Part shown: one piece after another, positions 1-64,000 of the stretch | How positions within the stretch are numbered: the first letter of the stretch is position 1 | Layout: every line of letters begins with the position of its first letter | IMG/VR virus record: IMGVR_UViG_3300042564_005422 | Reading direction: 5' to 3' (one strand) | Origin: an uncultured virus (IMG/VR IMGVR_UViG_3300042564_005422) | Lineage: Duplodnaviria > Heunggongvirae > Uroviricota > Caudoviricetes | Length of the DNA: 64,000 nucleotides | The notes under the pieces: model-generated | The model's database searches: none | The model's input: only the letters and a program-made list of their open reading frames with translations | What the model was told of the DNA's origin: nothing | Translations under genes and position numbers: made by a program

Positions 1-1310
1 GTTTGAGTTGGGGTCTGAGTTTGAGTTGCAGTTTGACTTGGAGTTTGAGTTGGAGTCTGAGTCGGTGTTGGGGTAATTGCCGAATTATATAAAGTAATAT
101 TGTCCCCGTTTTGAATACTGATTGTTGAACCATCTTGTGCCAATAGATGATAAGTTATATAAGTTGTAGGCGTAATACTTGGTGTAATACTAGGTGTTGG
201 TGTCTGTGTAGGTGTTGGTGTCTGTGTAGGAGTCTGTGTTGGTGTCTCAGTTTGTGTTGGTGTCTGTGTAGGAGTCTGAGTTGAGGTTTGTGTAGGAGTC
301 TGAGTTGAGGTTTGTGTTGGAGTTTGTGTGGGAGTCTGAGTTGAGGTTTGTGTGGGAGTCTGAGTTGAGGTTTGTGTAGGAGTTTGTGTTGGAGTTTGTG
401 TTGGAGTTTCAGTTTGACTAGGAGTTTGTGTTGGGGTTTGTGTTGGGGTTTCAGTTTGACTAGGAGTTTGTGTTGGGGTTTGGCTAGGTGTTGGAGTAAT
501 TGTTGGGGTAATTAATGGTGTTGGAGTGACAGGGGCGAACGTTTGATTTGGGGTTACTTGTATTTGGTACGCACCTCCTGATTCTGATGAGGTCACGCCT
601 GTTATCAATGAAGTCCTATTTAAAGAATCGAAATTTTCATTAATAGTTACTATTGTTTGCCCGCTAGAGTTACCTAAAGATATTGTTACACCTGTTTGAA
701 CTAAAATAGTCCCACCAGTATATCCTAAAACATTTGTAAAATTAATTGTGACATCATTAACTAAATTTTCTTCAGATATTAAATTATATATCGCAACAAT
801 AGAACCTGGTTCTATAATAGATTCAAGTGTTATAGTAATATCTTCAGTTGTATATGCAGTAATTGGAATTAATTTAGTTCTTCTATCAAAATGATATCTA
901 TCCCATTTTGTAGTTCCACTATATAATCCCATACTAAAATATATTGTTTCACCTGACATTTCAGGGACTAACCCATTATCGGTACCAACTAATCCAATAT
1001 CACATAAACTATCACCTGTAAAACAAGATATATTTTCATTATTTGGGTTATAATAATTTAATGAAACCAAAGTATTTCCGGACATGAAATCCCCATAATT
1101 TAAAGTTGGTTGTTGTGAAGAATTAGGGTTATTTAAATCGAAATAAATTGGTAATCTATTACCATCGTTTATTCCAATTAATTGAGTTGAAAAAACAACT
1201 TCTTCATTAAAATCTCTTTCATCAGAAGCTAAGGACATGTCCAAATTGTTCCAACTTGGATTTAATTTCCACTTATTAAAGACATATTGATTAATATTCT
1301 GTTGACTCAT
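1..1310 (-). CDS. Probable virion protein with long mucin-like Thr/Pro/Gln repeats (3' end runs off the window)
   Basis: Not in the ORF track because it has no stop in the window. ATG at 1310 reads [20 protein letters not shown]...[12 protein letters not shown]... and stays open to base 1. It contains ([12 protein letters not shown])n tracts and has TATTTAT 6 nt upstream. Confidence 0.85.
165..530 (-). repeat. Imperfect 12-bp tandem coding repeat encoding [12 protein letters not shown]; a second tract lies at 1-80
   Basis: Units such as ggagtttgtgtt, ggagtctgagtt and gaggtttgtgta recur on the + strand. Confidence 0.95.
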
Positions 1311-1355
1311 CTTTTAATAAATACAATAATCAAAGTATTTATAGGTAAAAACATT

Positions 1356-2216
1356 ATGAATAATAAAATTGAAACTTTTTCTAACAATTATTATTTCTTT
1401 TTAAAAGAAAGAGAAGATGATATTGCGTTATATTATTCAGTTTCAAATACTTTAAGTGAAGCACGAAAAAACGATAAAGTTATATTGTTTGAAAAGAAAA
1501 ATTTACCAAAAGTAAAACAAGAAATTAAAAAAATACAAAAAGTAAAAAAAATAAAAAATACTGATGAGATGAAATCTCATTTAAAAAATTTTAAAGGAGA
1601 GATTGGAGAATTAGTTGATTACGATGGAACATTTTTAAGTTCAAAAATACCAATTATTAATCCAAAACTTTCACCAATTAAAACTACTGACCAAGAAGTT
1701 GTTGCAACAAGACAAACCAATAATCCCGTAACAAGAGGTTATCGAGTTTATTATGGAGAATCTATTGAGGACGGTCCTGTACTTGAAATTGATATGGATG
1801 GTGCGTTTGGTTGGGATGAAACCAAAAATATGGATGGTAAAAAAACATTCAAATATCTTGTAAAAAACATGGGGATGGAACCTGAAGATGCAAAAGACAG
1901 GACTGAAAAATTTGGTAAAGATATAAAAGATAAAAAAGAAAAAAATACTCCCAAAAAAATTAAAAATAAAAAATCTTTTATTGGGACTTTTAATCTTTTT
2001 GAAAAAAGGAAAATTGAAGAAAAAAAGAATGAGGACGCTAGGAAATTAATTGAGGATATTTTGGTACAAAAAAATAAAAAAGATTCAGATATCACAAAAA
2101 AAGAAACTAAAATTTCTAAAACTTTTTTAAATAATCTAAAATCTTTAAAAAAGATGGCTGACAAAGAAGGTATTAGTTTAGGTGAGTTAGTTAAAATGAT
2201 AAAAAAGGATGAATAA
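1356..2216 (+). CDS. Hypothetical Lys-rich phage protein
   Basis: The track ORF starts at TTG 1287; ATG 1356, downstream of a TATTTAT motif, is the more plausible start. Confidence 0.7.
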   Translation: MNNKIETFSNNYYFFLKEREDDIALYYSVSNTLSEARKNDKVILFEKKNLPKVKQEIKKIQKVKKIKNTDEMKSHLKNFKGEIGELVDYDGTFLSSKIPIINPKLSPIKTTDQEVVATRQTNNPVTRGYRVYYGESIEDGPVLEIDMDGAFGWDETKNMDGKKTFKYLVKNMGMEPEDAKDRTEKFGKDIKDKKEKNTPKKIKNKKSFIGTFNLFEKRKIEEKKNEDARKLIEDILVQKNKKDSDITKKETKISKTFLNNLKSLKKMADKEGISLGELVKMIKKDE

Positions 2217-2673
2217 AGATTTATATAATAAAGAGTACGATATCCCAAGTGATGTTATTGAATCTTTACAAAAAGGGTTTGATGAACATAGTACTAGGTT
2301 TTATAATACTTCAGGTTATAAAAAAAATATAAATTTAAGAGATAATAAAAAAATATCATATCAACTTTTAAAAAATTATAAAAACAAATTTGAAAGTGGA
2401 AATTTAAGTAAAGAAAGATATGAATTAATGGGTGGAGATAGGATGAAAAATTGGGTTAATATGTTATTAAACCAAGATAGACAAACACTTAAAACTTCTA
2501 AAAAACATAGAATGGATTCAGGTTTGTCAAATTCTTTTATAAAAACTCATACTAAAAACCCATTGAATGGTGTTAGACCATCTTTGAGTCACAAAAAAAC
2601 AAGCTTTAGACACGCATCTTCTATATTTGAAGATATAGAAAGAATAAACGAAATAATAAAAATAATAATTTAA
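2209..2673 (+). CDS. Hypothetical protein
   Basis: 154-aa ORF overlapping the upstream stop; ends in an IFEDIERINEII helix. Confidence 0.7.
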   Translation: MNKDLYNKEYDIPSDVIESLQKGFDEHSTRFYNTSGYKKNINLRDNKKISYQLLKNYKNKFESGNLSKERYELMGGDRMKNWVNMLLNQDRQTLKTSKKHRMDSGLSNSFIKTHTKNPLNGVRPSLSHKKTSFRHASSIFEDIERINEIIKIII

Positions 2674-2677
2674 AATT

Positions 2678-2980
2678 ATGCCAAGTTACATTCCAATTAA
2701 TTTTGAGCAACAACAATTAAACCAACTAGGTCAAATTGGTGTTCAACAAAGAGGAACATTAATTCCAACTAATGATTATTTTCAAACGAATCAATACAGT
2801 GCAACAAATCCTGACGCATTAGCAACTGGCGATGCTCAAGGTAAGGGTACAGGAAACGATGGTTTATTAAACGCTTATGATTTTGTTGCAGGTAACAATA
2901 GAGACGTACAAGAAAGAGCGTCAGAAGTTGCAATTAATTACTATAAAGCTCAAGTACCTTACACTACCCCATCAGTATAA
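2678..2980 (+). CDS. Hypothetical Gln/Asn/Gly-rich protein, possibly structural
   Basis: 100-aa ORF within the operon. Confidence 0.65.
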   Translation: MPSYIPINFEQQQLNQLGQIGVQQRGTLIPTNDYFQTNQYSATNPDALATGDAQGKGTGNDGLLNAYDFVAGNNRDVQERASEVAINYYKAQVPYTTPSV

Positions 2981-3363
2981 TGAAATTAATAAACTCATTA
3001 AAATCACTATTGGTTGAGACTGTTACTTTTCGTGATATACGAGATGCCATATCCCAACGCAAAGTTATTTATATAACATATAATGGTGATGAACCCGGAG
3101 GTAAAGGTATTCGTGTTATTGAGCCAGTGTGCTTAGGAGTTAATAAAAAAGGTAATCAAGTATTGTGTGCGTGGGAAAGAGAAGGAGCGTCTCATAGAGG
3201 ATATTTAAGACAACGTCCTATGCCAGGATGGAGATATTTTAAAGTTAGAGACATTTTAAGTGTGACTCCAACAGATATCGAGTTTTCTGAAGTCAGACCA
3301 GGTTTTAATCCAAATGGAGACAAAAGAATGATATCAATTGACATTTTAGCAAAGTTTATTTAA
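2980..3363 (+). CDS. Stand-alone WYL-domain protein
   Basis: Pattern AI-x(4)-I-x-I-x-Y...R-x-IEP-x-x-LG...L-x-AW...WR-x-F-x-V-x-x-I matches the WYL domain. Confidence 0.75.
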   Translation: MKLINSLKSLLVETVTFRDIRDAISQRKVIYITYNGDEPGGKGIRVIEPVCLGVNKKGNQVLCAWEREGASHRGYLRQRPMPGWRYFKVRDILSVTPTDIEFSEVRPGFNPNGDKRMISIDILAKFI

Positions 3364-3373
3364 TATAAAGAAT

Positions 3374-3952
3374 ATGACAGAAGATTTAATACAAAAACTC
3401 ATGATTTCAAAAAAAATCATGGATAAAAGTGATAACATCAAAAGAGGAGATGTTAGAAATATTTCAGAATCAAATTTTAATAGTAGTCCTGAAATTCAAG
3501 ATTTTAATATTCCCCAGGCTAGTTATAATATTCCACAGGAATTTATGACTGAGTCTAAACCCGTACAATCAAAACAATTTACAAATACAAAAGATAGAAT
3601 TTTAAGTTCTAAATTACCTGACGCAATTAAACAATTAATGATTGAACACCCAATACAATCACCACAACCATCATCACCTACAATTTCAGACGACATTATT
3701 GAAAGAGCTGCCAGATTAATGAATCAAAATAAAGAGTCTATTGTTGAGACATCTACTAACAAAAAATCCACAGTTCCTCAAACTTCAAACAATTCTGATT
3801 TACGAAAAATGCTTAAAGAAGTAGTTACCGAAGTTTTGACAGAAAAAGGAATAATACACGAATCAGAACAAAAGTCACAACAAGTAGTCCAAATTAAAGT
3901 TGGCGACCACATTTTTGAAGGTAAAATAACTAAAATAAAAAAATTAAAATAA
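3374..3952 (+). CDS. Hypothetical protein
   Basis: 192-aa ORF followed by a terminator. Confidence 0.7.
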   Translation: MTEDLIQKLMISKKIMDKSDNIKRGDVRNISESNFNSSPEIQDFNIPQASYNIPQEFMTESKPVQSKQFTNTKDRILSSKLPDAIKQLMIEHPIQSPQPSSPTISDDIIERAARLMNQNKESIVETSTNKKSTVPQTSNNSDLRKMLKEVVTEVLTEKGIIHESEQKSQQVVQIKVGDHIFEGKITKIKKLK

Positions 3953-3955
3953 ATG

Positions 3956-3978
3956 AACCCCCACTTAGGGGGTTTTTT
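3956..3978 (+). terminator. Rho-independent terminator
   Basis: AACCCCC-ACTTA-GGGGGTT followed by a T run. Confidence 0.8.
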
Positions 3979-3989
3979 ATTCATATGTG

Positions 3990-4018
3990 TTGAAATATTG
4001 TAGATTAAGTACTATAAT
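3990..4018 (+). promoter_or_regulatory. Sigma70-family promoter heading the glycan operon
   Basis: TTGAAA-17 nt-TATAAT, 7 nt upstream of ATG 4026; it also fits the TTG-N20-TA spacing seen at other promoters here. Confidence 0.5.
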
Positions 4019-4025
4019 TATTTCT

Positions 4026-5243
4026 ATGAGTAAAAAAATTAATATTTTAGTTTTACCTTCAGATAGAAGTGGTGTTGGTAAATTTAGGTCGGTTGACCCA
4101 CACGTATGTTTACAAAAATTATATCCAAACGAAGTACACGTTGACATTGAATTTGATGTGGATTACAATGACGATAGATTTTGGAAAAAATACGATATTG
4201 TTCATTTTCACAGATTAATAGGAACTGATTATGATAAATCATTAGAATTAATTAATAAACTAAATTCTGATGGGGTGGTTACAATTTGTGACATAGATGA
4301 CTATTGGTTACCTACCAAAGAACATCCATTACATTCAATCATTGTTGAAGAAAAAATAAATGAGAGAATTATTGCACAAATAAAGGTGGCGTCACATGTC
4401 ACTACTACAACCCCAATATTTGCACACGAGGTGTCTAAAATAAATAAAAATGTGTCAGTATTACCAAATGCAATTGACCCTAATGAACCTCAATTTAAGG
4501 AACCATCAATTGAGTCTGACAGAATTAGAGTTGGGTGGTTAGGGGGTTCTTCACATTTACATGACCTTAATTTACTTGATGGGATGATAAATAAGTTAGG
4601 TTCTTTAAATGATAAACTACAATATGTTTTATGTGGATTTGACACTAGAGGGTCAATGACTGAGTATAACAAAGAGACTGGTGAAAAGAAAGTTCGACCA
4701 ATTAAACCTGAAGAAACAGTATGGGTAAAGTACGAAGAAATATTCACAAATAATTATAAAATTATTAGTCCTGAGTATAAATCACATTTAATGAAATTTA
4801 AAGATGAACCTTACTTTAATGAATTAAATGAAGGGTACCGAAGAGTTTGGACATTACCTACAACATCTTACGCCAAAAATTATTCAAAATTTGATATATC
4901 ATTAGCCCCAATTAAAAACCATATTTTTAATAAAGTTAAATCACAGTTAAAAGTTATTGAAGCGGGGTTTTACAAAAGAGCGTTAATTGCATCTAATGTT
5001 GGACCTTACACTGTTGATTTAAAACACGCTCTTAATCATGGTGAGTTTGTTGACGGAAACGCTTTATTAATTGAGGAAACTCGTAATCACTCCGATTGGT
5101 CAAAAAACATTAAAAAATTAGTCAATAATCCAAATATGATTGTTGATTTAGGTGAAAGATTGTATGAAACAGTCTCAAAAAAATACGATTTAAATAACGT
5201 AACCAAAGATAGAAAAGAACTTTATTTCAGTTTATTAAAATAA
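4026..5243 (+). CDS. GT-B fold glycosyltransferase (GT4-like)
   Basis: Motifs DIDDYW, VLPNAID, VGWLGGSSH, DISLAPI...FNKVKSQLKVIEAG, IASNVGPY. Start moved to ATG 4026. Confidence 0.85.
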   Translation: MSKKINILVLPSDRSGVGKFRSVDPHVCLQKLYPNEVHVDIEFDVDYNDDRFWKKYDIVHFHRLIGTDYDKSLELINKLNSDGVVTICDIDDYWLPTKEHPLHSIIVEEKINERIIAQIKVASHVTTTTPIFAHEVSKINKNVSVLPNAIDPNEPQFKEPSIESDRIRVGWLGGSSHLHDLNLLDGMINKLGSLNDKLQYVLCGFDTRGSMTEYNKETGEKKVRPIKPEETVWVKYEEIFTNNYKIISPEYKSHLMKFKDEPYFNELNEGYRRVWTLPTTSYAKNYSKFDISLAPIKNHIFNKVKSQLKVIEAGFYKRALIASNVGPYTVDLKHALNHGEFVDGNALLIEETRNHSDWSKNIKKLVNNPNMIVDLGERLYETVSKKYDLNNVTKDRKELYFSLLK

Positions 5244-5246
5244 TTT

Positions 5247-5948
5247 ATGATACAGTACCCATTAAACAAACTATTATTTATAGATATTGAGACTGTTGGG
5301 GTTTCAAGTAATTACGATACTTTCAAAAGAGACTACCCGTCTCTTTGTTATCAATTTGATAATTATTTAGATTGGTTTCAAAAAAGATTTACTGAAGATT
5401 CAGATAAATCAAAAGAAGATATATTTGTTAACCGAGCCGCTTTAGTACCTGAATTTTGTAAAATAATTTGTGTCTCAGTAGGGTTTATTGGACCTGATAA
5501 TACAGTTAAAAAACAAACTTTTTTTAATTCAGATGAAACTCAATTATTAAAAGATGTCAACACACTATTAAATCGTGTTGATAAATTAGGGTTTGTGCTT
5601 TGTGGACATAATATTAAGAATTTTGATATTCCTGTGTTAGGAAAAAGAATGATAATTAATGGTATATTACCATCATCAATTTTACCAACTCCCGACACAA
5701 AACCTTGGGAAGTTAAAGCGGTTGACACTAAAGATATTTGGCAATTTGGTCAATTTGGAGCAATCAGTTCTTTAGAATTGATGTGTATATCTTTAGGAAT
5801 TGAATCATCTAAAAATATGGAAGTTACGGGTAATAAAGTACACTATTATTTTTGGAATGAAAACAAATACCAAGAGATACAAGATTACTGTGAAAAAGAC
5901 GTTGAGGTTTTAATAAATGTTGTTAAAAAAATTAAAAATTTAAAATGA
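5247..5948 (+). CDS. Stand-alone DEDDy 3'-5' exonuclease (PolB exonuclease-like)
   Basis: ExoI DIET, ExoII GHNIKNFD and ExoIII YCEKD motifs. Confidence 0.85.
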   Translation: MIQYPLNKLLFIDIETVGVSSNYDTFKRDYPSLCYQFDNYLDWFQKRFTEDSDKSKEDIFVNRAALVPEFCKIICVSVGFIGPDNTVKKQTFFNSDETQLLKDVNTLLNRVDKLGFVLCGHNIKNFDIPVLGKRMIINGILPSSILPTPDTKPWEVKAVDTKDIWQFGQFGAISSLELMCISLGIESSKNMEVTGNKVHYYFWNENKYQEIQDYCEKDVEVLINVVKKIKNLK

Positions 5949-6544
5949 ATTTAGATATTAACGACGAGGATTTTGATTTATATGAGGAAATGAAAAAAAT
6001 TCAAGAATCTTTAGATAAAGAATCTAATTTGAATTTATATAAACAAATTTCGGATGATTATGGTATTGATTTAAAAGACTTTGAAGACAAAATGATAGAG
6101 TCTATGAAAAAACTTGACTTACCTTATTCATCGGAAACTGATTTAGATTTAAAGTATAATTACGTATCCGACAGTGGGTTTGATTTATACTCAACAGAGG
6201 AAATTTCAATTGAAGCTTTTGGAAGAGCTTTAATACCTACGGGCATTAGATTTGAGATACCTGAAGGTTTTGAAATTCAGGTTAGGTCAAAAAGTGGATT
6301 AGCTCTTAAACAAGGGTTAATGGTTCTTAATAGTCCAGGTACTGTTGATGAGGGGTACACTGGTGAGGTACAAGTAATAGTGTTTAATACAAATAAAGAA
6401 TCATTTAAAATTACTAAAGGTATGAAAATTGCTCAAGCGGTTTTATCCAAATGTTATCCCGGTAGAAATGTTAATTTGGTTAAAGTAAGTAAAGTTGAAA
6501 ATAAAGACCGTGGTGAAAACGGATTTGGAAGTACAGGAATATGA
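5945..6544 (+). CDS. dut: Trimeric dUTPase
   Basis: SGFDL, RSKSGLA, PGTVDEGYTGE, IAQ and RGENGFGSTG (motifs I-V). Confidence 0.95.
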   Translation: MNLDINDEDFDLYEEMKKIQESLDKESNLNLYKQISDDYGIDLKDFEDKMIESMKKLDLPYSSETDLDLKYNYVSDSGFDLYSTEEISIEAFGRALIPTGIRFEIPEGFEIQVRSKSGLALKQGLMVLNSPGTVDEGYTGEVQVIVFNTNKESFKITKGMKIAQAVLSKCYPGRNVNLVKVSKVENKDRGENGFGSTGI

Positions 6545-8178
6545 TAACAATTGGATATAGTACAAGAAAATCAAATCCTGAATTTCAGGAATATTTAAAA
6601 AAATCATGTGGTAACCCAAAAATACAGATTATTGAAAAAGTTAACAATGGTGAAAAAAATCTTTCAGTTGTTTATAACGAAATATTATCTGAGTCAACTA
6701 ATGATATTGTAGTATTGTGTCATGATGACATTTATTTTGATACAAAAAATTGGGGGGAAAAACTTAAAAAAGTTTTTGATAGAAATAATGAGTTTTCAAT
6801 TTTAGGAGTTGCAGGAACAACAAGTTTACCTATTAGTGGTATGTGGTGGGAAGATAGGTCTAAAATGTTTGGTATTGTGAATCATGAACATGATGGTAAA
6901 AAATGGGAATCAAGGTATTCGGATTCTTTACAAAACAATGTTAAAGAAGTTGTACTTGTTGACGGTTTGTTTATGTGTTTAAATAAACAAAAAATTAAAG
7001 ACTCTTTTGATGAATCAGTTGATGGATTCCATTTTTATGATGTCAATTTTTGTTTTAAAAATTATTTAAGTGGGTGTAAGATTGGAGTAATTACAAATAT
7101 TAGAATCACCCATAAGTCAATAGGAATGACAAATGAAAAATGGGAAGAAAATAGGAAAATTTTTTCTGAAAAGTATAAAAACAACTTACCTTCAAAAATA
7201 AAAGTAACCGAAAATGACAAATTAAAAGTTTTAATTGGTTGTTTATTTTTTAGAGAATTTACAGGTTCTGAAATGTACGTTTACGAACTATCCAAAAATT
7301 TACTAAAAATGAATGTAGATGTTTCTATTGTTGCTTATGAAACTGTCGGTAGATTATCTGAAATTGCTAAAAAAGAAGGGATTAAAGTTTATAATATTAC
7401 AGAACCTCCAGGGTTTAAAATGGGGGACGGAATTTGGAGGATGTCTACACCAAATGGGATAATAACAACTGAAAAAAACAAATATTATAGAATCTCAAAT
7501 GAAACGTTTGATATTATTCATTACCAACACCAACCTGTTGTAAATACGTTAAATAATTTATATCCCGATATTAAAAAAATATATACTATACATTCTGAAG
7601 TCATTTCTTTAGAAAATCCAATAATTAATGAGAGTGTTAAAAAATACATAGCAATTCGACCTGAGATTAAAGAGTGTATTGTTAAAAATTTTAACGTACC
7701 CGAAAACCTTGTTGAAGTTATTTACAACCCAATTAATTCTGAAAAATTTAATATTAAAAATACAAAAGATTTAGGTTACACTTTATTTGTTGGGACAATT
7801 GACGAGATACGAAAACAAACCATTTTTGATTTAATTAAAACCACTAAAGAAAATAATAAAACATTATATATTGTAGGTAAAAATCAATCAAACTATTTAA
7901 ATTCAATTTTAAATGAGTCTCATGTAAAATATTTTGACAGTACGATTGATGTACAAAAATATGTTAAAGATTGTTCCGAAACTGCTGGTATTTTATTAGG
8001 TAGAACTACAATTGAAGGTTGGATGTGCGGTAAAAGTGGTTGGATATACAACATTGATAATTTAGGTAACATAATCGATAAAAAATTACATGAGCCACCT
8101 TTAGATGTGGAAAGATTTGATTCATTAAATGTTACTAAAAAAATAAAACAAAATTATATAGACATAATTAATTTATGA
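6541..8178 (+). CDS. Two-domain glycosyltransferase (GT-A N-terminal, GT-B C-terminal)
   Basis: N-half has LCHDD, LGVAG, VDGLF and FHFYD; C-half has TGSEMYVYEL, IYNPI, LFVGTID and GRTTIEGW. Confidence 0.8.
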   Translation: MITIGYSTRKSNPEFQEYLKKSCGNPKIQIIEKVNNGEKNLSVVYNEILSESTNDIVVLCHDDIYFDTKNWGEKLKKVFDRNNEFSILGVAGTTSLPISGMWWEDRSKMFGIVNHEHDGKKWESRYSDSLQNNVKEVVLVDGLFMCLNKQKIKDSFDESVDGFHFYDVNFCFKNYLSGCKIGVITNIRITHKSIGMTNEKWEENRKIFSEKYKNNLPSKIKVTENDKLKVLIGCLFFREFTGSEMYVYELSKNLLKMNVDVSIVAYETVGRLSEIAKKEGIKVYNITEPPGFKMGDGIWRMSTPNGIITTEKNKYYRISNETFDIIHYQHQPVVNTLNNLYPDIKKIYTIHSEVISLENPIINESVKKYIAIRPEIKECIVKNFNVPENLVEVIYNPINSEKFNIKNTKDLGYTLFVGTIDEIRKQTIFDLIKTTKENNKTLYIVGKNQSNYLNSILNESHVKYFDSTIDVQKYVKDCSETAGILLGRTTIEGWMCGKSGWIYNIDNLGNIIDKKLHEPPLDVERFDSLNVTKKIKQNYIDIINL

Positions 8179-8822
8179 TTTTAAACAATTTTTTTTCCAA
8201 ATCCTTTTGTATAAATTTAGACAGAAGACAAGACAGATGGACGACTATTACTAAAAAATTTAATGATTTTGGAATTGTTGCTGAAAGGTATTCCGCATTT
8301 GATGGTAAAACTTTAACATTACCATATCCTCATTCATCTGAATTAGGGGGTACCATATCTCATTTAAATGTGATTAAAATGGCGAAAGAGTTAAATTTAA
8401 AGAACGTTTTAATATACGAAGATGACGTTGAATTTGATTCAAATATTTCTGAAAAATTTGAATCAATTATTCCTCAGATTCCTGAAGATTGGGACCTTAT
8501 ATATTTTGGTGGAAACCACCAAGGTCCAATTAAACAAATTTCCGAAAACATTTTTAAATTGTCTCACACTTATGCATTACAAATGTATGCAGTTAATTCA
8601 AAATCATACGACACAATTATAGATTTTTTAGAAGATAAAGTTAATAAGGTATTAGATAAAAAAGTATCTTTTAAACCATCAGTAGCTGCCGATTTTTATT
8701 TATCTTTATTACAACCAAAATTAAATTGTTATTGTATTAGACCTCATTTAACTTGGCAAATTCAAGATTATTCTGACATACAAGAACACATTGTAAATTA
8801 TGACTATTTGTTAAAAAAATAA
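8175..8822 (+). CDS. GT25-family glycosyltransferase
   Basis: Motifs CINLDRRQDR, AFDG, SH, LIYEDD and DWDLIYFG. Confidence 0.85.
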   Translation: MILNNFFSKSFCINLDRRQDRWTTITKKFNDFGIVAERYSAFDGKTLTLPYPHSSELGGTISHLNVIKMAKELNLKNVLIYEDDVEFDSNISEKFESIIPQIPEDWDLIYFGGNHQGPIKQISENIFKLSHTYALQMYAVNSKSYDTIIDFLEDKVNKVLDKKVSFKPSVAADFYLSLLQPKLNCYCIRPHLTWQIQDYSDIQEHIVNYDYLLKK

Positions 8823-8824
8823 TT

Positions 8825-9640
8825 ATGGATAAAATAAATTTAAAAGATATTACTTTTTCACATAGCGTATTGGGTTATTGTAGCGATTTTCAAAAAGACA
8901 ATAGGTTTTTTTGGGATAGGTCAAATTTAGACTCAAGTATTCCATGTGTATATACAGATTTCATGTTAGGACATGAAAAAATAGATAATTATGAAAAAAA
9001 CTATGCTTGGTTAATTGAACCAATGTGTATTAACTCAAATACCTACAACTATATTTTAAATAATCACCAAAATTTTAATAAAGTTTTTACACATGAAAAA
9101 TCATTACTTGATTTAAATAAGAATTTTGAATTAGTACCTTTTGGATGTTGTTGGATTGACCCTGAACAACAAAAAGTTTATAAAAAATCAAAAGACATAT
9201 CAATTATATCTTCAAATAAAAGACAAACTGACGGACATCAATTACGTCATTTGGTTATAGATAGATATAAAGATAAAATGGATGTTTATGGTAGAGGTTA
9301 TTCACCAATTGATAGAAAAATAGAAGGTTTAAAAGATTATAGATTTTCAATAGTAATTGAAAACTGTAAAAGAGATTACTGGTTTACTGAAAAATTAATA
9401 GACTGTTTTACAACTGGGACTATCCCGATTTATTGGGGGTGTCCATCGATTGGTGATTTTTTTAACACTAAAGGAATGATTTGTTTTGACAAAATAGAAG
9501 AAATAGAAGATATTTTAACAAGTTGTAATAAAGATTTATATGAAAAAATGTTACCTTTTGTAATTGAAAATTACGAAAAATCTAAATCTTACATTTTACC
9601 TGACTCAATAATTTATAATAAATTAAAAACTAATGGATAA
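8825..9640 (+). CDS. GT10-like (alpha-1,3/4-fucosyltransferase family) glycosyltransferase
   Basis: YRFSIVIEN...YWFTEKLIDCF..GTIPIYWG motif. Confidence 0.85.
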   Translation: MDKINLKDITFSHSVLGYCSDFQKDNRFFWDRSNLDSSIPCVYTDFMLGHEKIDNYEKNYAWLIEPMCINSNTYNYILNNHQNFNKVFTHEKSLLDLNKNFELVPFGCCWIDPEQQKVYKKSKDISIISSNKRQTDGHQLRHLVIDRYKDKMDVYGRGYSPIDRKIEGLKDYRFSIVIENCKRDYWFTEKLIDCFTTGTIPIYWGCPSIGDFFNTKGMICFDKIEEIEDILTSCNKDLYEKMLPFVIENYEKSKSYILPDSIIYNKLKTNG

Positions 9641-10463
9641 TATAATATCTACCGCATTGTTACAAGGAGGTTTAGGTAACCAAATGTTTCAAATTGCACA
9701 TTCGTATTCTCAGGGGTTAAAAAATAAAATACCATCGGTTTTTTTACCACAAGCATACACCCCAATGGGTAAAGCAAAACAACCCACACATTATATTAAT
9801 AATATTTTTAAAAAAATTAATTTTGTTAATAATATAAATGTTAAAAAAATAGTTAGTGAGTATAGTTGGAATGAACCTAACTTGAATTTTAATTGGGACG
9901 AGTCAGTTGGGTTTAATGGGTATTTTCAAAGTAGTAAAAATTTTTTAGGGTATGACAAAGAAATAATTGATTTATTCTTACCTTCTGAAGAATTTAAAGA
10001 AAAAATATTTAAAAAATACCCTCAATTATTATCTAATAATACGACATCAATTCATATTAGAAGAGGTGATTATCTAACAATATCTGATATACTACCAGTT
10101 ATAGATATTTCATATATTAAACACTGTATGAGTCTTTTACCTGAAACTGAAACATTTTTTATTTTTTCAGATGATTTTACTTGGGTAAAAAATAATATTA
10201 AATCTGATAAAGTTATATTTGTTGAAGATAATGACGATTATGAAGACCTATGGATGATTAGTCTTTGTAAAAATAATATAATGTCAAACTCATCTTTTTC
10301 TTGGTGGGGGTCTTTTTTAAACCAAAATAAAGATAACAAAGTTTTTGTCCCTAATATTTGGTTTGGCCCAAGAGGTGAAAAAGAATTTAATAATGTGTAT
10401 GAAAATGAGTGGAAAAAAATAAATGTAAAATTTAATAATGGATTATTATACTACAATGACTAA
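9633..10463 (+). CDS. GT11 alpha-1,2-fucosyl/colitosyltransferase
   Basis: Motifs GGLGNQMFQ, GYFQS, SIHIRRGDY, FIFSDD and SNSSFSWWG. Confidence 0.92.
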   Translation: MDNIISTALLQGGLGNQMFQIAHSYSQGLKNKIPSVFLPQAYTPMGKAKQPTHYINNIFKKINFVNNINVKKIVSEYSWNEPNLNFNWDESVGFNGYFQSSKNFLGYDKEIIDLFLPSEEFKEKIFKKYPQLLSNNTTSIHIRRGDYLTISDILPVIDISYIKHCMSLLPETETFFIFSDDFTWVKNNIKSDKVIFVEDNDDYEDLWMISLCKNNIMSNSSFSWWGSFLNQNKDNKVFVPNIWFGPRGEKEFNNVYENEWKKINVKFNNGLLYYND

Positions 10464-11175
10464 TCAAGATATTTCAAAATTAATTAATAAAGAAGTTGGT
10501 AAAACGGCAATAATCTGTGGTACAGGACCTTCTTTGGGGAATTATTTAAACATTTTAGAAAGTAATAATGATTACATTAAAATTTGTTGTAATGAAATTA
10601 ACATTATGACAAAAATAGTCCCTAATTATTGGGTTTTTGCAAATTCCCACCAAACTATACATTCAATGGTAGAAACTTTTAAAAAATTTCCAAATACTAC
10701 TGTTGTACATGCCGATTCTGTTGACACCACCCCTTGGGAATGGATAGTTGAAAATGTAGACACGAACTACTTTAGATATGACCAAAGACATTTTAATGGA
10801 GAAACTTGTACTAATTGTCCAAATAAATGTCATAATTTAAATCCAAAATTTTTAACAATACAAGAATTATTAAAAAATTATACAAATTACGAAAAAATAT
10901 ATAGTACAGGTAGTACAGTTGCGGTACACATGTTGGCTTTAGCGATATTACTTGGGTGTAAAAAAATATATATTTGTGGAGTTGAGTTAAACTACTCATT
11001 AGGGTATGTTTCACCAGACTTTACCAACTACTCAAGTTTTAATCCTCATCTTGATGAGATATTAACCGATTTTGAAATAATTAAACAAAGTGCCGAAAAA
11101 ATAAATGTCGAGATTCAAAATCTAAGTGATATGTCTCATTTAAAGAAAATTTTTAATACTTCTAATATCTTATAA
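10456..11175 (+). CDS. Maf/DUF115- or GT42(Cst)-like CMP-ulosonate transferase
   Basis: IICGTGPSL...CCNE...STVAVHMLALAILLGCKKIYICGVE resembles the GxGPSL...LGxKxIYxxGxD signature. Confidence 0.7.
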   Translation: MTNQDISKLINKEVGKTAIICGTGPSLGNYLNILESNNDYIKICCNEINIMTKIVPNYWVFANSHQTIHSMVETFKKFPNTTVVHADSVDTTPWEWIVENVDTNYFRYDQRHFNGETCTNCPNKCHNLNPKFLTIQELLKNYTNYEKIYSTGSTVAVHMLALAILLGCKKIYICGVELNYSLGYVSPDFTNYSSFNPHLDEILTDFEIIKQSAEKINVEIQNLSDMSHLKKIFNTSNIL

Positions 11176-11178
11176 AAA

Positions 11179-11973
11179 ATGTCACACAAAAATTTAACAG
11201 CTTATAATGGGTATGAAATATTTTACGATAAAAACGAAATGGAAAAATATCGTCAAAATAAATTAAACGATTGTGAAAAAAATTTAAAATTTATAAATTC
11301 TTTTTTTAAAGAAAAAATTAATATTTTAGAATTGGGTTCAGGTAATTCAAAATTATTATATAATTTGAATTTAAAAAATTTACTCAATTTTGGGTACGGA
11401 TTTGAAATAAGTGAAGACAGATTTAATTTTGCGGAAAATTGGAGACGTGATTTAAACATAGAAAATGTTAAAAATATATGTGATAATTTTTTAAATTTAA
11501 AAAAATATAATTTTTCTAATATTGATTTATGTTATATGTCAGATTTATCTTTTCAGTTTTGTGAACCAATATCCGAAGGTTTTGAAATTAAATTATTAAA
11601 GGATGTTTATGAAACTTTGAAAAAAAATGGTAAGATAATAATTGAACTCGATGGGTGTAAAAAAATTTTAGATTCTATTAAAATGGGTGGTAAAATTTGG
11701 GATGAGTTTGATTATCCTGACCCATGGCAATATTCTCTTTGGGATTGTAAATTTGACGACTCAAATAATTTTTTAACGTGGGATAAAACATTTATTTCAA
11801 GGGATGAAAATAAAAAGAGTAATTCGTCGGTAATTTTAAAAATTTATAATAAAGAACAAATAAAAAATTTGTTGTTGTCGGTTGGTTTTAAAAATATTAT
11901 CTTTTTTCAAGATTGGGAGTTAGGTGAATTTAATTGTGATGGTACTGAATTTATTATAATTGCGGAAAAATAA
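11179..11973 (+). CDS. Class I SAM-dependent methyltransferase
   Basis: Motif I ILELGSGNS, followed by GFEIS and LKKNGKIII. Confidence 0.8.
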   Translation: MSHKNLTAYNGYEIFYDKNEMEKYRQNKLNDCEKNLKFINSFFKEKINILELGSGNSKLLYNLNLKNLLNFGYGFEISEDRFNFAENWRRDLNIENVKNICDNFLNLKKYNFSNIDLCYMSDLSFQFCEPISEGFEIKLLKDVYETLKKNGKIIIELDGCKKILDSIKMGGKIWDEFDYPDPWQYSLWDCKFDDSNNFLTWDKTFISRDENKKSNSSVILKIYNKEQIKNLLLSVGFKNIIFFQDWELGEFNCDGTEFIIIAEK

Positions 11974-11974
11974 T

Positions 11975-12646
11975 ATGGTTTGTTTAATTTTAGCTCGGGG
12001 CGGAAGTAAGGGTGTCCCTCAAAAAAATATTAAAGAATTAAATGGAGTTCCACTAATTGGTTACGTAATTGAAGCCGCCAAAAAAACAAGTAACATTAAT
12101 GAAATTTATGTCTCAACAGATTGTCAGGATATTAAAAAAATTTCTTTATCATATGGAGTAAAAATTATTGATAGACCTTTAGAACTATGTCAAGATAATT
12201 CTTTAGATATTGATGCATTTAAACATTTTTGTAATGTTACCAATATAAATTCCCCAATTGTTCATTTAAGAGCCACAACCCCTCTTATAAAACCACATAT
12301 TTTAGATGATGCAATTTTTGAATTTGAAAAAAATAAACATTTGGTTACAAGTCTTAGGTCAGGACATGAAATGTCTGAATCCGCGTATAAATTTTTTATT
12401 AAAAAAAGAGGACTATGGTATCCAATAGTAGAAAATATGGACCAAAATAATCCTAGACAATCGTATCCAAAAACATATGTCCCTAATGGTTATATTGATA
12501 TTGTAAAACCAGAAATTTTTATGAAAGGGGATAACTTATACGGGAAAAAAATATATTCTTATGTAACAAATTTAACTCAAGAAATTGACACAATAGAAGA
12601 TTTTGAGTATATTGAATATCTAATTAAAAATAAAAAATATGTATGA
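11975..12646 (+). CDS. neuA: Acylneuraminate/ulosonate cytidylyltransferase (NeuA family)
   Basis: ILARGGSKGVPQKN, VSTD, RP.EL, L.ATTPL, PNGYI and EIDT.EDF. Confidence 0.9.
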   Translation: MVCLILARGGSKGVPQKNIKELNGVPLIGYVIEAAKKTSNINEIYVSTDCQDIKKISLSYGVKIIDRPLELCQDNSLDIDAFKHFCNVTNINSPIVHLRATTPLIKPHILDDAIFEFEKNKHLVTSLRSGHEMSESAYKFFIKKRGLWYPIVENMDQNNPRQSYPKTYVPNGYIDIVKPEIFMKGDNLYGKKIYSYVTNLTQEIDTIEDFEYIEYLIKNKKYV

Positions 12647-13976
12647 GTTTTCAAAAACCCCAATAGAATGTGTAAAAATAAAAACAAAAAATAGATGTAT
12701 TCAAACTAAAATTCCATCACCGGAAACTATCAAAATAATACAGGATTGTATTAATTACGAACCTAATTCAATGAATGACCAATTACCAATTGTTTGGGAT
12801 TCGGCACTTGATTATTCGGTTTATGATGTTTCAGGTAATAAATGGATTGATTTTACATCTTCAATATTTGTTACAAATGTTGGTCACTCAAACCCTAAAG
12901 TAAAAGAGGCGATTATCTCAAAAACAAATAGGAACTTATTGAACGCCTACTACTACCCAACAAAAGAAAGGTCTGAGTTTTCAAAACTACTTGTTGAAAT
13001 AACCCCTGAAAAATTTGATAAGGTTTTATTTTTATCAACTGGCTCTGAATCAGTTGAATGTGCAATTAAGATGTCAATTAAGTATAACCATAAGAACAAA
13101 GTTATTTCATTTAATAATGGTTATCACGGTAAAACAATGGGTTCCGCAATGGTTGGGGGAAAATTCAAATCACAAGAATGGATACCTGTTAAAACTTACG
13201 TAACACATTTACCATACCCTGACTCAATCACAATAAAAAATGAAAATTTATCTCCTAAAGAATTATTTGAAAAATATTTTAAAGACCTCAACCCTAATGA
13301 GTATTCCGCAGTCATAATGGAACCATATCAAGGATGGTCCGCGGAATTTGCGTCTAAAGAATACATACAATTACTAAGAGAATGGTGTACCAAAAATGAA
13401 GTTTTATTAATCATAGATGAAATTCAATCAGGATTTGGTAGAACTGGTAAACTTTTTGCATATGAACATTTTGAAATTATTCCTGATATTATTGTTTGTG
13501 CTAAAGGCATTTCATCGTCATTACCACTATCTTGTGTCATAACAAACAATAAAATTATTAATACTGATATGTCTTATAATAGTACTCACGGTGGGAATCC
13601 AGTTGCGGTTGCGGCGTCTGAGGCCTCTGTTAAATTCCTTATTGAAAATGATTTAATTAATGAATCAATGAGGAAGGGCAAATTAATGGAGTCTGAGTTA
13701 TTAGAATGGAAACATCAAATGTCAAAATACGTTAAGAAAGTAAATTGCCAAGGTTTGTTAGCTGGAGTTTTTATAGAATCACCTGACGGTAATAATATTG
13801 ATTTTGTTGATAGACTAATTGAAATTGCAATGAGAAAAGGATTGTTATCAATTAGAACTCAATCAGGGACATTAAAAATAGGTCCCCCACTTACTATTTC
13901 AGATGACGCACTAATTGAAGGTATTAACGTATTAAAAGAAAGTTTAATAGAATGTTTAGACACGTTGGAATTGTAG
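12639..13976 (+). CDS. Class III PLP-dependent aminotransferase
   Basis: TGSESVE, YHGKT, IIDEIQSGFGRTG, PDI...AKG and STHGGNP. Confidence 0.92.
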   Translation: MYEFSKTPIECVKIKTKNRCIQTKIPSPETIKIIQDCINYEPNSMNDQLPIVWDSALDYSVYDVSGNKWIDFTSSIFVTNVGHSNPKVKEAIISKTNRNLLNAYYYPTKERSEFSKLLVEITPEKFDKVLFLSTGSESVECAIKMSIKYNHKNKVISFNNGYHGKTMGSAMVGGKFKSQEWIPVKTYVTHLPYPDSITIKNENLSPKELFEKYFKDLNPNEYSAVIMEPYQGWSAEFASKEYIQLLREWCTKNEVLLIIDEIQSGFGRTGKLFAYEHFEIIPDIIVCAKGISSSLPLSCVITNNKIINTDMSYNSTHGGNPVAVAASEASVKFLIENDLINESMRKGKLMESELLEWKHQMSKYVKKVNCQGLLAGVFIESPDGNNIDFVDRLIEIAMRKGLLSIRTQSGTLKIGPPLTISDDALIEGINVLKESLIECLDTLEL

Positions 13977-14365
13977 TAAATGATATCGATAGAATGATTT
14001 GGTTCTATCATAAAATTTTAGGATTAGATATAATGTATGATAAAATTGAAAGTGGACACTTTTTAAACCATATATTAAATTCTAAAGAATTGTCCCCAAG
14101 AATTATTAAGTTAGGTAAAGATAACTCTACAATTGTTGAACTTTTATTTTTTAAAAATTGTGAGTTAATTGAAAAAAATTTGTTTTCTAATGGGTATACT
14201 CATTTCGCACTAACAGTAAAAGATTCTGAAAATTTACACAAAATAATGATAGACAATGGTTTATCAGTGATAAATAATCCAATAATTTCAGATGAAAAAA
14301 CCGTTAAAGTTTTTTTCGCAAAAGACCCTGAAAATAATATAATTGAATTTGTTGAGTTATTATGA
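13952..14365 (+). CDS. VOC/glyoxalase-family protein
   Basis: HVGIVV...FY..ILG, VELL, HFALTV and F.KDPENNIIE. Confidence 0.9.
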   Translation: MFRHVGIVVNDIDRMIWFYHKILGLDIMYDKIESGHFLNHILNSKELSPRIIKLGKDNSTIVELLFFKNCELIEKNLFSNGYTHFALTVKDSENLHKIMIDNGLSVINNPIISDEKTVKVFFAKDPENNIIEFVELL

Positions 14366-15132
14366 AAATTGGGATATTACAGGGTAGGTTAAGTAAACCT
14401 ATCGATAATAAAATGCAAGAGTTTCCAATAGATACTTGGGAAAATGAATTTAATCATATTAAACATATTGGTATATCAGGTATTGAGTGGTTAATTACCC
14501 CAAAAGATAATTTAACCAATCCATTTTTTACTAATAATAATCTTCCTAAAAATATTTTATCCGTATGTGTCGACACTATGGTTAACACAAATTTTTATAA
14601 AAAAAAATTTTTAAATAAAAATTTAATTCCTGTTTTAAATAGAATGACTGAATTAAAAATTAAAAAAGTTGTCATTCCTTTACTTGAGGATAGTTCAGTT
14701 ACTGATATATCAATTAGATATAAATTTTTAAAGAATTTTGTACCTATTTCAGTAAAATATCCAAACATAGATTTTTGTTTTGAATTTGAATGTAAAAAAG
14801 AAATTGTTATGAAAATTGTGAATAGAATGGATAATTTTTTTATTACCTACGACACTGGTAATTTTACATCTTTTTATAAAGAAAATATTAATCACCAAGA
14901 ATTAATACAGTATTTTGGTAATAAAATTAAAAATATTCACATTAAAGATAGAAATTATCAAGGAGAAACAAAATTGTTTGGATTTGGGGATACAAATTTT
15001 AAAGTAATATTTGAAATATTAAAAAAAATTAACTATAATGAAAATGTAATTTTACAACTCGCGAGAGAAGTTGAATGTAACGAAGTAAATTACATATCCG
15101 AAACGTTAAAAAAAATTAATAAAATTATATGA
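14362..15132 (+). CDS. Sugar-phosphate isomerase/epimerase (xylose-isomerase-like TIM barrel)
   Basis: MKIGILQGRLS, IEW, FE, YDTGN and IHIKDR metal-binding motifs. Confidence 0.8.
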   Translation: MKIGILQGRLSKPIDNKMQEFPIDTWENEFNHIKHIGISGIEWLITPKDNLTNPFFTNNNLPKNILSVCVDTMVNTNFYKKKFLNKNLIPVLNRMTELKIKKVVIPLLEDSSVTDISIRYKFLKNFVPISVKYPNIDFCFEFECKKEIVMKIVNRMDNFFITYDTGNFTSFYKENINHQELIQYFGNKIKNIHIKDRNYQGETKLFGFGDTNFKVIFEILKKINYNENVILQLAREVECNEVNYISETLKKINKII

Positions 15133-15947
15133 GAAACTTATTTGATTTAGATGGTAAAATTGCACTTATAACAGGTGCTGGTGGTTTATTGGGTCCAAAA
15201 CACGCCGAAGCTCTCTTAGAGTATGGAGCAAAAGTAATTTTGACAGATGTTAATATGGATAATTTAAAAGAAAAGTATCAGTATCTTTCAGAAAAATATG
15301 GTATAGAAAATATCAGTATAGAATATATGGATGTCACTAAAAAAGACACTATTGAAGTTGTTAGTGAAAAATATGATAGAATTGACATATTAATTAATAA
15401 TGCGGCTAAAGACCCAAAGGTAACAAAAGATGATAATAGTTTAACTCCTGAAACAAGATTTGAGGTTATGAGTGAATCTTACTTTAAAGAAGGGATTGAT
15501 GCAATTATAAATGGAACGTTTATGACTTCTCAAGTTATTTGTAATAAGATGTTAAAAACAGGAGGGGGAGTTGTTTTAAATATTTCATCAGATTTAGGTG
15601 TAATTGCTCCTGACCAAAGAATATATCGTGATGAGTCAAAAAAAGAAGAAGAACAGAACGTTAAACCAATAACATATTCCGCAGCTAAATGGGCGGTAGT
15701 CGGGATGACAAAATACTTATCAACTTATTTCGCAAAAAACAATATAAGAGTCAATTGTTTAAGCCCAACAGGTGTGTATAATGACCATCCTATTGATTTT
15801 GTAAATAAACTAAGTAATATTATCCCAATGGGAAGAATGGCCCATATTGACGAATACAAAGGGGCAATTGTTTTTATGTGTTCTGACGCGAGTTCTTATA
15901 TGACAGGAACTAATTTAATAATTGATGGAGGTAAAACAGTATGGTAA
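15129..15947 (+). CDS. SDR oxidoreductase (resembles PtmA-type SDRs of nonulosonate loci)
   Basis: TGAGGLLG, INNA, YSAAK, IRVNCLSP and DGG. Confidence 0.88.
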   Translation: MRNLFDLDGKIALITGAGGLLGPKHAEALLEYGAKVILTDVNMDNLKEKYQYLSEKYGIENISIEYMDVTKKDTIEVVSEKYDRIDILINNAAKDPKVTKDDNSLTPETRFEVMSESYFKEGIDAIINGTFMTSQVICNKMLKTGGGVVLNISSDLGVIAPDQRIYRDESKKEEEQNVKPITYSAAKWAVVGMTKYLSTYFAKNNIRVNCLSPTGVYNDHPIDFVNKLSNIIPMGRMAHIDEYKGAIVFMCSDASSYMTGTNLIIDGGKTVW

Positions 15948-16828
15948 ACAATAATTTATATTTAGAATTAATAGACCTTAAAATAATCGATAAAAATAAG
16001 ATTGAGGAATTTTATCCATATGTAAGGGATAACAAAAACATACCTGTAATGAGGTGTAAAAAATCAGGAGTTATTTTTCTTAAAAATTTAGACCACGTAT
16101 CAAATGAGCATTATACAGAAATGGAAAATTTTTCATATTGGGAATCTAAAACTAGAGATGAAGCTTTAGAACTGACATACGGAGATGATATTAGAAGATT
16201 TAAATCAATATCCCATCTTATTGAAAATAAATCTTATTTAGATTTTGGGTGTGGTTTAGGTGGAGTATTAGATATGGCAAAACAAGTGACAACCAATGTT
16301 AGTGGTTTAGAGCCACAAAAAAATATCGCAGATAATTTAAGAAAATTAAATTATACCATATTTGAATCAATTGAAGAAATTATTAATAATAATATAAAAT
16401 TTGACGTAATTACTTTATTTCATGTTTTTGAACATGTTCCTAACCCACTTGAAATTTTAGAAAAAATACATACAATACTTAATCCTGATGGGTATTTGAT
16501 AATTGAAGTACCAAATGCAAATGACGCTTTGATTACATTGTATAATTTGGAATCATTTAAAGAATATACTTTTTGGAGTGAACATTTAATTCTTCACACA
16601 AAGAACAGTTTAAAAAAATATTTAAAAATCTCAGGATTTAAAAATATAAAAATAAATGGTTTACAAAGATATGGGTTATCAAATCATTTATATTGGTTAA
16701 AGGACGGTAAACCAGGTGGTCAAAATATTTTTAAAGAGATTAATGGGGGGTCAATTGACCGAGAGTATTTTAAAATTTTAAATAAAAATAATTTAACAGA
16801 TACAATAATTTCAATTTGTCAAAAATAA
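15941..16828 (+). CDS. Class I SAM-dependent methyltransferase
   Basis: LDFGCGLG, FDVITLFHVFEH and GYLIIEVPN. Confidence 0.88.
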   Translation: MVNNNLYLELIDLKIIDKNKIEEFYPYVRDNKNIPVMRCKKSGVIFLKNLDHVSNEHYTEMENFSYWESKTRDEALELTYGDDIRRFKSISHLIENKSYLDFGCGLGGVLDMAKQVTTNVSGLEPQKNIADNLRKLNYTIFESIEEIINNNIKFDVITLFHVFEHVPNPLEILEKIHTILNPDGYLIIEVPNANDALITLYNLESFKEYTFWSEHLILHTKNSLKKYLKISGFKNIKINGLQRYGLSNHLYWLKDGKPGGQNIFKEINGGSIDREYFKILNKNNLTDTIISICQK

Positions 16829-16832
16829 AAAA

Positions 16833-17411
16833 ATGGTAGAAAAAATTATTAAAAATATTAAAAAATCTATTGAACTTAAACAAAATATTTTAAACGATGT
16901 TAACATGTTAAAAAATATTGAGTTAGTTGCAAATAAAATAATCGAATGTTACGGTAGAGGTAACAAAGTTTATTTTTGTGGTAATGGTGGTAGTTTTTCA
17001 GATGCACAACATTTATCTGCGGAATTAAGTGGTCGATTCTATTTTGATAGGAACCCTTTAGAAGTTGTTTTATTAGGTTCTAATTTTTCATATTTAACTG
17101 CAGTAGCAAATGACTACTCATATGATGAAATCTTTTCAAGAGAGATTAAATCATCTTTTAATGAAGGTGATGTGTTAATATCATTCTCAACTTCAGGTAA
17201 ATCTAAAAATGTAATAAAGGCAATTAAATCTATTGAAAATGAACTTGGTCACGTTATTTCTTTTTTGGGTAATGATGGGGGAGAAATTAAAGATATTTCA
17301 GATATATCAATTATCATTCCTTCAAATGATACCGCAAGAATACAAGAGTGTCATATGATTTTAGGTCATACAATATTAGAATTAGTCGAATCTCAAATTT
17401 TCAAAAAATAA
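16833..17411 (+). CDS. gmhA: GmhA-like SIS phosphosugar isomerase (sedoheptulose-7-phosphate isomerase family)
   Basis: CGNGGS..DAQH.SAEL.GRF, TAVANDY, STSG.S.NV and TARIQECH. Confidence 0.88.
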   Translation: MVEKIIKNIKKSIELKQNILNDVNMLKNIELVANKIIECYGRGNKVYFCGNGGSFSDAQHLSAELSGRFYFDRNPLEVVLLGSNFSYLTAVANDYSYDEIFSREIKSSFNEGDVLISFSTSGKSKNVIKAIKSIENELGHVISFLGNDGGEIKDISDISIIIPSNDTARIQECHMILGHTILELVESQIFKK

Positions 17412-17434
17412 TAAAAATAAAAAAAACAAATAAA

Positions 17435-18271
17435 ATGAAAAAAACGTACATTATTGCAGAAATCGGAATTAATCATAATGGTGATTTAGATTTGGCCAAA
17501 GAATTAATTATTAAAGCACAATCATCAGGATGTGATGCAGTCAAATTTCAAAAAAGAGATATTGACTCAGTATATACTAAAGAAGAATTAGATGCATATA
17601 GAGAATCTCCTTGGGGGACAACTAATCGTGAACAAAAAATGGGTTTAGAATTTAGTATTGAACAATACAAAATTTTAGAATCGTTTTCTAATAATTTAGG
17701 TTTGGATTTTATTGTCTCATGTTGGGATTTAAATAGTTTAAAATTGATAAATGAAAATTGTAACGTTAAGTACCATAAAATAGCGTCCGCCTTATTAACC
17801 GACAGAGAATTTTTAAATGGTATTAATGAGACAGGAAAACCTGTAATTGTTTCAACAGGGATGTCAACTGAAGAAGAAATTAATATGGCACTTTCCATTT
17901 TAAAAAATGTTGAGTACGTATTGGCGTGTACAAGTACCTATCCAACTAAAGATGAAGAACTTAATATTAACTATATTAAAACTTTAAAACAAAAATACCC
18001 AAATTATAAAATAGGTTTTTCAAATCACGCAAGTGGATTAATTCCTTGTTTTGCGGCAGTATCAATAGGCTCTGAATGTATTGAGTATCATATTACAAAA
18101 GATAGAACTATGTATGGTTCAGACCAAGCGGCGTCAATTGAACACTCTGAGGAATTAGTTTCAGGAATTAGAAAAATTGAGTCAATTATGGGAGATGGTG
18201 TTAAAGTGGTATACGAAACTGAAAAACCAATTGCAAAAAAACTAAGAAAAGTTAATAATATTTTAAAATAA
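17435..18271 (+). CDS. neuB: NeuB-family PEP-condensing ulosonate synthase lacking the C-terminal SAF/AFP domain
   Basis: IIAEIGINHNG, DAVKFQKR, KIAS, VSTGMS, CTSTYP, GFSNH and IEYHIT. It is 278 aa from ATG 17435. Confidence 0.9.
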   Translation: MKKTYIIAEIGINHNGDLDLAKELIIKAQSSGCDAVKFQKRDIDSVYTKEELDAYRESPWGTTNREQKMGLEFSIEQYKILESFSNNLGLDFIVSCWDLNSLKLINENCNVKYHKIASALLTDREFLNGINETGKPVIVSTGMSTEEEINMALSILKNVEYVLACTSTYPTKDEELNINYIKTLKQKYPNYKIGFSNHASGLIPCFAAVSIGSECIEYHITKDRTMYGSDQAASIEHSEELVSGIRKIESIMGDGVKVVYETEKPIAKKLRKVNNILK

Positions 18272-18574
18272 ATGATTTATTGTTTTGATTTAGATGGTAC
18301 TCTTTGTACCAATACAGACGGTGATTATTTAAACGCAAAACCATTTCATGAAAGAATTAATTTAGTAAATAAACTTTATAATGATGGAAATACCATTCTT
18401 ATAGACACTGCAAGAGGTTCAACAACCGGAATTAATTGGGAGGATATTACATCTTCCCAATTAAAAGATTGGGGAGTTAACTATCATAAATTAAGAGTTG
18501 GAATTAAATTAAATGCCGATATTTTTATTGACGATAAAGCAATAAACGACAATATTTTTTTTGATAAAAAATGA
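18272..18574 (+). CDS. Small capless HAD phosphatase (capsule-biosynthesis type)
   Basis: FDLDGTL, TARG and K...D.FIDDKA. Confidence 0.85.
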   Translation: MIYCFDLDGTLCTNTDGDYLNAKPFHERINLVNKLYNDGNTILIDTARGSTTGINWEDITSSQLKDWGVNYHKLRVGIKLNADIFIDDKAINDNIFFDKK

Positions 18575-19242
18575 ATAAAAAATTAATTAGTGTAATTCTA
18601 CCAAGTAGGGGTAGAATCGAATTTTTATTACAAACATTAAATTCTTTAATTGATAAATGTGATGATATAAATAATATTGAAATATTAGTTAAAGTAGACG
18701 ACGATGATACTGAAACAATTAATGGTTTAAAATCATATGATAAATTTAATTTTATAACTATAGTTGTTTCGGGGCGAAAAAATGGGTACGCATCTCTTAA
18801 TGAATTCTATAATGAACTTTATGAAAAATCTTCAGGGGAATTTATATTTTGTGCCAATGACGATATGACAATAATTACTGATAAATGGGATACTTTAGTT
18901 AAACCGTATTCGGGTGAATTCATTTGTTTACATCATAATCCGGCATTCCCACATAACGAGACTTGGTATTTCCCAATAATATCGAAAAGTATTTTAGACA
19001 TTATTGGGTGTGTATCTAAATCAGTTTTTTATGACGGTTATTTATATTTTATGTTAGATGGTTTAAGTTTATTTAAACAAATAGATTTATCTATTAATCA
19101 CATAAGATTACATGATGAATTAACATCGGACAAATTAGAAACTTTAAAACGATTTGAGGAGACTGAGTGGGAATTTGACACCAAAAGGGGATTAATGGAT
19201 ATTGATAGGCATAAAATTATAGATTATTTAAATGAAAGATAA
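18571..19242 (+). CDS. GT-A/GT2-like glycosyltransferase
   Basis: SVILPSRGR, VDDDD and FCANDD. Confidence 0.8.
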   Translation: MNKKLISVILPSRGRIEFLLQTLNSLIDKCDDINNIEILVKVDDDDTETINGLKSYDKFNFITIVVSGRKNGYASLNEFYNELYEKSSGEFIFCANDDMTIITDKWDTLVKPYSGEFICLHHNPAFPHNETWYFPIISKSILDIIGCVSKSVFYDGYLYFMLDGLSLFKQIDLSINHIRLHDELTSDKLETLKRFEETEWEFDTKRGLMDIDRHKIIDYLNER

Positions 19243-20140
19243 GGAAATAATTTTAATAACTGGTGGTTCAGGAATGGTAGGAAAATCACTTTTAAAATTA
19301 CTACCTCATTCAATATACGTTTCATCAAAAGATTATGATTTAACTAAAGAAGACGATGTTAAACGTATGTTTGAAACACATAAACCAACCAAAATAGTTC
19401 ATTTAGCAGCTAAGGTTGGGGGCATTATTGACAACATAAAAAAACCATACGATTATTTTATTGAAAATATTAAGATGAATACTTACATGGTCGAGTATTC
19501 ATATAAATTTGGGGTTACTCAATTTATTGGAATTTTATCAACGTGTATTTATCCTGATTCAGTAGAAAAATATCCAATGAATGAAACTGATTTACATTTA
19601 GGTCCCCCAACAATTACTAACTTTTCCTACGGTTATTCAAAAAGATGTTTGGCAGTCCAAATAGATTCTTTAAACAAACAATATGGTACTAATTATCAAT
19701 ATTTAATACCTTGTAATTTATACGGTGAAAATGATAAAATGGGAGAAAACAGTCATTTTGTCGCAGCCTTACTTGAAAAGATTATTCAAGCCAATAAACT
19801 ATCACAAAGTGAAATCACTTTATTTGGTTCAGGAAATCCATTAAGACAATTTATGCATTCCGATGATTTAGCTTGGGTTATTAATGAATGTTTAACAAAG
19901 AATATATATGAAAGTTTTAATGTGGCAAATAAAGAAAATTTATCAATCAGAGAAATTGCTGAAATTTCGTTAAACTCTTTAAACTTAGGACATATTAAAA
20001 TTAATTTTGATTCTACAAAACCTGATGGACAATACCGAAAAGATGTGTCAATAGACAAGTTAAATAATTTACTTCCCAATTTTAGTCCATTACCTTTTGA
20101 AAAAGGTATAAAACAAGTTTATGATAAAATTAGTAAGTGA
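19232..20140 (+). CDS. fcl: GDP-L-fucose/colitose synthase (Fcl/ColC family)
   Basis: TGGSGMVG, HLAAKVGGI, STCIYP, YGYSKR, PCNLYG, G.PLRQF and KPDG. Confidence 0.9.
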   Translation: MKDKEIILITGGSGMVGKSLLKLLPHSIYVSSKDYDLTKEDDVKRMFETHKPTKIVHLAAKVGGIIDNIKKPYDYFIENIKMNTYMVEYSYKFGVTQFIGILSTCIYPDSVEKYPMNETDLHLGPPTITNFSYGYSKRCLAVQIDSLNKQYGTNYQYLIPCNLYGENDKMGENSHFVAALLEKIIQANKLSQSEITLFGSGNPLRQFMHSDDLAWVINECLTKNIYESFNVANKENLSIREIAEISLNSLNLGHIKINFDSTKPDGQYRKDVSIDKLNNLLPNFSPLPFEKGIKQVYDKISK

Positions 20141-21275
20141 TACGATAAATAAAGAAGATATTAAGTATCTTGTAGAATGGTTATCTCAAGATGAGATACC
20201 TAGGTTAACTAAAGGTGATTTAACTATTGAATTAGAAAAAAAATGGGCGAAAAAAATTGGGACAAAATATTCGGTTTTTGTTAATTCAGGGTCCTCGTCA
20301 ATATTACTTTCATTAGCCGCTTTTTTATATTCAAAAAAAATTAAAAATAAAAAAATAGTAATTCCATCATTAAGTTGGGCAACAGACGTTAGTTCTCCAA
20401 TATTACTTGGTATGGAACCAATTATGTGTGATTGTAATTTAGAAGATTTGTCTTGTGACTTAGAACACTTAGAACATATTTTTAAAACCGAGTCCCCATC
20501 ATCATTTATTTTAGTATCTCCATTAGGTTTAGTTCCTGACATGGAAAAAATTATAAGTTTATGTGAAAAATATGACGTTGTACTATTTGAAGATGTGTGT
20601 GAGAGTATGGGGTCAAAATATAAAAACGATTATTTAGGTTCTTTTGGGTTTGCGTCATTTTTTTCAATGTATTTTGGACACCATTTAAGTACAATTGAAG
20701 GCGGGTTTATTAATACTAATGATGAAGATTTTTATCATTTATTATTAATGATGAGAAGTCACGGTTGGGATAGAGATTTACCGTTAGAAAAACAAAAATC
20801 ATTACGTGAAAAATATTCTGTAGATGACTTCACGTCTTTATATAACTTTTACGTACCTGGGTTCAATCTACGGTCTACAGATTTACAAGCGTTTATTGGT
20901 CTTAGAGCTATTGATAAATTAGACAAATATTGTTTAATTAGAAATCAAAATTTTAAAAATTATTTAGATTTAATTAATGTGAATGATTTAAATATAAAAA
21001 TTGATGATAATAATTTTATATCAAATTTTGCGTTACCAATTGTTAACAAAAATAAAGAAAAAATTGTTAATGAATTAATTAAAAATAATATTGAAGTTAG
21101 ACCACTTATTGCAGGTAACATGTCAAATAAACCAATGTGGTATGAAAACTACGGAAAAATTGATTTAAAAAATTGCGAATTAATTGATAAATACGGATTT
21201 TACATTCCAAATCATCAAGATTTAACGATTAATGAAATTCAAAAAATAAGTAAAATTATAAATGAAAATGGATAA
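20121..21275 (+). CDS. colD: ColD-like GDP-4-keto-6-deoxy-D-mannose 3-dehydratase (DegT fold with His at the PLP-lysine position)
   Basis: VNSGSS, EDVCESMG, SMYFGHHLSTIEGG (His-His instead of the aminotransferase Lys) and RSHGW; it lies between fcl and gmd. Confidence 0.8.
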   Translation: MIKLVSDTINKEDIKYLVEWLSQDEIPRLTKGDLTIELEKKWAKKIGTKYSVFVNSGSSSILLSLAAFLYSKKIKNKKIVIPSLSWATDVSSPILLGMEPIMCDCNLEDLSCDLEHLEHIFKTESPSSFILVSPLGLVPDMEKIISLCEKYDVVLFEDVCESMGSKYKNDYLGSFGFASFFSMYFGHHLSTIEGGFINTNDEDFYHLLLMMRSHGWDRDLPLEKQKSLREKYSVDDFTSLYNFYVPGFNLRSTDLQAFIGLRAIDKLDKYCLIRNQNFKNYLDLINVNDLNIKIDDNNFISNFALPIVNKNKEKIVNELIKNNIEVRPLIAGNMSNKPMWYENYGKIDLKNCELIDKYGFYIPNHQDLTINEIQKISKIINENG

Positions 21276-22260
21276 AAAAATTGCATTAATTACAGGTATT
21301 AATGGTCAAGATGGGTCATATCTTTCTGAACTTTTATTAGAAAAGGGGTATGAGGTACATGGAACACTTAAACGTAATTCAGTTTCCGAAAATCAAACAT
21401 CAAGATTACAAAACGTATATGATAAAATAATTTTACATTACGCCGATATGACTGACCTTTCATCATTAATTAGTATTATCCAAAAAGTAATGCCGGATGA
21501 AATTTACAATCTTGCAGCACAATCCCACGTAAGAATATCTTTTGACCAACCAATTTACACCGCTAATGTTACAGGTATAGGTACTTTAAATTTATTAGAA
21601 GCGGTTAAATTAATTAAACCAAATACCAAAATATATCAAGCGTCATCATCTGAGATGTTTGGTAACACTATAGATTCAGATGGGTTTCAAAGAGAAACTA
21701 CTCCTTTAAATCCTGTATCACCATACGGTTGTTCCAAAGTATTTAGTTATAATATTTGTCGTAATTATAGAAATTCTTACGGAATGTTTATTTCAAACGG
21801 AATTTTATTTAATCATGAATCACCGAGAAGAGGAACAAACTTTGTTACCAATAAAGTATGTAAAGAAGCTGTTAAGATTAAATTAGGACTATCTAATGAG
21901 TTAAAATTGGGTAATCTTGATGCAACACGAGATTGGGGACACGCCAAAGATTATGTTAAAGCAATGTGGGAAATTTTACAATTAGACAAACCTGATGATT
22001 TTGTTTGTGCCACAGGTATCTCACATTCAGTTAGAGAACTTTGTGATTATGTTTTCACATCATTAGGTTTAGACTATAAAGAATATGTGGCACAAGACGA
22101 AAAATTTTTAAGGCCTGAAGAACTACACGATTTAAAAGGAGACTCATCTAAATTAATTAAATCAACAGGATGGTCTCACGATTACACATTTGAGACAATG
22201 TTAGATGAAATGATTAATTATTGGTTTGTTTATTACAGTGATGGTAATGTTAACCATTAA
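21262..22260 (+). CDS. gmd: GDP-mannose 4,6-dehydratase
   Basis: ITGINGQDGSYL, YNLAAQSHV, QASSSEMFG, SPYGCSK, NGILFNHESPRRG and RDWGHAKDY. Confidence 0.95.
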   Translation: MKMDKKIALITGINGQDGSYLSELLLEKGYEVHGTLKRNSVSENQTSRLQNVYDKIILHYADMTDLSSLISIIQKVMPDEIYNLAAQSHVRISFDQPIYTANVTGIGTLNLLEAVKLIKPNTKIYQASSSEMFGNTIDSDGFQRETTPLNPVSPYGCSKVFSYNICRNYRNSYGMFISNGILFNHESPRRGTNFVTNKVCKEAVKIKLGLSNELKLGNLDATRDWGHAKDYVKAMWEILQLDKPDDFVCATGISHSVRELCDYVFTSLGLDYKEYVAQDEKFLRPEELHDLKGDSSKLIKSTGWSHDYTFETMLDEMINYWFVYYSDGNVNH

Positions 22261-22275
22261 TTTAAAATTAAAAAT

Positions 22276-23013
22276 ATGACTAGAAAAAAAACACCCACTA
22301 AAGAACCTCAAACTTTTCAAACAGAGGTAAAATCAAAGATTAGTAAGAAAGAACAAATTAGTCAAATCATTAAAGGTAAGACTAAAAATAAATTTTTGTC
22401 ACAAGGACAAGAAGAGTACTATGATAAATTAGTTAACAATCAAATTACAATTTGTTCAGGTCCTGCTGGTGTTGGTAAAAGTTTTATTGCAATGAAATGT
22501 GCGGTTGATTTATTACAAGACCCAAAGACACCATATGAAAAAATAATCATAGTAAGACCTGCTGTTGAAGCTGAGGAAAAATTAGGTTCGTTACCTGGAA
22601 ATTTAGAAGAAAAATTGGACCCTTATATTTTTCCATCTTTTTATTTATTAAATAAAATTATTGGTAAAGAAAATAGAGAAAAATTAAAACAAATTGAGGT
22701 AATTGAAGTATTTGCATTGGCATATATGAGAGGAATGAATATAGATAATTCTATATTAATTTTTGAGGAGGCTCAAAATTCTTCTCCAGGTCAAATGAAA
22801 TTATTATTAACTCGTATAGGGTTTAATAGTAAGTTTTTTATTTCAGGTGACATTGAGCAAACTGATAGATATAAAGATAAGAAACATTCGGGGTTATTTG
22901 ACGCTTTAGATAAATTTAAAGATGTTAATGACATTGCAATCCATGTTTTTGGAGACGAAGATATTGTCCGTAACCCAATAATTTCTAAAATTTTAAAAAA
23001 ATATGATAACTAA
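22276..23013 (+). CDS. phoH: PhoH-family ATPase
   Basis: GPAGVGKS, RPAVEAEEKLG.LPG, AYMRG, EAQN, LTRIG and GD..Q.D. Confidence 0.92.
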   Translation: MTRKKTPTKEPQTFQTEVKSKISKKEQISQIIKGKTKNKFLSQGQEEYYDKLVNNQITICSGPAGVGKSFIAMKCAVDLLQDPKTPYEKIIIVRPAVEAEEKLGSLPGNLEEKLDPYIFPSFYLLNKIIGKENREKLKQIEVIEVFALAYMRGMNIDNSILIFEEAQNSSPGQMKLLLTRIGFNSKFFISGDIEQTDRYKDKKHSGLFDALDKFKDVNDIAIHVFGDEDIVRNPIISKILKKYDN

Positions 23014-23671
23014 AATTGGTATTGATTTAGACGGAGTTTTAAGAGATAATATTTTAAAAATTAGTCAATTATATGAAAAAAATTATTTAGAAACTCAAAC
23101 TGACGAATTCTCGGAACCAATTAAAACGTACACTTTAGATGAATCGGGGAATACAGTTCTTAACGAACATCAAGATTCATTTATTTATGAAATGATTTTA
23201 CCAGTTAACTCTTTGGATTTAGAAAATCATTTTAAATTTCCAAGTGAAGAAGATTATTATAATTTTATTTACGAAGATTTTGTAATGCAAATTTTTGGTC
23301 ACTCACCATCAACTGAAATGGATACTTTCGTGTCTTTAAACGAAATAATTGAATCGACAAAAAATAAATATGATTTTTCAATATTTTCAAAATGCGTGGG
23401 TAAATCTAAACCCGCATCTTTATTTTTTATATCTAAATTTGGATGTTTAATTGATTCTGTTATTTTTTATAATAACAACAATTTACAAAAAAAACTTTCT
23501 AATTATGATGTAATTATTACTTCAAACCCTGAATTAATTAAATTATATCCTGAAAAATGTATAAAATTTAAAACTTCATATAATAAAGATGTAATTGCGA
23601 ACTGTGAAATTGACACAATAAAAGATTTAATTAAAAAAATTGAAAAAATAAAATATGTTGACCTTATTTAA
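23003..23671 (+). CDS. HAD-like protein (5'(3')-deoxynucleotidase-like)
   Basis: N-terminal IGIDLDGVLRD; the downstream HAD motifs are degenerate. Confidence 0.55.
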   Translation: MITKIGIDLDGVLRDNILKISQLYEKNYLETQTDEFSEPIKTYTLDESGNTVLNEHQDSFIYEMILPVNSLDLENHFKFPSEEDYYNFIYEDFVMQIFGHSPSTEMDTFVSLNEIIESTKNKYDFSIFSKCVGKSKPASLFFISKFGCLIDSVIFYNNNNLQKKLSNYDVIITSNPELIKLYPEKCIKFKTSYNKDVIANCEIDTIKDLIKKIEKIKYVDLI

Positions 23672-23921
23672 TGAACACTATTACTTGGACATCACTACGA
23701 TTGAGTCACAAGTAAATTTATCTCCGACTATTGATGAGTCGGGTAAAACTGAACAACATATTTCTGTTGTAAAATATGAAATGATTAAAACAATGATTGA
23801 TGTATTAATCACCGAAAGAGAAGACGCGGATGAGGCCCTTGGTCCTAAAAGCGCAGTTAGTCTACCTTATAAACTTGCATGGAATACTCTACTTAACATC
23901 GGAGTATTAAAAAAATATTAA
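23655..23921 (+). CDS. Hypothetical protein
   Basis: 88-aa ORF within the operon. Confidence 0.7.
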   Translation: MLTLFNEHYYLDITTIESQVNLSPTIDESGKTEQHISVVKYEMIKTMIDVLITEREDADEALGPKSAVSLPYKLAWNTLLNIGVLKKY

Positions 23922-23933
23922 TAATAAACAAAT

Positions 23934-24992
23934 ATGGAACAAACAAATTTACAAAAATTACAAACCTCTGTTGAAAATTTAAAAAATAAAACCGCAAGAA
24001 TTTATTTTTTTGTTCAAGACACTAAAGGTAATGCTAAAGCGTCTGTTGCCCACACTTACAGAATGGCAATGACTTTAAAAAATAATGGATTTAACCCAAT
24101 TATCTTGCATGAACAAAATGATTACATTGGAGTGTCAGAATGGTTAGGTCCTGAGTTTATGGAACTTCCACACACATCTGTTGAGGGTCAACAACTTGAA
24201 ATTTCTCCTGAAGATTTTATTATTATACCTGAAATTTTTGGGTACGTTATGCCTCAAATTACAAAATTACCATGTGCTAAAATTGTATTATGTCAATCGG
24301 CTGATTGGATTACAGAAACTTTATCGCCTGGTCAATCTTGGTCATCATTAGGGTTTCCTAAATGTATTATCACAAGTGAGTGGTTAAAAAATTATGTGGC
24401 ACCAATAATGAAAAATGTGTCATACGATATTATTGAACCAGTTATATCTGAAAAATTTAGTCCATCAAAATATCCTTCTAAACCAATTGTTGCGGTACAT
24501 TCTAGAGAACAAAGAGATGGAATTAATTTTATTAAGAAATTTTATTTGAAATTTCCTCAATTTAGATGGGTATCGTTTAGAGATATGAGAGCATTGTCTG
24601 AAGAAGAATTTTCAAACACATTAAAAGAATCTTGTTTATCAGTATGGATAGACCCTCAAAGTTCTTTTGGAACATATCCTATCGAATCTATGTCTTCAAA
24701 TTGTCCAGTTATTGGTATAGTACCTAACATTGTACCTGATTGGTTAAATCAAGATAATGGTATTTGGGTGAAAGAAAGTGATAAGTTGGTTGATTATGTA
24801 GCTGACTTTATCCAAAATTGGATAGAAGATAATATATCTGAAAAATTATATGAGAATGGTACTATTACCGCAGAAAAATATAGTTCAACTGAAAAGTTCA
24901 ATAATTCAATAGTTGACTTATTTAAAAAATATTTGTCTTCAAGAGAAGAATATTTTTCACAACAAATTAATAAATTTAAAGTAGAAGCATAA
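23934..24992 (+). CDS. GT-B fold glycosyltransferase-like protein
   Basis: DFIIIPE and the C-terminal SSFGTYPIESM..CPVIG (E-x7-E-like region). Confidence 0.7.
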   Translation: MEQTNLQKLQTSVENLKNKTARIYFFVQDTKGNAKASVAHTYRMAMTLKNNGFNPIILHEQNDYIGVSEWLGPEFMELPHTSVEGQQLEISPEDFIIIPEIFGYVMPQITKLPCAKIVLCQSADWITETLSPGQSWSSLGFPKCIITSEWLKNYVAPIMKNVSYDIIEPVISEKFSPSKYPSKPIVAVHSREQRDGINFIKKFYLKFPQFRWVSFRDMRALSEEEFSNTLKESCLSVWIDPQSSFGTYPIESMSSNCPVIGIVPNIVPDWLNQDNGIWVKESDKLVDYVADFIQNWIEDNISEKLYENGTITAEKYSSTEKFNNSIVDLFKKYLSSREEYFSQQINKFKVEA

Positions 24993-24993
24993 T

Positions 24994-25800
24994 ATGGAGA
25001 ACAATTTTGACTTAACGGTAGTATTACCAATTAAATCCGCAATCGCATCTTTTTTTACTGATTTTTTTGAAAAATCAATACAATCTGTACAAAACCAAGA
25101 AGTTAAACCATCTGAACTAATTATAGTTCACACACTTGAAGACAATTTAGTTAAATATTTAAACTCATTTGACTTTGGTGATTTAAATATCAGACTTATT
25201 GAGTACACAGAAGAACCTAATTTTTGTAGTCAAGTTAATTTAGGTATTAAAGAATCTAAAACAAAATGGGTATCAATTCTTGAGTTTGATGACGAGTATT
25301 CTAAAATTTGGTTTAAAAATGTTAAAAAATATTCTGAAATTTATGACGATGTTGATTGTTTTTTACCAATCGTAGTTGACGTTGACGATAAGGGTGTGTT
25401 TGCCGGATTCACAAATGAGGCAACTTTTGCATCTAATTTTAGTCAAGAAATGGGGTATCTAACTAATGATACCTTACACTCATATCAAAATTTCCAAACA
25501 TCAGGAATGGTGATTAAGAAAAGTACATTTCTTGATTTTGGAGGGTTTAAGCCTTCAATAAAATTAACATTTGTTTATGAGTTATTCTTACGTTTAACAT
25601 ATAATTCTTCAAAAATTATGACAATCCCAAAATTAGGTTACAAACATATTAATTTAAGACATGGAGGTATTTTTTGGAATTACAAAAATGGTGACAATGT
25701 TTTATCTGAAGATGAGGTTAAATTTTGGATTAATTCTGCGAAAAAAGAATATTTTTTCAATGATGACAGACAAATAAAATACGAACCACAAGAAGTTTAA
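24994..25800 (+). CDS. GT2-family glycosyltransferase
   Basis: LTVVLPI, NLGI...KWVSILEFDD and FLDFGGF. Confidence 0.8.
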   Translation: MENNFDLTVVLPIKSAIASFFTDFFEKSIQSVQNQEVKPSELIIVHTLEDNLVKYLNSFDFGDLNIRLIEYTEEPNFCSQVNLGIKESKTKWVSILEFDDEYSKIWFKNVKKYSEIYDDVDCFLPIVVDVDDKGVFAGFTNEATFASNFSQEMGYLTNDTLHSYQNFQTSGMVIKKSTFLDFGGFKPSIKLTFVYELFLRLTYNSSKIMTIPKLGYKHINLRHGGIFWNYKNGDNVLSEDEVKFWINSAKKEYFFNDDRQIKYEPQEV

Positions 25801-26549
25801 TGGTCAATGATTATTCAGGACAAACAACAATAATCATTCAAAAGGGTAAAAAAAGTAAATCTGAAAATGAAAACTATTTTGACCAAAGAGAAGAATTAGC
25901 AGTTAGGATGTTCCTAACTGCTTCTACTTTTGATGAAAAGAATAAGATATATAATGATTATTTAAGACATCCTTTAGATAAAATGATATCTTCCATTATT
26001 AGAAGATATAAATTATATCGAAAAGACATGGATTTTTATGAAATCCATACCGACACTCATTCTTTTTTAATGACTAAAATTGAAAAATTTAGTCCGTCAA
26101 AAGAAAAAAAGGCATATTCATATTTTGGAACTATTTGTAAAAACTATTTAATGGGTCAAATTTTAAAAGACCAAAAAGAACAAAATAGAAAAATTTCGTA
26201 TGAAGATATATCAAGTGATTTAGAAAATAACCCAAATATGTCATATTATATAGATGATGAGGAAGATGATAAAGAAAACATTTTAATTAAATTGTTACAA
26301 AATGTTAAAGAAAAATCTAATGAATTTGACGAGGGTACAAATGAATACAAACTTGGGGTTGCGTTATGTGATATTTTGGAAAACTATAAACAAATTTTTC
26401 AAACATCCGATAATAATAAATTTAACAAAAATTTAATTTTATTATCATTAAGAGAGATGACAAATCTGTCAACAAAAGAAATAAGAACAAGTATGAAAAA
26501 ATATAAAATACTTTATGATAACATAATCAAAACGGAGCAAGAATCATAA
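25800..26549 (+). CDS. Phage sigma factor, T4 gp55 (late sigma)-like
   Basis: N-terminal NYF motif and KIEKFSPSKEKKAYSYFGTICKNYL, which resembles sigma region 2 (FDP-x(4-5)-AYFT) of gp55-type proteins. Confidence 0.6.
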   Translation: MVNDYSGQTTIIIQKGKKSKSENENYFDQREELAVRMFLTASTFDEKNKIYNDYLRHPLDKMISSIIRRYKLYRKDMDFYEIHTDTHSFLMTKIEKFSPSKEKKAYSYFGTICKNYLMGQILKDQKEQNRKISYEDISSDLENNPNMSYYIDDEEDDKENILIKLLQNVKEKSNEFDEGTNEYKLGVALCDILENYKQIFQTSDNNKFNKNLILLSLREMTNLSTKEIRTSMKKYKILYDNIIKTEQES

Positions 26550-26574
26550 AACTCTTAATTTTATATTTATTAAT

Positions 26575-26937
26575 ATGACTAAGCCAAGAAAAAAAGAAAT
26601 TAATTTCACTAAAGAATCGTTACAAGCACTGATGCAGGAAATCTATAATGAGTTAGTTGAACAAAGGTCAACAGCTCTCAGGATTCAAAATAAGATGATT
26701 TCTATGATGAAAGAACCTGAAGACATGACTTTAATTGGTCCAGTTATCGAAAAACAACAAAAAATAATTAACGAGTGTGTCGAGAAAAAATTAAGTCTTT
26801 CAAAATTACAAGCAAATATTTGGGAAAAAAATTCTCAAACTGAATCTTTTAGTTTATTAGAATTTGATGATGAGGTTTTAAAAGGATTAATAGAAAAAGA
26901 TGTTGACTCTGACACAAATATTAATCTAACATTATAA
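26575..26937 (+). CDS. Hypothetical coiled-coil protein
   Basis: 120-aa ORF with TATTTAT 4 nt upstream. Confidence 0.75.
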   Translation: MTKPRKKEINFTKESLQALMQEIYNELVEQRSTALRIQNKMISMMKEPEDMTLIGPVIEKQQKIINECVEKKLSLSKLQANIWEKNSQTESFSLLEFDDEVLKGLIEKDVDSDTNINLTL

Positions 26938-28898
26938 TGGTAATAGATTTAGATGATAGTTATGAAAATTTAAAGTCGGAAATTAGTTCCGTTAAATCGT
27001 ACACTGAGGCGAAAACTTCGTTACAAGAAGTTTTAAAAAACCAAGGAGATAATTTAGAATCATTATTATCTAAAGGTCAAGTAGGTTTAGAGGAACTTAA
27101 AAAAAATGCTGAAAAAATTAGACAAGACACTAAAAGTCAGTTTTCACAGTTATTTGATATTAATACTTTAACTAAAGGTAAAGGTAAAAATACAATCAAT
27201 TATTTGAAAAATAAATTTATTCAAACTATTGAAAAGAAAAAACCTGAAATTCGTAATTTAATTGTACAGGAAATTATAAATGCAATTAATTGTGATTCAG
27301 AACAAGAGTTCATTTCAAACCAACCTATTTATATTAATATAAATTCAATTGATTTTTTTAAACAACTTCAAATAGACCCATCAACTAAAAGGGGTAAAAT
27401 TTATTACGAAAAAAAATCATTTAACGCATCAGATACAAAAAAAAGTTTAAATAAAGAGTTATTTAAAAGAACTCAAAATCCTGACGAGTCTTATCAAAGT
27501 TCACCAGATAACCAAGGGTTATTATATAAAGGAGCATCAGGTCAAGATTTATTTAATATTACTTTTGTTCAAACTGACGGACAAGGTAACAGTGGTCAAT
27601 TTTTCAAAGTTGAGTTATCAAATAGGATGTTAGACAATTCAGGTCCTGTTGCAAACAAAGTATCTAGTTTTATTGTCGATTATTATCAAAGTATAGATAT
27701 TGTTGAAACTCATCTATACGCTGGTAAAATAACAGATTTACTTACCGGAGCATTATCAGTACAAGCGGGTACAAATACTTTGGACGCGAGTCTTAAAATG
27801 AATAAATTTATTACAAGAATTTTAGGATTGTGTTTTGACTCAGCAACTGAAATTGACGTTCAGGGCTCATCAAAAATACCAGAGTTGGATGGGATTGAAG
27901 AAGATTTTTTTGAGTTAACTTCTTTGAATATACGTCAGATTGAGGAAGAAAGAACTAAATTTTTAAACGGTATTATTGAATTAACTGATTGTGATAATGT
28001 TCAATTACCAATTGATAGTGAATTAATATTTCAAGGATTAGAAGAAATTTTAAGTGGTACAACTAAAAATGATGAACTTGAGTTAGTTCAAAATTTAACA
28101 GATTCAATATTAAGTAATCTTGAAAAAGATAAATACGTTAATTTATCCGCAAATTTACCCGCGTACCAATTAAGTTTGAATACTGATTTTTTAAAAAATT
28201 TACCAATTGGTTTGGTGATGTCTATTTTATCACCTAAAGTAATATTACCATTAATGATAATGATTAAATCACTAACTCAAGGGGCTGGTGAAAATATTGA
28301 TTATTTAATTGATAATGTTAGTGATTTTTTCAAAAAATTTAAAAAATTGGTGGTTAATTTAATTTCAAAAATTATTTCGATTTTTATAAAAGAATTATTT
28401 GAACAAATTAAAAAAGATATTTTTGAATTACTACAAGTCATTGTAAAAGATTTAGCTAAAGAAAAGGCGTCTATGAAAATTATAATGATAACTAAATTAG
28501 TTCAATTACTAATTGTTGTAGCAAGTTTTATATCTGATTACCGACAATGTAAATCAGTGATAGATGAACTATTAAAACTATTTAGAATTGCGACAACTGG
28601 TTTAGGTAATGCAATACCATTACCATTACTTTTTGCATCTCAAGCTTTAGACGGGTATTCTTACACTAGAGCCTTTTTAAATACATTAGAAGAGTTACAA
28701 AAATTAGGTATACCCACAGGTTCTTTACCAAGTGGTGCTCCAAATAAATTTGTATTAGCAAAATTGGCACAAATGAAATCTATGGCGGAAGAAGAGGCCG
28801 CAAATGGTAAAGTACAGATTGCGATACCAGCACTCGCTGTAGCGGCATTTGGTGGAGGAACTACTATCCCATCTTCAGCATACGGTAAAAAGTTTTAA
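26937..28898 (+). CDS. Large hypothetical protein, probably structural, with a hydrophobic helical C-half
   Basis: 653-aa ORF in the putative late operon. Confidence 0.7.
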   Translation: MVIDLDDSYENLKSEISSVKSYTEAKTSLQEVLKNQGDNLESLLSKGQVGLEELKKNAEKIRQDTKSQFSQLFDINTLTKGKGKNTINYLKNKFIQTIEKKKPEIRNLIVQEIINAINCDSEQEFISNQPIYININSIDFFKQLQIDPSTKRGKIYYEKKSFNASDTKKSLNKELFKRTQNPDESYQSSPDNQGLLYKGASGQDLFNITFVQTDGQGNSGQFFKVELSNRMLDNSGPVANKVSSFIVDYYQSIDIVETHLYAGKITDLLTGALSVQAGTNTLDASLKMNKFITRILGLCFDSATEIDVQGSSKIPELDGIEEDFFELTSLNIRQIEEERTKFLNGIIELTDCDNVQLPIDSELIFQGLEEILSGTTKNDELELVQNLTDSILSNLEKDKYVNLSANLPAYQLSLNTDFLKNLPIGLVMSILSPKVILPLMIMIKSLTQGAGENIDYLIDNVSDFFKKFKKLVVNLISKIISIFIKELFEQIKKDIFELLQVIVKDLAKEKASMKIIMITKLVQLLIVVASFISDYRQCKSVIDELLKLFRIATTGLGNAIPLPLLFASQALDGYSYTRAFLNTLEELQKLGIPTGSLPSGAPNKFVLAKLAQMKSMAEEEAANGKVQIAIPALAVAAFGGGTTIPSSAYGKKF

Positions 28899-28900
28899 AT

Positions 28901-29116
28901 ATGATACAGACAGATAAAAGCACAGAAAAAATTTTAGATATAATCAAAGATTATAAAAATAAGAGTAATAAAGAGTTAGAAACTGCGATGGATTTTTTAA
29001 AAGATAATTTTGAAACTACAAAACAAATTATTTTAAAAATGACAACTCATTTTGACGAAGTTGAATCTTTATACAATAGAATTTTAGAAGAATATCAAAA
29101 TAGAAATGGTAAATAA
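28901..29116 (+). CDS. Hypothetical coiled-coil protein
   Basis: 71-aa ORF within the operon. Confidence 0.65.
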   Translation: MIQTDKSTEKILDIIKDYKNKSNKELETAMDFLKDNFETTKQIILKMTTHFDEVESLYNRILEEYQNRNGK

Positions 29117-30641
29117 AAAAATAATAAAATTAGGTAAGGTATTAGACGTTGATGGAGCATCTCAACCGGGTACTCTTAAAATAAGGGCATACCCGCAAGG
29201 AATTGATGAGACGGCATTAAATAAAACATCATTTACAAAATGGTCGGATAATGACCCATACGTTTTTGTTTCATTATTACCTATTTTTTTTAATCAAGCA
29301 CCTCAAGAAGGTGAGACTGTTTTATTGTTTTACGCAAATCCATTTGAGAGTACTTTTCAGGACCAATATTGGATACAATTTTCTCCGTCAAACATTTTAA
29401 ATATTGGAGGTGAGACATATGAACAAACTTTAGCAAATACAGGACAGGGAGATAATATATCTCAACCAAAATCTTTAGTTGGTCCATCATCAAATACAAA
29501 GGGTAAACCGTTTAATTACGGGTCTCCAAAATTAATTAACCAAAACATCGAAGGAGTTTTTCCTAAAAATTCAGAAGTTGCGGTTATGGGAAGAGGTACC
29601 TCAGATATGGTTTTAGGTGACGATAGTTTATTATTAAGAGCAGGTAAAGTTTATGAATTTGTACCTAATCAAATCCCAAAAAGAAATTTTAATAGAGCAT
29701 TTGTAAATTTATCACATTTTAAAGAAAAAATCACTACAAATCCCGAACCTACAATTTTTTTATATAACCAAACAGATTCTATACCTGTTAAAAAATTAAT
29801 AATTTACGATGTTGATAATTTAGAAAGTAACCCAAATCCTCCAGTTAACGGTACTTTTACGGGTAGTATTAAAATTTATGAATTATTAGAAAATGAAAAA
29901 ACTTTATCTAATAATATTAATCAAGATACTGATTTTTCAGACTGTATAGGTCGCACATTATTTGAGTACGATTTTAACTCGTTGACATTAATATCTGCAA
30001 CCACATTAATTAATACATTTTTAGAAAAATCGTTTGGTGATTTGGGATTGATTAATATACCACCAATGCCAAATTACCAAATAAAAGAGCCAAGATATCC
30101 ATCTTTCTTCTGTTTTGGTCCAAATATTTCAGATGGGTTAAGAAATTCAAATGCGATTATAAGTAAAAATTCAAATGATTTTAAAAATTTTGTAAAATAT
30201 TTTACATCTTCAGAATCGTCAATTGTTTATGGTAAAAATTTACTTGTACAACCACCAAAACCCAAAAAAGAAGAAGTTTATGAAAAAGAAGTTGAAAAAA
30301 TAGATGAAACTTATACAACCATAGGTGCCGACACAATATTTTTATTAAGTCATTTACAGTCAATCGGTACTGAGCAGGTAAATTTATCAAAAAGTATTGA
30401 TACATTAGGTATTGAAGATTTAGAATCTTTTGTTGATAAGACTAATTCTTCAGTTAGGGGAGAAAAATTATTAGATTTATTAGATTTAATAGTTGATTTT
30501 GTTACTGACCATATACACAACCCAAACGAAGCCCCCGATGAAGGTCCATACGGTGTTAGAAAATTAACTAAACAAAAGTTAAGAGATGCCTTAGCAGATG
30601 CTAGAAATACTGTTTTAAACCAAAATATTCGTATTAATTGA
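29106..30641 (+). CDS. Putative baseplate hub/spike protein (gp5/Vgr OB-fold-like N-terminus)
   Basis: G.VLDV...IRA...LLP...PQEGETVLLFY...YW, then GRG.SD..L...LLRAGK and C-terminal VRGEKL...HIH. Confidence 0.55.
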   Translation: MVNKKIIKLGKVLDVDGASQPGTLKIRAYPQGIDETALNKTSFTKWSDNDPYVFVSLLPIFFNQAPQEGETVLLFYANPFESTFQDQYWIQFSPSNILNIGGETYEQTLANTGQGDNISQPKSLVGPSSNTKGKPFNYGSPKLINQNIEGVFPKNSEVAVMGRGTSDMVLGDDSLLLRAGKVYEFVPNQIPKRNFNRAFVNLSHFKEKITTNPEPTIFLYNQTDSIPVKKLIIYDVDNLESNPNPPVNGTFTGSIKIYELLENEKTLSNNINQDTDFSDCIGRTLFEYDFNSLTLISATTLINTFLEKSFGDLGLINIPPMPNYQIKEPRYPSFFCFGPNISDGLRNSNAIISKNSNDFKNFVKYFTSSESSIVYGKNLLVQPPKPKKEEVYEKEVEKIDETYTTIGADTIFLLSHLQSIGTEQVNLSKSIDTLGIEDLESFVDKTNSSVRGEKLLDLLDLIVDFVTDHIHNPNEAPDEGPYGVRKLTKQKLRDALADARNTVLNQNIRIN

Positions 30642-30665
30642 TATTTATAAATAAACCATTTATAA

Positions 30666-32159
30666 ATGTCAGTTCATAAATCTTATTTTAGCAAGAATAA
30701 TACATTATTATATAATAGTTATACTAACACAGGTAGGAATCCTGTTACCCAACTTTATTTTGGACCGACCTCGGATTCATTCACAAATACATCTTATTCA
30801 AGATTTATTTTTAATTTAGATTTAAGTGATTTAATACAAAAATATAATAATGGAGTAATTTCAACTGACTGTAATGGTCAAATAACTCATACATTAAGAA
30901 TGACAAATACTTCATCTTTTGATGAAGAGTTATTAAACACCAAAGATTCCGAAGGGGTAAAAAGAGCAACTTCTTTTGATTTAATATTATTTAGAATACC
31001 CCCAACTTATAATCAAAATAACAATTTTGTAACTTGGGATGAAGGTGTTGGGTACGACTTTTATCCAACTAATAAAACTTCTAATACCCCAACAGGAGTT
31101 TTAACACCGAGTGAAGAAATTAATGATAAATCTTTTTCAGAAAGACCATCAAATTGGTATAATTTAACTACAACAACCACTTGGAGAACACCAGGTATAT
31201 ACGACAATACTAACTCAGCTACAGGTAATGGTATAAATTACTCCGCAATAACAATTGTTGATACCCAACATTTTGAATTTGGTAATGAAGATATTGAATT
31301 CAATATGACCTCAGAGGTAAATGCAATTTTAAATGGTGCGGAAGTTGCGGGTTGGGGAATTGCATTTTTACCTGACTTAGAAACGTTAACAGGTTTAACC
31401 GAAAACTATGTTGTTGGTTTTTTTACAAGACATACTCAAACTTTTTATGAACCATATTTAGAAACTAATTATAATGATTTAATTGATGATGATAGAAATT
31501 CTTTTTATGGTAACACAACAAATAATTTATATTTATATTCTTATATTAATGGTGATTTCACAAATTTAGATACAACTCCTTTAGTTGATATAATTAGTAA
31601 CAATGGGTCGGTTTTATTCCAAGATTTATCAACTTGTTTAGTTACTAAAGGGATATACAAAGTTGAAATTCCTCCTATTACAATTAATAGTCCTTGTACA
31701 TATAATGATGTATGGAAAAATTTGGAATACAATAATAATAATTTACCGTCAATAACAAATGATTTTATTGCTTTACCATTTTCACAATCTTTTCAAATTG
31801 GTATACAAAGTAAGGACCCTAAACTATATGGATTTGATTTTTACGGAATTAAACAAGACGAAAAAATATTAAATACTGACGTAAGGAAAGTAGGTGTGAT
31901 TATTAAAAAGGCTTATTCAAATAATGAGACGTTACAAAAAGTAAAATCATATTATAGAATTTATGTTAGAGAAGGACAAACAGAAGTTCAAGTACAAGAT
32001 TGGACTCAAATTAATCGGACTTCAAATGAATTTTATTTTATTTTCGACACTAGAGATAAAATACCAAACGAATATTTTGTAGATATAAAAGTATTAACTT
32101 CAGGTGAAATAGATACTTATAAAAGAACATTAAAGTTTCAAATAGTTAATAAAAAATGA
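30666..32159 (+). CDS. Probable virion structural protein
   Basis: 497-aa Asn/Thr-rich, beta-rich ORF with TATTTAT upstream. Confidence 0.6.
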   Translation: MSVHKSYFSKNNTLLYNSYTNTGRNPVTQLYFGPTSDSFTNTSYSRFIFNLDLSDLIQKYNNGVISTDCNGQITHTLRMTNTSSFDEELLNTKDSEGVKRATSFDLILFRIPPTYNQNNNFVTWDEGVGYDFYPTNKTSNTPTGVLTPSEEINDKSFSERPSNWYNLTTTTTWRTPGIYDNTNSATGNGINYSAITIVDTQHFEFGNEDIEFNMTSEVNAILNGAEVAGWGIAFLPDLETLTGLTENYVVGFFTRHTQTFYEPYLETNYNDLIDDDRNSFYGNTTNNLYLYSYINGDFTNLDTTPLVDIISNNGSVLFQDLSTCLVTKGIYKVEIPPITINSPCTYNDVWKNLEYNNNNLPSITNDFIALPFSQSFQIGIQSKDPKLYGFDFYGIKQDEKILNTDVRKVGVIIKKAYSNNETLQKVKSYYRIYVREGQTEVQVQDWTQINRTSNEFYFIFDTRDKIPNEYFVDIKVLTSGEIDTYKRTLKFQIVNKK

Positions 32160-32662
32160 GAAAATTAATACTTAAAGAATCTCAATTAAAATTTATAATA
32201 GATACATTTTTATCTGAGGGGATGGGAGAAATTGACGCAATACTTGACAAAATTAATTCATCAGGTATGAAATCTTTAACCGATAAAGAAAAAAAATATC
32301 TTGACCACTATTCATTAAATAATGAGTTTTTAGACGATGAAGAATTAACAACTTCAAAAGAATTGGTTAAAAGTGGTGAAACTTGGAGATTTGACGAATC
32401 TCCCGGAATTCCGTCAATGTCATTTAAGTATGAGGTAACTGAACAAAATTTAGATGAAATTATTCATTCAGGTTATTTTACAATTAGTGGTGATGAATAT
32501 TATGGTGAGATTTATTGTACTTCTGATGGTGAATATTCAGTTTGTAATTTTGAATCTAATGATGGTGAAAATTTGTTTGAAAAATATGAGGGTTTAGAAA
32601 GAGAAATAGAATCTTTTCTTTCTATAATTTGTGACCAATTAAAAGAAGAATTAAAAGGATAA
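32156..32662 (+). CDS. Hypothetical acidic protein
   Basis: Starts MRKLILKESQLKFII; contains IDAILDKINSSGMKSLTDKEKKYL. Confidence 0.7.
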   Translation: MRKLILKESQLKFIIDTFLSEGMGEIDAILDKINSSGMKSLTDKEKKYLDHYSLNNEFLDDEELTTSKELVKSGETWRFDESPGIPSMSFKYEVTEQNLDEIIHSGYFTISGDEYYGEIYCTSDGEYSVCNFESNDGENLFEKYEGLEREIESFLSIICDQLKEELKG

Positions 32663-32663
32663 T

Positions 32664-33188
32664 ATGGAAAAATTAATTAAAAAAATTTTAAAAGAAGAAT
32701 CTGAAAGATATATGTTTTTCAGTAATTTAGAACAAATGAGAAGACAATGTGGTTTATTGTTAGATTTAGACCGTAATATGGTTGAGGAGATTCTATCTAA
32801 TGGACATGATTGGGCTCAAGACCATATTGCTGAGGCAAAAAACAATATGGACCAAGTATTTGACTTTCTAATGAATGAAACAAAAAAAGATGGTATGGAA
32901 TTGTCTATGAATGTAGATGATGGTGATATGATGGAAAATGACAATGTTTTAGACGATATGTCAATGGCGATGGATAATGAAAACCCTGATGAAGCCTTGG
33001 CGTTATATCAAATGAATGAAGGTCGTAAAAAGTCAGGAACAAAACTTTGTTCTCGTGGTAAATCCGCAGCAAAATCAAAGTTTAAAGTTTACCCTAGTGC
33101 ATACGCTAACGGATACGCAGTTCAGGTTTGTAAAGGAAGAATGCCAGGTTTAGATGGTAAGAAAAAATGTTCATCACCTTATTGTTAA
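32664..33188 (+). CDS. Hypothetical protein with acidic middle and basic Cys-containing C-terminus
   Basis: 174-aa ORF; C-terminus KFKVYPSAYANGYAVQVCKG. Confidence 0.7.
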   Translation: MEKLIKKILKEESERYMFFSNLEQMRRQCGLLLDLDRNMVEEILSNGHDWAQDHIAEAKNNMDQVFDFLMNETKKDGMELSMNVDDGDMMENDNVLDDMSMAMDNENPDEALALYQMNEGRKKSGTKLCSRGKSAAKSKFKVYPSAYANGYAVQVCKGRMPGLDGKKKCSSPYC

Positions 33189-33232
33189 ATTAAAATTTTT
33201 GCAATATCTTTGTAGACATAAATAAATAAAAA

Positions 33233-33631
33233 ATGTCACTAAAAAGATTAATTGCCCGTTACAAAATTTTTGTTAGAAGTATCAATGAAAGTGAACTTAG
33301 AAAACTTCAAAGGACACGTATAAATCAATGTACCGCAATTTGTAGAAGATTGATTCACAATCCTAATTCTGAGTTGTTAATTGCCCCGATTTCTCGTAAA
33401 AAATACATTAAAAACGAGCAATATGGTATTTTTATTACTATGGAAGATGGTGAGGTAACAATTACTAACCATACTTATAGTTATTTTATTAAACTACCTG
33501 ATATTGATTGGTCAAAATTAAAAGACTTTTTCAAAAAAGAGATGGAAGAAAGGGCTTTACAGATGGAAAAAGATTTAGATGTACAAATCAAACATTCTTT
33601 AGAAACTATCTATTCTAAAATTTGTAATTAA
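33233..33631 (+). CDS. Hypothetical protein
   Basis: 132-aa ORF preceded by TTG-N20-TATCTTTG. Confidence 0.7.
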   Translation: MSLKRLIARYKIFVRSINESELRKLQRTRINQCTAICRRLIHNPNSELLIAPISRKKYIKNEQYGIFITMEDGEVTITNHTYSYFIKLPDIDWSKLKDFFKKEMEERALQMEKDLDVQIKHSLETIYSKICN

Positions 33632-34024
33632 TTACTCAAAAATAATATCCTCAACTTGAGGATTTTTTTTGATGAAGTGTTTGGTTACAGCTCCTGATAT
33701 TGCATTTGCAAAATTTTCAGATTCTCCCCCAACTTCTCTCCTATCTTCAAAATTAATATGTTCGTTATCAAAAGCGTGCCCCCATTCATGGGATAACGTT
33801 CTTAACAAATCGGCAAGTAACCTATTTTTAATTAAGACTTTAATAATGTGTTTACTCTTTTTATAAGAACCTGTTGTCATTTTACCAACTCTCTCATCTA
33901 AAAAGACAATTTTTATCTTGTTTGAAAGTGGCATTATTTTTTGTAATAACTGAATAAATTTACCAAGTACTTTTAGTTCCTTACTAGTTAAAGTGTTTTT
34001 TGGGTATTTTAAACAAACTTTCAT
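33632..34024 (-). CDS. Small HExxH zincin-like metalloprotein
   Basis: LRTLSHEWGH...E.FANA. Confidence 0.65.
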   Translation of the reverse strand: MKVCLKYPKNTLTSKELKVLGKFIQLLQKIMPLSNKIKIVFLDERVGKMTTGSYKKSKHIIKVLIKNRLLADLLRTLSHEWGHAFDNEHINFEDRREVGGESENFANAISGAVTKHFIKKNPQVEDIIFE

Positions 34025-34096
34025 TTTTTTAATAAATATTTTGAATAATCAAAATTTTTAAGTAACTTTACAATATAAAATTAAATATTTATAAGT

Positions 34097-34348
34097 ATGA
34101 AATCTTTTATTTTTTTATTATCAGTTGTTTTTCTATTGTCCTCTTGTACATCAAACAAAGAATGTTGTAAACAAACAAAAACTTGTGTTATTGAAAATCA
34201 AGAAAAACATTCTGATGATTGGTACTCACAACAAACTTTAGCGAGACACCTTAAAAAATTACCTAAAGGTGAGTTTGACAAATTTGTTGGTTTGTATTTT
34301 ACAACTAATGATGATTTACAAAAATTAGATTCTTTAACTACAAAATAA
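34097..34348 (+). CDS. Small lipoprotein
   Basis: MK, hydrophobic core and LSSC lipobox. Confidence 0.7.
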   Translation: MKSFIFLLSVVFLLSSCTSNKECCKQTKTCVIENQEKHSDDWYSQQTLARHLKKLPKGEFDKFVGLYFTTNDDLQKLDSLTTK

Positions 34349-34353
34349 TAAAA

Positions 34354-35655
34354 TTACTTTGTTGGTTTTAATGAAACAATATCATTTGTTTTTGCAAAAT
34401 TATCTGAATTATCGTTATCTTTTGTGAAGAAGACTCCACAATAAAACTTTCTATTTAGATGGTAGGTTTTTAAAAAACTAAAATTTGATACGTTCTTATA
34501 TCCTCGTTGTTCTAAAACTTTAACCAACTCAGGGTTTTCAATTTTTACTGTTGTAAATTTTTGTTGTACGGATTCTTGTTTATAAGGTTCAAGACTAGTC
34601 TTCTCAAAAACATAAATTGTCTCTTCTTTATCATTTAAAGTTTGTGTACCTTTATTCACAAATTTTAAATTTTTAAATTGTATTCCTGGAGAACTTGGGT
34701 TATCAGGTTCTATACATGATAAAGTTATTGGTAATGTATTTTGTTCATTAAGATAATAAACCAAGTTCTTTAATTGTGATTCTGTAATTTTAATTTTTTT
34801 TGACATATTTTCATTTGTTTTATGAGAAACCATTTTAGGTTTATTACCTGTACCTGATTTTGAATGAGTTTTTTCTGCTCTTCTTTTTTGTTGACACGCG
34901 TTTCTTTTTTCTGAATCTGACATTTTCCCAGCAACGCCCGCAGCTCTACATTTTGGGTAAGCTCTATCAGTTGCCTGAGGTCTTCCGCAAGGTGGATGTT
35001 TACCATCTACTTTTTTACAAATATTAACCCAAGGACCTTTAGGTTGTTTACTACCTTTTGGTTTCTTTTTTTTACCAAACCAAACTGCTAAATCCTCATT
35101 AACTACATCTTTATTTTCTTTAGGTGTTATTATTTTTTTTGACTTACCTTTTTTTGGGTGTGGTTTTTCCATATATCCATGTTTGAATGATACTTTACCA
35201 CCAATGTTACCTAATTTACCTTTTTCATTATGGTCATGAGTGGAATGATATACATATGGTGCCATAGTATGTTTATCCCATTTAATTGGCTCAAAACTTA
35301 ATGGTGCGCTATATTCACCTCCATCATTATATGTTGCTTCTTTAATATTGACATCATTTAAAACATTACCATCATCATCGTTTTGAGTTGGGTGTTTATC
35401 ATAATATTTAGATATTTTTCTTGAGATTCTCTCTTTTTCCTTTGCATTTTTAGTGTCAATATTTCCATCTAACGCGTCAACATATAATTCTGCGTTATCG
35501 TACCCATTAAGTTTTTCAGTAAACGCACCCATTTCTTTTTTCTTCCACAATCTTAATCCGGGTCTCATTGGTACGTTATAAAATCCTGCTGCTGAACTTG
35601 AGTTGGTTTCTTTTATTATCTCCCTTATTTTTTTTATTAAATGGGTTTCTTTCAT
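34354..35655 (-). CDS. Hypothetical modular protein with a basic Cys-rich internal domain
   Basis: 433-aa ORF with WVNIC...PCGR...YPKCR; segments are bounded by [ILV]xE motifs. Confidence 0.7.
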   Translation of the reverse strand: MKETHLIKKIREIIKETNSSSAAGFYNVPMRPGLRLWKKKEMGAFTEKLNGYDNAELYVDALDGNIDTKNAKEKERISRKISKYYDKHPTQNDDDGNVLNDVNIKEATYNDGGEYSAPLSFEPIKWDKHTMAPYVYHSTHDHNEKGKLGNIGGKVSFKHGYMEKPHPKKGKSKKIITPKENKDVVNEDLAVWFGKKKKPKGSKQPKGPWVNICKKVDGKHPPCGRPQATDRAYPKCRAAGVAGKMSDSEKRNACQQKRRAEKTHSKSGTGNKPKMVSHKTNENMSKKIKITESQLKNLVYYLNEQNTLPITLSCIEPDNPSSPGIQFKNLKFVNKGTQTLNDKEETIYVFEKTSLEPYKQESVQQKFTTVKIENPELVKVLEQRGYKNVSNFSFLKTYHLNRKFYCGVFFTKDNDNSDNFAKTNDIVSLKPTK

Positions 35656-35671
35656 TATTAATCAATATTAC

Positions 35672-35685
35672 TATTTATATAAATA
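35672..35685. promoter_or_regulatory. Palindromic double TATTTAT motif between divergent genes
   Basis: TATTTATATAAATA is a perfect palindrome between ATG 35655(-) and ATG 35694(+). Confidence 0.55.
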
Positions 35686-35693
35686 TATCACCT

Positions 35694-35906
35694 ATGGATA
35701 ATACTCATGAAGAAAAAATACCAAATCAAACAATTTTTGAAACAATAAATTATAATCCAAATGAAGATTTATCCTTTTTAATACAAAATTTAACTGACCC
35801 CCAAAAAAAAGACTTAATCCGAAGAATTCTAAATTATTCTTACAAACAGGGTATTTATAGTTTATCGGAGGCGGAATTTATTTCCGTACTTATTAGATAT
35901 TTATAA
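35694..35906 (+). CDS. Hypothetical protein
   Basis: Start moved from track position 35568, which overlaps the divergent gene, to ATG 35694 (MDNTHEEK...). Confidence 0.65.
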   Translation: MDNTHEEKIPNQTIFETINYNPNEDLSFLIQNLTDPQKKDLIRRILNYSYKQGIYSLSEAEFISVLIRYL

Positions 35907-35909
35907 ATA

Positions 35910-37493
35910 ATGGGAAAGTTAATTATTTCTGAATCTGAAAAAAATGATATTTTAAAAAAATATGGTTTATTAACTGAAAAAGTTAATAGAGATTTACCTT
36001 CTGATATTAAATCATCTTTATCAAGTGTTGAATCAAAGTACAATACTACAATTAATGATAAACATGTGGATGATGAGATGAAACAAGAAGGTCAGTACTA
36101 TGAAGACAATGGTGGGGAGGTTTCAAAGGCAAAAATCCAAATATCAAAATTGTTATCATCATTAAAAAAAGAATTTCCTGAGGTGTCATCTAAAGCTACC
36201 GTGGTCTCATCATATAGAAGTTATTCCAAACAAGTCGATACATTTGGTGGTAAAATAAAAAGGGATGGTGGTGTGTCACAAAGACAAAAGTATTCTGCGT
36301 TACCCGGATTTTCTCAACATCATACAGGAAAGGCATTTGATATAATAAGTGTTGAACCGTCTTGGTGGAATCAGAATTCAGATGTTAAAAAATGGGTTGA
36401 AAATAATTGTGGAAAATTTGGTTTTAAAGTATCTTATTTAAGAGATGGTGTACTGCGTAAAGCAGAACCTTGGCATTTATTTTATGTCGGGGGAGAGTCT
36501 TTAAATAGTGGGGGTAAAACAGAAGTTATACCGAATTCTAAAATTGATGATTATTATAAAAGTGATAAAGTAGACCCTAAACTTGAAAAAGAAACCGTAA
36601 AACAATTTAAGAAGTCTGGTTGTCAACCAACAAAGTCATATTCAGAGTCCCCAACGTTAGAACAAATTAAAAAAGGGGATGTTGTAATGAGAATTGGTCA
36701 TATGGGGTCACCAGTTACCGAAATTCAGAACATCTTGAACCGTTTGAACTATGACTTAGGTAAGTGTGGAGTTGATGGTTTATTTGGTCCTAAAACTAAA
36801 AAGGCATTAGAAACTTTTCAAGAAGACCAATCATTAACTGTATCATCATCAGTAGATAAAAAAACTTTGGAGAGACTTCAAGACCCTAAAAAAGTTCAAA
36901 CAAAACCATCAGAAACTAATTCAGAAGTGACAGGAGATAATGAATATGTGATTATTAAATCTGATTCATATAAAGGTAATCAAGTACACGTATTTTTTGG
37001 GGGAGCTCATACTTCAGGATACTCAAAGGGTACCGCAAATCGTTCCGCAATGGAAAAATACATACCTTATTTGAGACCTTACAGTAATAATAAAATAATT
37101 GTAATTACTCACCATTTTAATAATTTAAACAACGTTAAAAAATACGTAAAAGAAAAATTTGGTGGAGTGGTATCATCTATTGCAGGATTTTCACAAGGTG
37201 GACGAGAAACATGGAATTATGCTCAAGATAGTAGTTTAAAATTAGTCGGTTTAATTGACCCATCAACATACGAAACAGGAATATCTTTTGGACCAAATAC
37301 TTATTTGGTTTGTGACCCAAAAAATTGGGGAACTACTGGATTTTATGGACAAACAAGAAAAAGATTAGAATGGTACTGTTCAAATAAAGATAAAGGTTCT
37401 TATTCAGGACACGTATTCTGTACTAAAGGGTACGCTCATATGAATTTTGCAATCCTTAAATATTTCTATGAAAAATTTGGAGATAAGATATGA
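35910..37493 (+). CDS. Multidomain cell-wall enzyme: M15B/VanY-like peptidase, peptidoglycan-binding domain and alpha/beta-hydrolase-like C-terminus
   Basis: SSYRS..Q, PGFSQHHTG.AFDI and EPWH; G..V.EIQ..L...GVDGLFGPKT..AL..FQ; GFSQGG nucleophile elbow. Confidence 0.85.
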   Translation: MGKLIISESEKNDILKKYGLLTEKVNRDLPSDIKSSLSSVESKYNTTINDKHVDDEMKQEGQYYEDNGGEVSKAKIQISKLLSSLKKEFPEVSSKATVVSSYRSYSKQVDTFGGKIKRDGGVSQRQKYSALPGFSQHHTGKAFDIISVEPSWWNQNSDVKKWVENNCGKFGFKVSYLRDGVLRKAEPWHLFYVGGESLNSGGKTEVIPNSKIDDYYKSDKVDPKLEKETVKQFKKSGCQPTKSYSESPTLEQIKKGDVVMRIGHMGSPVTEIQNILNRLNYDLGKCGVDGLFGPKTKKALETFQEDQSLTVSSSVDKKTLERLQDPKKVQTKPSETNSEVTGDNEYVIIKSDSYKGNQVHVFFGGAHTSGYSKGTANRSAMEKYIPYLRPYSNNKIIVITHHFNNLNNVKKYVKEKFGGVVSSIAGFSQGGRETWNYAQDSSLKLVGLIDPSTYETGISFGPNTYLVCDPKNWGTTGFYGQTRKRLEWYCSNKDKGSYSGHVFCTKGYAHMNFAILKYFYEKFGDKI

Positions 37494-38257
37494 AAATTAA
37501 AGTTACTGAAGAACAATTAAAAAAAATTGTAAATTATAATATCACTGAACAAAATGATAGTAATATTGTTGGTGATTCGTTCATACAAGCAATGCTTGAT
37601 AGGGTGAAAAAAAGAATTGGGGGTAAATTAATTAACAAAGATGATAAAGATTCTTCTAATACATCTGACACATCTACCAATAATGGTTCAGACAATTCAT
37701 TTGGTACAATATCAGGAGATTTTAAAAAAATGACTGAATTAGTTATTAATAAATTAGAAGGTGGATATTTTAACCCACAATGGCATAAATCTTCAGGAAT
37801 GGGTGACTCAGGTGAAACTATGTTTGGAATTGATAGGAAACACGGAGGAACATTAAATACAAGCAATGCCGGTGTTGAATTTTGGAATTTGATTGATGGG
37901 AATAAAAATAGAAGAGTTTGGAAACGTTATTATAGAGGTGGTAATTTAGAACAAAAACTAATAGACCTGGTGGTTAAAATAATGGAACCTCATTTTAATA
38001 AACTTGCTGATAAATACTTATCTCCTGAGGCTAAAAATATTGTTATGAAAAGTAACGCGTTATTATTCCACTTTATATACGCTTCTTGGAATGGCTCAGG
38101 ATTTTTTCAAAAATTTGCAAACGCAATTAATGAAGAGGTGGAAAAAGGTAATACGTCAGTATCTGAACTTAAAAAAGTTGCGGTTCAGTCAAGAAGAAAT
38201 AGTGCAGTTTCTGGAAGTGCATCTAAGATTGAAAATATAATGAATAGTTTATCTTAA
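37490..38257 (+). CDS. GH108-like lysozyme-fold protein
   Basis: LEGGY...D.GETMFGI N-terminal catalytic signature. Confidence 0.65.
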   Translation: MKIKVTEEQLKKIVNYNITEQNDSNIVGDSFIQAMLDRVKKRIGGKLINKDDKDSSNTSDTSTNNGSDNSFGTISGDFKKMTELVINKLEGGYFNPQWHKSSGMGDSGETMFGIDRKHGGTLNTSNAGVEFWNLIDGNKNRRVWKRYYRGGNLEQKLIDLVVKIMEPHFNKLADKYLSPEAKNIVMKSNALLFHFIYASWNGSGFFQKFANAINEEVEKGNTSVSELKKVAVQSRRNSAVSGSASKIENIMNSLS

Positions 38258-38274
38258 CAATTAAATTATAATTG

Positions 38275-38463
38275 TTAACTATTTAAACCATTAAATCCTC
38301 CTAAAGTAACCGCACTATAATCAACTATAATGTCATTAGAGTTTGTCGGACTACCCGCAATAGGATGTGGAACTTGTGTACTACCTGAGTAAACACCTCC
38401 ATTAAACGCTCCTTGTTTTTCATTAGTGTAGTTATAGAATGTATTTGCACTTAATATTGCCAT
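38275..38463 (-). CDS. Small Gly/Asn-rich protein downstream of the major capsid gene
   Basis: 62-aa ORF with its own TATTTAT (38496-38502) after the capsid-gene terminator. Confidence 0.6.
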   Translation of the reverse strand: MAILSANTFYNYTNEKQGAFNGGVYSGSTQVPHPIAGSPTNSNDIIVDYSAVTLGGFNGLNS

Positions 38464-38513
38464 AATTGTATTTCTTAATTTTTATTTAATATTTTATAAA
38501 TAGTTTAATAAAT

Positions 38514-38542
38514 AAAAAAGGTCAGATTTCTCTGACCTTTTT
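38514..38542 (-). terminator. Rho-independent terminator after the major capsid gene
   Basis: AAAAAAGGTCAGA-TTTC-TCTGACCTTTTT inverted repeat. Confidence 0.85.
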
Positions 38543-38561
38543 ATATTTGGTTTAAGATAGA

Positions 38562-40355
38562 TTATCTTAACTCTCTCAAGTCAAATGTACGTACACCGTC
38601 AACTGTGATACGTCCGTAGAAACGGTTGTTAACCATCTTCTTAGCGTAACGTGTCATGATACCTTTGATAGGTGTGAAGTTGAATGGATTGTACATAGTT
38701 GGAGTTAATTGTAGAGGTACATATGGTGCGTAAACGTAACCAGTGTCAAGTAATGAAGTACCCTTGTGTCCAATCAAAACTTGGTTTGGCGGGAAGTAAG
38801 GGTCACGGTATACTTGGTAACGACCAGCTAAAGTACCAACTCTCTCAATACCCATGTTGTATTGGTCTTGCTCAGGAGAAGCGTTAGATACGTGGAAGTA
38901 TTCTAAGTCATCGAAGATTGCAGAAACCTCAGAAGATACAACAATCCAGTTAGCTCCACCACGAAGTGTTGACTTGTGGATTTGTGCTGACAATTGGTTG
39001 ATTGCAGTAATCAATGTTTGGTTCCAGTCTTTTTGAGTGTACTGAGTTAATGGGTTAGCTGCAGTTCCTCTCTTCCATCCGTTGTAATCCCAACGTAATT
39101 GCCAAGCTGCACCTTTACGTAAGTCACGTAAGATTTCACGGTCGATTTCAGCCGCAACTTGTTCAGATAATAAAGCTGTTAATTCAGCCTCAGCATCGAT
39201 GTTGTGGAATGCCGCAACGTCTTGAGCCAATTCAGGAGACCACTGAGCTCTTAACTTTCTTTCAGTTACAGTAACAGTTACTGAATCTAATTCAAAAGAA
39301 ACTTCACCGATAGCGTCTTCAAACTCAAGTTCTTCATAGATTTTATAAACCGCAATGATAGAACCAGTGGCTGTGTCAGCTGCGAATGTAGAACCTGAAT
39401 AACCATCTAAACTGTTATCAGTTACAGAACAAGGTACACTTAAATCAACTTCTAAGTAGATAACACCAGATGCACTACAAATGTTATTGTAGTAACCACC
39501 GTTACCTTGAGTTGGCCAAGCAGCTTGTGATTGTGAACCGTAGTTAACAATACCTTGACCGTATACTTGAGTAACAACTCTGAACAATAATGGGTTTTGT
39601 GTATTTGCTGAAGAAACTAAACGTAAACTTGCTAAGAAATCCTCAGTATCCATTTGGTTACCTTCAGGACCAACTAATCTACCTTCACCTGAAGTACTGA
39701 AACCAGATAAAGAAACGATTACTTTTCTGTAAGTAGTACTTGGATAACCTGATTGTACTAATCTTTGTCCTGTCCATACTTGAGTGAAAGTCGCCGCAGT
39801 AGTCGCTGACCAACGTCCTTTTGAGTAATCATACAATCCAGGTGGGTCTAAAGCCGCCTCATTACCTTCATAATACAAATCATAAAGATTCTTAGTGAAA
39901 GCTGCAGCATCATTATAACCTGCATTTGGGTCACCAGGATAGTTACCAGGTGCTCCTACAGGTGCTCTGTGAGCCCATGGAGATGTAGTATCATTAGTTA
40001 ACTGAGTTGTACCAGTGTAACCTTGGATTTTTGGTACAAAGAAGAACAATTTACCGATTGGTAAGTTCATCGCTTGTACAGAAACGATTTCATTCGCTAA
40101 TAATTTAGAGAATACACGTCTGATAATCGGGAAAACAACAGTTTCAAATGAACCTGAATTTCCGTCTGAAGTAGCTTCGTTGATTAAGTGAGAAGCTTGG
40201 TTCTCATATAATTGTGCTACGTTTTCTTTTAGGTGGCCACGAAGACCTTCAAGGAACCCTAATTTGTCCCATTTGTTAATAGTATCTTCTTTGATAACTT
40301 TAAGGTGCTTAAGACCGATGTTACCAACAAGACCTGATTCTAATAATGCTCCCAT
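38562..40355 (-). CDS. Major capsid protein, T4 gp23-like
   Basis: IRRVF..L.ANEIVSVQ.M..P.G, RKLRAQWSPELAQD..AFH.IDAEAEL...EIDREI, YAPYVPL and F.P.KG.MTRY. Confidence 0.95.
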   Translation of the reverse strand: MGALLESGLVGNIGLKHLKVIKEDTINKWDKLGFLEGLRGHLKENVAQLYENQASHLINEATSDGNSGSFETVVFPIIRRVFSKLLANEIVSVQAMNLPIGKLFFFVPKIQGYTGTTQLTNDTTSPWAHRAPVGAPGNYPGDPNAGYNDAAAFTKNLYDLYYEGNEAALDPPGLYDYSKGRWSATTAATFTQVWTGQRLVQSGYPSTTYRKVIVSLSGFSTSGEGRLVGPEGNQMDTEDFLASLRLVSSANTQNPLLFRVVTQVYGQGIVNYGSQSQAAWPTQGNGGYYNNICSASGVIYLEVDLSVPCSVTDNSLDGYSGSTFAADTATGSIIAVYKIYEELEFEDAIGEVSFELDSVTVTVTERKLRAQWSPELAQDVAAFHNIDAEAELTALLSEQVAAEIDREILRDLRKGAAWQLRWDYNGWKRGTAANPLTQYTQKDWNQTLITAINQLSAQIHKSTLRGGANWIVVSSEVSAIFDDLEYFHVSNASPEQDQYNMGIERVGTLAGRYQVYRDPYFPPNQVLIGHKGTSLLDTGYVYAPYVPLQLTPTMYNPFNFTPIKGIMTRYAKKMVNNRFYGRITVDGVRTFDLRELR

Positions 40356-40381
40356 TTTATTTTTGGATTTTTATTAATTGT

Positions 40382-41998
40382 TTATTTTATTATTTTTGTC
40401 ATTAAGTCCTTCATTCTCATAAACTGAGGATTTTCGTAAGTCTTAGATTCAATTAAGTTTTGAGCAGAACCTGTAATTACTGGTTCGTTGTCCATTACTT
40501 TTTCGATTGACTCAGTGATTTTTCCTTTAGTAGTTGATGAAAGTTCGTCCTTAATAGTTTTATATAGATTTTTAGATTCTTTAAGTGTTTCTACAGAATC
40601 AAATCTTCTTAAAACATTTATTTTTTCTTGCTTTGATGTTGTGTGTTCAGTAAATAATCTTGTAGTGTACGCTAAATTTGAATTGAATACAGCAACTTCG
40701 TTAAGTTTGTCTCTGAAAATATTCAAAGCTTTTCTGTACTCTTCATTTTTAGCTCTCAACATTTCTACTTCTTCCATCAAAGAATAGTGTTCTTCAATAT
40801 TAATATTGAATGCCGAATGAGCGGCTGGTTTCGGTAGACCACCTTTTCTAAATTTTGAACCTGAACCTAATGTACGAGAAGCTTCTTTAAATTCACCTTT
40901 CTTCATTTTTTTAGTTGATTCTTTGTATTCAAACTTTGGTTTACCTGTACCTTTTGTAGGATTAGCGGCTGTCATTTTTTCTTTAAAACCACCAGTAGTT
41001 TTCTTGTATGAAAATTTAGGTTTTCCGATTTTACCACCCTTACCAACTTTTGGTTTAGTAGTCTCATGCATCATTTCTTCTGTATATTCTTCAGATTGAT
41101 AATCCATTTCTTCTAAATCATCCATTGGAAATTCTTCGTATCCGTCTTCCATATCATCATCTTCATCTTCTTCATACTCAACATCCATGTCTCTTTCATA
41201 AAACATCCCACCAGGTCTTTCTTCTTTTGGAGGAGAAGGAAGTTCATCATCATCTTCACCATCTTCACCATCCATGTGAAGTTCGTAAATAGTTTCTTCT
41301 AATTCTTCTTCTTCATCGTCTCCAAACATTTTGTCAGCAATAACTGGTGCTGCGGCAATTGCCATATCAGCGGCCAAACCTTGCCATTGTTCTTCCATTT
41401 CACCTGTTTCGTCGTCCATAGAAATTTCATAGATAGTTTCTTCTAACTCTGACTCAAATTCTTCGTCGTCATTGTCATCGTCATCATCCTCACGAGATTC
41501 GTTCATTGGAATAAGGTACTCATCGTCACCGTCTTTCAAATGTGCATACTCCCCGTCTTTTTGGATTTCGACTTCATCTTCTGGTTTCATTTTTTTGAAA
41601 ACTGTTAATAACAAATCTTGAGTTTCATCAGAATCAGGCATTTGTGTAAAATCAATTACTTCATCATCCTGTCCCATTTCATCTTCAAAACCTTCTTCGT
41701 CAGACTCTTCTTCATCATCCATTTCAAACTCATCAAATTCTTCTTCAGAACCTTCTTCGTCTTCCATTTCAAATTCATCAGATTCTTCTTCTTCCGATTC
41801 ATCAGATTCTTCTTCAAAATCTTCAGTTTCCTCTTCTTCTTCAGCCTCTTTTAAAGACTCCTTTACAAGCTCGCTAATTTCTTGCTTCATTGTTGACTCA
41901 AGTATTTCTTTTGCGTTTTCATTGATAGCTTCTTCCAAATTTTTTAATTGGATTACCGCTTCTTCAACTAAGTTTTTATTTTCTGCCATTTTTTGCAT
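40382..41998 (-). CDS. Prohead core/scaffolding protein (highly acidic, coiled-coil)
   Basis: Sits between protease and capsid genes, with long Asp/Glu tracts and many [ILV]xE sites. Start moved to ATG 41998, just after TATTTAT. Confidence 0.75.
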   Translation of the reverse strand: MQKMAENKNLVEEAVIQLKNLEEAINENAKEILESTMKQEISELVKESLKEAEEEEETEDFEEESDESEEEESDEFEMEDEEGSEEEFDEFEMDDEEESDEEGFEDEMGQDDEVIDFTQMPDSDETQDLLLTVFKKMKPEDEVEIQKDGEYAHLKDGDDEYLIPMNESREDDDDDNDDEEFESELEETIYEISMDDETGEMEEQWQGLAADMAIAAAPVIADKMFGDDEEEELEETIYELHMDGEDGEDDDELPSPPKEERPGGMFYERDMDVEYEEDEDDDMEDGYEEFPMDDLEEMDYQSEEYTEEMMHETTKPKVGKGGKIGKPKFSYKKTTGGFKEKMTAANPTKGTGKPKFEYKESTKKMKKGEFKEASRTLGSGSKFRKGGLPKPAAHSAFNINIEEHYSLMEEVEMLRAKNEEYRKALNIFRDKLNEVAVFNSNLAYTTRLFTEHTTSKQEKINVLRRFDSVETLKESKNLYKTIKDELSSTTKGKITESIEKVMDNEPVITGSAQNLIESKTYENPQFMRMKDLMTKIIK

Positions 41999-42053
41999 TT
42001 TTTGATAAATATTCAGTACTTTAGAAAAATTCACCACATAATGTAAATAAAAT

Positions 42054-42080
42054 AAAAAAGGAGGGTAATCCCTCCTTTTT
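42054..42080 (-). terminator. Rho-independent terminator
   Basis: AAAAAAGGAGGG-TAAT-CCCTCCTTTTT. Confidence 0.8.
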
Positions 42081-42102
42081 CATAAACTTTAAAAATTAAT
42101 AC

Positions 42103-42318
42103 TTATTCGAAAATTTCATCAATCTTACTTTCAGCGACTGATGTAATTCTCCAATCATAAGAGAACGATTCATAGGCTTTAGTTACTTTAGCCTCAACAT
42201 CTGTGACGTTGTAACCTTTAACTAATTTCTCTTCTCTTACTTTTTTTATTTTACCTGAATTTTCATCGGGTAAATCGTACTGAATTTTTGCAACAAAATA
42301 TTTTTCGTCCATTTCCAT
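42103..42318 (-). CDS. Small DUF4494-like protein
   Basis: YF.AKIQY....GK.KKV.E..LV......EA.V pattern recalled from Bacteroidota DUF4494 proteins. Confidence 0.55.
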   Translation of the reverse strand: MEMDEKYFVAKIQYDLPDENSGKIKKVREEKLVKGYNVTDVEAKVTKAYESFSYDWRITSVAESKIDEIFE

Positions 42319-42324
42319 AATAAA

Positions 42325-43044
42325 TTATTTTGATAAATAATCGTTAAGTTTTTTCATTAAATCAAGTGATTTTGTTGTTGACCTTTCAGCTTTTTGTAAT
42401 TGTTCTTCTTGCAAATTTTCTTCGTACTTGTGTTTATCAGCCATATCTTGGAAAAGATATGCTCCTGGAGTAGATGGTGATGATACTAAGTCAAAACAAA
42501 TTAGTTCAAAATCTTCTTGTACTTCATTTTGTTCCCCCTTTTTAACTAACGAACCGACTCCTCTTGATGATATCCCTAATGTAACACCTTGTCTTAAAAG
42601 ATTTGCGGCTTGGTCTCCTTTTGTTGATACAATTCCTCTTTCGTGAAACCCAGGTGATGTTAAAAGTTTTAATTTACCAAGTAATATATGACCATCCCAC
42701 CACATTTCAGTGATTATGTGAGAAACTCTATCTAAATCAATTAATGATGATTCAGGATGGTTTAATTCCGAAAGAGCGGTTCCTTTTGATATATAATTTT
42801 TTTTATAATTTTCAACTTCTCTTTTTAATATTTTTTCAGGATAAATTCTACCATTTCTGTTTGGTGTATTATATTTTTGTAAAACAGCATAGAACTCAAA
42901 AGGTTTTGAATAGTCTAAAGCCGATTTACTTTCTTGTATTACCGCCAAGTTACGAGACTCTGTCGGTGAGATATATCCCGCATCCATTTCTATCAGTATT
43001 CCTTTACCTGAATCTTTTGGACCTAAAATTTTCAAATCTTGCAT
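42325..43044 (-). CDS. Prohead maturation protease, T4 gp21-like
   Basis: NRNGRIYP, ELNHP, VSH.I, GISSRGVGS and FDLVSSPSTPGA. Confidence 0.92.
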   Translation of the reverse strand: MQDLKILGPKDSGKGILIEMDAGYISPTESRNLAVIQESKSALDYSKPFEFYAVLQKYNTPNRNGRIYPEKILKREVENYKKNYISKGTALSELNHPESSLIDLDRVSHIITEMWWDGHILLGKLKLLTSPGFHERGIVSTKGDQAANLLRQGVTLGISSRGVGSLVKKGEQNEVQEDFELICFDLVSSPSTPGAYLFQDMADKHKYEENLQEEQLQKAERSTTKSLDLMKKLNDYLSK

Positions 43045-43052
43045 TGTGAATT

Positions 43053-43511
43053 TTATAAATAAATATTATTCACTTTTGTTTTGTTTGTTTTAGTTAAGTT
43101 AAAAACAAAATTTTTGTTGTTTTTAAAATTTTCTGAATCAATTAAATCAATAATTGTTTTAACAAAATCTTTAATTATTGGAGATTTGAAATCATTTATA
43201 TTTTTAATATAGAAAGTTATTTCTAAGTTCATAAAAGAACTTTTATTGACTGAAAGTCCACTACTTCTTAAATCCGTATCAACTATAAAATTAGTGTCAA
43301 TAAAATCAAAATTTAGTATTTCATAAATTGTGTGTCTAATTGACCTATTAAAATTCATGACAATTCTTTCCCAATTTTCCTCATCTTTCTTTGGTGTTAA
43401 CCATGATTGTATATTTATATAAAAAGATTTTAAATTTTTAGAATCTACTGTTCCATAATTTGCCTTGAATTTTTTGTACCCTTTGACAGATACCGATTTT
43501 CCCTTCTTCAT
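43053..43511 (-). CDS. Hypothetical protein
   Basis: 152-aa ORF divergent from bS21. Confidence 0.75.
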   Translation of the reverse strand: MKKGKSVSVKGYKKFKANYGTVDSKNLKSFYINIQSWLTPKKDEENWERIVMNFNRSIRHTIYEILNFDFIDTNFIVDTDLRSSGLSVNKSSFMNLEITFYIKNINDFKSPIIKDFVKTIIDLIDSENFKNNKNFVFNLTKTNKTKVNNIYL

Positions 43512-43537
43512 TTGTGTTCATAATTCATACGTTTATT

Positions 43538-43569
43538 TTTGGAAAATATAATAAACTTTAATATTTTTG
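43538..43569 (+). promoter_or_regulatory. Bacteroidota-type -33/-7 promoter for bS21
   Basis: TTTG-N20-TATTTTTG, 13 nt upstream of ATG 43583. Confidence 0.6.
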
Positions 43570-43582
43570 TCAAAAAGAAAAA

Positions 43583-43771
43583 ATGCTAATTGTAAAAGTA
43601 AAAAATCAAAACATTGAAAAGGCTTTGAAAGAACTTAAAAGTAAAGTTATCAAAGTTAAACAAGTTAAAGAATTAACTAAAAGAAAGTATTTTGCTAAGA
43701 AAAGTACAACTAAAAGAGAGGAAAAAAGAAAGGCTATTTACCTACAATCAAAATTAGAGAACCAAATGTGA
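43583..43771 (+). CDS. rpsU: Ribosomal protein bS21
   Basis: 62 aa and basic: V...NIEKALK.LK.K......EL..RKYF.K.S..KR...KAIY. Confidence 0.88.
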   Translation: MLIVKVKNQNIEKALKELKSKVIKVKQVKELTKRKYFAKKSTTKREEKRKAIYLQSKLENQM

Positions 43772-44470
43772 ATTTAGTTCTTTAATTTTAATTAATTCGT
43801 TAACTGAAAAAATTGTAGATGTGACTTTTTCTTTAGTCTCATTTATTTTTTTCTTAGTCTCTTCTTCTGTTTCTGACTCAATAAGGGAATTTAATTTAGA
43901 TATAACTTGTTCTTTTTCCTCATTAAATTTAATTTCTAAAACGTCTTCATTTTCTTTAAGTAATGAAATGACTTCTTTTTGAGTTGATTCGTCTAAGTTA
44001 GATAGATATTTTGAAGCTACTGAGTTTGCAATTTTCTTTAAAGATGATATAGGTAATTTAGGGGTAGTTTTTTTTGTTTGTTTTTCTTTCATTAGATTTT
44101 CAACAACAATTTTTCTACTTTCAATCCTTTCTTCAATTTTATTAATATTTGTGTTTAAAATTTTATCTATGTGAGAATATTCTGACTCAGATAATTCATT
44201 TTTTAACCATTTATTTAATTTTTCTAAATGGTTATTTGGAATAATAATGTCTTTAGTTTCTTTGATAACTTCATCAACAAGAATATTTGCACTATCTTTA
44301 TCTAAACCTAAATTTTCATTTAATTTATCATAAATGAAAAATAAAGTTTTAGTTTCTTCAGAATTCAAAACTAAATCTTTGAATTGTTTCATGTCTTTAG
44401 TTAAATTCTCACTAACAAATGAGTTAACTAATTTTTTTTCTATTGCTGTTTTATAAAGTCCAAATTTCAT
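43754..44470 (-). CDS. Hypothetical head-module protein
   Basis: 238-aa helical ORF downstream of the portal gene, with TATTTAT 4 nt upstream. Confidence 0.75.
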   Translation of the reverse strand: MKFGLYKTAIEKKLVNSFVSENLTKDMKQFKDLVLNSEETKTLFFIYDKLNENLGLDKDSANILVDEVIKETKDIIIPNNHLEKLNKWLKNELSESEYSHIDKILNTNINKIEERIESRKIVVENLMKEKQTKKTTPKLPISSLKKIANSVASKYLSNLDESTQKEVISLLKENEDVLEIKFNEEKEQVISKLNSLIESETEEETKKKINETKEKVTSTIFSVNELIKIKELNSHLVL

Positions 44471-44484
44471 AACTATAAATATTA

Positions 44485-46299
44485 TTACTTTAGTAATCTT
44501 TCTAAAGTGTCATTTATTTCTTTCATAGAATCTTTGTTTTTTTCAAAGTCCACAAACTCATCGTCCTCTCTGAGAACTTTTTCAAGAATTAAATCTTTAT
44601 TCTTAGGATTTAAATTTTCAGGTACCGTTGGGGGAGCTTCTCCTCCAGGTGGGGGTGGTGGAGGGGTTTCTCCTCCAATTGGACCACCTCCTCCTAAATC
44701 TGAAGGTGTACCACCCTCAGACGGTGCAGATGGAGCCCCGCCAGGTTCACCTTCTTTTTTACCGTATAGTTTATCTATATTATCAAATAAACCTGTTTTA
44801 ACTATGACTTCAGCAGTTTTCTTAAGCTCCTCACCAACTGCTTTTTCAATACGTTGTTGTTGAATATCGAGTTTAATTTCTTCATCAGAAAATCCAAGGA
44901 TATGTTTTTTAGCCCAAGACTGTGATACCGCAGCAATTCCTGAACCAGGGTCTGCAACCATATCTTTGTAAAGAAGTATTTTTTCTTTCCAAATGTCCAC
45001 CATTAACAAGTCGGCTTGTTTAGATGGGTTTGTTAATGATAATCTAAAATTAGATAATTCATCTTCAAATCCTAACATAAACAAGTGAATAATACCAATT
45101 TTGTTAAGTTCTTGCAACATACTCTTTTGAATTCTGTTGATTGTTCTTGCAAAACGAATATCTTGTAACGCTAAGTTTTTACCATCACCAACAACTTCCT
45201 CAAATCCTAAGAAAGCTTTAGGTACACGTAACGCAGTTAATAATTTCTTTTGGATATACTCAATGTCCGCAATTTCAGATAAGTTTTGAGCTCCAGGTAG
45301 TGTTTCAATTGGAGACGCTTGTGCAGGGTCACGTACAGGAATAAAATAATCTTGGTCAACCGCCATTTGATTAAATCTCATATCAACGTTACCTGTTTTA
45401 GAATCAACTACTTGGTCTCTTTTAAACTTATTTGCGACTCTTTGGATATATGGTTCAACGTCCTTATCATCCATGTTTCCAACAAATACTTTAAACACAC
45501 GTCTTTCAGGGGCTCTTGAAGTTCTATAGATTAACATAGCATCTTCAGATAATAACAATTGTTTCCATATACGACGAGCCTTTTCCAACATAGACGTACC
45601 ATAAGGTAATCTTCTGTCATCACCCAATAATCTAAAGTGAGCAATTTCCCAAGTATTAAATTCCATGTCTTTGTGTTTCCATGTGAATTTTAAATGTTTT
45701 TTAGTTGGGTCCTCGTCAATTGACTTACCTTTAGCCATCATACCTCTTTCTAATCTTTCGATTTCGATGATTGGTAATTGCATACAACCAATTACACCTT
45801 TTTCAGGGTCTAATTTGATATATACAAAGTTATCACCATACTTACATGTGTTTCTTGTCCACATTGGTAAGTTTGTATTGATGTCTAAAATATTATTAAA
45901 TAAATCGGCCAATATTGATTTTATTCTATTTGATTCAGAATAAATTTGTAACATAAAACCATCCTCATTTACAGTTGTTGACTCCTCAGCGTAGATATCT
46001 AACGCTGCCGATATTTCAGGAGTAAATTCCATAGACTCATAATCATAAAAAGCCGATAATCTTGTTGGCTCATAATATGTTGCTTGAGTATATAAATTAT
46101 TTTCAATTTTAGTCCATTGATTCGAAAGATAAAAAGTTTGTTGAGCTTGTAACAACTCTTTTTCATACTCTCTTTTTGAAGTTGTTTTTAGAAGTTCTTT
46201 TTTGTCAAATTTTAAACTAGGATAATCTTGATTCAATAAAGAATTTGGACCAAACGCCTGTGTCAATCTTTGCCAAACTGTAAAATTTTTTTCTGCCAT
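44485..46299 (-). CDS. Portal protein, T4 gp20-like
   Basis: PEISAALDI, EDAMLIYR.SRAPERRVF.V.VGN, DYFIP.R, IETLPG.QNL, L.VP and RF...I.R.Q. Confidence 0.95.
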   Translation of the reverse strand: MAEKNFTVWQRLTQAFGPNSLLNQDYPSLKFDKKELLKTTSKREYEKELLQAQQTFYLSNQWTKIENNLYTQATYYEPTRLSAFYDYESMEFTPEISAALDIYAEESTTVNEDGFMLQIYSESNRIKSILADLFNNILDINTNLPMWTRNTCKYGDNFVYIKLDPEKGVIGCMQLPIIEIERLERGMMAKGKSIDEDPTKKHLKFTWKHKDMEFNTWEIAHFRLLGDDRRLPYGTSMLEKARRIWKQLLLSEDAMLIYRTSRAPERRVFKVFVGNMDDKDVEPYIQRVANKFKRDQVVDSKTGNVDMRFNQMAVDQDYFIPVRDPAQASPIETLPGAQNLSEIADIEYIQKKLLTALRVPKAFLGFEEVVGDGKNLALQDIRFARTINRIQKSMLQELNKIGIIHLFMLGFEDELSNFRLSLTNPSKQADLLMVDIWKEKILLYKDMVADPGSGIAAVSQSWAKKHILGFSDEEIKLDIQQQRIEKAVGEELKKTAEVIVKTGLFDNIDKLYGKKEGEPGGAPSAPSEGGTPSDLGGGGPIGGETPPPPPPGGEAPPTVPENLNPKNKDLILEKVLREDDEFVDFEKNKDSMKEINDTLERLLK

Positions 46300-46334
46300 A
46301 CTTAAATATAAATACTTTCAAATTAAATTAAAGA

Positions 46335-47897
46335 TTAAGGGGTAATTGTAACTGTAACTCCTTTACCATTTAAACTCGTAACCGCTGCGTCAGAAGCTGA
46401 AGTTCTGGTACCTTTTAGGTTTATACTACTACCTCCAGCACACGCAGGATTTGTTCCCCAAGTAATTCCACCTCCAAACGAATCGATATCTATCAATAAA
46501 TTATTTACAATTGTGCTTGATAACCCTCCATTTCTATTAATTGTAAAGGTTTTAAGGTTAACAGAACCCCATGGATAGGTACTTGGGGTATATGAAATAC
46601 TTGAAGATGTACCACTATCGTTTTGTATAGTTATTGAACAAAATGGGAAACTTAAACCTGAATCAAATAAATTTGATATGTCTCCAGTTAAGTCTCCATT
46701 AACTCTCGCATAAAATGATGTTCCTGAAACAACAGGCATCGTGTCAATATCAAGACCAAATGTATGATTAGGTGCTGACAAAGTTATAAGATAAAACCCA
46801 GTTCGTTGTAAATCAGATAAATTACCTGTTAAATTTCCACCAGTGGAAGAATCTATAGTCAAATTGTTAATTAATATCGGGATATCGGATATATTTCCAA
46901 ATAATGTATTACTACCTGTAATATAAAGATTGGTTAATGATGAAGGTAGGTTAACAACATCCCCACCAATTGTATTATTTCCACGTATATTTATATTATC
47001 TAAAGATGGGAAATTAAATGAAGATGTATTTCCTGATACTGTATTAGAACCCCAAATAGCAATAGTACTTAGTGTTGATTGTAAAGTTGATATGTTACCA
47101 CTTACGGTATTTGTACCATAGATTCCAAGGAATGTTAAATTATTACCTGACAAAGCACTTATGTTACCACTAATTGTGGTATACCCTTGAGCCCCTAAAA
47201 TCAACTGTGTAATATTTTGCGGTATATCTGAAATTACACTTGCAGTATAATCATTTTTAATATTTAAATTAGTCAATAATGTTAATGGTGTAAAATCACT
47301 AAATTGTCCCGTTAATCTTCCACTAGATAATATTAACTGTGTAATATTTGTAAGATTAACAATTTCAGATGTACTAACATTTATCACTGTACTATTATCA
47401 GGTACACAATTATTAATATTTAATGAAGTGATATTACCAAAATAGTTTATAGTTATTACTCCTGTATATGGTGACGAATATGTATGATTAATTACATTTG
47501 TACCTAATGTTAATGAAGTTGTCGCCCCATCACCATAATCAATATACCCACCACTTGAGGATACTGAAAATGTCCCAGCAACAGTAGTTGTTGAATTACC
47601 ACTTAAAACAAATGTTTGTGGAGGGAGTGGGGGAGTACTTGAAGGTGTTGGCGTTAGAGTTGGAGTAACAGATGGGGTCATTGTGTTTGTTGGAGTAATA
47701 GTTGGTGTAGGAGTGTTTGTTGGGGTAAACGAAGGAGTTGGTGTTGGGGATGCGTTTATTGAATTCGCATATTGGTTTCTTTTGACTGCAAATTTATCGT
47801 TTTTTTGAACTTTATAAATATTTAAACCAACACCAGGTACAATCATTCTTGAACCTGTAAATTTATTTCCGTTATTTGGTAATTCTTCTACTCCCAT
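46335..47897 (-). CDS. Probable surface/adhesin virion protein: PT linker, PKD-like domain and LRR-like solenoid
   Basis: PTPTPSFTPTNTPT linker, IDYGDG...HTY, and repeated N-T-x-S-G-[ND]-I-x-x-L units of about 22 aa. Confidence 0.65.
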   Translation of the reverse strand: MGVEELPNNGNKFTGSRMIVPGVGLNIYKVQKNDKFAVKRNQYANSINASPTPTPSFTPTNTPTPTITPTNTMTPSVTPTLTPTPSSTPPLPPQTFVLSGNSTTTVAGTFSVSSSGGYIDYGDGATTSLTLGTNVINHTYSSPYTGVITINYFGNITSLNINNCVPDNSTVINVSTSEIVNLTNITQLILSSGRLTGQFSDFTPLTLLTNLNIKNDYTASVISDIPQNITQLILGAQGYTTISGNISALSGNNLTFLGIYGTNTVSGNISTLQSTLSTIAIWGSNTVSGNTSSFNFPSLDNINIRGNNTIGGDVVNLPSSLTNLYITGSNTLFGNISDIPILINNLTIDSSTGGNLTGNLSDLQRTGFYLITLSAPNHTFGLDIDTMPVVSGTSFYARVNGDLTGDISNLFDSGLSFPFCSITIQNDSGTSSSISYTPSTYPWGSVNLKTFTINRNGGLSSTIVNNLLIDIDSFGGGITWGTNPACAGGSSINLKGTRTSASDAAVTSLNGKGVTVTITP

Positions 47898-47906
47898 ATT
47901 GAATAA

Positions 47907-49655
47907 TTATCTCATACCCCCAAATAACCATCCATAATTCTGATAATCACTTTTACTTGGTTGATTATTTGTTTGTTTTTTGTTTGAATCTGTCATTGGG
48001 TCAAAAAATTGTGACCTATAAGTTGGTTCATTATTATTAACTTGCCAAGCTTCAATCATGACTTTTGCCTGCTCACTAACTTTTGTTATTGAAGCAAATG
48101 AAGATTCTCCAATGTACACCGCCATTGCAATTGACATAATTAAATCATCATGTTGTCCTTTTTGGTGGTCAGGTCTACCATTAATATAAATGAACGTATT
48201 CATTTCATTAAGTAATCTATTAGACCTTATAATTAATCCATGTCTCAAATATTCTTCAAACATGGCAATAATTTGTACTCTTTTATTGTTAAAGTTTAGA
48301 CCTGGTATTTTATCTTGAGATTTTGGGTCCCATTTCCATCTATTTGTTGAGTCTAATCCATCAATATATAAATCTTTGTACCCTAACTCTTGTAATTTAC
48401 GAGATGTTGTAACACCCATACCCCCAGTTATATCCACAACAATAAATGCCGAATACATCATCGCCCATTTATAACAGATTTCCGCAAGAATATCAGGTGG
48501 TATTTTACCAACATATTCCGCAACTTGTTCACGTGTTGTAAAATCCAAAATTTGAAATGTCGAATAATCCTCACTATCTCCCCTTGAAACGTCAACACCC
48601 ATAATGTATTTATGTCCAATTTCAGGTTCTTTCCATATCCATAAAGAACCACCAATCATCTTATTGACAGGGTCTTTAATCATTGTTGATTTAATATTTT
48701 CAATAATGTTTGAATCAATTACGTTATCACCCGAACCTAAAAACGCACACTCTAATTCTTGGTTAACTTTTCTTTTATCGTACTTCAATTTTTTAACCAT
48801 TGATTCGTACCAAGAAGAACTAGGTCGATATCCGTCATTAACTAATCTACGTATTTCATCGAAGTCTTTTTCTTTATTAGAGTAATCAATTATTTCAACA
48901 TCTTGATATTCATTACGATTCAAATAGTAATGTATTATGTCTTTAACATTTAATAATTGTAAATCTTTAGCGTACCTTGGGTCTTTCCACCAAACCATTT
49001 CTGAAATTTTAAACTCATTCATACCTTTTAACGCTTGGTCATAAATTTCATAATAAATTGGGTCAAATCCATTAGGAGTAGAAACCACAATAACTTTACC
49101 CCCCGTAGATAACGACGCCATACAAGCCGCCCAAAAATCCCCGTCAGCCTCAATATACGCCGCCTCATCAAATATTAAAATAGTCGGAGTATATCCACGT
49201 AGGGCATCCTTAGATGTCGCAACCGCCTTAACCTCACAACCATTAGTTAATTTAAAGTGTCTTTGTGAATTTTTTTCAGAGGAAAAGGTAACACCAACCC
49301 AAGAAGGCCATTGTTCGGTAAATCCTCTAATTTTATTTGCCACTTCAACGGCAGTATCTAATTTATTGGCAATAATTAATATTTTCTCAGGTTTGTTTTT
49401 AGAAGCAAATATTAATTTTTTTGAAGACCATGCCGCGGTTACAGTGGATACCCCAGCCTGTCTATATTTTAAAGCAATGTTTTCATTATACGTCTCATAA
49501 TCATTTACTAAACCTATTTGGTCAGGAAATAATTCTAATGGTACATATTTTTGAACAGTATTGTCGTAAGTTTGTAAATATGTTTTTAAAGCGTATGGAG
49601 TTGATTTCATACACTTGGTATATTCCAAAATAACTTGTTCTTTAGTTAAATTCAT
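47907..49655 (-). CDS. Terminase large subunit, T4 gp17-like
   Basis: KYRQAGVST (Walker A), LIFDEAA (Walker B), VSTPNG, QELEC.F, GVDVSRG...DYS and HDDLIM. Confidence 0.95.
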   Translation of the reverse strand: MNLTKEQVILEYTKCMKSTPYALKTYLQTYDNTVQKYVPLELFPDQIGLVNDYETYNENIALKYRQAGVSTVTAAWSSKKLIFASKNKPEKILIIANKLDTAVEVANKIRGFTEQWPSWVGVTFSSEKNSQRHFKLTNGCEVKAVATSKDALRGYTPTILIFDEAAYIEADGDFWAACMASLSTGGKVIVVSTPNGFDPIYYEIYDQALKGMNEFKISEMVWWKDPRYAKDLQLLNVKDIIHYYLNRNEYQDVEIIDYSNKEKDFDEIRRLVNDGYRPSSSWYESMVKKLKYDKRKVNQELECAFLGSGDNVIDSNIIENIKSTMIKDPVNKMIGGSLWIWKEPEIGHKYIMGVDVSRGDSEDYSTFQILDFTTREQVAEYVGKIPPDILAEICYKWAMMYSAFIVVDITGGMGVTTSRKLQELGYKDLYIDGLDSTNRWKWDPKSQDKIPGLNFNNKRVQIIAMFEEYLRHGLIIRSNRLLNEMNTFIYINGRPDHQKGQHDDLIMSIAMAVYIGESSFASITKVSEQAKVMIEAWQVNNNEPTYRSQFFDPMTDSNKKQTNNQPSKSDYQNYGWLFGGMR

Positions 49656-49687
49656 AATAATAAATATCTGAAATGATATTAAATAAG

Positions 49688-49710
49688 AAACCCCTCAATG
49701 AGGGGTTTTT
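49688..49710 (-). terminator. Rho-independent terminator
   Basis: AAACCCCTC-AAT-GAGGGGTTT inverted repeat. Confidence 0.7.
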
Positions 49711-49720
49711 AAATATTTTT

Positions 49721-51256
49721 TTAGAATCCTAATCCTGATAGAAAATCTTCATCGTCAAACTGTTCTTCACCGTATTTTTTCTTTTCAACATACGATGGGT
49801 TTTGTTGCATTTTATTTACTAATTTTTTAGATTTTTCAACTAACTGTGTTATAAAATTTTCAGCGAAATTTTGGTCAGTTAATCCTAAAGTGAATAATGA
49901 TTTAGCTAATTCAACCAAAACTTCATATTTTTCTTCAGATAAAAATTTAAGTACAAATGGTGTTAAATCTCTTTGTTCTTGTTTATCGGGTACTAATTTA
50001 TTAAAAACTTTGTAAAATTCCATAAAGAATTTTTCACCATAAACTAAATCGTATGCTTCAATTTCTAATGAACTTGCTTGTTGTTTTGCCAATCTACCTT
50101 GTTCAGTTTTTTCACCACCTGCTGACGTGAAGAACATTGCAACACCTTTTACTAATTCATGAACTAATAATGGTAAAGTCATTGCCCTTGCTCTAATAAT
50201 AAATGGTCCTGTCGGTTGTTGTGATGATGATTGTTGCTGTGTTGGTTTTGGTGTTTCATCCTCTTCTTCATCCTCTTCTTCATCGTCATTTTGACCTTGG
50301 TTTCCGCTCTTAGGTGGTACAACCTCAATCTGACCGATTTGTCCTCCTCCTGTCGTTCCCATAGAACCAATATCAGGGAATAACCAATACATATGTAACA
50401 TTATCGGTTGTAACACGTTAGATAATTCGATAATTCTATCACCACCAGGTAAACTCTCTATCTTATCTTTACATATTTCATAAGCGTTTACATAATAAAG
50501 TGACATACCACGTCTGAATAAGTTAATAATCATTCTTCTAGAAACTTCATCTGAGAATGATTTTTTAGCCGCCTGAATCGCTTCAGGGGACATTTTAAAA
50601 GTAGAATCTATCGCCTTTTTAGCTTGCTCCTCATCAAACTCGACACCCATACTTTCAAACTCCTGTCTCATTTGTTCAAGTTTTTCTTTTTTCTCTTCAT
50701 CAACACTTGCAAATTTTTTCATAATTTCTTCATCAGAAATTTTTTGAACTTTTGCTTTCATTCCTTGTAGTTGACGTAATGCTCCCTGAGTAAACTTACC
50801 ATCTAGTGTTAACTTATTGTCAAAAAACTTTCTGTCAATACCCATCGCCTTTTCAACTGACTCATTGGCGATTTGTTCTAATTCTTCTTGATTTCTTCCT
50901 TGTAGTTGGATTAACTCACCTAATAGGTCACTGACTAAAGAGTATAATTCTCTAAAGGCGGTTTGAGCGTCCTTCTTTAAATTTTGATTACCTCTTGTTA
51001 GTCGAGGAATAACTCCTGAACTTCTGTCCATTAATCTTTCTAAATTCAAAACAGATTCTTTAAATGCTTGTGATGTAAAAAAATCTACTTGAGCTTGAGT
51101 TAATCCAAATTGACTTAATGGTAATTTACCACCTTCAATCTTTGATTGTAAATCTTTACTTGGTCTAGCCCCTCCTAATTCAGGACCAAAACTCATAGGT
51201 GGTGCCTCATTGAGTAGTTTTTTAACTCGTTCTATTAAAATTTTTTTGTTGTTCAT
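49721..51256 (-). CDS. Hypothetical protein
   Basis: 511-aa ORF starting KKILIERVKKLLNE; contains LVHELVKG. Confidence 0.75.
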   Translation of the reverse strand: MNNKKILIERVKKLLNEAPPMSFGPELGGARPSKDLQSKIEGGKLPLSQFGLTQAQVDFFTSQAFKESVLNLERLMDRSSGVIPRLTRGNQNLKKDAQTAFRELYSLVSDLLGELIQLQGRNQEELEQIANESVEKAMGIDRKFFDNKLTLDGKFTQGALRQLQGMKAKVQKISDEEIMKKFASVDEEKKEKLEQMRQEFESMGVEFDEEQAKKAIDSTFKMSPEAIQAAKKSFSDEVSRRMIINLFRRGMSLYYVNAYEICKDKIESLPGGDRIIELSNVLQPIMLHMYWLFPDIGSMGTTGGGQIGQIEVVPPKSGNQGQNDDEEEDEEEDETPKPTQQQSSSQQPTGPFIIRARAMTLPLLVHELVKGVAMFFTSAGGEKTEQGRLAKQQASSLEIEAYDLVYGEKFFMEFYKVFNKLVPDKQEQRDLTPFVLKFLSEEKYEVLVELAKSLFTLGLTDQNFAENFITQLVEKSKKLVNKMQQNPSYVEKKKYGEEQFDDEDFLSGLGF

Positions 51257-52062
51257 CTCTTACCTTTTTTTAACATTCCCATTTTTTTAACTGCCGACAT
51301 AAAACTCTCTAAACCTCTAGCACCTGCCTCAGGTTGGTCATCTGGGTCGGGTGAAATAAATGGGTCATAATCAACATCAGGTTTTACACCAGGTTTTGGT
51401 TTTGTTTTTGGTTCAGGTGTATTAGCCTCAGGTTGGTCATCGGGGTCAGGTGATATAAATGGGTCATAATCTGTATCGGGTTTAACTCCAGGTTTTGTTT
51501 TTGGTTTAACCGCAGGGTCGGCCATTTCTACGTTTTCAAAAATCATTTTCATTATATCAGATTTTGTTATTTTTGGTCTTAAATTTTCTACAATAATACC
51601 TCTAAATTTATCTTCTAACAAAACTTCTATAGGATTTTTTCCTTCTTTAATTGATTTTTTTACACCAACCACACATTTTTCATATTTATCCATTTGTTTT
51701 TTTGTCCAGTCACTTCTTTCTTTCGTACCGAATTCAGCACCCATTACAGAAGTACAAATAGCCCATGGATTTTTTTTCTTTGTTTTTTTACCCTCTTTCA
51801 TCTCAACATTTTTACATTTTGAGTCTGAAGGATTTTGTAAACAAAAATTCGCAGTTTTAACGTCCGTAGGATTATTTTTATCCAACACAATTTTAGTTAC
51901 CTGAACTGCTTCTTTATTTTCTTTTTTTGTTTCAATTAAAAAAGTCTTGAATAATTTTGATATTTCAGACTCAGTCATAAGAGACAATGTTTTTGGACTG
52001 AATCCCATTTTTGTTAATACTTGTTTTTTGTTGACTAAGCTCATTTTACAATACTTTTTCAA
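51253..52062 (-). CDS. Hypothetical protein with a duplicated ~27-aa Pro/Asp motif
   Basis: PK(T/P)KPGVKPD(T/V)DYDPFISPDPDDQPEA occurs twice. Confidence 0.75.
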   Translation of the reverse strand: MKKYCKMSLVNKKQVLTKMGFSPKTLSLMTESEISKLFKTFLIETKKENKEAVQVTKIVLDKNNPTDVKTANFCLQNPSDSKCKNVEMKEGKKTKKKNPWAICTSVMGAEFGTKERSDWTKKQMDKYEKCVVGVKKSIKEGKNPIEVLLEDKFRGIIVENLRPKITKSDIMKMIFENVEMADPAVKPKTKPGVKPDTDYDPFISPDPDDQPEANTPEPKTKPKPGVKPDVDYDPFISPDPDDQPEAGARGLESFMSAVKKMGMLKKGKR

Positions 52063-52426
52063 AACCCAAAATTATGTCTTGGGAGTATAATTTATTTTTT
52101 GTTTCCTCTTCTTTCTCACCAAATCTAAACACCAATCTTTCGTCCTTTTCTTTATCACTTTCCCAACCTAAACAAACAACCCCATCTACCGCATCTTTCA
52201 TTGAGAAATAATCTGAATTTTGTATCAATTCTAATTCTATTCCCCCTTCAGATAATACCCCAACACTTTCTATATCTTCAAGTTCAGGTGGTTTTGGATA
52301 TGAGTTTGCCGGCTCGTGTTCCCAATCCTCTCCCCACACTTCTAAATTTTTTGAGAAAATGAATTCATATCTCATTTCCCCTTTATAATTTGGTCCAAGA
52401 CCATTTATAAAAACTAAATAACTCAT
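52046..52426 (-). CDS. Hypothetical protein
   Basis: 126-aa ORF within the operon. Confidence 0.75.
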   Translation of the reverse strand: MSYLVFINGLGPNYKGEMRYEFIFSKNLEVWGEDWEHEPANSYPKPPELEDIESVGVLSEGGIELELIQNSDYFSMKDAVDGVVCLGWESDKEKDERLVFRFGEKEEETKNKLYSQDIILGFEKVL

Positions 52427-53628
52427 AAAATATTACCGTTAGGAGTAACTTTTACTTGTTGTCCGTTATTTTCAAATATTAAATTTTTCTTTGTTGTTCT
52501 ACCAACAAAATGTAAACTTGGTGCTGCCTCCATTAAATTTTTAGCAACATTAGCTTGTTTTTTTGTCACAGCAAAATCTGTAACATATGAAAATCTATTT
52601 TTTTTGTATTGTTTTTCATCTTTAGACTCAAAGAAATAACCTTTAAGAATGTTTTCAATTTTAGATTCATTCATATTGTACATTTCAAAATTGTCCGATG
52701 CTATTGACGATTTGTGAGCCGGAGCCGATTCACCCATTTCAGGTTGAGTCTGTTCTTCCTCATCCTCAGACCCCATTTCAGGTCCCATATCTTCCTCACT
52801 TGATGAAAAATCCATATCATCTGATGTCATATTATCCTCATCTTCTTCTTCAAATCTAGATACGATTTCTTCTTTATCATCACTCGATAACTCATCTAAA
52901 TTTAAAGCCGACAAAATTGAATTAATTACGTACTTAACATCTTTACCTGTTAAAGGTTGTTCGTCTTCAATTTCTCTAATTTTTTGAGATAGTTTTCCTG
53001 TCAATTTTTGAATATCCTTAAAAGAAGTTTCTTCTTCCCCTTCGTTACCCATTTCAGGCCCCATATCTTCCCCTTCTTCTCCTCCCATTTCAGGTCCCAT
53101 ATCTTCTCCTCCCATTTCAGGTCCCATGTCTTCTCCACCCATATCTTCTCCACCCATTTCAGGTTCAGGTGACGGTGCAGGTGATGGTTCAGCCGCGGCT
53201 GATGGTGGACCCATAGGTGCTGGACCTTGAGGTTCATCCTCCATTTTTGGTTTTGGTGTTTTTAGCAAATATTTTTTGTCTTCATTAAATAAAGAAATAT
53301 TTTCTTCAGTCTCAGTTAATCTGTTAACTTCCTGAGCTATCAGATTAAGTTTTTTAAAGGCCTGAGAATAAGACCTATAATGAGACCTATTTTTCATAGG
53401 TTCAACATAATCAAAATCCTCATTAACTTTTTTCTTAATTACGTATCCCAATTTTTCTTTGTCGATTGAATACGTTTGACCATCTGCCAATACTATTTGG
53501 TATTCACGAGATGATACTTCATTTATTGATTGTGGGATAACCTCTTTATATCTAGCGATTTCCATAATACGTTGAATTTTATCCAACCCTTGTAATTTTT
53601 CGCTACCAACCGGTTTTAACTTACTCAT
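52423..53628 (-). CDS. Acidic low-complexity protein with EMGGEDMGP repeats (prohead core-like)
   Basis: 401-aa ORF with repeats at about 53040-53160. Confidence 0.7.
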   Translation of the reverse strand: MSKLKPVGSEKLQGLDKIQRIMEIARYKEVIPQSINEVSSREYQIVLADGQTYSIDKEKLGYVIKKKVNEDFDYVEPMKNRSHYRSYSQAFKKLNLIAQEVNRLTETEENISLFNEDKKYLLKTPKPKMEDEPQGPAPMGPPSAAAEPSPAPSPEPEMGGEDMGGEDMGPEMGGEDMGPEMGGEEGEDMGPEMGNEGEEETSFKDIQKLTGKLSQKIREIEDEQPLTGKDVKYVINSILSALNLDELSSDDKEEIVSRFEEEDEDNMTSDDMDFSSSEEDMGPEMGSEDEEEQTQPEMGESAPAHKSSIASDNFEMYNMNESKIENILKGYFFESKDEKQYKKNRFSYVTDFAVTKKQANVAKNLMEAAPSLHFVGRTTKKNLIFENNGQQVKVTPNGNIL

Positions 53629-53710
53629 ATTTTTTTACTTTTTAATAAGGCAGTAAAATGCTGTTTTATTTAGTGTTTTATAAATAAATACTTTGAATTA
53701 TGTAAATTGA

Positions 53711-54460
53711 TTAAAATTTTAAATTTTCTTTTAAAGACAGAGATTCGTCTTCAATTTTTGTTTGTAAATTGTGTAATTTACCGATTTGTCCAGAACGTCT
53801 TAAATATTTAAATACTATATTTTCATATGAATACTCTCCACCCTTTTCTAAACCACAAGTTCTAAATTTTTTTAATTTTTTCTTGTAACTTTTAACTAGT
53901 TCAATTGCCTCTTCATCGTCTAAATCTTTTACAATATCTTCAACACCATCAATAATGTTAACCCACTGTGATATTTTTTGTTTTAATAATTTCTTATCAA
54001 GTTTGAATCCTTCTTTTTCGGGAAAAGATAACCATTCATCATTTAATACTGAGTAAACTCCTGAACTCACAGCTTCAGTAGATTTATCCTGAATATATAA
54101 TTCAACATCGTAACCGTAAATTTTTATATTATGAATTTGTGCGAATATTTTTTTCTTAACCTCAAATAATTCTTGATAAACATCTAATTTATCTTGGTCA
54201 AACTCACTAAAGTCGACGATTATATGTAAATCAGCATCTGAAAATTTAGACCAATTATAATTAACCAATGAACCCATTAGAACAATGTCGTCAACAAAAA
54301 AATTGACTCCAACAAATTCTCTAAATAATTCAGCAATTTGAAGTAGTTTTTTTCTTACGTTAGGTTTTAATTTTGTAGATTCACCTTGTCCCTCCCAAAT
54401 GTCAGGACATAATTCATCTTTCACATTAAAACTTTGAAGTATTTCTTTATCTAATTTCAC
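53711..54460 (-). CDS. Pol-beta-superfamily nucleotidyltransferase
   Basis: hGS-x(9)-DADLHI plus a later DVELY; GTG start. Confidence 0.75.
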   Translation of the reverse strand: MKLDKEILQSFNVKDELCPDIWEGQGESTKLKPNVRKKLLQIAELFREFVGVNFFVDDIVLMGSLVNYNWSKFSDADLHIIVDFSEFDQDKLDVYQELFEVKKKIFAQIHNIKIYGYDVELYIQDKSTEAVSSGVYSVLNDEWLSFPEKEGFKLDKKLLKQKISQWVNIIDGVEDIVKDLDDEEAIELVKSYKKKLKKFRTCGLEKGGEYSYENIVFKYLRRSGQIGKLHNLQTKIEDESLSLKENLKF

Positions 54461-54481
54461 AAATAATAAATACTTAAAATT

Positions 54482-54724
54482 TTACAATTTTTTATACTTA
54501 AATTTTTTTGAAATACTTTTACTAAAAAAACTACCTTGAGATTCTGACATTCTGAACTGTGTATATAATTCATGGGGAACATTTTCGTATTCGTATGACG
54601 ACCCATTTTTAAATTCCACAATTAATTTTTTACTTATTGTATCATAATCTGTCTTAGAAAGATTAGATGATTCTATCTCACAAATTATTTTAGTACCCTC
54701 AATTTTTTCACTTTTAATTGCCAT
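54482..54724 (-). CDS. KTSC-domain protein
   Basis: SSNL...YD...L.VEFKNGS.YEY.NVP...Y..F....S.GSFF...I. Confidence 0.9.
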   Translation of the reverse strand: MAIKSEKIEGTKIICEIESSNLSKTDYDTISKKLIVEFKNGSSYEYENVPHELYTQFRMSESQGSFFSKSISKKFKYKKL

Positions 54725-54800
54725 AATATTGTTTTTTTTAAATCATAACATCAAATTATTGAATTTTAAATAAAATAGACTTAATCTTATAAAAAAACTT

Positions 54801-56843
54801 ATGACAGACTCAGTTGAAGACGGAATGAAAAATCCGAAAAAAGTGGAGACTAATAGCAATACTCCTGTTTTAGATAATTTTAGTAGAGACTTAATTAAAT
54901 TAGCGGAGGAAGGTAAATTAGACCCCGTTGTTGGTAGAGAAAACGAAATTATTAGAATTGCCCAAATATTATCTCGAAGAAAAAAAAATAACCCAATAAT
55001 CATAGGTGAACCTGGATGTGGTAAGACCGCAATAGTTGAGGGTTTAGCTATGAAAATATTTGAGGGTGACTGCCCAAGAAATCTTTTAGATAAACGAATT
55101 TTATCTTTAGAAATTAATTCAATTGTTGCGGGTACCAAGTATCGTGGTCAATTTGAAGAGAGGTTAAAAGTTATTTTAGAAGAAATTCAAGCGAATCCAA
55201 ATGTCATACTATTCATTGACGAAATCCACACAATTGTCGGGGCAGGTAACGCTTCTGGTTCCCTTGACGCATCTAACATATTAAAACCTGCGTTATCTCG
55301 TGGTGAAATACAATGTATTGGTGCTACAACTTTGGATGAATACAAAAAACAAATTGAGAAGGATGGGGCGTTAGATAGAAGATTTCAAAAAGTAATAGTT
55401 AGTCCATCAACTAAAGAGGAGACTTTTCAAATTCTTAAAAACGTTAAAGACAAATATGAAAACTACCACAAAGTAATATTTTCAGATAATATATTACAAA
55501 TATGTGTTGATTTGGCGGAGAGATATATTACGGATAGAGAATTTCCAGATAAAGCTTTTGACATTTTAGACGAGGTCGGAGCAAGAGCTCAAGTTGATAT
55601 TAAAAACCCTGAGATTATTGAGGAATTAAAAAAAGAGGCGATGGAAATTAAACAACAAAAATTATTAGTTGTTAAAAAACAAAATTATGAAGAAGCGGCT
55701 AGTTTAAGGGACAAAGAAAAAAAAGTTTTAAATCTTTTAGACATTGAAAAGAAGTTATTTGAGGAGGATTTGTTACATAATAGAAAAGACGTACCTGAGG
55801 AATTAGTTTATGATGTGGTTTCAACCATGACAAAAATCCCATTAAATAAATTAAGTTTAGACGATAAAAATGTTTTAATTAATTTAGAAGAAGAACTTAA
55901 CAAGTCTGTAATAGGTCAAAAAGAAGCGGTTATCAAAATTGCAAAGTCTATTCGTAGAAATCGATTAGGTATTAAAGACCCAAACAAACCAATTGGTTCA
56001 TTTATATTTTTAGGGTCAACAGGTGTAGGTAAAACTTTATTGGCCAAAGAATTGGCAAAACAAATATTTGGAAGTGAAGATAGTCTGATAAGGGTAGATA
56101 TGAGTGAATTCCAAGAAAAACACTCAGTATCTCGATTGATTGGTTCACCTCCTGGATATGTGGGTTATGACGAGGGAGGACAATTAACTGAACAAGTAAA
56201 AACTAAACCATATTCAGTAGTGTTGTTTGATGAAGTTGAGAAAGCACATAAAGATATTTTTTCAGCGTTACTTCAACTTTTAGACGAAGGATATATGACT
56301 GATAGTTTTGGTCGTAAGATTAATTTTAAGAATTGTTTAATAATTATGACTTCAAATATTGGAGTTAAAAAACTACAAGACTTTGGTGCTGGAATTGGTT
56401 TTGATTCATCAAAAAATGTCTATAAAAATGAAGAAGCCAAAAAAGGAATTCTTACTAAAGAGTTAAAGAACTATTTTGCCCCTGAGTTTATTAATAGGTT
56501 AGATGAAATTATAATATTCAACACATTACAAGACGAAGACATTCAAAAAATTGTTTTAGTTGAGGTATCAAAATTAACAAATAGGTTAGTTAAACTTGGT
56601 TACGATATTACATTTGATAATTCAGTTATTGAATATATTTCTAAAGTTGGATTTGACGAGGTATATGGTGCAAGACCATTAAAAAGAGCAATACAAGAAA
56701 AAATTGAAGATTTTGTGTCGGATGAGGTGTTAAAGAATAATATTGAAATTAATGAATCCTACAATATTTCAATTAAAGATGAAGATGTTATCCTTACAAA
56801 AAATAAAACAACTAAAAAAGGGAAAAAGAAAAAGGGGGAATAA
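54801..56843 (+). CDS. clpC: ClpC-like AAA+ unfoldase lacking the N-terminal domain
   Basis: Two AAA modules (GEPGCGKT/FIDEIH and GSTGVGKT/LFDEVEK), a UVR-like middle domain (QNYEEAA.LRD), the GYVG pore loop and an IGF ClpP-docking loop. It begins about 20 aa before LDNFSRDL. Confidence 0.9.
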   Translation: MTDSVEDGMKNPKKVETNSNTPVLDNFSRDLIKLAEEGKLDPVVGRENEIIRIAQILSRRKKNNPIIIGEPGCGKTAIVEGLAMKIFEGDCPRNLLDKRILSLEINSIVAGTKYRGQFEERLKVILEEIQANPNVILFIDEIHTIVGAGNASGSLDASNILKPALSRGEIQCIGATTLDEYKKQIEKDGALDRRFQKVIVSPSTKEETFQILKNVKDKYENYHKVIFSDNILQICVDLAERYITDREFPDKAFDILDEVGARAQVDIKNPEIIEELKKEAMEIKQQKLLVVKKQNYEEAASLRDKEKKVLNLLDIEKKLFEEDLLHNRKDVPEELVYDVVSTMTKIPLNKLSLDDKNVLINLEEELNKSVIGQKEAVIKIAKSIRRNRLGIKDPNKPIGSFIFLGSTGVGKTLLAKELAKQIFGSEDSLIRVDMSEFQEKHSVSRLIGSPPGYVGYDEGGQLTEQVKTKPYSVVLFDEVEKAHKDIFSALLQLLDEGYMTDSFGRKINFKNCLIIMTSNIGVKKLQDFGAGIGFDSSKNVYKNEEAKKGILTKELKNYFAPEFINRLDEIIIFNTLQDEDIQKIVLVEVSKLTNRLVKLGYDITFDNSVIEYISKVGFDEVYGARPLKRAIQEKIEDFVSDEVLKNNIEINESYNISIKDEDVILTKNKTTKKGKKKKGE

Positions 56844-56855
56844 ACCCCCTTTTTT
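56829..56855. terminator. Bidirectional terminator between convergent genes
   Basis: AAAAAGGGGG-AATAAA-CCCCCTTTTT. Confidence 0.75.
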
Positions 56856-56858
56856 ATT

Positions 56859-57689
56859 TTAATTAAAAAATCCTTTTGTTAAGTCTCGAGGAATATGTTT
56901 ATAAACATATTTTGTATTTCCCAACTCCTGAATTAATTTTTTACCTGATTCAATACCTGCAAAAACTTCATCTACAACCACATATTCGTGTTTTGTATGG
57001 TACGAGTGATAACCAACAGAAAGATTGATACATGAAAAATCAAATTTTTGTTTTAATTGCCAAATATCTGTATAAGGATGTTGCATAAATCTTGGTTCTG
57101 ATAACATGTTTTCAGTTAATACTGTTTTAGCGGTAGTGTGAAACGGAGAATCAGTTTCAAACATTTTTACACCAAAACAATATTCTGTAACCATATAATC
57201 ATCAGGAGCATCAAATTGAATTGCGTACCCTACATCATTAAAAAATACAGGGTCAGCCTCTTTTGAGCCAATACAACCAACTTCCTCAGACACAAAAAAT
57301 GCAACTTTTAAAACTTCAAATTCTTCTAAAAGTTGTAAACAGGCAAATACTCCACATTTATCATCACCCCCAATCCCTGTAGGTTCTCCTTCATCATTAT
57401 ACGCTTTCAAACTAAAATTTAAATTCCCTTTGGAATCTTTACGTTGTTCTTCTCTAATATTGATAGTGTCAATAGGGTGTACAGTATCAGTATGAGCAAC
57501 GACACAAGGATAAAATTCGTTTTCTGAAATTAGTCCTTTTGTTACGTATATATTACCCAACTCATCAATTTTAAAAGGGTATTTTTTTTCACTTAAATAA
57601 TCAATTAAAAAATCAATCATCCTATCTTCATGATAAGTGTGAGTTGGAATTGATAATACTGTTTTAAGAAATTCTATATTTTTATCCAT
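56859..57689 (-). CDS. M20/M28/M42-clan Zn peptidase
   Basis: AHTDTV, GGDDKCG, SEEVG, QFD and YH..HT. Start moved to ATG 57689, downstream of a TATCTTTG box. Confidence 0.85.
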   Translation of the reverse strand: MDKNIEFLKTVLSIPTHTYHEDRMIDFLIDYLSEKKYPFKIDELGNIYVTKGLISENEFYPCVVAHTDTVHPIDTINIREEQRKDSKGNLNFSLKAYNDEGEPTGIGGDDKCGVFACLQLLEEFEVLKVAFFVSEEVGCIGSKEADPVFFNDVGYAIQFDAPDDYMVTEYCFGVKMFETDSPFHTTAKTVLTENMLSEPRFMQHPYTDIWQLKQKFDFSCINLSVGYHSYHTKHEYVVVDEVFAGIESGKKLIQELGNTKYVYKHIPRDLTKGFFN

Positions 57690-57703
57690 AAGGACAAAGA
57701 TAA

Positions 57704-58786
57704 TCATTTTTTTGATTCAAACAATTCTGGATGGTATAAATAATTAAAAAAATCTTCGGGTCCCATTGCGGACTGTGCTATTCCATTGTCAGGATTTAAC
57801 CTATTGAATACTACTTTTCCCCCAATTACGTTAAGTAACTTAAATTTTTCGTTCTTTTTTCCAATTTTATTAAAATGTTTTTGGTCAGGTAAACTATACC
57901 ACCTACCAAAATTATAACCTAATTTTGATAATTGATTATGTATTTTAATACTATCTTGTAATGTACCTTCATCTATTTCCTCATCAATTTTGTCTTTTAT
58001 TTTTTCTAATTGTCTTTCTACAGTTCTATTAAATGATTCTGAGTCAAAGTTTTTTTCGTCAAAATATGAGTAATAATCTTCATATAAATCTTCATCAATT
58101 ATTAAATCTCTTTGTATTGCTAAATTATGTAATAAATCTAAAACATTTGAGTCTTCATCAGTATTAGTCATTTTCCATAAAGACATTAATACCGAAACTG
58201 TTGTTAAGTATTGACGGGCACAATCTTTCTCATAAATTCCAAATTCTGAAAATACATCACAAGTTTTTTTTAAAATATACTCCCTTAAACCAACAACTAA
58301 TGACTCATCATAAAGTTCAGCGTATTCGTAATTAATTTGTTCAATTTCATCAGTATATTTACTTAGTAAAAATTGAAACGCCTCGTCATCAGGTTTTCCA
58401 TTATCATCTAATTCAACTAATCCCGGATTAAGTATTTTTAAAATTGATAAAAATAAATTTCTGTTGTCTTCATTAAAATACCACCAACAGGCACCGTATT
58501 TCCACTCATCATCCCCAAAATAATGAGCGTCGACAAATACTGAACCTCCATAATATCCCCTTCTATTAAATGCTACATTGAAATAATAGGTGTTATTATC
58601 AGATTCGGAATTGTCCCCCAAGAAAATTTTTGCAAATTCCTCTTCATAAAATGTTAATGTAACTAACGATTTACCTAAACTATTTTGATTCACTCTACCT
58701 ATTCTAGTGTTATCATCACTCCTCCTTACGTCCCATTCATCGGCCGTACCCTGAATAAATTTTTTTAACGCTTCGTAAAGTTTCAT
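57704..58786 (-). CDS. Hypothetical acidic protein
   Basis: 360-aa ORF with TATTTAT 9 nt upstream. Confidence 0.75.
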   Translation of the reverse strand: MKLYEALKKFIQGTADEWDVRRSDDNTRIGRVNQNSLGKSLVTLTFYEEEFAKIFLGDNSESDNNTYYFNVAFNRRGYYGGSVFVDAHYFGDDEWKYGACWWYFNEDNRNLFLSILKILNPGLVELDDNGKPDDEAFQFLLSKYTDEIEQINYEYAELYDESLVVGLREYILKKTCDVFSEFGIYEKDCARQYLTTVSVLMSLWKMTNTDEDSNVLDLLHNLAIQRDLIIDEDLYEDYYSYFDEKNFDSESFNRTVERQLEKIKDKIDEEIDEGTLQDSIKIHNQLSKLGYNFGRWYSLPDQKHFNKIGKKNEKFKLLNVIGGKVVFNRLNPDNGIAQSAMGPEDFFNYLYHPELFESKK

Positions 58787-58855
58787 ATTTTTTTAATAAA
58801 TACTTGTATAAGTAAGAATATATTTATATCTTTACACAATAGTTCTTTGATTTAT

Positions 58856-59248
58856 GGGGATGTTTTTGGCTTTGACAGGTATGATACGCCATAAAACGCA
58901 CGTCGGAGCTGAGTTAACTCCGTTAAACTGATTCAAATTATAAACGGCAACGTTATCAACAAACTTTCTACAATCGGTTTAATCCGTACTGAAGAAGTAT
59001 CTGTAGCTTAATTTAAAATTAACCTACTAGGGGTCGGCAGACATACAACCTTGCAACAGAAGTCGTAGTTGTGGTGTGGTTTCTACCCAAAAAGAAACAA
59101 AGTGGAGGATTAGTTCTCAGTAAACCGAACCACTATAAAATAAGGGAATTGTGAAGTTTCGGATTGTTTAGAAAAACAATGACCTAAACGTGTAGTGTTT
59201 TATGTCTTACTTATTTGGACCCGGGTTCGACCCCCGGCATCTCCACCA
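58856..59248 (+). ncRNA. ssrA: tmRNA
   Basis: 5' GGGGATG pairs with 3' CATCTCC-ACCA, giving the G3:U alanine identity pair. It has a T-arm (CCGGG-TTCGACC-CCCGG), a length of 393 nt and an internal tag frame at 58946-59011. Confidence 0.93.
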
Positions 59249-59251
59249 AAT

Positions 59252-59277
59252 AATAAAGGGACTTCGGTCCCTTTATT
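59252..59277. terminator. Bidirectional terminator after tmRNA
   Basis: AATAAAGGGAC-TTCG-GTCCCTTTATT. Confidence 0.85.
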
Positions 59278-59677
59278 TTATTTCTTTTATAGACGTTATC
59301 TCAACACCCTTACCTTTATTTTTTAAGGTAATTTCTTGTTCGTTAGGATACAATATATTATTTTCAAGTGTTGAAAAAAAATCAATCTGATTTCTTTTAG
59401 CCTTTACAGTTATTAAGAATTTTTTTTCACCATACCCTGTGGTAAAATTATGAGAACTCATTAAATCTTTTTTAGAATGACTGTAGTGAGAACCAGGTAA
59501 TTTAGTATTAATATCTTCTTTGTTATCAACACTTATAATTCTATATAATATAATTTCTTCAGGTAAATTTTCTAAATGTTTTTTTAAATATCTCATCTCT
59601 GATTTAATATCTTCATTACTAAATCCCATTTGAGACAATAATTCTTTAAGTCTTTTTATTTGTTCTTTATCAAACAT
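59273..59677 (-). CDS. Hypothetical protein, possibly ADP-ribosyltransferase-like fold
   Basis: LYR...GSHYS...NEQEITL gives an R-S-ExE-like order. Confidence 0.5.
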   Translation of the reverse strand: MFDKEQIKRLKELLSQMGFSNEDIKSEMRYLKKHLENLPEEIILYRIISVDNKEDINTKLPGSHYSHSKKDLMSSHNFTTGYGEKKFLITVKAKRNQIDFFSTLENNILYPNEQEITLKNKGKGVEITSIKEIK

Positions 59678-59683
59678 AACAAA

Positions 59684-60427
59684 CTATAGTCTTAATAATT
59701 CTTTTATCCTTAATATCTCTTCATTTAATTTTTTAGACTCCGTAACTGCACCAATCATTTTAACTCCAGTGCCCAGTAAACTTGGTTCATCTTCTTCCTC
59801 TTCTCCACCTGTCGAGTCAGGTAATGATTTATTTGGGTCAATGTCAATATCTTTAGATTTTTTCCCCCCATTATTGTCCACATTATTATTTTTCCCATCT
59901 TTTTTTATTTCAGTATCAACTGGTTCAGATGGTTCCTTAGATTTTTCTCCGTAAAACTCGGCACATGGGTCGTATTCGTCAACACCAAAGGCTTTAGCTG
60001 GTAATCCAACAATACTTCTAGCAATACATCTAGCTTTTTGTTTTGATGATAATGTAGTTTCTTTTGTCTTACCAAATTCTTTACCTATAAAATCTTTAGC
60101 GCTAGTATATGAACCACCATCTTTAACTTTAAAAATTACTTCTTCATCGGTTTTACCAATTACAGTTGACTGAGTAACTTCTTGTTTTTCTTTTACTTTA
60201 ATTTTACCGTCAATCTCATATATTGAAATAAAGTCTTTACCAACATAATCTTTATGTTTAATTGTTACTTCCTCATCGTCAATTTTTGACACAATACCAG
60301 GTAAACATGGGTACACTGAATAATCATTACCATCCGTAACCTCAAATAAAATTCCTTTATCTGAAGTATCCTTTTGTCTAATTCCCACACCTCCTATCGG
60401 GGCTTTAACTTTGTAATTACCTGTCAT
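59684..60427 (-). CDS. Degenerate M23-like domain protein
   Basis: VYP..PG.V...V.IKH...VK..Q.V.Q..VIG resembles the M23 fold, but the HxxxD and HxH ligands are missing. Confidence 0.55.
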   Translation of the reverse strand: MTGNYKVKAPIGGVGIRQKDTSDKGILFEVTDGNDYSVYPCLPGIVSKIDDEEVTIKHKDYVGKDFISIYEIDGKIKVKEKQEVTQSTVIGKTDEEVIFKVKDGGSYTSAKDFIGKEFGKTKETTLSSKQKARCIARSIVGLPAKAFGVDEYDPCAEFYGEKSKEPSEPVDTEIKKDGKNNNVDNNGGKKSKDIDIDPNKSLPDSTGGEEEEDEPSLLGTGVKMIGAVTESKKLNEEILRIKELLRL

Positions 60428-61656
60428 TTTATAAATTTTTTAAAACTTTTTAATTCGTTTTCAATTAAAGGTTTTAATTTTTCAATTGATTCCTTTTTTG
60501 TAGTTGGAGCTTGTGTTTGGGTACCTGTTAATGTGTTAATAATATTTTTAACGTAATTTTTAGCCTGATTTCTAGAGTCACTTGAGGTTTGAGCTAAAGG
60601 ATTTACTGTCTTTCCATCATTTTTAGAAGGAGTAGAAGTTTGAGTCTTATTTGGAGTTTGTGAACTATAAGGTTGGGTAATTAATTTTTTATCTGACCCT
60701 GTCATACCTAATTTATCACCCTTATTTATATTAACACCCATTTGTTTATCTAAGCTACCATTCCAATAATAAGCGGTATTACCAATTTTTATTGCCTGAG
60801 TATAACTTCCTTTAGTGACACCCGTGATAGTACCAGTGTCTTGAGCAATAACATCTGACCCTGTATATGTAATCACGTTACCATTTGCAACTCTTGAGGT
60901 ACATGGTTTAACGGGTAGTGAATTAGGGTCATACGGTCCGCAAGTTTTACCGTCATTATTATCATTATTACTACCTGTGTCAATTTTAAAAGTCGGAATT
61001 AGTTCTTCTATAATTTCTCTAACTCTAAATATTTCATTTACAACCTCATTTTCAATAGACGAATTTTTATCTATTCCAAATAATTTTTTTATTAAATCTT
61101 TAGCAACTTGTCTTGATGTTTTCTTTGTATCACCTGTGTCCATATCTAAATCACCATCCTTTTCTAACTCATCTTTATATTTGTCCAAATCAACTTCACT
61201 CGGTAACTCAGTTTGTTCCCCACCTACAGAATTTTTATAATAAGGCATTGGGTCAACAGTACTTCCATTTTCGTAAACTTCAAAATGAATATGTGGACCC
61301 GTGGACCCACCTCGTCCTGGGTCACCTTTACCTCCACCTGATTTTGCGATAACATCACCTTGTTTGACAATGTCACCTTTTTTCTTTAAAAGTTTACTAC
61401 AGTGACAAAATCTAGTGTATAATTTTTTACCATTTACAACTCCGTGAGAAACTTTTATAGTACCTCCACAAGCGTCGCTTCTAATTTCACTATCGATAAT
61501 TATACCATCCGCAATTGAATAAATGTCATGACCTGTCGATACTGGAATGTCAATTCCATGGTGCATTTTCATTCTTTTATGAATAGGGTGCATTTTCATA
61601 CCATATCCTCTGGTAATTTTTTTCTCACCCGCATTTGTAACTTGGTTGAATTTCAT
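60424..61656 (-). CDS. M23 peptidoglycan endopeptidase with a C-terminal extension
   Basis: HHGIDI, HCS, V.QG.VIA.SG, STGPHIHFE and VDP. Confidence 0.9.
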   Translation of the reverse strand: MKFNQVTNAGEKKITRGYGMKMHPIHKRMKMHHGIDIPVSTGHDIYSIADGIIIDSEIRSDACGGTIKVSHGVVNGKKLYTRFCHCSKLLKKKGDIVKQGDVIAKSGGGKGDPGRGGSTGPHIHFEVYENGSTVDPMPYYKNSVGGEQTELPSEVDLDKYKDELEKDGDLDMDTGDTKKTSRQVAKDLIKKLFGIDKNSSIENEVVNEIFRVREIIEELIPTFKIDTGSNNDNNDGKTCGPYDPNSLPVKPCTSRVANGNVITYTGSDVIAQDTGTITGVTKGSYTQAIKIGNTAYYWNGSLDKQMGVNINKGDKLGMTGSDKKLITQPYSSQTPNKTQTSTPSKNDGKTVNPLAQTSSDSRNQAKNYVKNIINTLTGTQTQAPTTKKESIEKLKPLIENELKSFKKFIK

Positions 61657-61721
61657 ATATTATAAATATATTATTCATTATAAATGTTGTGTATTTCATT
61701 TTTTTTTTGTAACTTTGTAAT

Positions 61722-61895
61722 ATGTATCGTTCATCATATGGAAAAATATTAGGAGGGATTTGCTCAGGGATTTCTGAGAAATTTGGAATACCCTCATTTA
61801 TTGTTAGATTAATTTTTTTATATTTGTTATTTTCTACAAGTATTCCAGTTGTTACTATTTATATTGTGATGTGGATAATGCTACCATCAAGATAG
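61722..61895 (+). CDS. pspC: PspC-domain membrane protein (57 aa, below the ORF-track cutoff)
   Basis: MYRSSYGKILGGICSGISEKFGIPSFIVRLIFLYLLFSTSIPVVTIYIVMWIMLPSR matches YR...I.GVC.G.AE.FG....VRL.F...Y...W...P. Preceded by TTG-N20-TAACTTTG. Confidence 0.85.
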   Translation: MYRSSYGKILGGICSGISEKFGIPSFIVRLIFLYLLFSTSIPVVTIYIVMWIMLPSR

Positions 61896-61899
61896 AATT

Positions 61900-62091
61900 A
61901 TGAATAGTACTGAATATGTTATTTTACCTGTTGAGGTGTTAGAATCTTTAAAAGATTTTGACACTTGGAAAGATTTTAAAAACGATTCTGATTTTTTAAA
62001 AGATAAAGATATTCAAATTATTAAAAAATCTAAATTAAAAATATCTGTGGACCCTTGTCCATGGGACAATTATAGTGGAACACATTTTTAA
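61900..62091 (+). CDS. Hypothetical protein
   Basis: 63-aa ORF in the pspC operon. Confidence 0.6.
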   Translation: MNSTEYVILPVEVLESLKDFDTWKDFKNDSDFLKDKDIQIIKKSKLKISVDPCPWDNYSGTHF

Positions 62092-62093
62092 AT

Positions 62094-62267
62094 ATGTATT
62101 GTATAGTAAAATATATCAAAGTTGATAAAAAAGAATTACCTGTAATAATTTTAAATTCTCAGGATGAAGTTCTTGAATTTGACTCAAGTGAACAAGCTGA
62201 AGATTTTAAAAACATTCTTCAGATGAATTCAGATTCGGGACATAGGTATACTATTAAAAAAATTTGA
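62094..62267 (+). CDS. Hypothetical protein (57 aa, not in the track)
   Basis: MYCIVKYIKVDKKELPVIILNSQDEVLEFDSSEQAEDFKNILQMNSDSGHRYTIKKI fills the gap before the tRNA promoter. Confidence 0.6.
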   Translation: MYCIVKYIKVDKKELPVIILNSQDEVLEFDSSEQAEDFKNILQMNSDSGHRYTIKKI

Positions 62268-62306
62268 TACTTCTATTTTTTTATTTATATTTGTATTAAT
62301 AAAATC

Positions 62307-62381
62307 GCCCCTGTAGGTAAAGGGATATACCCACTGCCTTCTAAGCAGTTATTTCTGGTTCGAGTCCAGACGGGGGTACCA
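62307..62381 (+). tRNA. tRNA-Arg (anticodon UCU)
   Basis: Acceptor stem GCCCCTG/CGGGGGT plus ACCA; anticodon arm ACTGC-CTTCTAA-GCAGT; T-arm TCTGG-TTCGAGT-CCAGA. Confidence 0.93.
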
Positions 62382-62385
62382 TAAC

Positions 62386-62412
62386 AAAAAAGAGGACAAA
62401 GTCCTCTTTTTT
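62386..62412. terminator. Bidirectional terminator
   Basis: AAAAAAGAGGAC-AAA-GTCCTCTTTTTT. Confidence 0.85.
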
Positions 62413-63182
62413 TAATCTTTATCATTAATGTGGGTGTCAGAAATATAGTTACCATTACCATAAAATTCAGGAGTCCTGTTATATTCATAAAAATGAATAT
62501 CGTTACGATATAACTCACTGTTTTCCACAATATTTCTCGTATCGGTGTATAATACTATTGTTTTTTTTCTATTCTCAATAGTATTAATATCTCCTGATGT
62601 TACAACATCATCTTTCTCATACATTTCACAAACTTCAAGTGTATTTGGGCCGTATGATGCACAATAATACTGTTCAATTTCATAAGTGTCATCAATGTTT
62701 ATGTATCCTTGGCCTTCACATCTGTCACAAGTCTCTTGTCCACTACCACCACAATAGTCACATTGAAAATCACCTTCACCATCACATCTGTCACAAGTAT
62801 CACCATCTGAATCTTCACCATCACCATCACATTCATCACAATCAACCTTACCATTACCATCGCAATTACTACAATCGACCGTTCCATTACCGTAACAGTC
62901 AGAACACTCCTCATCAACCTCGTCACTTTCAATTGTATAATACGTAAATGTGAATAAACTTGACATTATATTATCAAATTGAGTTTCTCTTTGACTTTCA
63001 GGTATTGAAACTAAAAAACAAATAATGACAATGTGGCCATTTGGTTGTCTAAATAAAAAACTATATTGTTCATCCTTTCTTAGTTGATTATACGCATCAC
63101 CAGGTAACATTTTACCTGAATATTTTTTTAGAATAGTTTTTCCTAATCTATTTGCTAATGAAATTAATTTATTTTTATCCAT
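62412..63182 (-). CDS. Protein with six DnaJ-type CxxCxGxG zinc-finger repeats and no J domain
   Basis: CSDCYGNG, CSNCDGNG, CDECDGDG, CDRCDGEG, CDYCGGSG and CDRCEGQG; no HPD motif. Confidence 0.8.
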   Translation of the reverse strand: MDKNKLISLANRLGKTILKKYSGKMLPGDAYNQLRKDEQYSFLFRQPNGHIVIICFLVSIPESQRETQFDNIMSSLFTFTYYTIESDEVDEECSDCYGNGTVDCSNCDGNGKVDCDECDGDGEDSDGDTCDRCDGEGDFQCDYCGGSGQETCDRCEGQGYINIDDTYEIEQYYCASYGPNTLEVCEMYEKDDVVTSGDINTIENRKKTIVLYTDTRNIVENSELYRNDIHFYEYNRTPEFYGNGNYISDTHINDKD

Positions 63183-63249
63183 ATCAAATAAATATAAATG
63201 ATAAGTGTATTTTGAAAAATCAAATATTGTTTTTATATTTGTATCAATT

Positions 63250-63738
63250 ATGAATTCAGTTTTAGTTTTAAACTCAGATTATTCCCCAATAAATGTAACT
63301 TCTTTTAAAAGAGGTTTTAATTTATTATATAAAGGTAAAGCTGAAGCGGTTAAAAGTTCTGATGAGTTAATTTATTGTGGTTTATATGTTATCAATAAAC
63401 CAATTATAATTCGTTTAAATAATTACGTTAAGTATAAATTCAGAAAAATGAGAGTTAACCGTCATAGAATTATGAGACGAGATGGTCACACTTGCGTTTA
63501 TTGTGGAAGTAAAAAAAATTTAACAATTGACCACATTTTACCAAAAAGTAAAGGTGGAGGAAATACTTGGTCAAATCTTGTAACTTGTTGTAGTCCGTGT
63601 AATTTAAAAAAAGGTGACAAACTACTTCATGAATCAGGATTAAAAATGATAACACTCCCTTCTGAACCTAATATCTTTTATGATTCGTCGACTGAAAAAT
63701 TAAAAAGAATTTACGAAGAATTTTTACAAAGTTTTTAA
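63250..63738 (+). CDS. HNH endonuclease (McrA-like)
   Basis: VLVLN.DY.P, RDGHTCVYCG, TIDHILPKSKGG..TW.NLV.CC..CN.KK. Start moved to ATG 63250. Confidence 0.9.
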   Translation: MNSVLVLNSDYSPINVTSFKRGFNLLYKGKAEAVKSSDELIYCGLYVINKPIIIRLNNYVKYKFRKMRVNRHRIMRRDGHTCVYCGSKKNLTIDHILPKSKGGGNTWSNLVTCCSPCNLKKGDKLLHESGLKMITLPSEPNIFYDSSTEKLKRIYEEFLQSF

Positions 63739-63743
63739 AAACA

Positions 63744-63769
63744 ATAAAGGTGACTCTCGTCACCTTTAT
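63744..63769. terminator. Hairpin/terminator between convergent genes
   Basis: ATAAAGGTGAC-TCTC-GTCACCTTTAT. Confidence 0.7.
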
Positions 63770-63841
63770 CGTAGATTTAAATACCCCCTTTGAAATATAT
63801 GGTTTATATTGAGAACTTCTCAGTTCATCAATTTTTTTAAG

Positions 63842-64000
63842 TTACTTAAATACTACTGGTTTTGTGTCTTTCCCTCTACTATAAGCGGGAAGTTCTTTTT
63901 TACGTTGGTCTATTTTTTCCTGTGTTATCCCATCACCAAATAATCCTCCTAACCATCCCATTGCATCACAAACAATTTTTCTAACGGTACCTTTCATACT
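63842..64000 (-). CDS. C-terminus of a hypothetical protein entering from beyond the window
   Basis: Open frame ...SMKGTVRKIVCDAMGWLGGLFGDG...KPVVFK-stop. Confidence 0.55.
   Translation of the reverse strand, partial: SMKGTVRKIVCDAMGWLGGLFGDGITQEKIDQRKKELPAYSRGKDTKPVVFK

Follow-up and report, generated by a model that had tools for sequence, protein, structure and literature searches.

Which acidic sugar is made by a phage that encodes a GmhA-type isomerase, a short NeuB synthase and a minimal HAD phosphatase side by side? The question is raised by eleven genes in the window, that is, the whole 64,000-nucleotide stretch of DNA that was analysed. Known 3-deoxy-ulosonates form a chain-length series of DAHP (seven carbons), Kdo (eight) and the sialic acids (nine), in which a ten-carbon sugar would be the next step. 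Such a sugar had been suggested in the initial annotation. All of the genes named there (GmhA, SAF-less NeuB, HAD, NeuA, a Maf/GT42-like protein, an SDR, a class III aminotransferase, a TIM barrel, a VOC protein and two methyltransferases) are present at the places given for them (Table 1). The phosphorylated ulosonate route, consisting of isomerase, PEP-condensing synthase, phosphatase, CMP-transferase and transferase, is well supported, and the predicted heptose-7-phosphate substrate and ten-carbon chain length have gained comparative support. The ten-carbon reading is now a better bet than Kdn, and a ten-carbon amino-ulosonate derived from heptose-7-phosphate is somewhat more likely than not to be the product. 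A Kdn derivative, all versions taken together, is a less probable but still considerable candidate.

Table 1. Predicted genes of the eleven-gene set (10456..18574) and of the flanking parts of the glycan island
Feature	Position	Strand	Evidence
GT2-GT4, GT25, GT10, GT11 glycosyltransferases, same island	6541..10463	+	family matches
Maf/MptE-like, GT42-related putative ulosonate transferase, 239 aa	10456..11175	+	PF01973 E 2.7e-16; CST-I E 3e-4
SAM-dependent methyltransferase 1, variable among relatives	11179..11973	+	PF13847 E 1e-7
NeuA-family CMP-ulosonate synthetase	11960..12646	+	PF02348 E 3.8e-23
Class III PLP aminotransferase	12639..13976	+	PF00202 E 8.7e-88
VOC/glyoxalase-fold protein	13952..14365	+	PF00903
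Xylose-isomerase-like TIM barrel (putative epimerase/keto-isomerase)	14362..15132	+	PF01261 E 2e-9
SDR oxidoreductase (putative oxidase before amination)	15129..15947	+	PF13561 E 2e-36
SAM-dependent methyltransferase 2	15941..16828	+	PF13489 E 2e-26
GmhA-type sedoheptulose-7-phosphate isomerase (predicted), SIS_2	16833..17411	+	PDB 2XBL E 4e-45; active-site pattern intact
SAF-less NeuB-family PEP-condensing synthase (predicted), 278 aa, Asn64/Gln67 loop type	17435..18271	+	PF03102 E 1e-59
Minimal HAD phosphatase (predicted), 100 aa, EcbF-type	18272..18574	+	TIGR01689 E 8e-6
Fcl/ColC, ColD, Gmd (likely GDP-colitose from host GDP-mannose)	19232..22260	+	family matches

Phage hallmark genes (capsid Gp23, portal, terminase and prohead protease) are located at 38.5-49.7 kb, so the window is phage DNA. 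The source is a T4-like phage with a genome of likely 300-400 kb, of which the 72.6-kb record covers about a quarter; judged by the capsid protein, its relatives are remote (41-46% across roughly half of the sequence). The eleven genes are part of a swappable glycan island, with intergenic gaps of -25 to +23 bases, and nearly all of them overlap or abut. The island shuffles its genes freely, and an RmlC-like ORF was seen by eye outside it. A neighbouring DegT-family gene was rejected as PseC/LegC, being ColD-like. When conserved gmhA-neuB-HAD neighbourhoods were sought, the cassette gene order was found to be kept in seven related phage loci (L002, L004-L009; L003 is a partial locus), and thus the arrangement is not due to chance. 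Relative L010 retains NeuB and HAD without GmhA. In 50,697 cultured-phage records, 3 NeuB and 9 GmhA matches were found, none of them informative. The cassette is spread across many phyla, archaea and phages, and it is usually annotated as sialic-acid synthesis.

NeuA scores below the cut-offs for both PseF (102 bits) and KdsB (47 bits). The best PDB match of the Maf-like protein, whose gene most likely starts at ATG 10456, is the GT42 sialyltransferase 2P2V (E 8.5e-5). For the class III aminotransferase, a close solved structural relative was not found. Near NeuB, VOC genes occur in 40 of 46 loci with a class III aminotransferase and in none of 18 with a class IV enzyme, which suggests that the two proteins are coupled. 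The SDR and a BtrN-like radical SAM gene never share a locus among 64 aminotransferase-bearing loci. The TIM barrel is similar to ketose-phosphate 3-epimerases, and protein P0123 joins such a barrel to NeuB.

The synthase itself, with its most likely start at ATG 17435, shows no SAF match in a profile search and remains below the cut-offs of TIGR03569 (228 of 400 bits) and TIGR03586 (158 of 340 bits). In bacterial Neu5Ac, Pse and Leg synthases, an arginine of the C-terminal SAF domain places the N-acetyl group (Arg314 in PMC6795526). The PEP and metal residues E9, K37, Q39, K115, S118, Y169, H198, H219 and D230 are kept in essentially all aligned relatives, of which the nearest named ones are actinobacterial NeuA-NeuB proteins (about 45% identity). 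All 51 Kdn-type reference synthases, typed by gene context, carry Tyr64 together with His or Tyr at position 67, and the window type lacks both aromatics. These two residues probably face the sugar, judging from their position beside Asn74 of the N. meningitidis enzyme, and the smaller side chains would point to a longer substrate, not a shorter one. A single-sequence AlphaFold model (mean pLDDT 56; loop 40-71 below 50) was not used.

The loop type is also reflected in gene context. GmhA adjoins none of 42 synthases with the Kdn loop and 29 of 149 others, although the members of a loop type are not independent samples in this comparison. The three Phe64 variants all lack GmhA in their loci, and both loop types coexist in four loci. 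Among Kdn-type loci, GmhA was found in 4 of 19 Bacteroidia regions, only together with HldE, and in none of 13 actinobacterial regions. In the NeuB phylogeny that the initial annotation had called for, the BT-like Kdn synthases (about 350 aa) form a separate branch, and a single clade of the GmhA-linked NeuBs is not supported: support for the window loop type as a clade is 0.53, the actinobacterial Kdn branch is close or nested, and IQ-TREE places the actinobacterial Tyr type inside the window type. They are therefore handled as a residue type.

GmhA scores 171.5 bits against TIGR00441, below the cut-off of 209.45; of the three best-scoring complete Clostridia GmhAs, two also fall below this cut-off. 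Over 22 selected positions of the active site, which cover its metal, catalytic and phosphate-binding residues, the window GmhA matches HddA/HldE-linked GmhAs with at most two conservative differences. The GmhA-like proteins L256-L259, catabolic-looking by context, differ at two of these positions, and the GmhA domain is degenerate in two KdsC fusions. The candidates in L091 (KdsD-like) and L047 (only 57 bits) were not counted as GmhA.

Of 80 cellular NeuB loci, 33 contain GmhA, and 32 of these 33 have no HldE/HddA. GmhA is fused to KdsC in 10 of the 80 loci and to NeuB in 2 of 120 long NeuBs. In the archaeal locus L099, transketolase, transaldolase, GmhA, NeuB and NeuA form one run; the transaldolase is the only match of its kind in that genome, in which HldE and HddA were not found. 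Among 35 GmhA-positive genomes carrying window-type NeuB, all hand-picked drafts, 14 gave no match to either heptose kinase under the thresholds applied. A GmhA match is absent from 16 of 52 genomes, 9 of which have HldE. Among NeuB loci, 35 of the 80 viral ones and 47 of the 80 cellular ones show neither GmhA nor the cupin described below. The initial annotation had recognised no NeuC, PseB/C, LegB/C, HldE or HddA, and this holds for the 64 window ORFs and the 72.6-kb record, where GmhB and the cupin were not found either. Heptose-activating genes, which it had named as a possible other explanation of GmhA, were sought elsewhere and not found in the DNA that could be searched. KdsA-type synthase, KdsD and KdsB were not found in the window by family matches.

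A second, putative isomerase family may connect NeuB with heptose metabolism. Of 80 viral cupin loci, 47 carry the HldE kinase, and in these 47 the small HAD is found in 43, a GmhA match in 2 and GmhB in none. In the HldE operons of phages, this cupin, which is unrelated to GmhA, appears to take the position of GmhA. PfkB or cytidylyltransferase-like domains are present in 37 of 120 long cupins; all 10 that were checked match HldE models best, and in two further cupin fusions checked the best match is mannose-1-P guanylyltransferase. Of 80 viral NeuB loci, 33 contain this same cupin, and just one of these also has GmhA; in L270 the cupin is fused to NeuB, and that NeuB has Tyr64. The top folds of the cupin are D-lyxose/D-mannose isomerases. 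The window HAD groups with HADs of phage HldE operons (tree support 0.994). It matches only TIGR01689 and not NF058599, the model of the KdsC/YrbI-type Kdn-9-P phosphatase; look-alikes are fused to SIS, cupin, HldE-type transferase and NeuA domains.

Read from the gene families, order, fusions and co-occurrence, the reactions would proceed as follows. Phage GmhA would convert host sedoheptulose-7-phosphate to D-glycero-D-manno-heptose-7-phosphate. The short NeuB would join this heptose phosphate to PEP, yielding a ten-carbon 3-deoxy-dec-2-ulosonate 10-phosphate. Dephosphorylation by the small HAD would follow, or possibly precede the NeuB step, and NeuA would then make the CMP-sugar. One hydroxyl may be replaced by an amine through the SDR and the class III aminotransferase/VOC pair, perhaps after epimerisation by the TIM barrel, and the two methyltransferases would methylate the sugar at nitrogen or oxygen. 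The Maf/GT42-like enzyme may attach it to a glycan that the phage itself builds, the most plausible site being the virion. Chances are about even for the broader proposal that the widespread SAF-less NeuB subfamily is a heptose-7-phosphate-fed 3-deoxy-deculosonate synthase, which large as well as small phages carry and supply through GmhA or the cupin, so that their particles become covered with an acidic ten-carbon sugar bearing amino and methyl groups.

The strongest rival, although an unlikely one, is a modified Kdn, in which NeuB condenses mannose-6-P with PEP, GmhA (or the cupin elsewhere) serves as a fructose-6-P/mannose-6-P isomerase, and the product is an amino-, methyl-Kdn; the manno-series chemistry would be unchanged, with a chain shorter by one carbon. 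The nearness of the actinobacterial NeuA-NeuB proteins agrees with this, as Streptomyces walls contain Kdn (PMC11481543), and so do the Kdn made by a Serratia TIM-NeuB (PMC9000132), the lyxose/mannose isomerase fold of the cupin and the many NeuB loci without any heptose gene. However, the GmhA active site is unchanged, Kdn-type loci have GmhA only alongside HldE or not at all, cupin and HAD are at home in HldE operons, and the four loci with both synthase types and the transketolase and transaldolase of L099 also argue against it. No mannose-phosphate genes were seen in the island, and Gmd and ColD use host GDP-mannose; since the island draws on this host pool, a Kdn route would presumably need no isomerase of its own.

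NeuB might instead make Kdn from host mannose-6-P, with GmhA and HAD left over from, or feeding, a distinct nucleotide-heptose pathway whose kinases would be encoded by the host or by the part of the phage beyond the record. This part is some three quarters of the genome, the host may supply HldE/HddA, and the grouping of the HAD with HldE-linked HADs, the shuffling of the island, the RmlC-like ORF and the absence of GmhA beside NeuB and HAD in L010 would all fit. This is nevertheless improbable: HldE or GHMP kinase was not found in five cassette-bearing viral records (14-31% completeness) or in the phage's own record, GmhA and HldE are both absent from a complete capsid relative that lacks the cassette, and the NeuB-GmhA and KdsC-GmhA fusions and the 14 genomes with GmhA but neither heptose kinase point the other way. 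Least probable, with only a slight chance, is another aldose phosphate, for which the TIM barrel would first epimerise a ketose phosphate, or the isomerase would take xylulose-5-P, giving another stereoisomer or an eight-carbon Kdo isomer. The epimerase likeness of the TIM barrel, its fusion to NeuB and the KdsC-type phosphatases of cellular versions speak for this reading; the lack of a KdsD-type isomerase in the window and, by inference, the smaller loop residues speak against it. NeuB was also considered as a substitute Kdo synthase in Gastranaerophilales and rejected, because all five genomes with window-type NeuB retain a true KdsA over the cut-off.

If the ten-carbon reading is true, a ten-carbon member of the Kdo/sialic-acid series would gain its first genes; the papers searched represent such sugars only by unassigned mass-spectrometry signals. 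Phages would then also be seen to encode an entire route to an acidic sugar, which would probably serve glycans of the virion or the host surface. Should the product be the fallback, an amino-methyl-Kdn encoded by a phage is likewise undescribed in those papers. The cupin-NeuB link, the HAD grouping, the loop signature and the swap between SDR and radical SAM oxidase were derived in this analysis. No ten-carbon sugar pathway is described in the papers searched. No paper with deculosonic-type terms was found, nor one joining cupin, sedoheptulose, GmhA and HldE or describing the cassette, in a search that covered subscription papers thinly.

Among known systems, Magnetospirillum gryphiswaldense shares mass-spectrometric evidence for putative CMP-activated C10 ulosonic acids (Kleikamp 2020, PMC8157484; SugarBase, bioRxiv 10.64898/2026.04.20.719630), to which no genes are assigned in the accessible parts of these sources. 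As described there, the oxidation state is that of Pse/Leg sugars (marker m/z 311.10, with two N-acetyl groups and one O-acetyl), unlike the predicted phage sugar. For the Bacteroides Kdn synthase, the best match in Magnetospirillum reaches 28%; a link is supported by neither point, and the route is probably different. In Serratia marcescens KL1/KL2, NeuA-NeuB makes Kdn with about 1:20 Neu5Ac (PMC9000132); NeuB is likewise linked to a sugar-phosphate isomerase/epimerase domain but is long and multidomain (2241-bp gene), and the portion of the paper available mentions no heptose gene.

Nucleotide-heptose pathways (GmhA, HldE or HddA/HddC, GmhB) share the GmhA entry and a HAD akin to the phage HldE-operon phosphatase, whereas kinase and heptose nucleotidyltransferase were not found in the 72.6-kb phage record. 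The CMP-Kdn pathway of Bacteroides thetaiotaomicron, with the synthase BT1714, the HAD phosphatase BT1713 and a CMP-Kdn synthetase, and the actinobacterial Kdn loci likewise combine a NeuB-family synthase, a HAD phosphatase and a CMP-transferase without N-acetyl precursor enzymes. In contrast to them, the phage NeuB has no SAF domain and has Asn64/Gln67 in place of Tyr/His-Tyr, the HAD is of the 100-aa EcbF type rather than the KdsC type, and GmhA, aminotransferase, oxidase and methyltransferases are added. Shewanella Kdo8N synthesis, with the aminotransferase KdnA, similarly oxidises and then transaminates an ulosonate, for which the cassettes would use an SDR or radical SAM enzyme and not an Fe-ADH. 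The Shewanella oxidase is KdnB (PMC5125639). Finally, the Kdo pathway (KdsD, KdsA, KdsC, KdsB) follows the same logic from isomerase through synthase and phosphatase to CMP-transferase, whereas the phage has a NeuB fold instead of KdsA and GmhA instead of KdsD, and ten carbons are predicted rather than eight.

All 11 cassette genes named in the initial annotation were found on the plus strand, with gaps of -25 to +23 bases between them, and their families were confirmed in Pfam, NCBIfam and PDB. A family profile search of the window NeuB gave no match to a SAF domain. The window, as had also been stated, and the 72.6 kb record gave no heptose kinase and no precursor enzymes of Neu5Ac, Pse or Leg; GmhB and the small cupin of phage heptose operons were likewise not found in either. 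The island of the cassette also encodes Gmd, a ColD-like dehydrase and Fcl/ColC, which likely yield phage-made GDP-colitose, and therefore likely draws on host GDP-mannose.

The viral record encodes a T4-like capsid, portal, terminase and prohead protease. An 84 kb record with NeuB and capsid identical to those of the window was rated 21% complete, and a complete capsid relative has 293,850 bases; thus, most of the phage genome lies beyond the record. The cassette island is located between dut and phoH. The order NeuA, aminotransferase, VOC, TIM, SDR, GmhA, NeuB, HAD is retained in 7 relatives selected by NeuB. In 8 relatives selected by capsid, one of them covered partly, the island holds other genes, and NeuB and GmhA are absent from it. 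Neither GmhA nor HldE was found in the complete capsid relative, and neither HldE nor GHMP kinase in five cassette-bearing records (14-31% complete). The cassette is genuine and conserved, and the ulosonate pathway that it encodes in this jumbo phage is uncharacterised; the literature searched contained no description of it.

Positions of features in the window, the viral record and related phage loci
Feature	Position	Strand	Remarks
Cassette, 11 genes	window 10456-18574	+	
NeuB	window, likely start ATG 17435	+	278 aa
Gmd, ColD-like dehydrase, Fcl/ColC	window 19232-22260		GT10 and GT11 transferases nearby
Hypervariable glycan island, dut-phoH	window 3987-22260 and loci L425-L433		two genes (L433) to about twenty
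VanY-type peptidase with peptidoglycan-binding domain, ClpB-like ATPase, M23 peptidases	window 35910-37493, 54801-56843, 60424-61656		
RmlC-type sugar epimerase look-alike (by eye)	ORF G000:C1:67703-68236		past window end, not within island
Cassette or minimal NeuB-oxidase-NeuA version in small phages	L069:4270-16185, L061:9986-17426, L449:7562-18116		among terminase, portal and head genes

The window GmhA carries the pattern of HddA/HldE-linked GmhA at 22 active-site positions, picked in part through the 2XBL alignment; two of these differ in the GmhA-like proteins of four loci with a catabolic-looking context (L256-L259). It does not reach the TIGR00441 cut-off, and it may act on fructose-6-P.

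The 80 cellular loci that surround the closest NeuBs include 33 with a GmhA match, 32 of which lack both HldE and HddA; the other 47 show no GmhA match. KdsC-GmhA fusions occur in ten of the 80, the GmhA site being degenerate in two, and NeuB-GmhA fusions account for 2 of 120 long NeuBs. Sedoheptulose-7-P is a product of transketolase and transaldolase. In an archaeal locus labelled Methanoperedens (L099), a single run contains split transketolase, the sole transaldolase match of the genome, GmhA, a radical SAM gene, NeuB, NeuA, aminotransferase and VOC; neither heptose kinase, HldE or HddA, was found in that genome. In 52 hand-picked draft genomes, GmhA was matched in 36, HldE in 28 and an HddA-like protein in 14; GmhA with neither kinase was seen in 14. 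HldE is present in 9 of the 16 genomes without a GmhA match, and also in the control Caulobacter, which has no GmhA match; an absent GmhA match therefore does not prove absent heptose. In genome G1317 the cupin profile was unmatched too, and, together with the Caulobacter HldE, this is a hint that a third heptose-phosphate isomerase exists. Clostridia sampled evenly had GmhA in 10/400 genomes and close NeuBs in 4/399; two of these four carriers were query seeds, one has KdsC-GmhA adjacent, and in the fourth the NeuB lies at the end of a contig in a stretch that resembles phage DNA and lacks GmhA. Among control regions, GmhA appeared in 4 of 19 from Bacteroidia around the best Kdn-9-P-phosphatase matches, each time with HldE, and was absent from all 13 from actinobacteria.

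Tyr64 with His or Tyr67 (window numbering) was found in 51/51 Bacteroidia, actinobacterial and two smaller-group synthases, which are Kdn-type by gene context, whereas window-type NeuBs carry Asn, Gln or Thr in the first of these positions and Gln or Leu in the second. A GmhA gene no more than 1.3 kb away accompanies 0/42 Tyr-type versus 29/149 other synthases, and both types occur together in four loci. Three Phe64 variants, including that of the same-family phage L010, have no GmhA at the locus. Residues 64 and 67 fall in the same loop as Asn74 of N. meningitidis NeuB, a substrate contact according to PMC6795526, and the window type may have a roomier pocket. Our own structure model of NeuB was too poor in quality to be used for this point. 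The loop types do not form clean clades in the NeuB trees, from one of which (IQ-TREE) five long-branch rows were left out, and the Tyr64 of a cupin-fused NeuB (L270) is a counter-example to the pattern. A 695 aa protein (P0122) fuses a GT29 sialyltransferase, NeuA and a window-type NeuB with 60% identity to the window NeuB.

Among 80 viral NeuB loci, 12 contain GmhA alone, 32 the small cupin alone, one both and 35 neither; this exclusion (Fisher p = 0.011) is only suggestive because 9 of the 13 GmhA loci belong to one phage group. In a search started from the cupin, HldE kinase was present in 47/80 viral loci, accompanied by an HldE-type transferase in 43, a small HAD in 43, a GmhA match in 2 and GmhB in 0. 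In most phage heptose operons (viral cupin loci L260-L339), a cupin of 115-130 aa and an HAD of 100 aa stand beside split HldE without GmhA or GmhB, and fusions of these types to HldE and heptose epimerase were seen (P0327, P0341, P0333). PfkB or cytidylyltransferase-like domains were found in 37/120 long cupins; HldE models were the best match for 10/10 checked fusions, with scores under the cut-off, and the others gave heptose epimerase (1), mannose-1-P guanylyltransferase as best match (2) or no match (2). The phage cupin and 100-aa HAD probably take the places of GmhA and GmhB in these operons. The cupin model (pLDDT 96) is structurally closest to D-lyxose isomerase, a predicted fold that supports aldose-ketose isomerisation and would fit hexoses as well. 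The window HAD and its relatives cluster with the HADs linked to HldE, with a support of 0.994 and a mean identity of only 48%, and domains that resemble it in structure occur in fusions with SIS, cupin, HldE-type transferase and NeuA domains. The cupin is joined to NeuB as a fusion in L270, and 15 of 21 cupin-NeuB loci have neither HldE nor GmhA. Two unrelated enzymes, GmhA and the cupin, each holding the first step of heptose operons, thus also occur with this NeuB.

In Acidobacteria (L088, L089, L101, L108, L123, L137, L145) and Clostridia (L146, L147, L452), NeuB and KdsC, usually with GmhA, adjoin a thiamine-diphosphate enzyme; these loci often hold dideoxyhexose-type genes and lack NeuA. 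Yersiniose and caryophyllose are branched higher-carbon sugars, and by analogy the ulosonate may serve there as donor for a sugar of this kind. In Gastranaerophilales (L082, L087, L097, L100, L104, L106 and others), NeuB and KdsC have a constant neighbourhood of housekeeping genes; all 5 genomes tested contain KdsA and HldE, but only 2 of the 5 a strong GmhA match. Split transketolase-like genes precede aminotransferase, SDR and NeuB in L128, L135, L143 and L162; in the last three, GmhA is absent from the locus and the synthase belongs to the actinobacterial-like group.

Where an aminotransferase gene lies close to NeuB (64 loci), SDR alone was seen in 41, a radical SAM/SPASM gene alone in 17, neither in 6 and both in 0. 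The best solved relative of the radical SAM/SPASM gene product is BtrN, a dehydrogenase. VOC accompanies class III aminotransferases in 40/46 loci and class IV in 0/18. KdnA is the aminotransferase of the Kdo8N route. By analogy, the ulosonate is likely oxidised and then aminated, as in the Kdo8N pathway to which PMC5125639 assigns the oxidase KdnB.

In L069 the cassette is placed between portal and head-morphogenesis genes, and this position among head genes of small phages favours virion glycans as the target of the sugar. Glycans on mycobacteriophage capsids are mentioned by PMC12619734, and a lake phage with ordinary neuABC by 10.1101/655167. The sugar may alternatively modify the host surface or DNA.

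We lean towards a ten-carbon product, made by NeuB from GmhA heptose-7-phosphate and PEP. This reading of the initial annotation is strengthened by the company of GmhA or cupin and by the intact GmhA pattern, and weakened by the many loci without an isomerase, the missed TIGR00441 cut-off and the Tyr64 of L270. A Kdn derivative, by either route, is a real but lesser prospect, and any other product is improbable. The cassette follows a working logic similar to that of the Kdn and Kdo routes, but it fails several tests for either.
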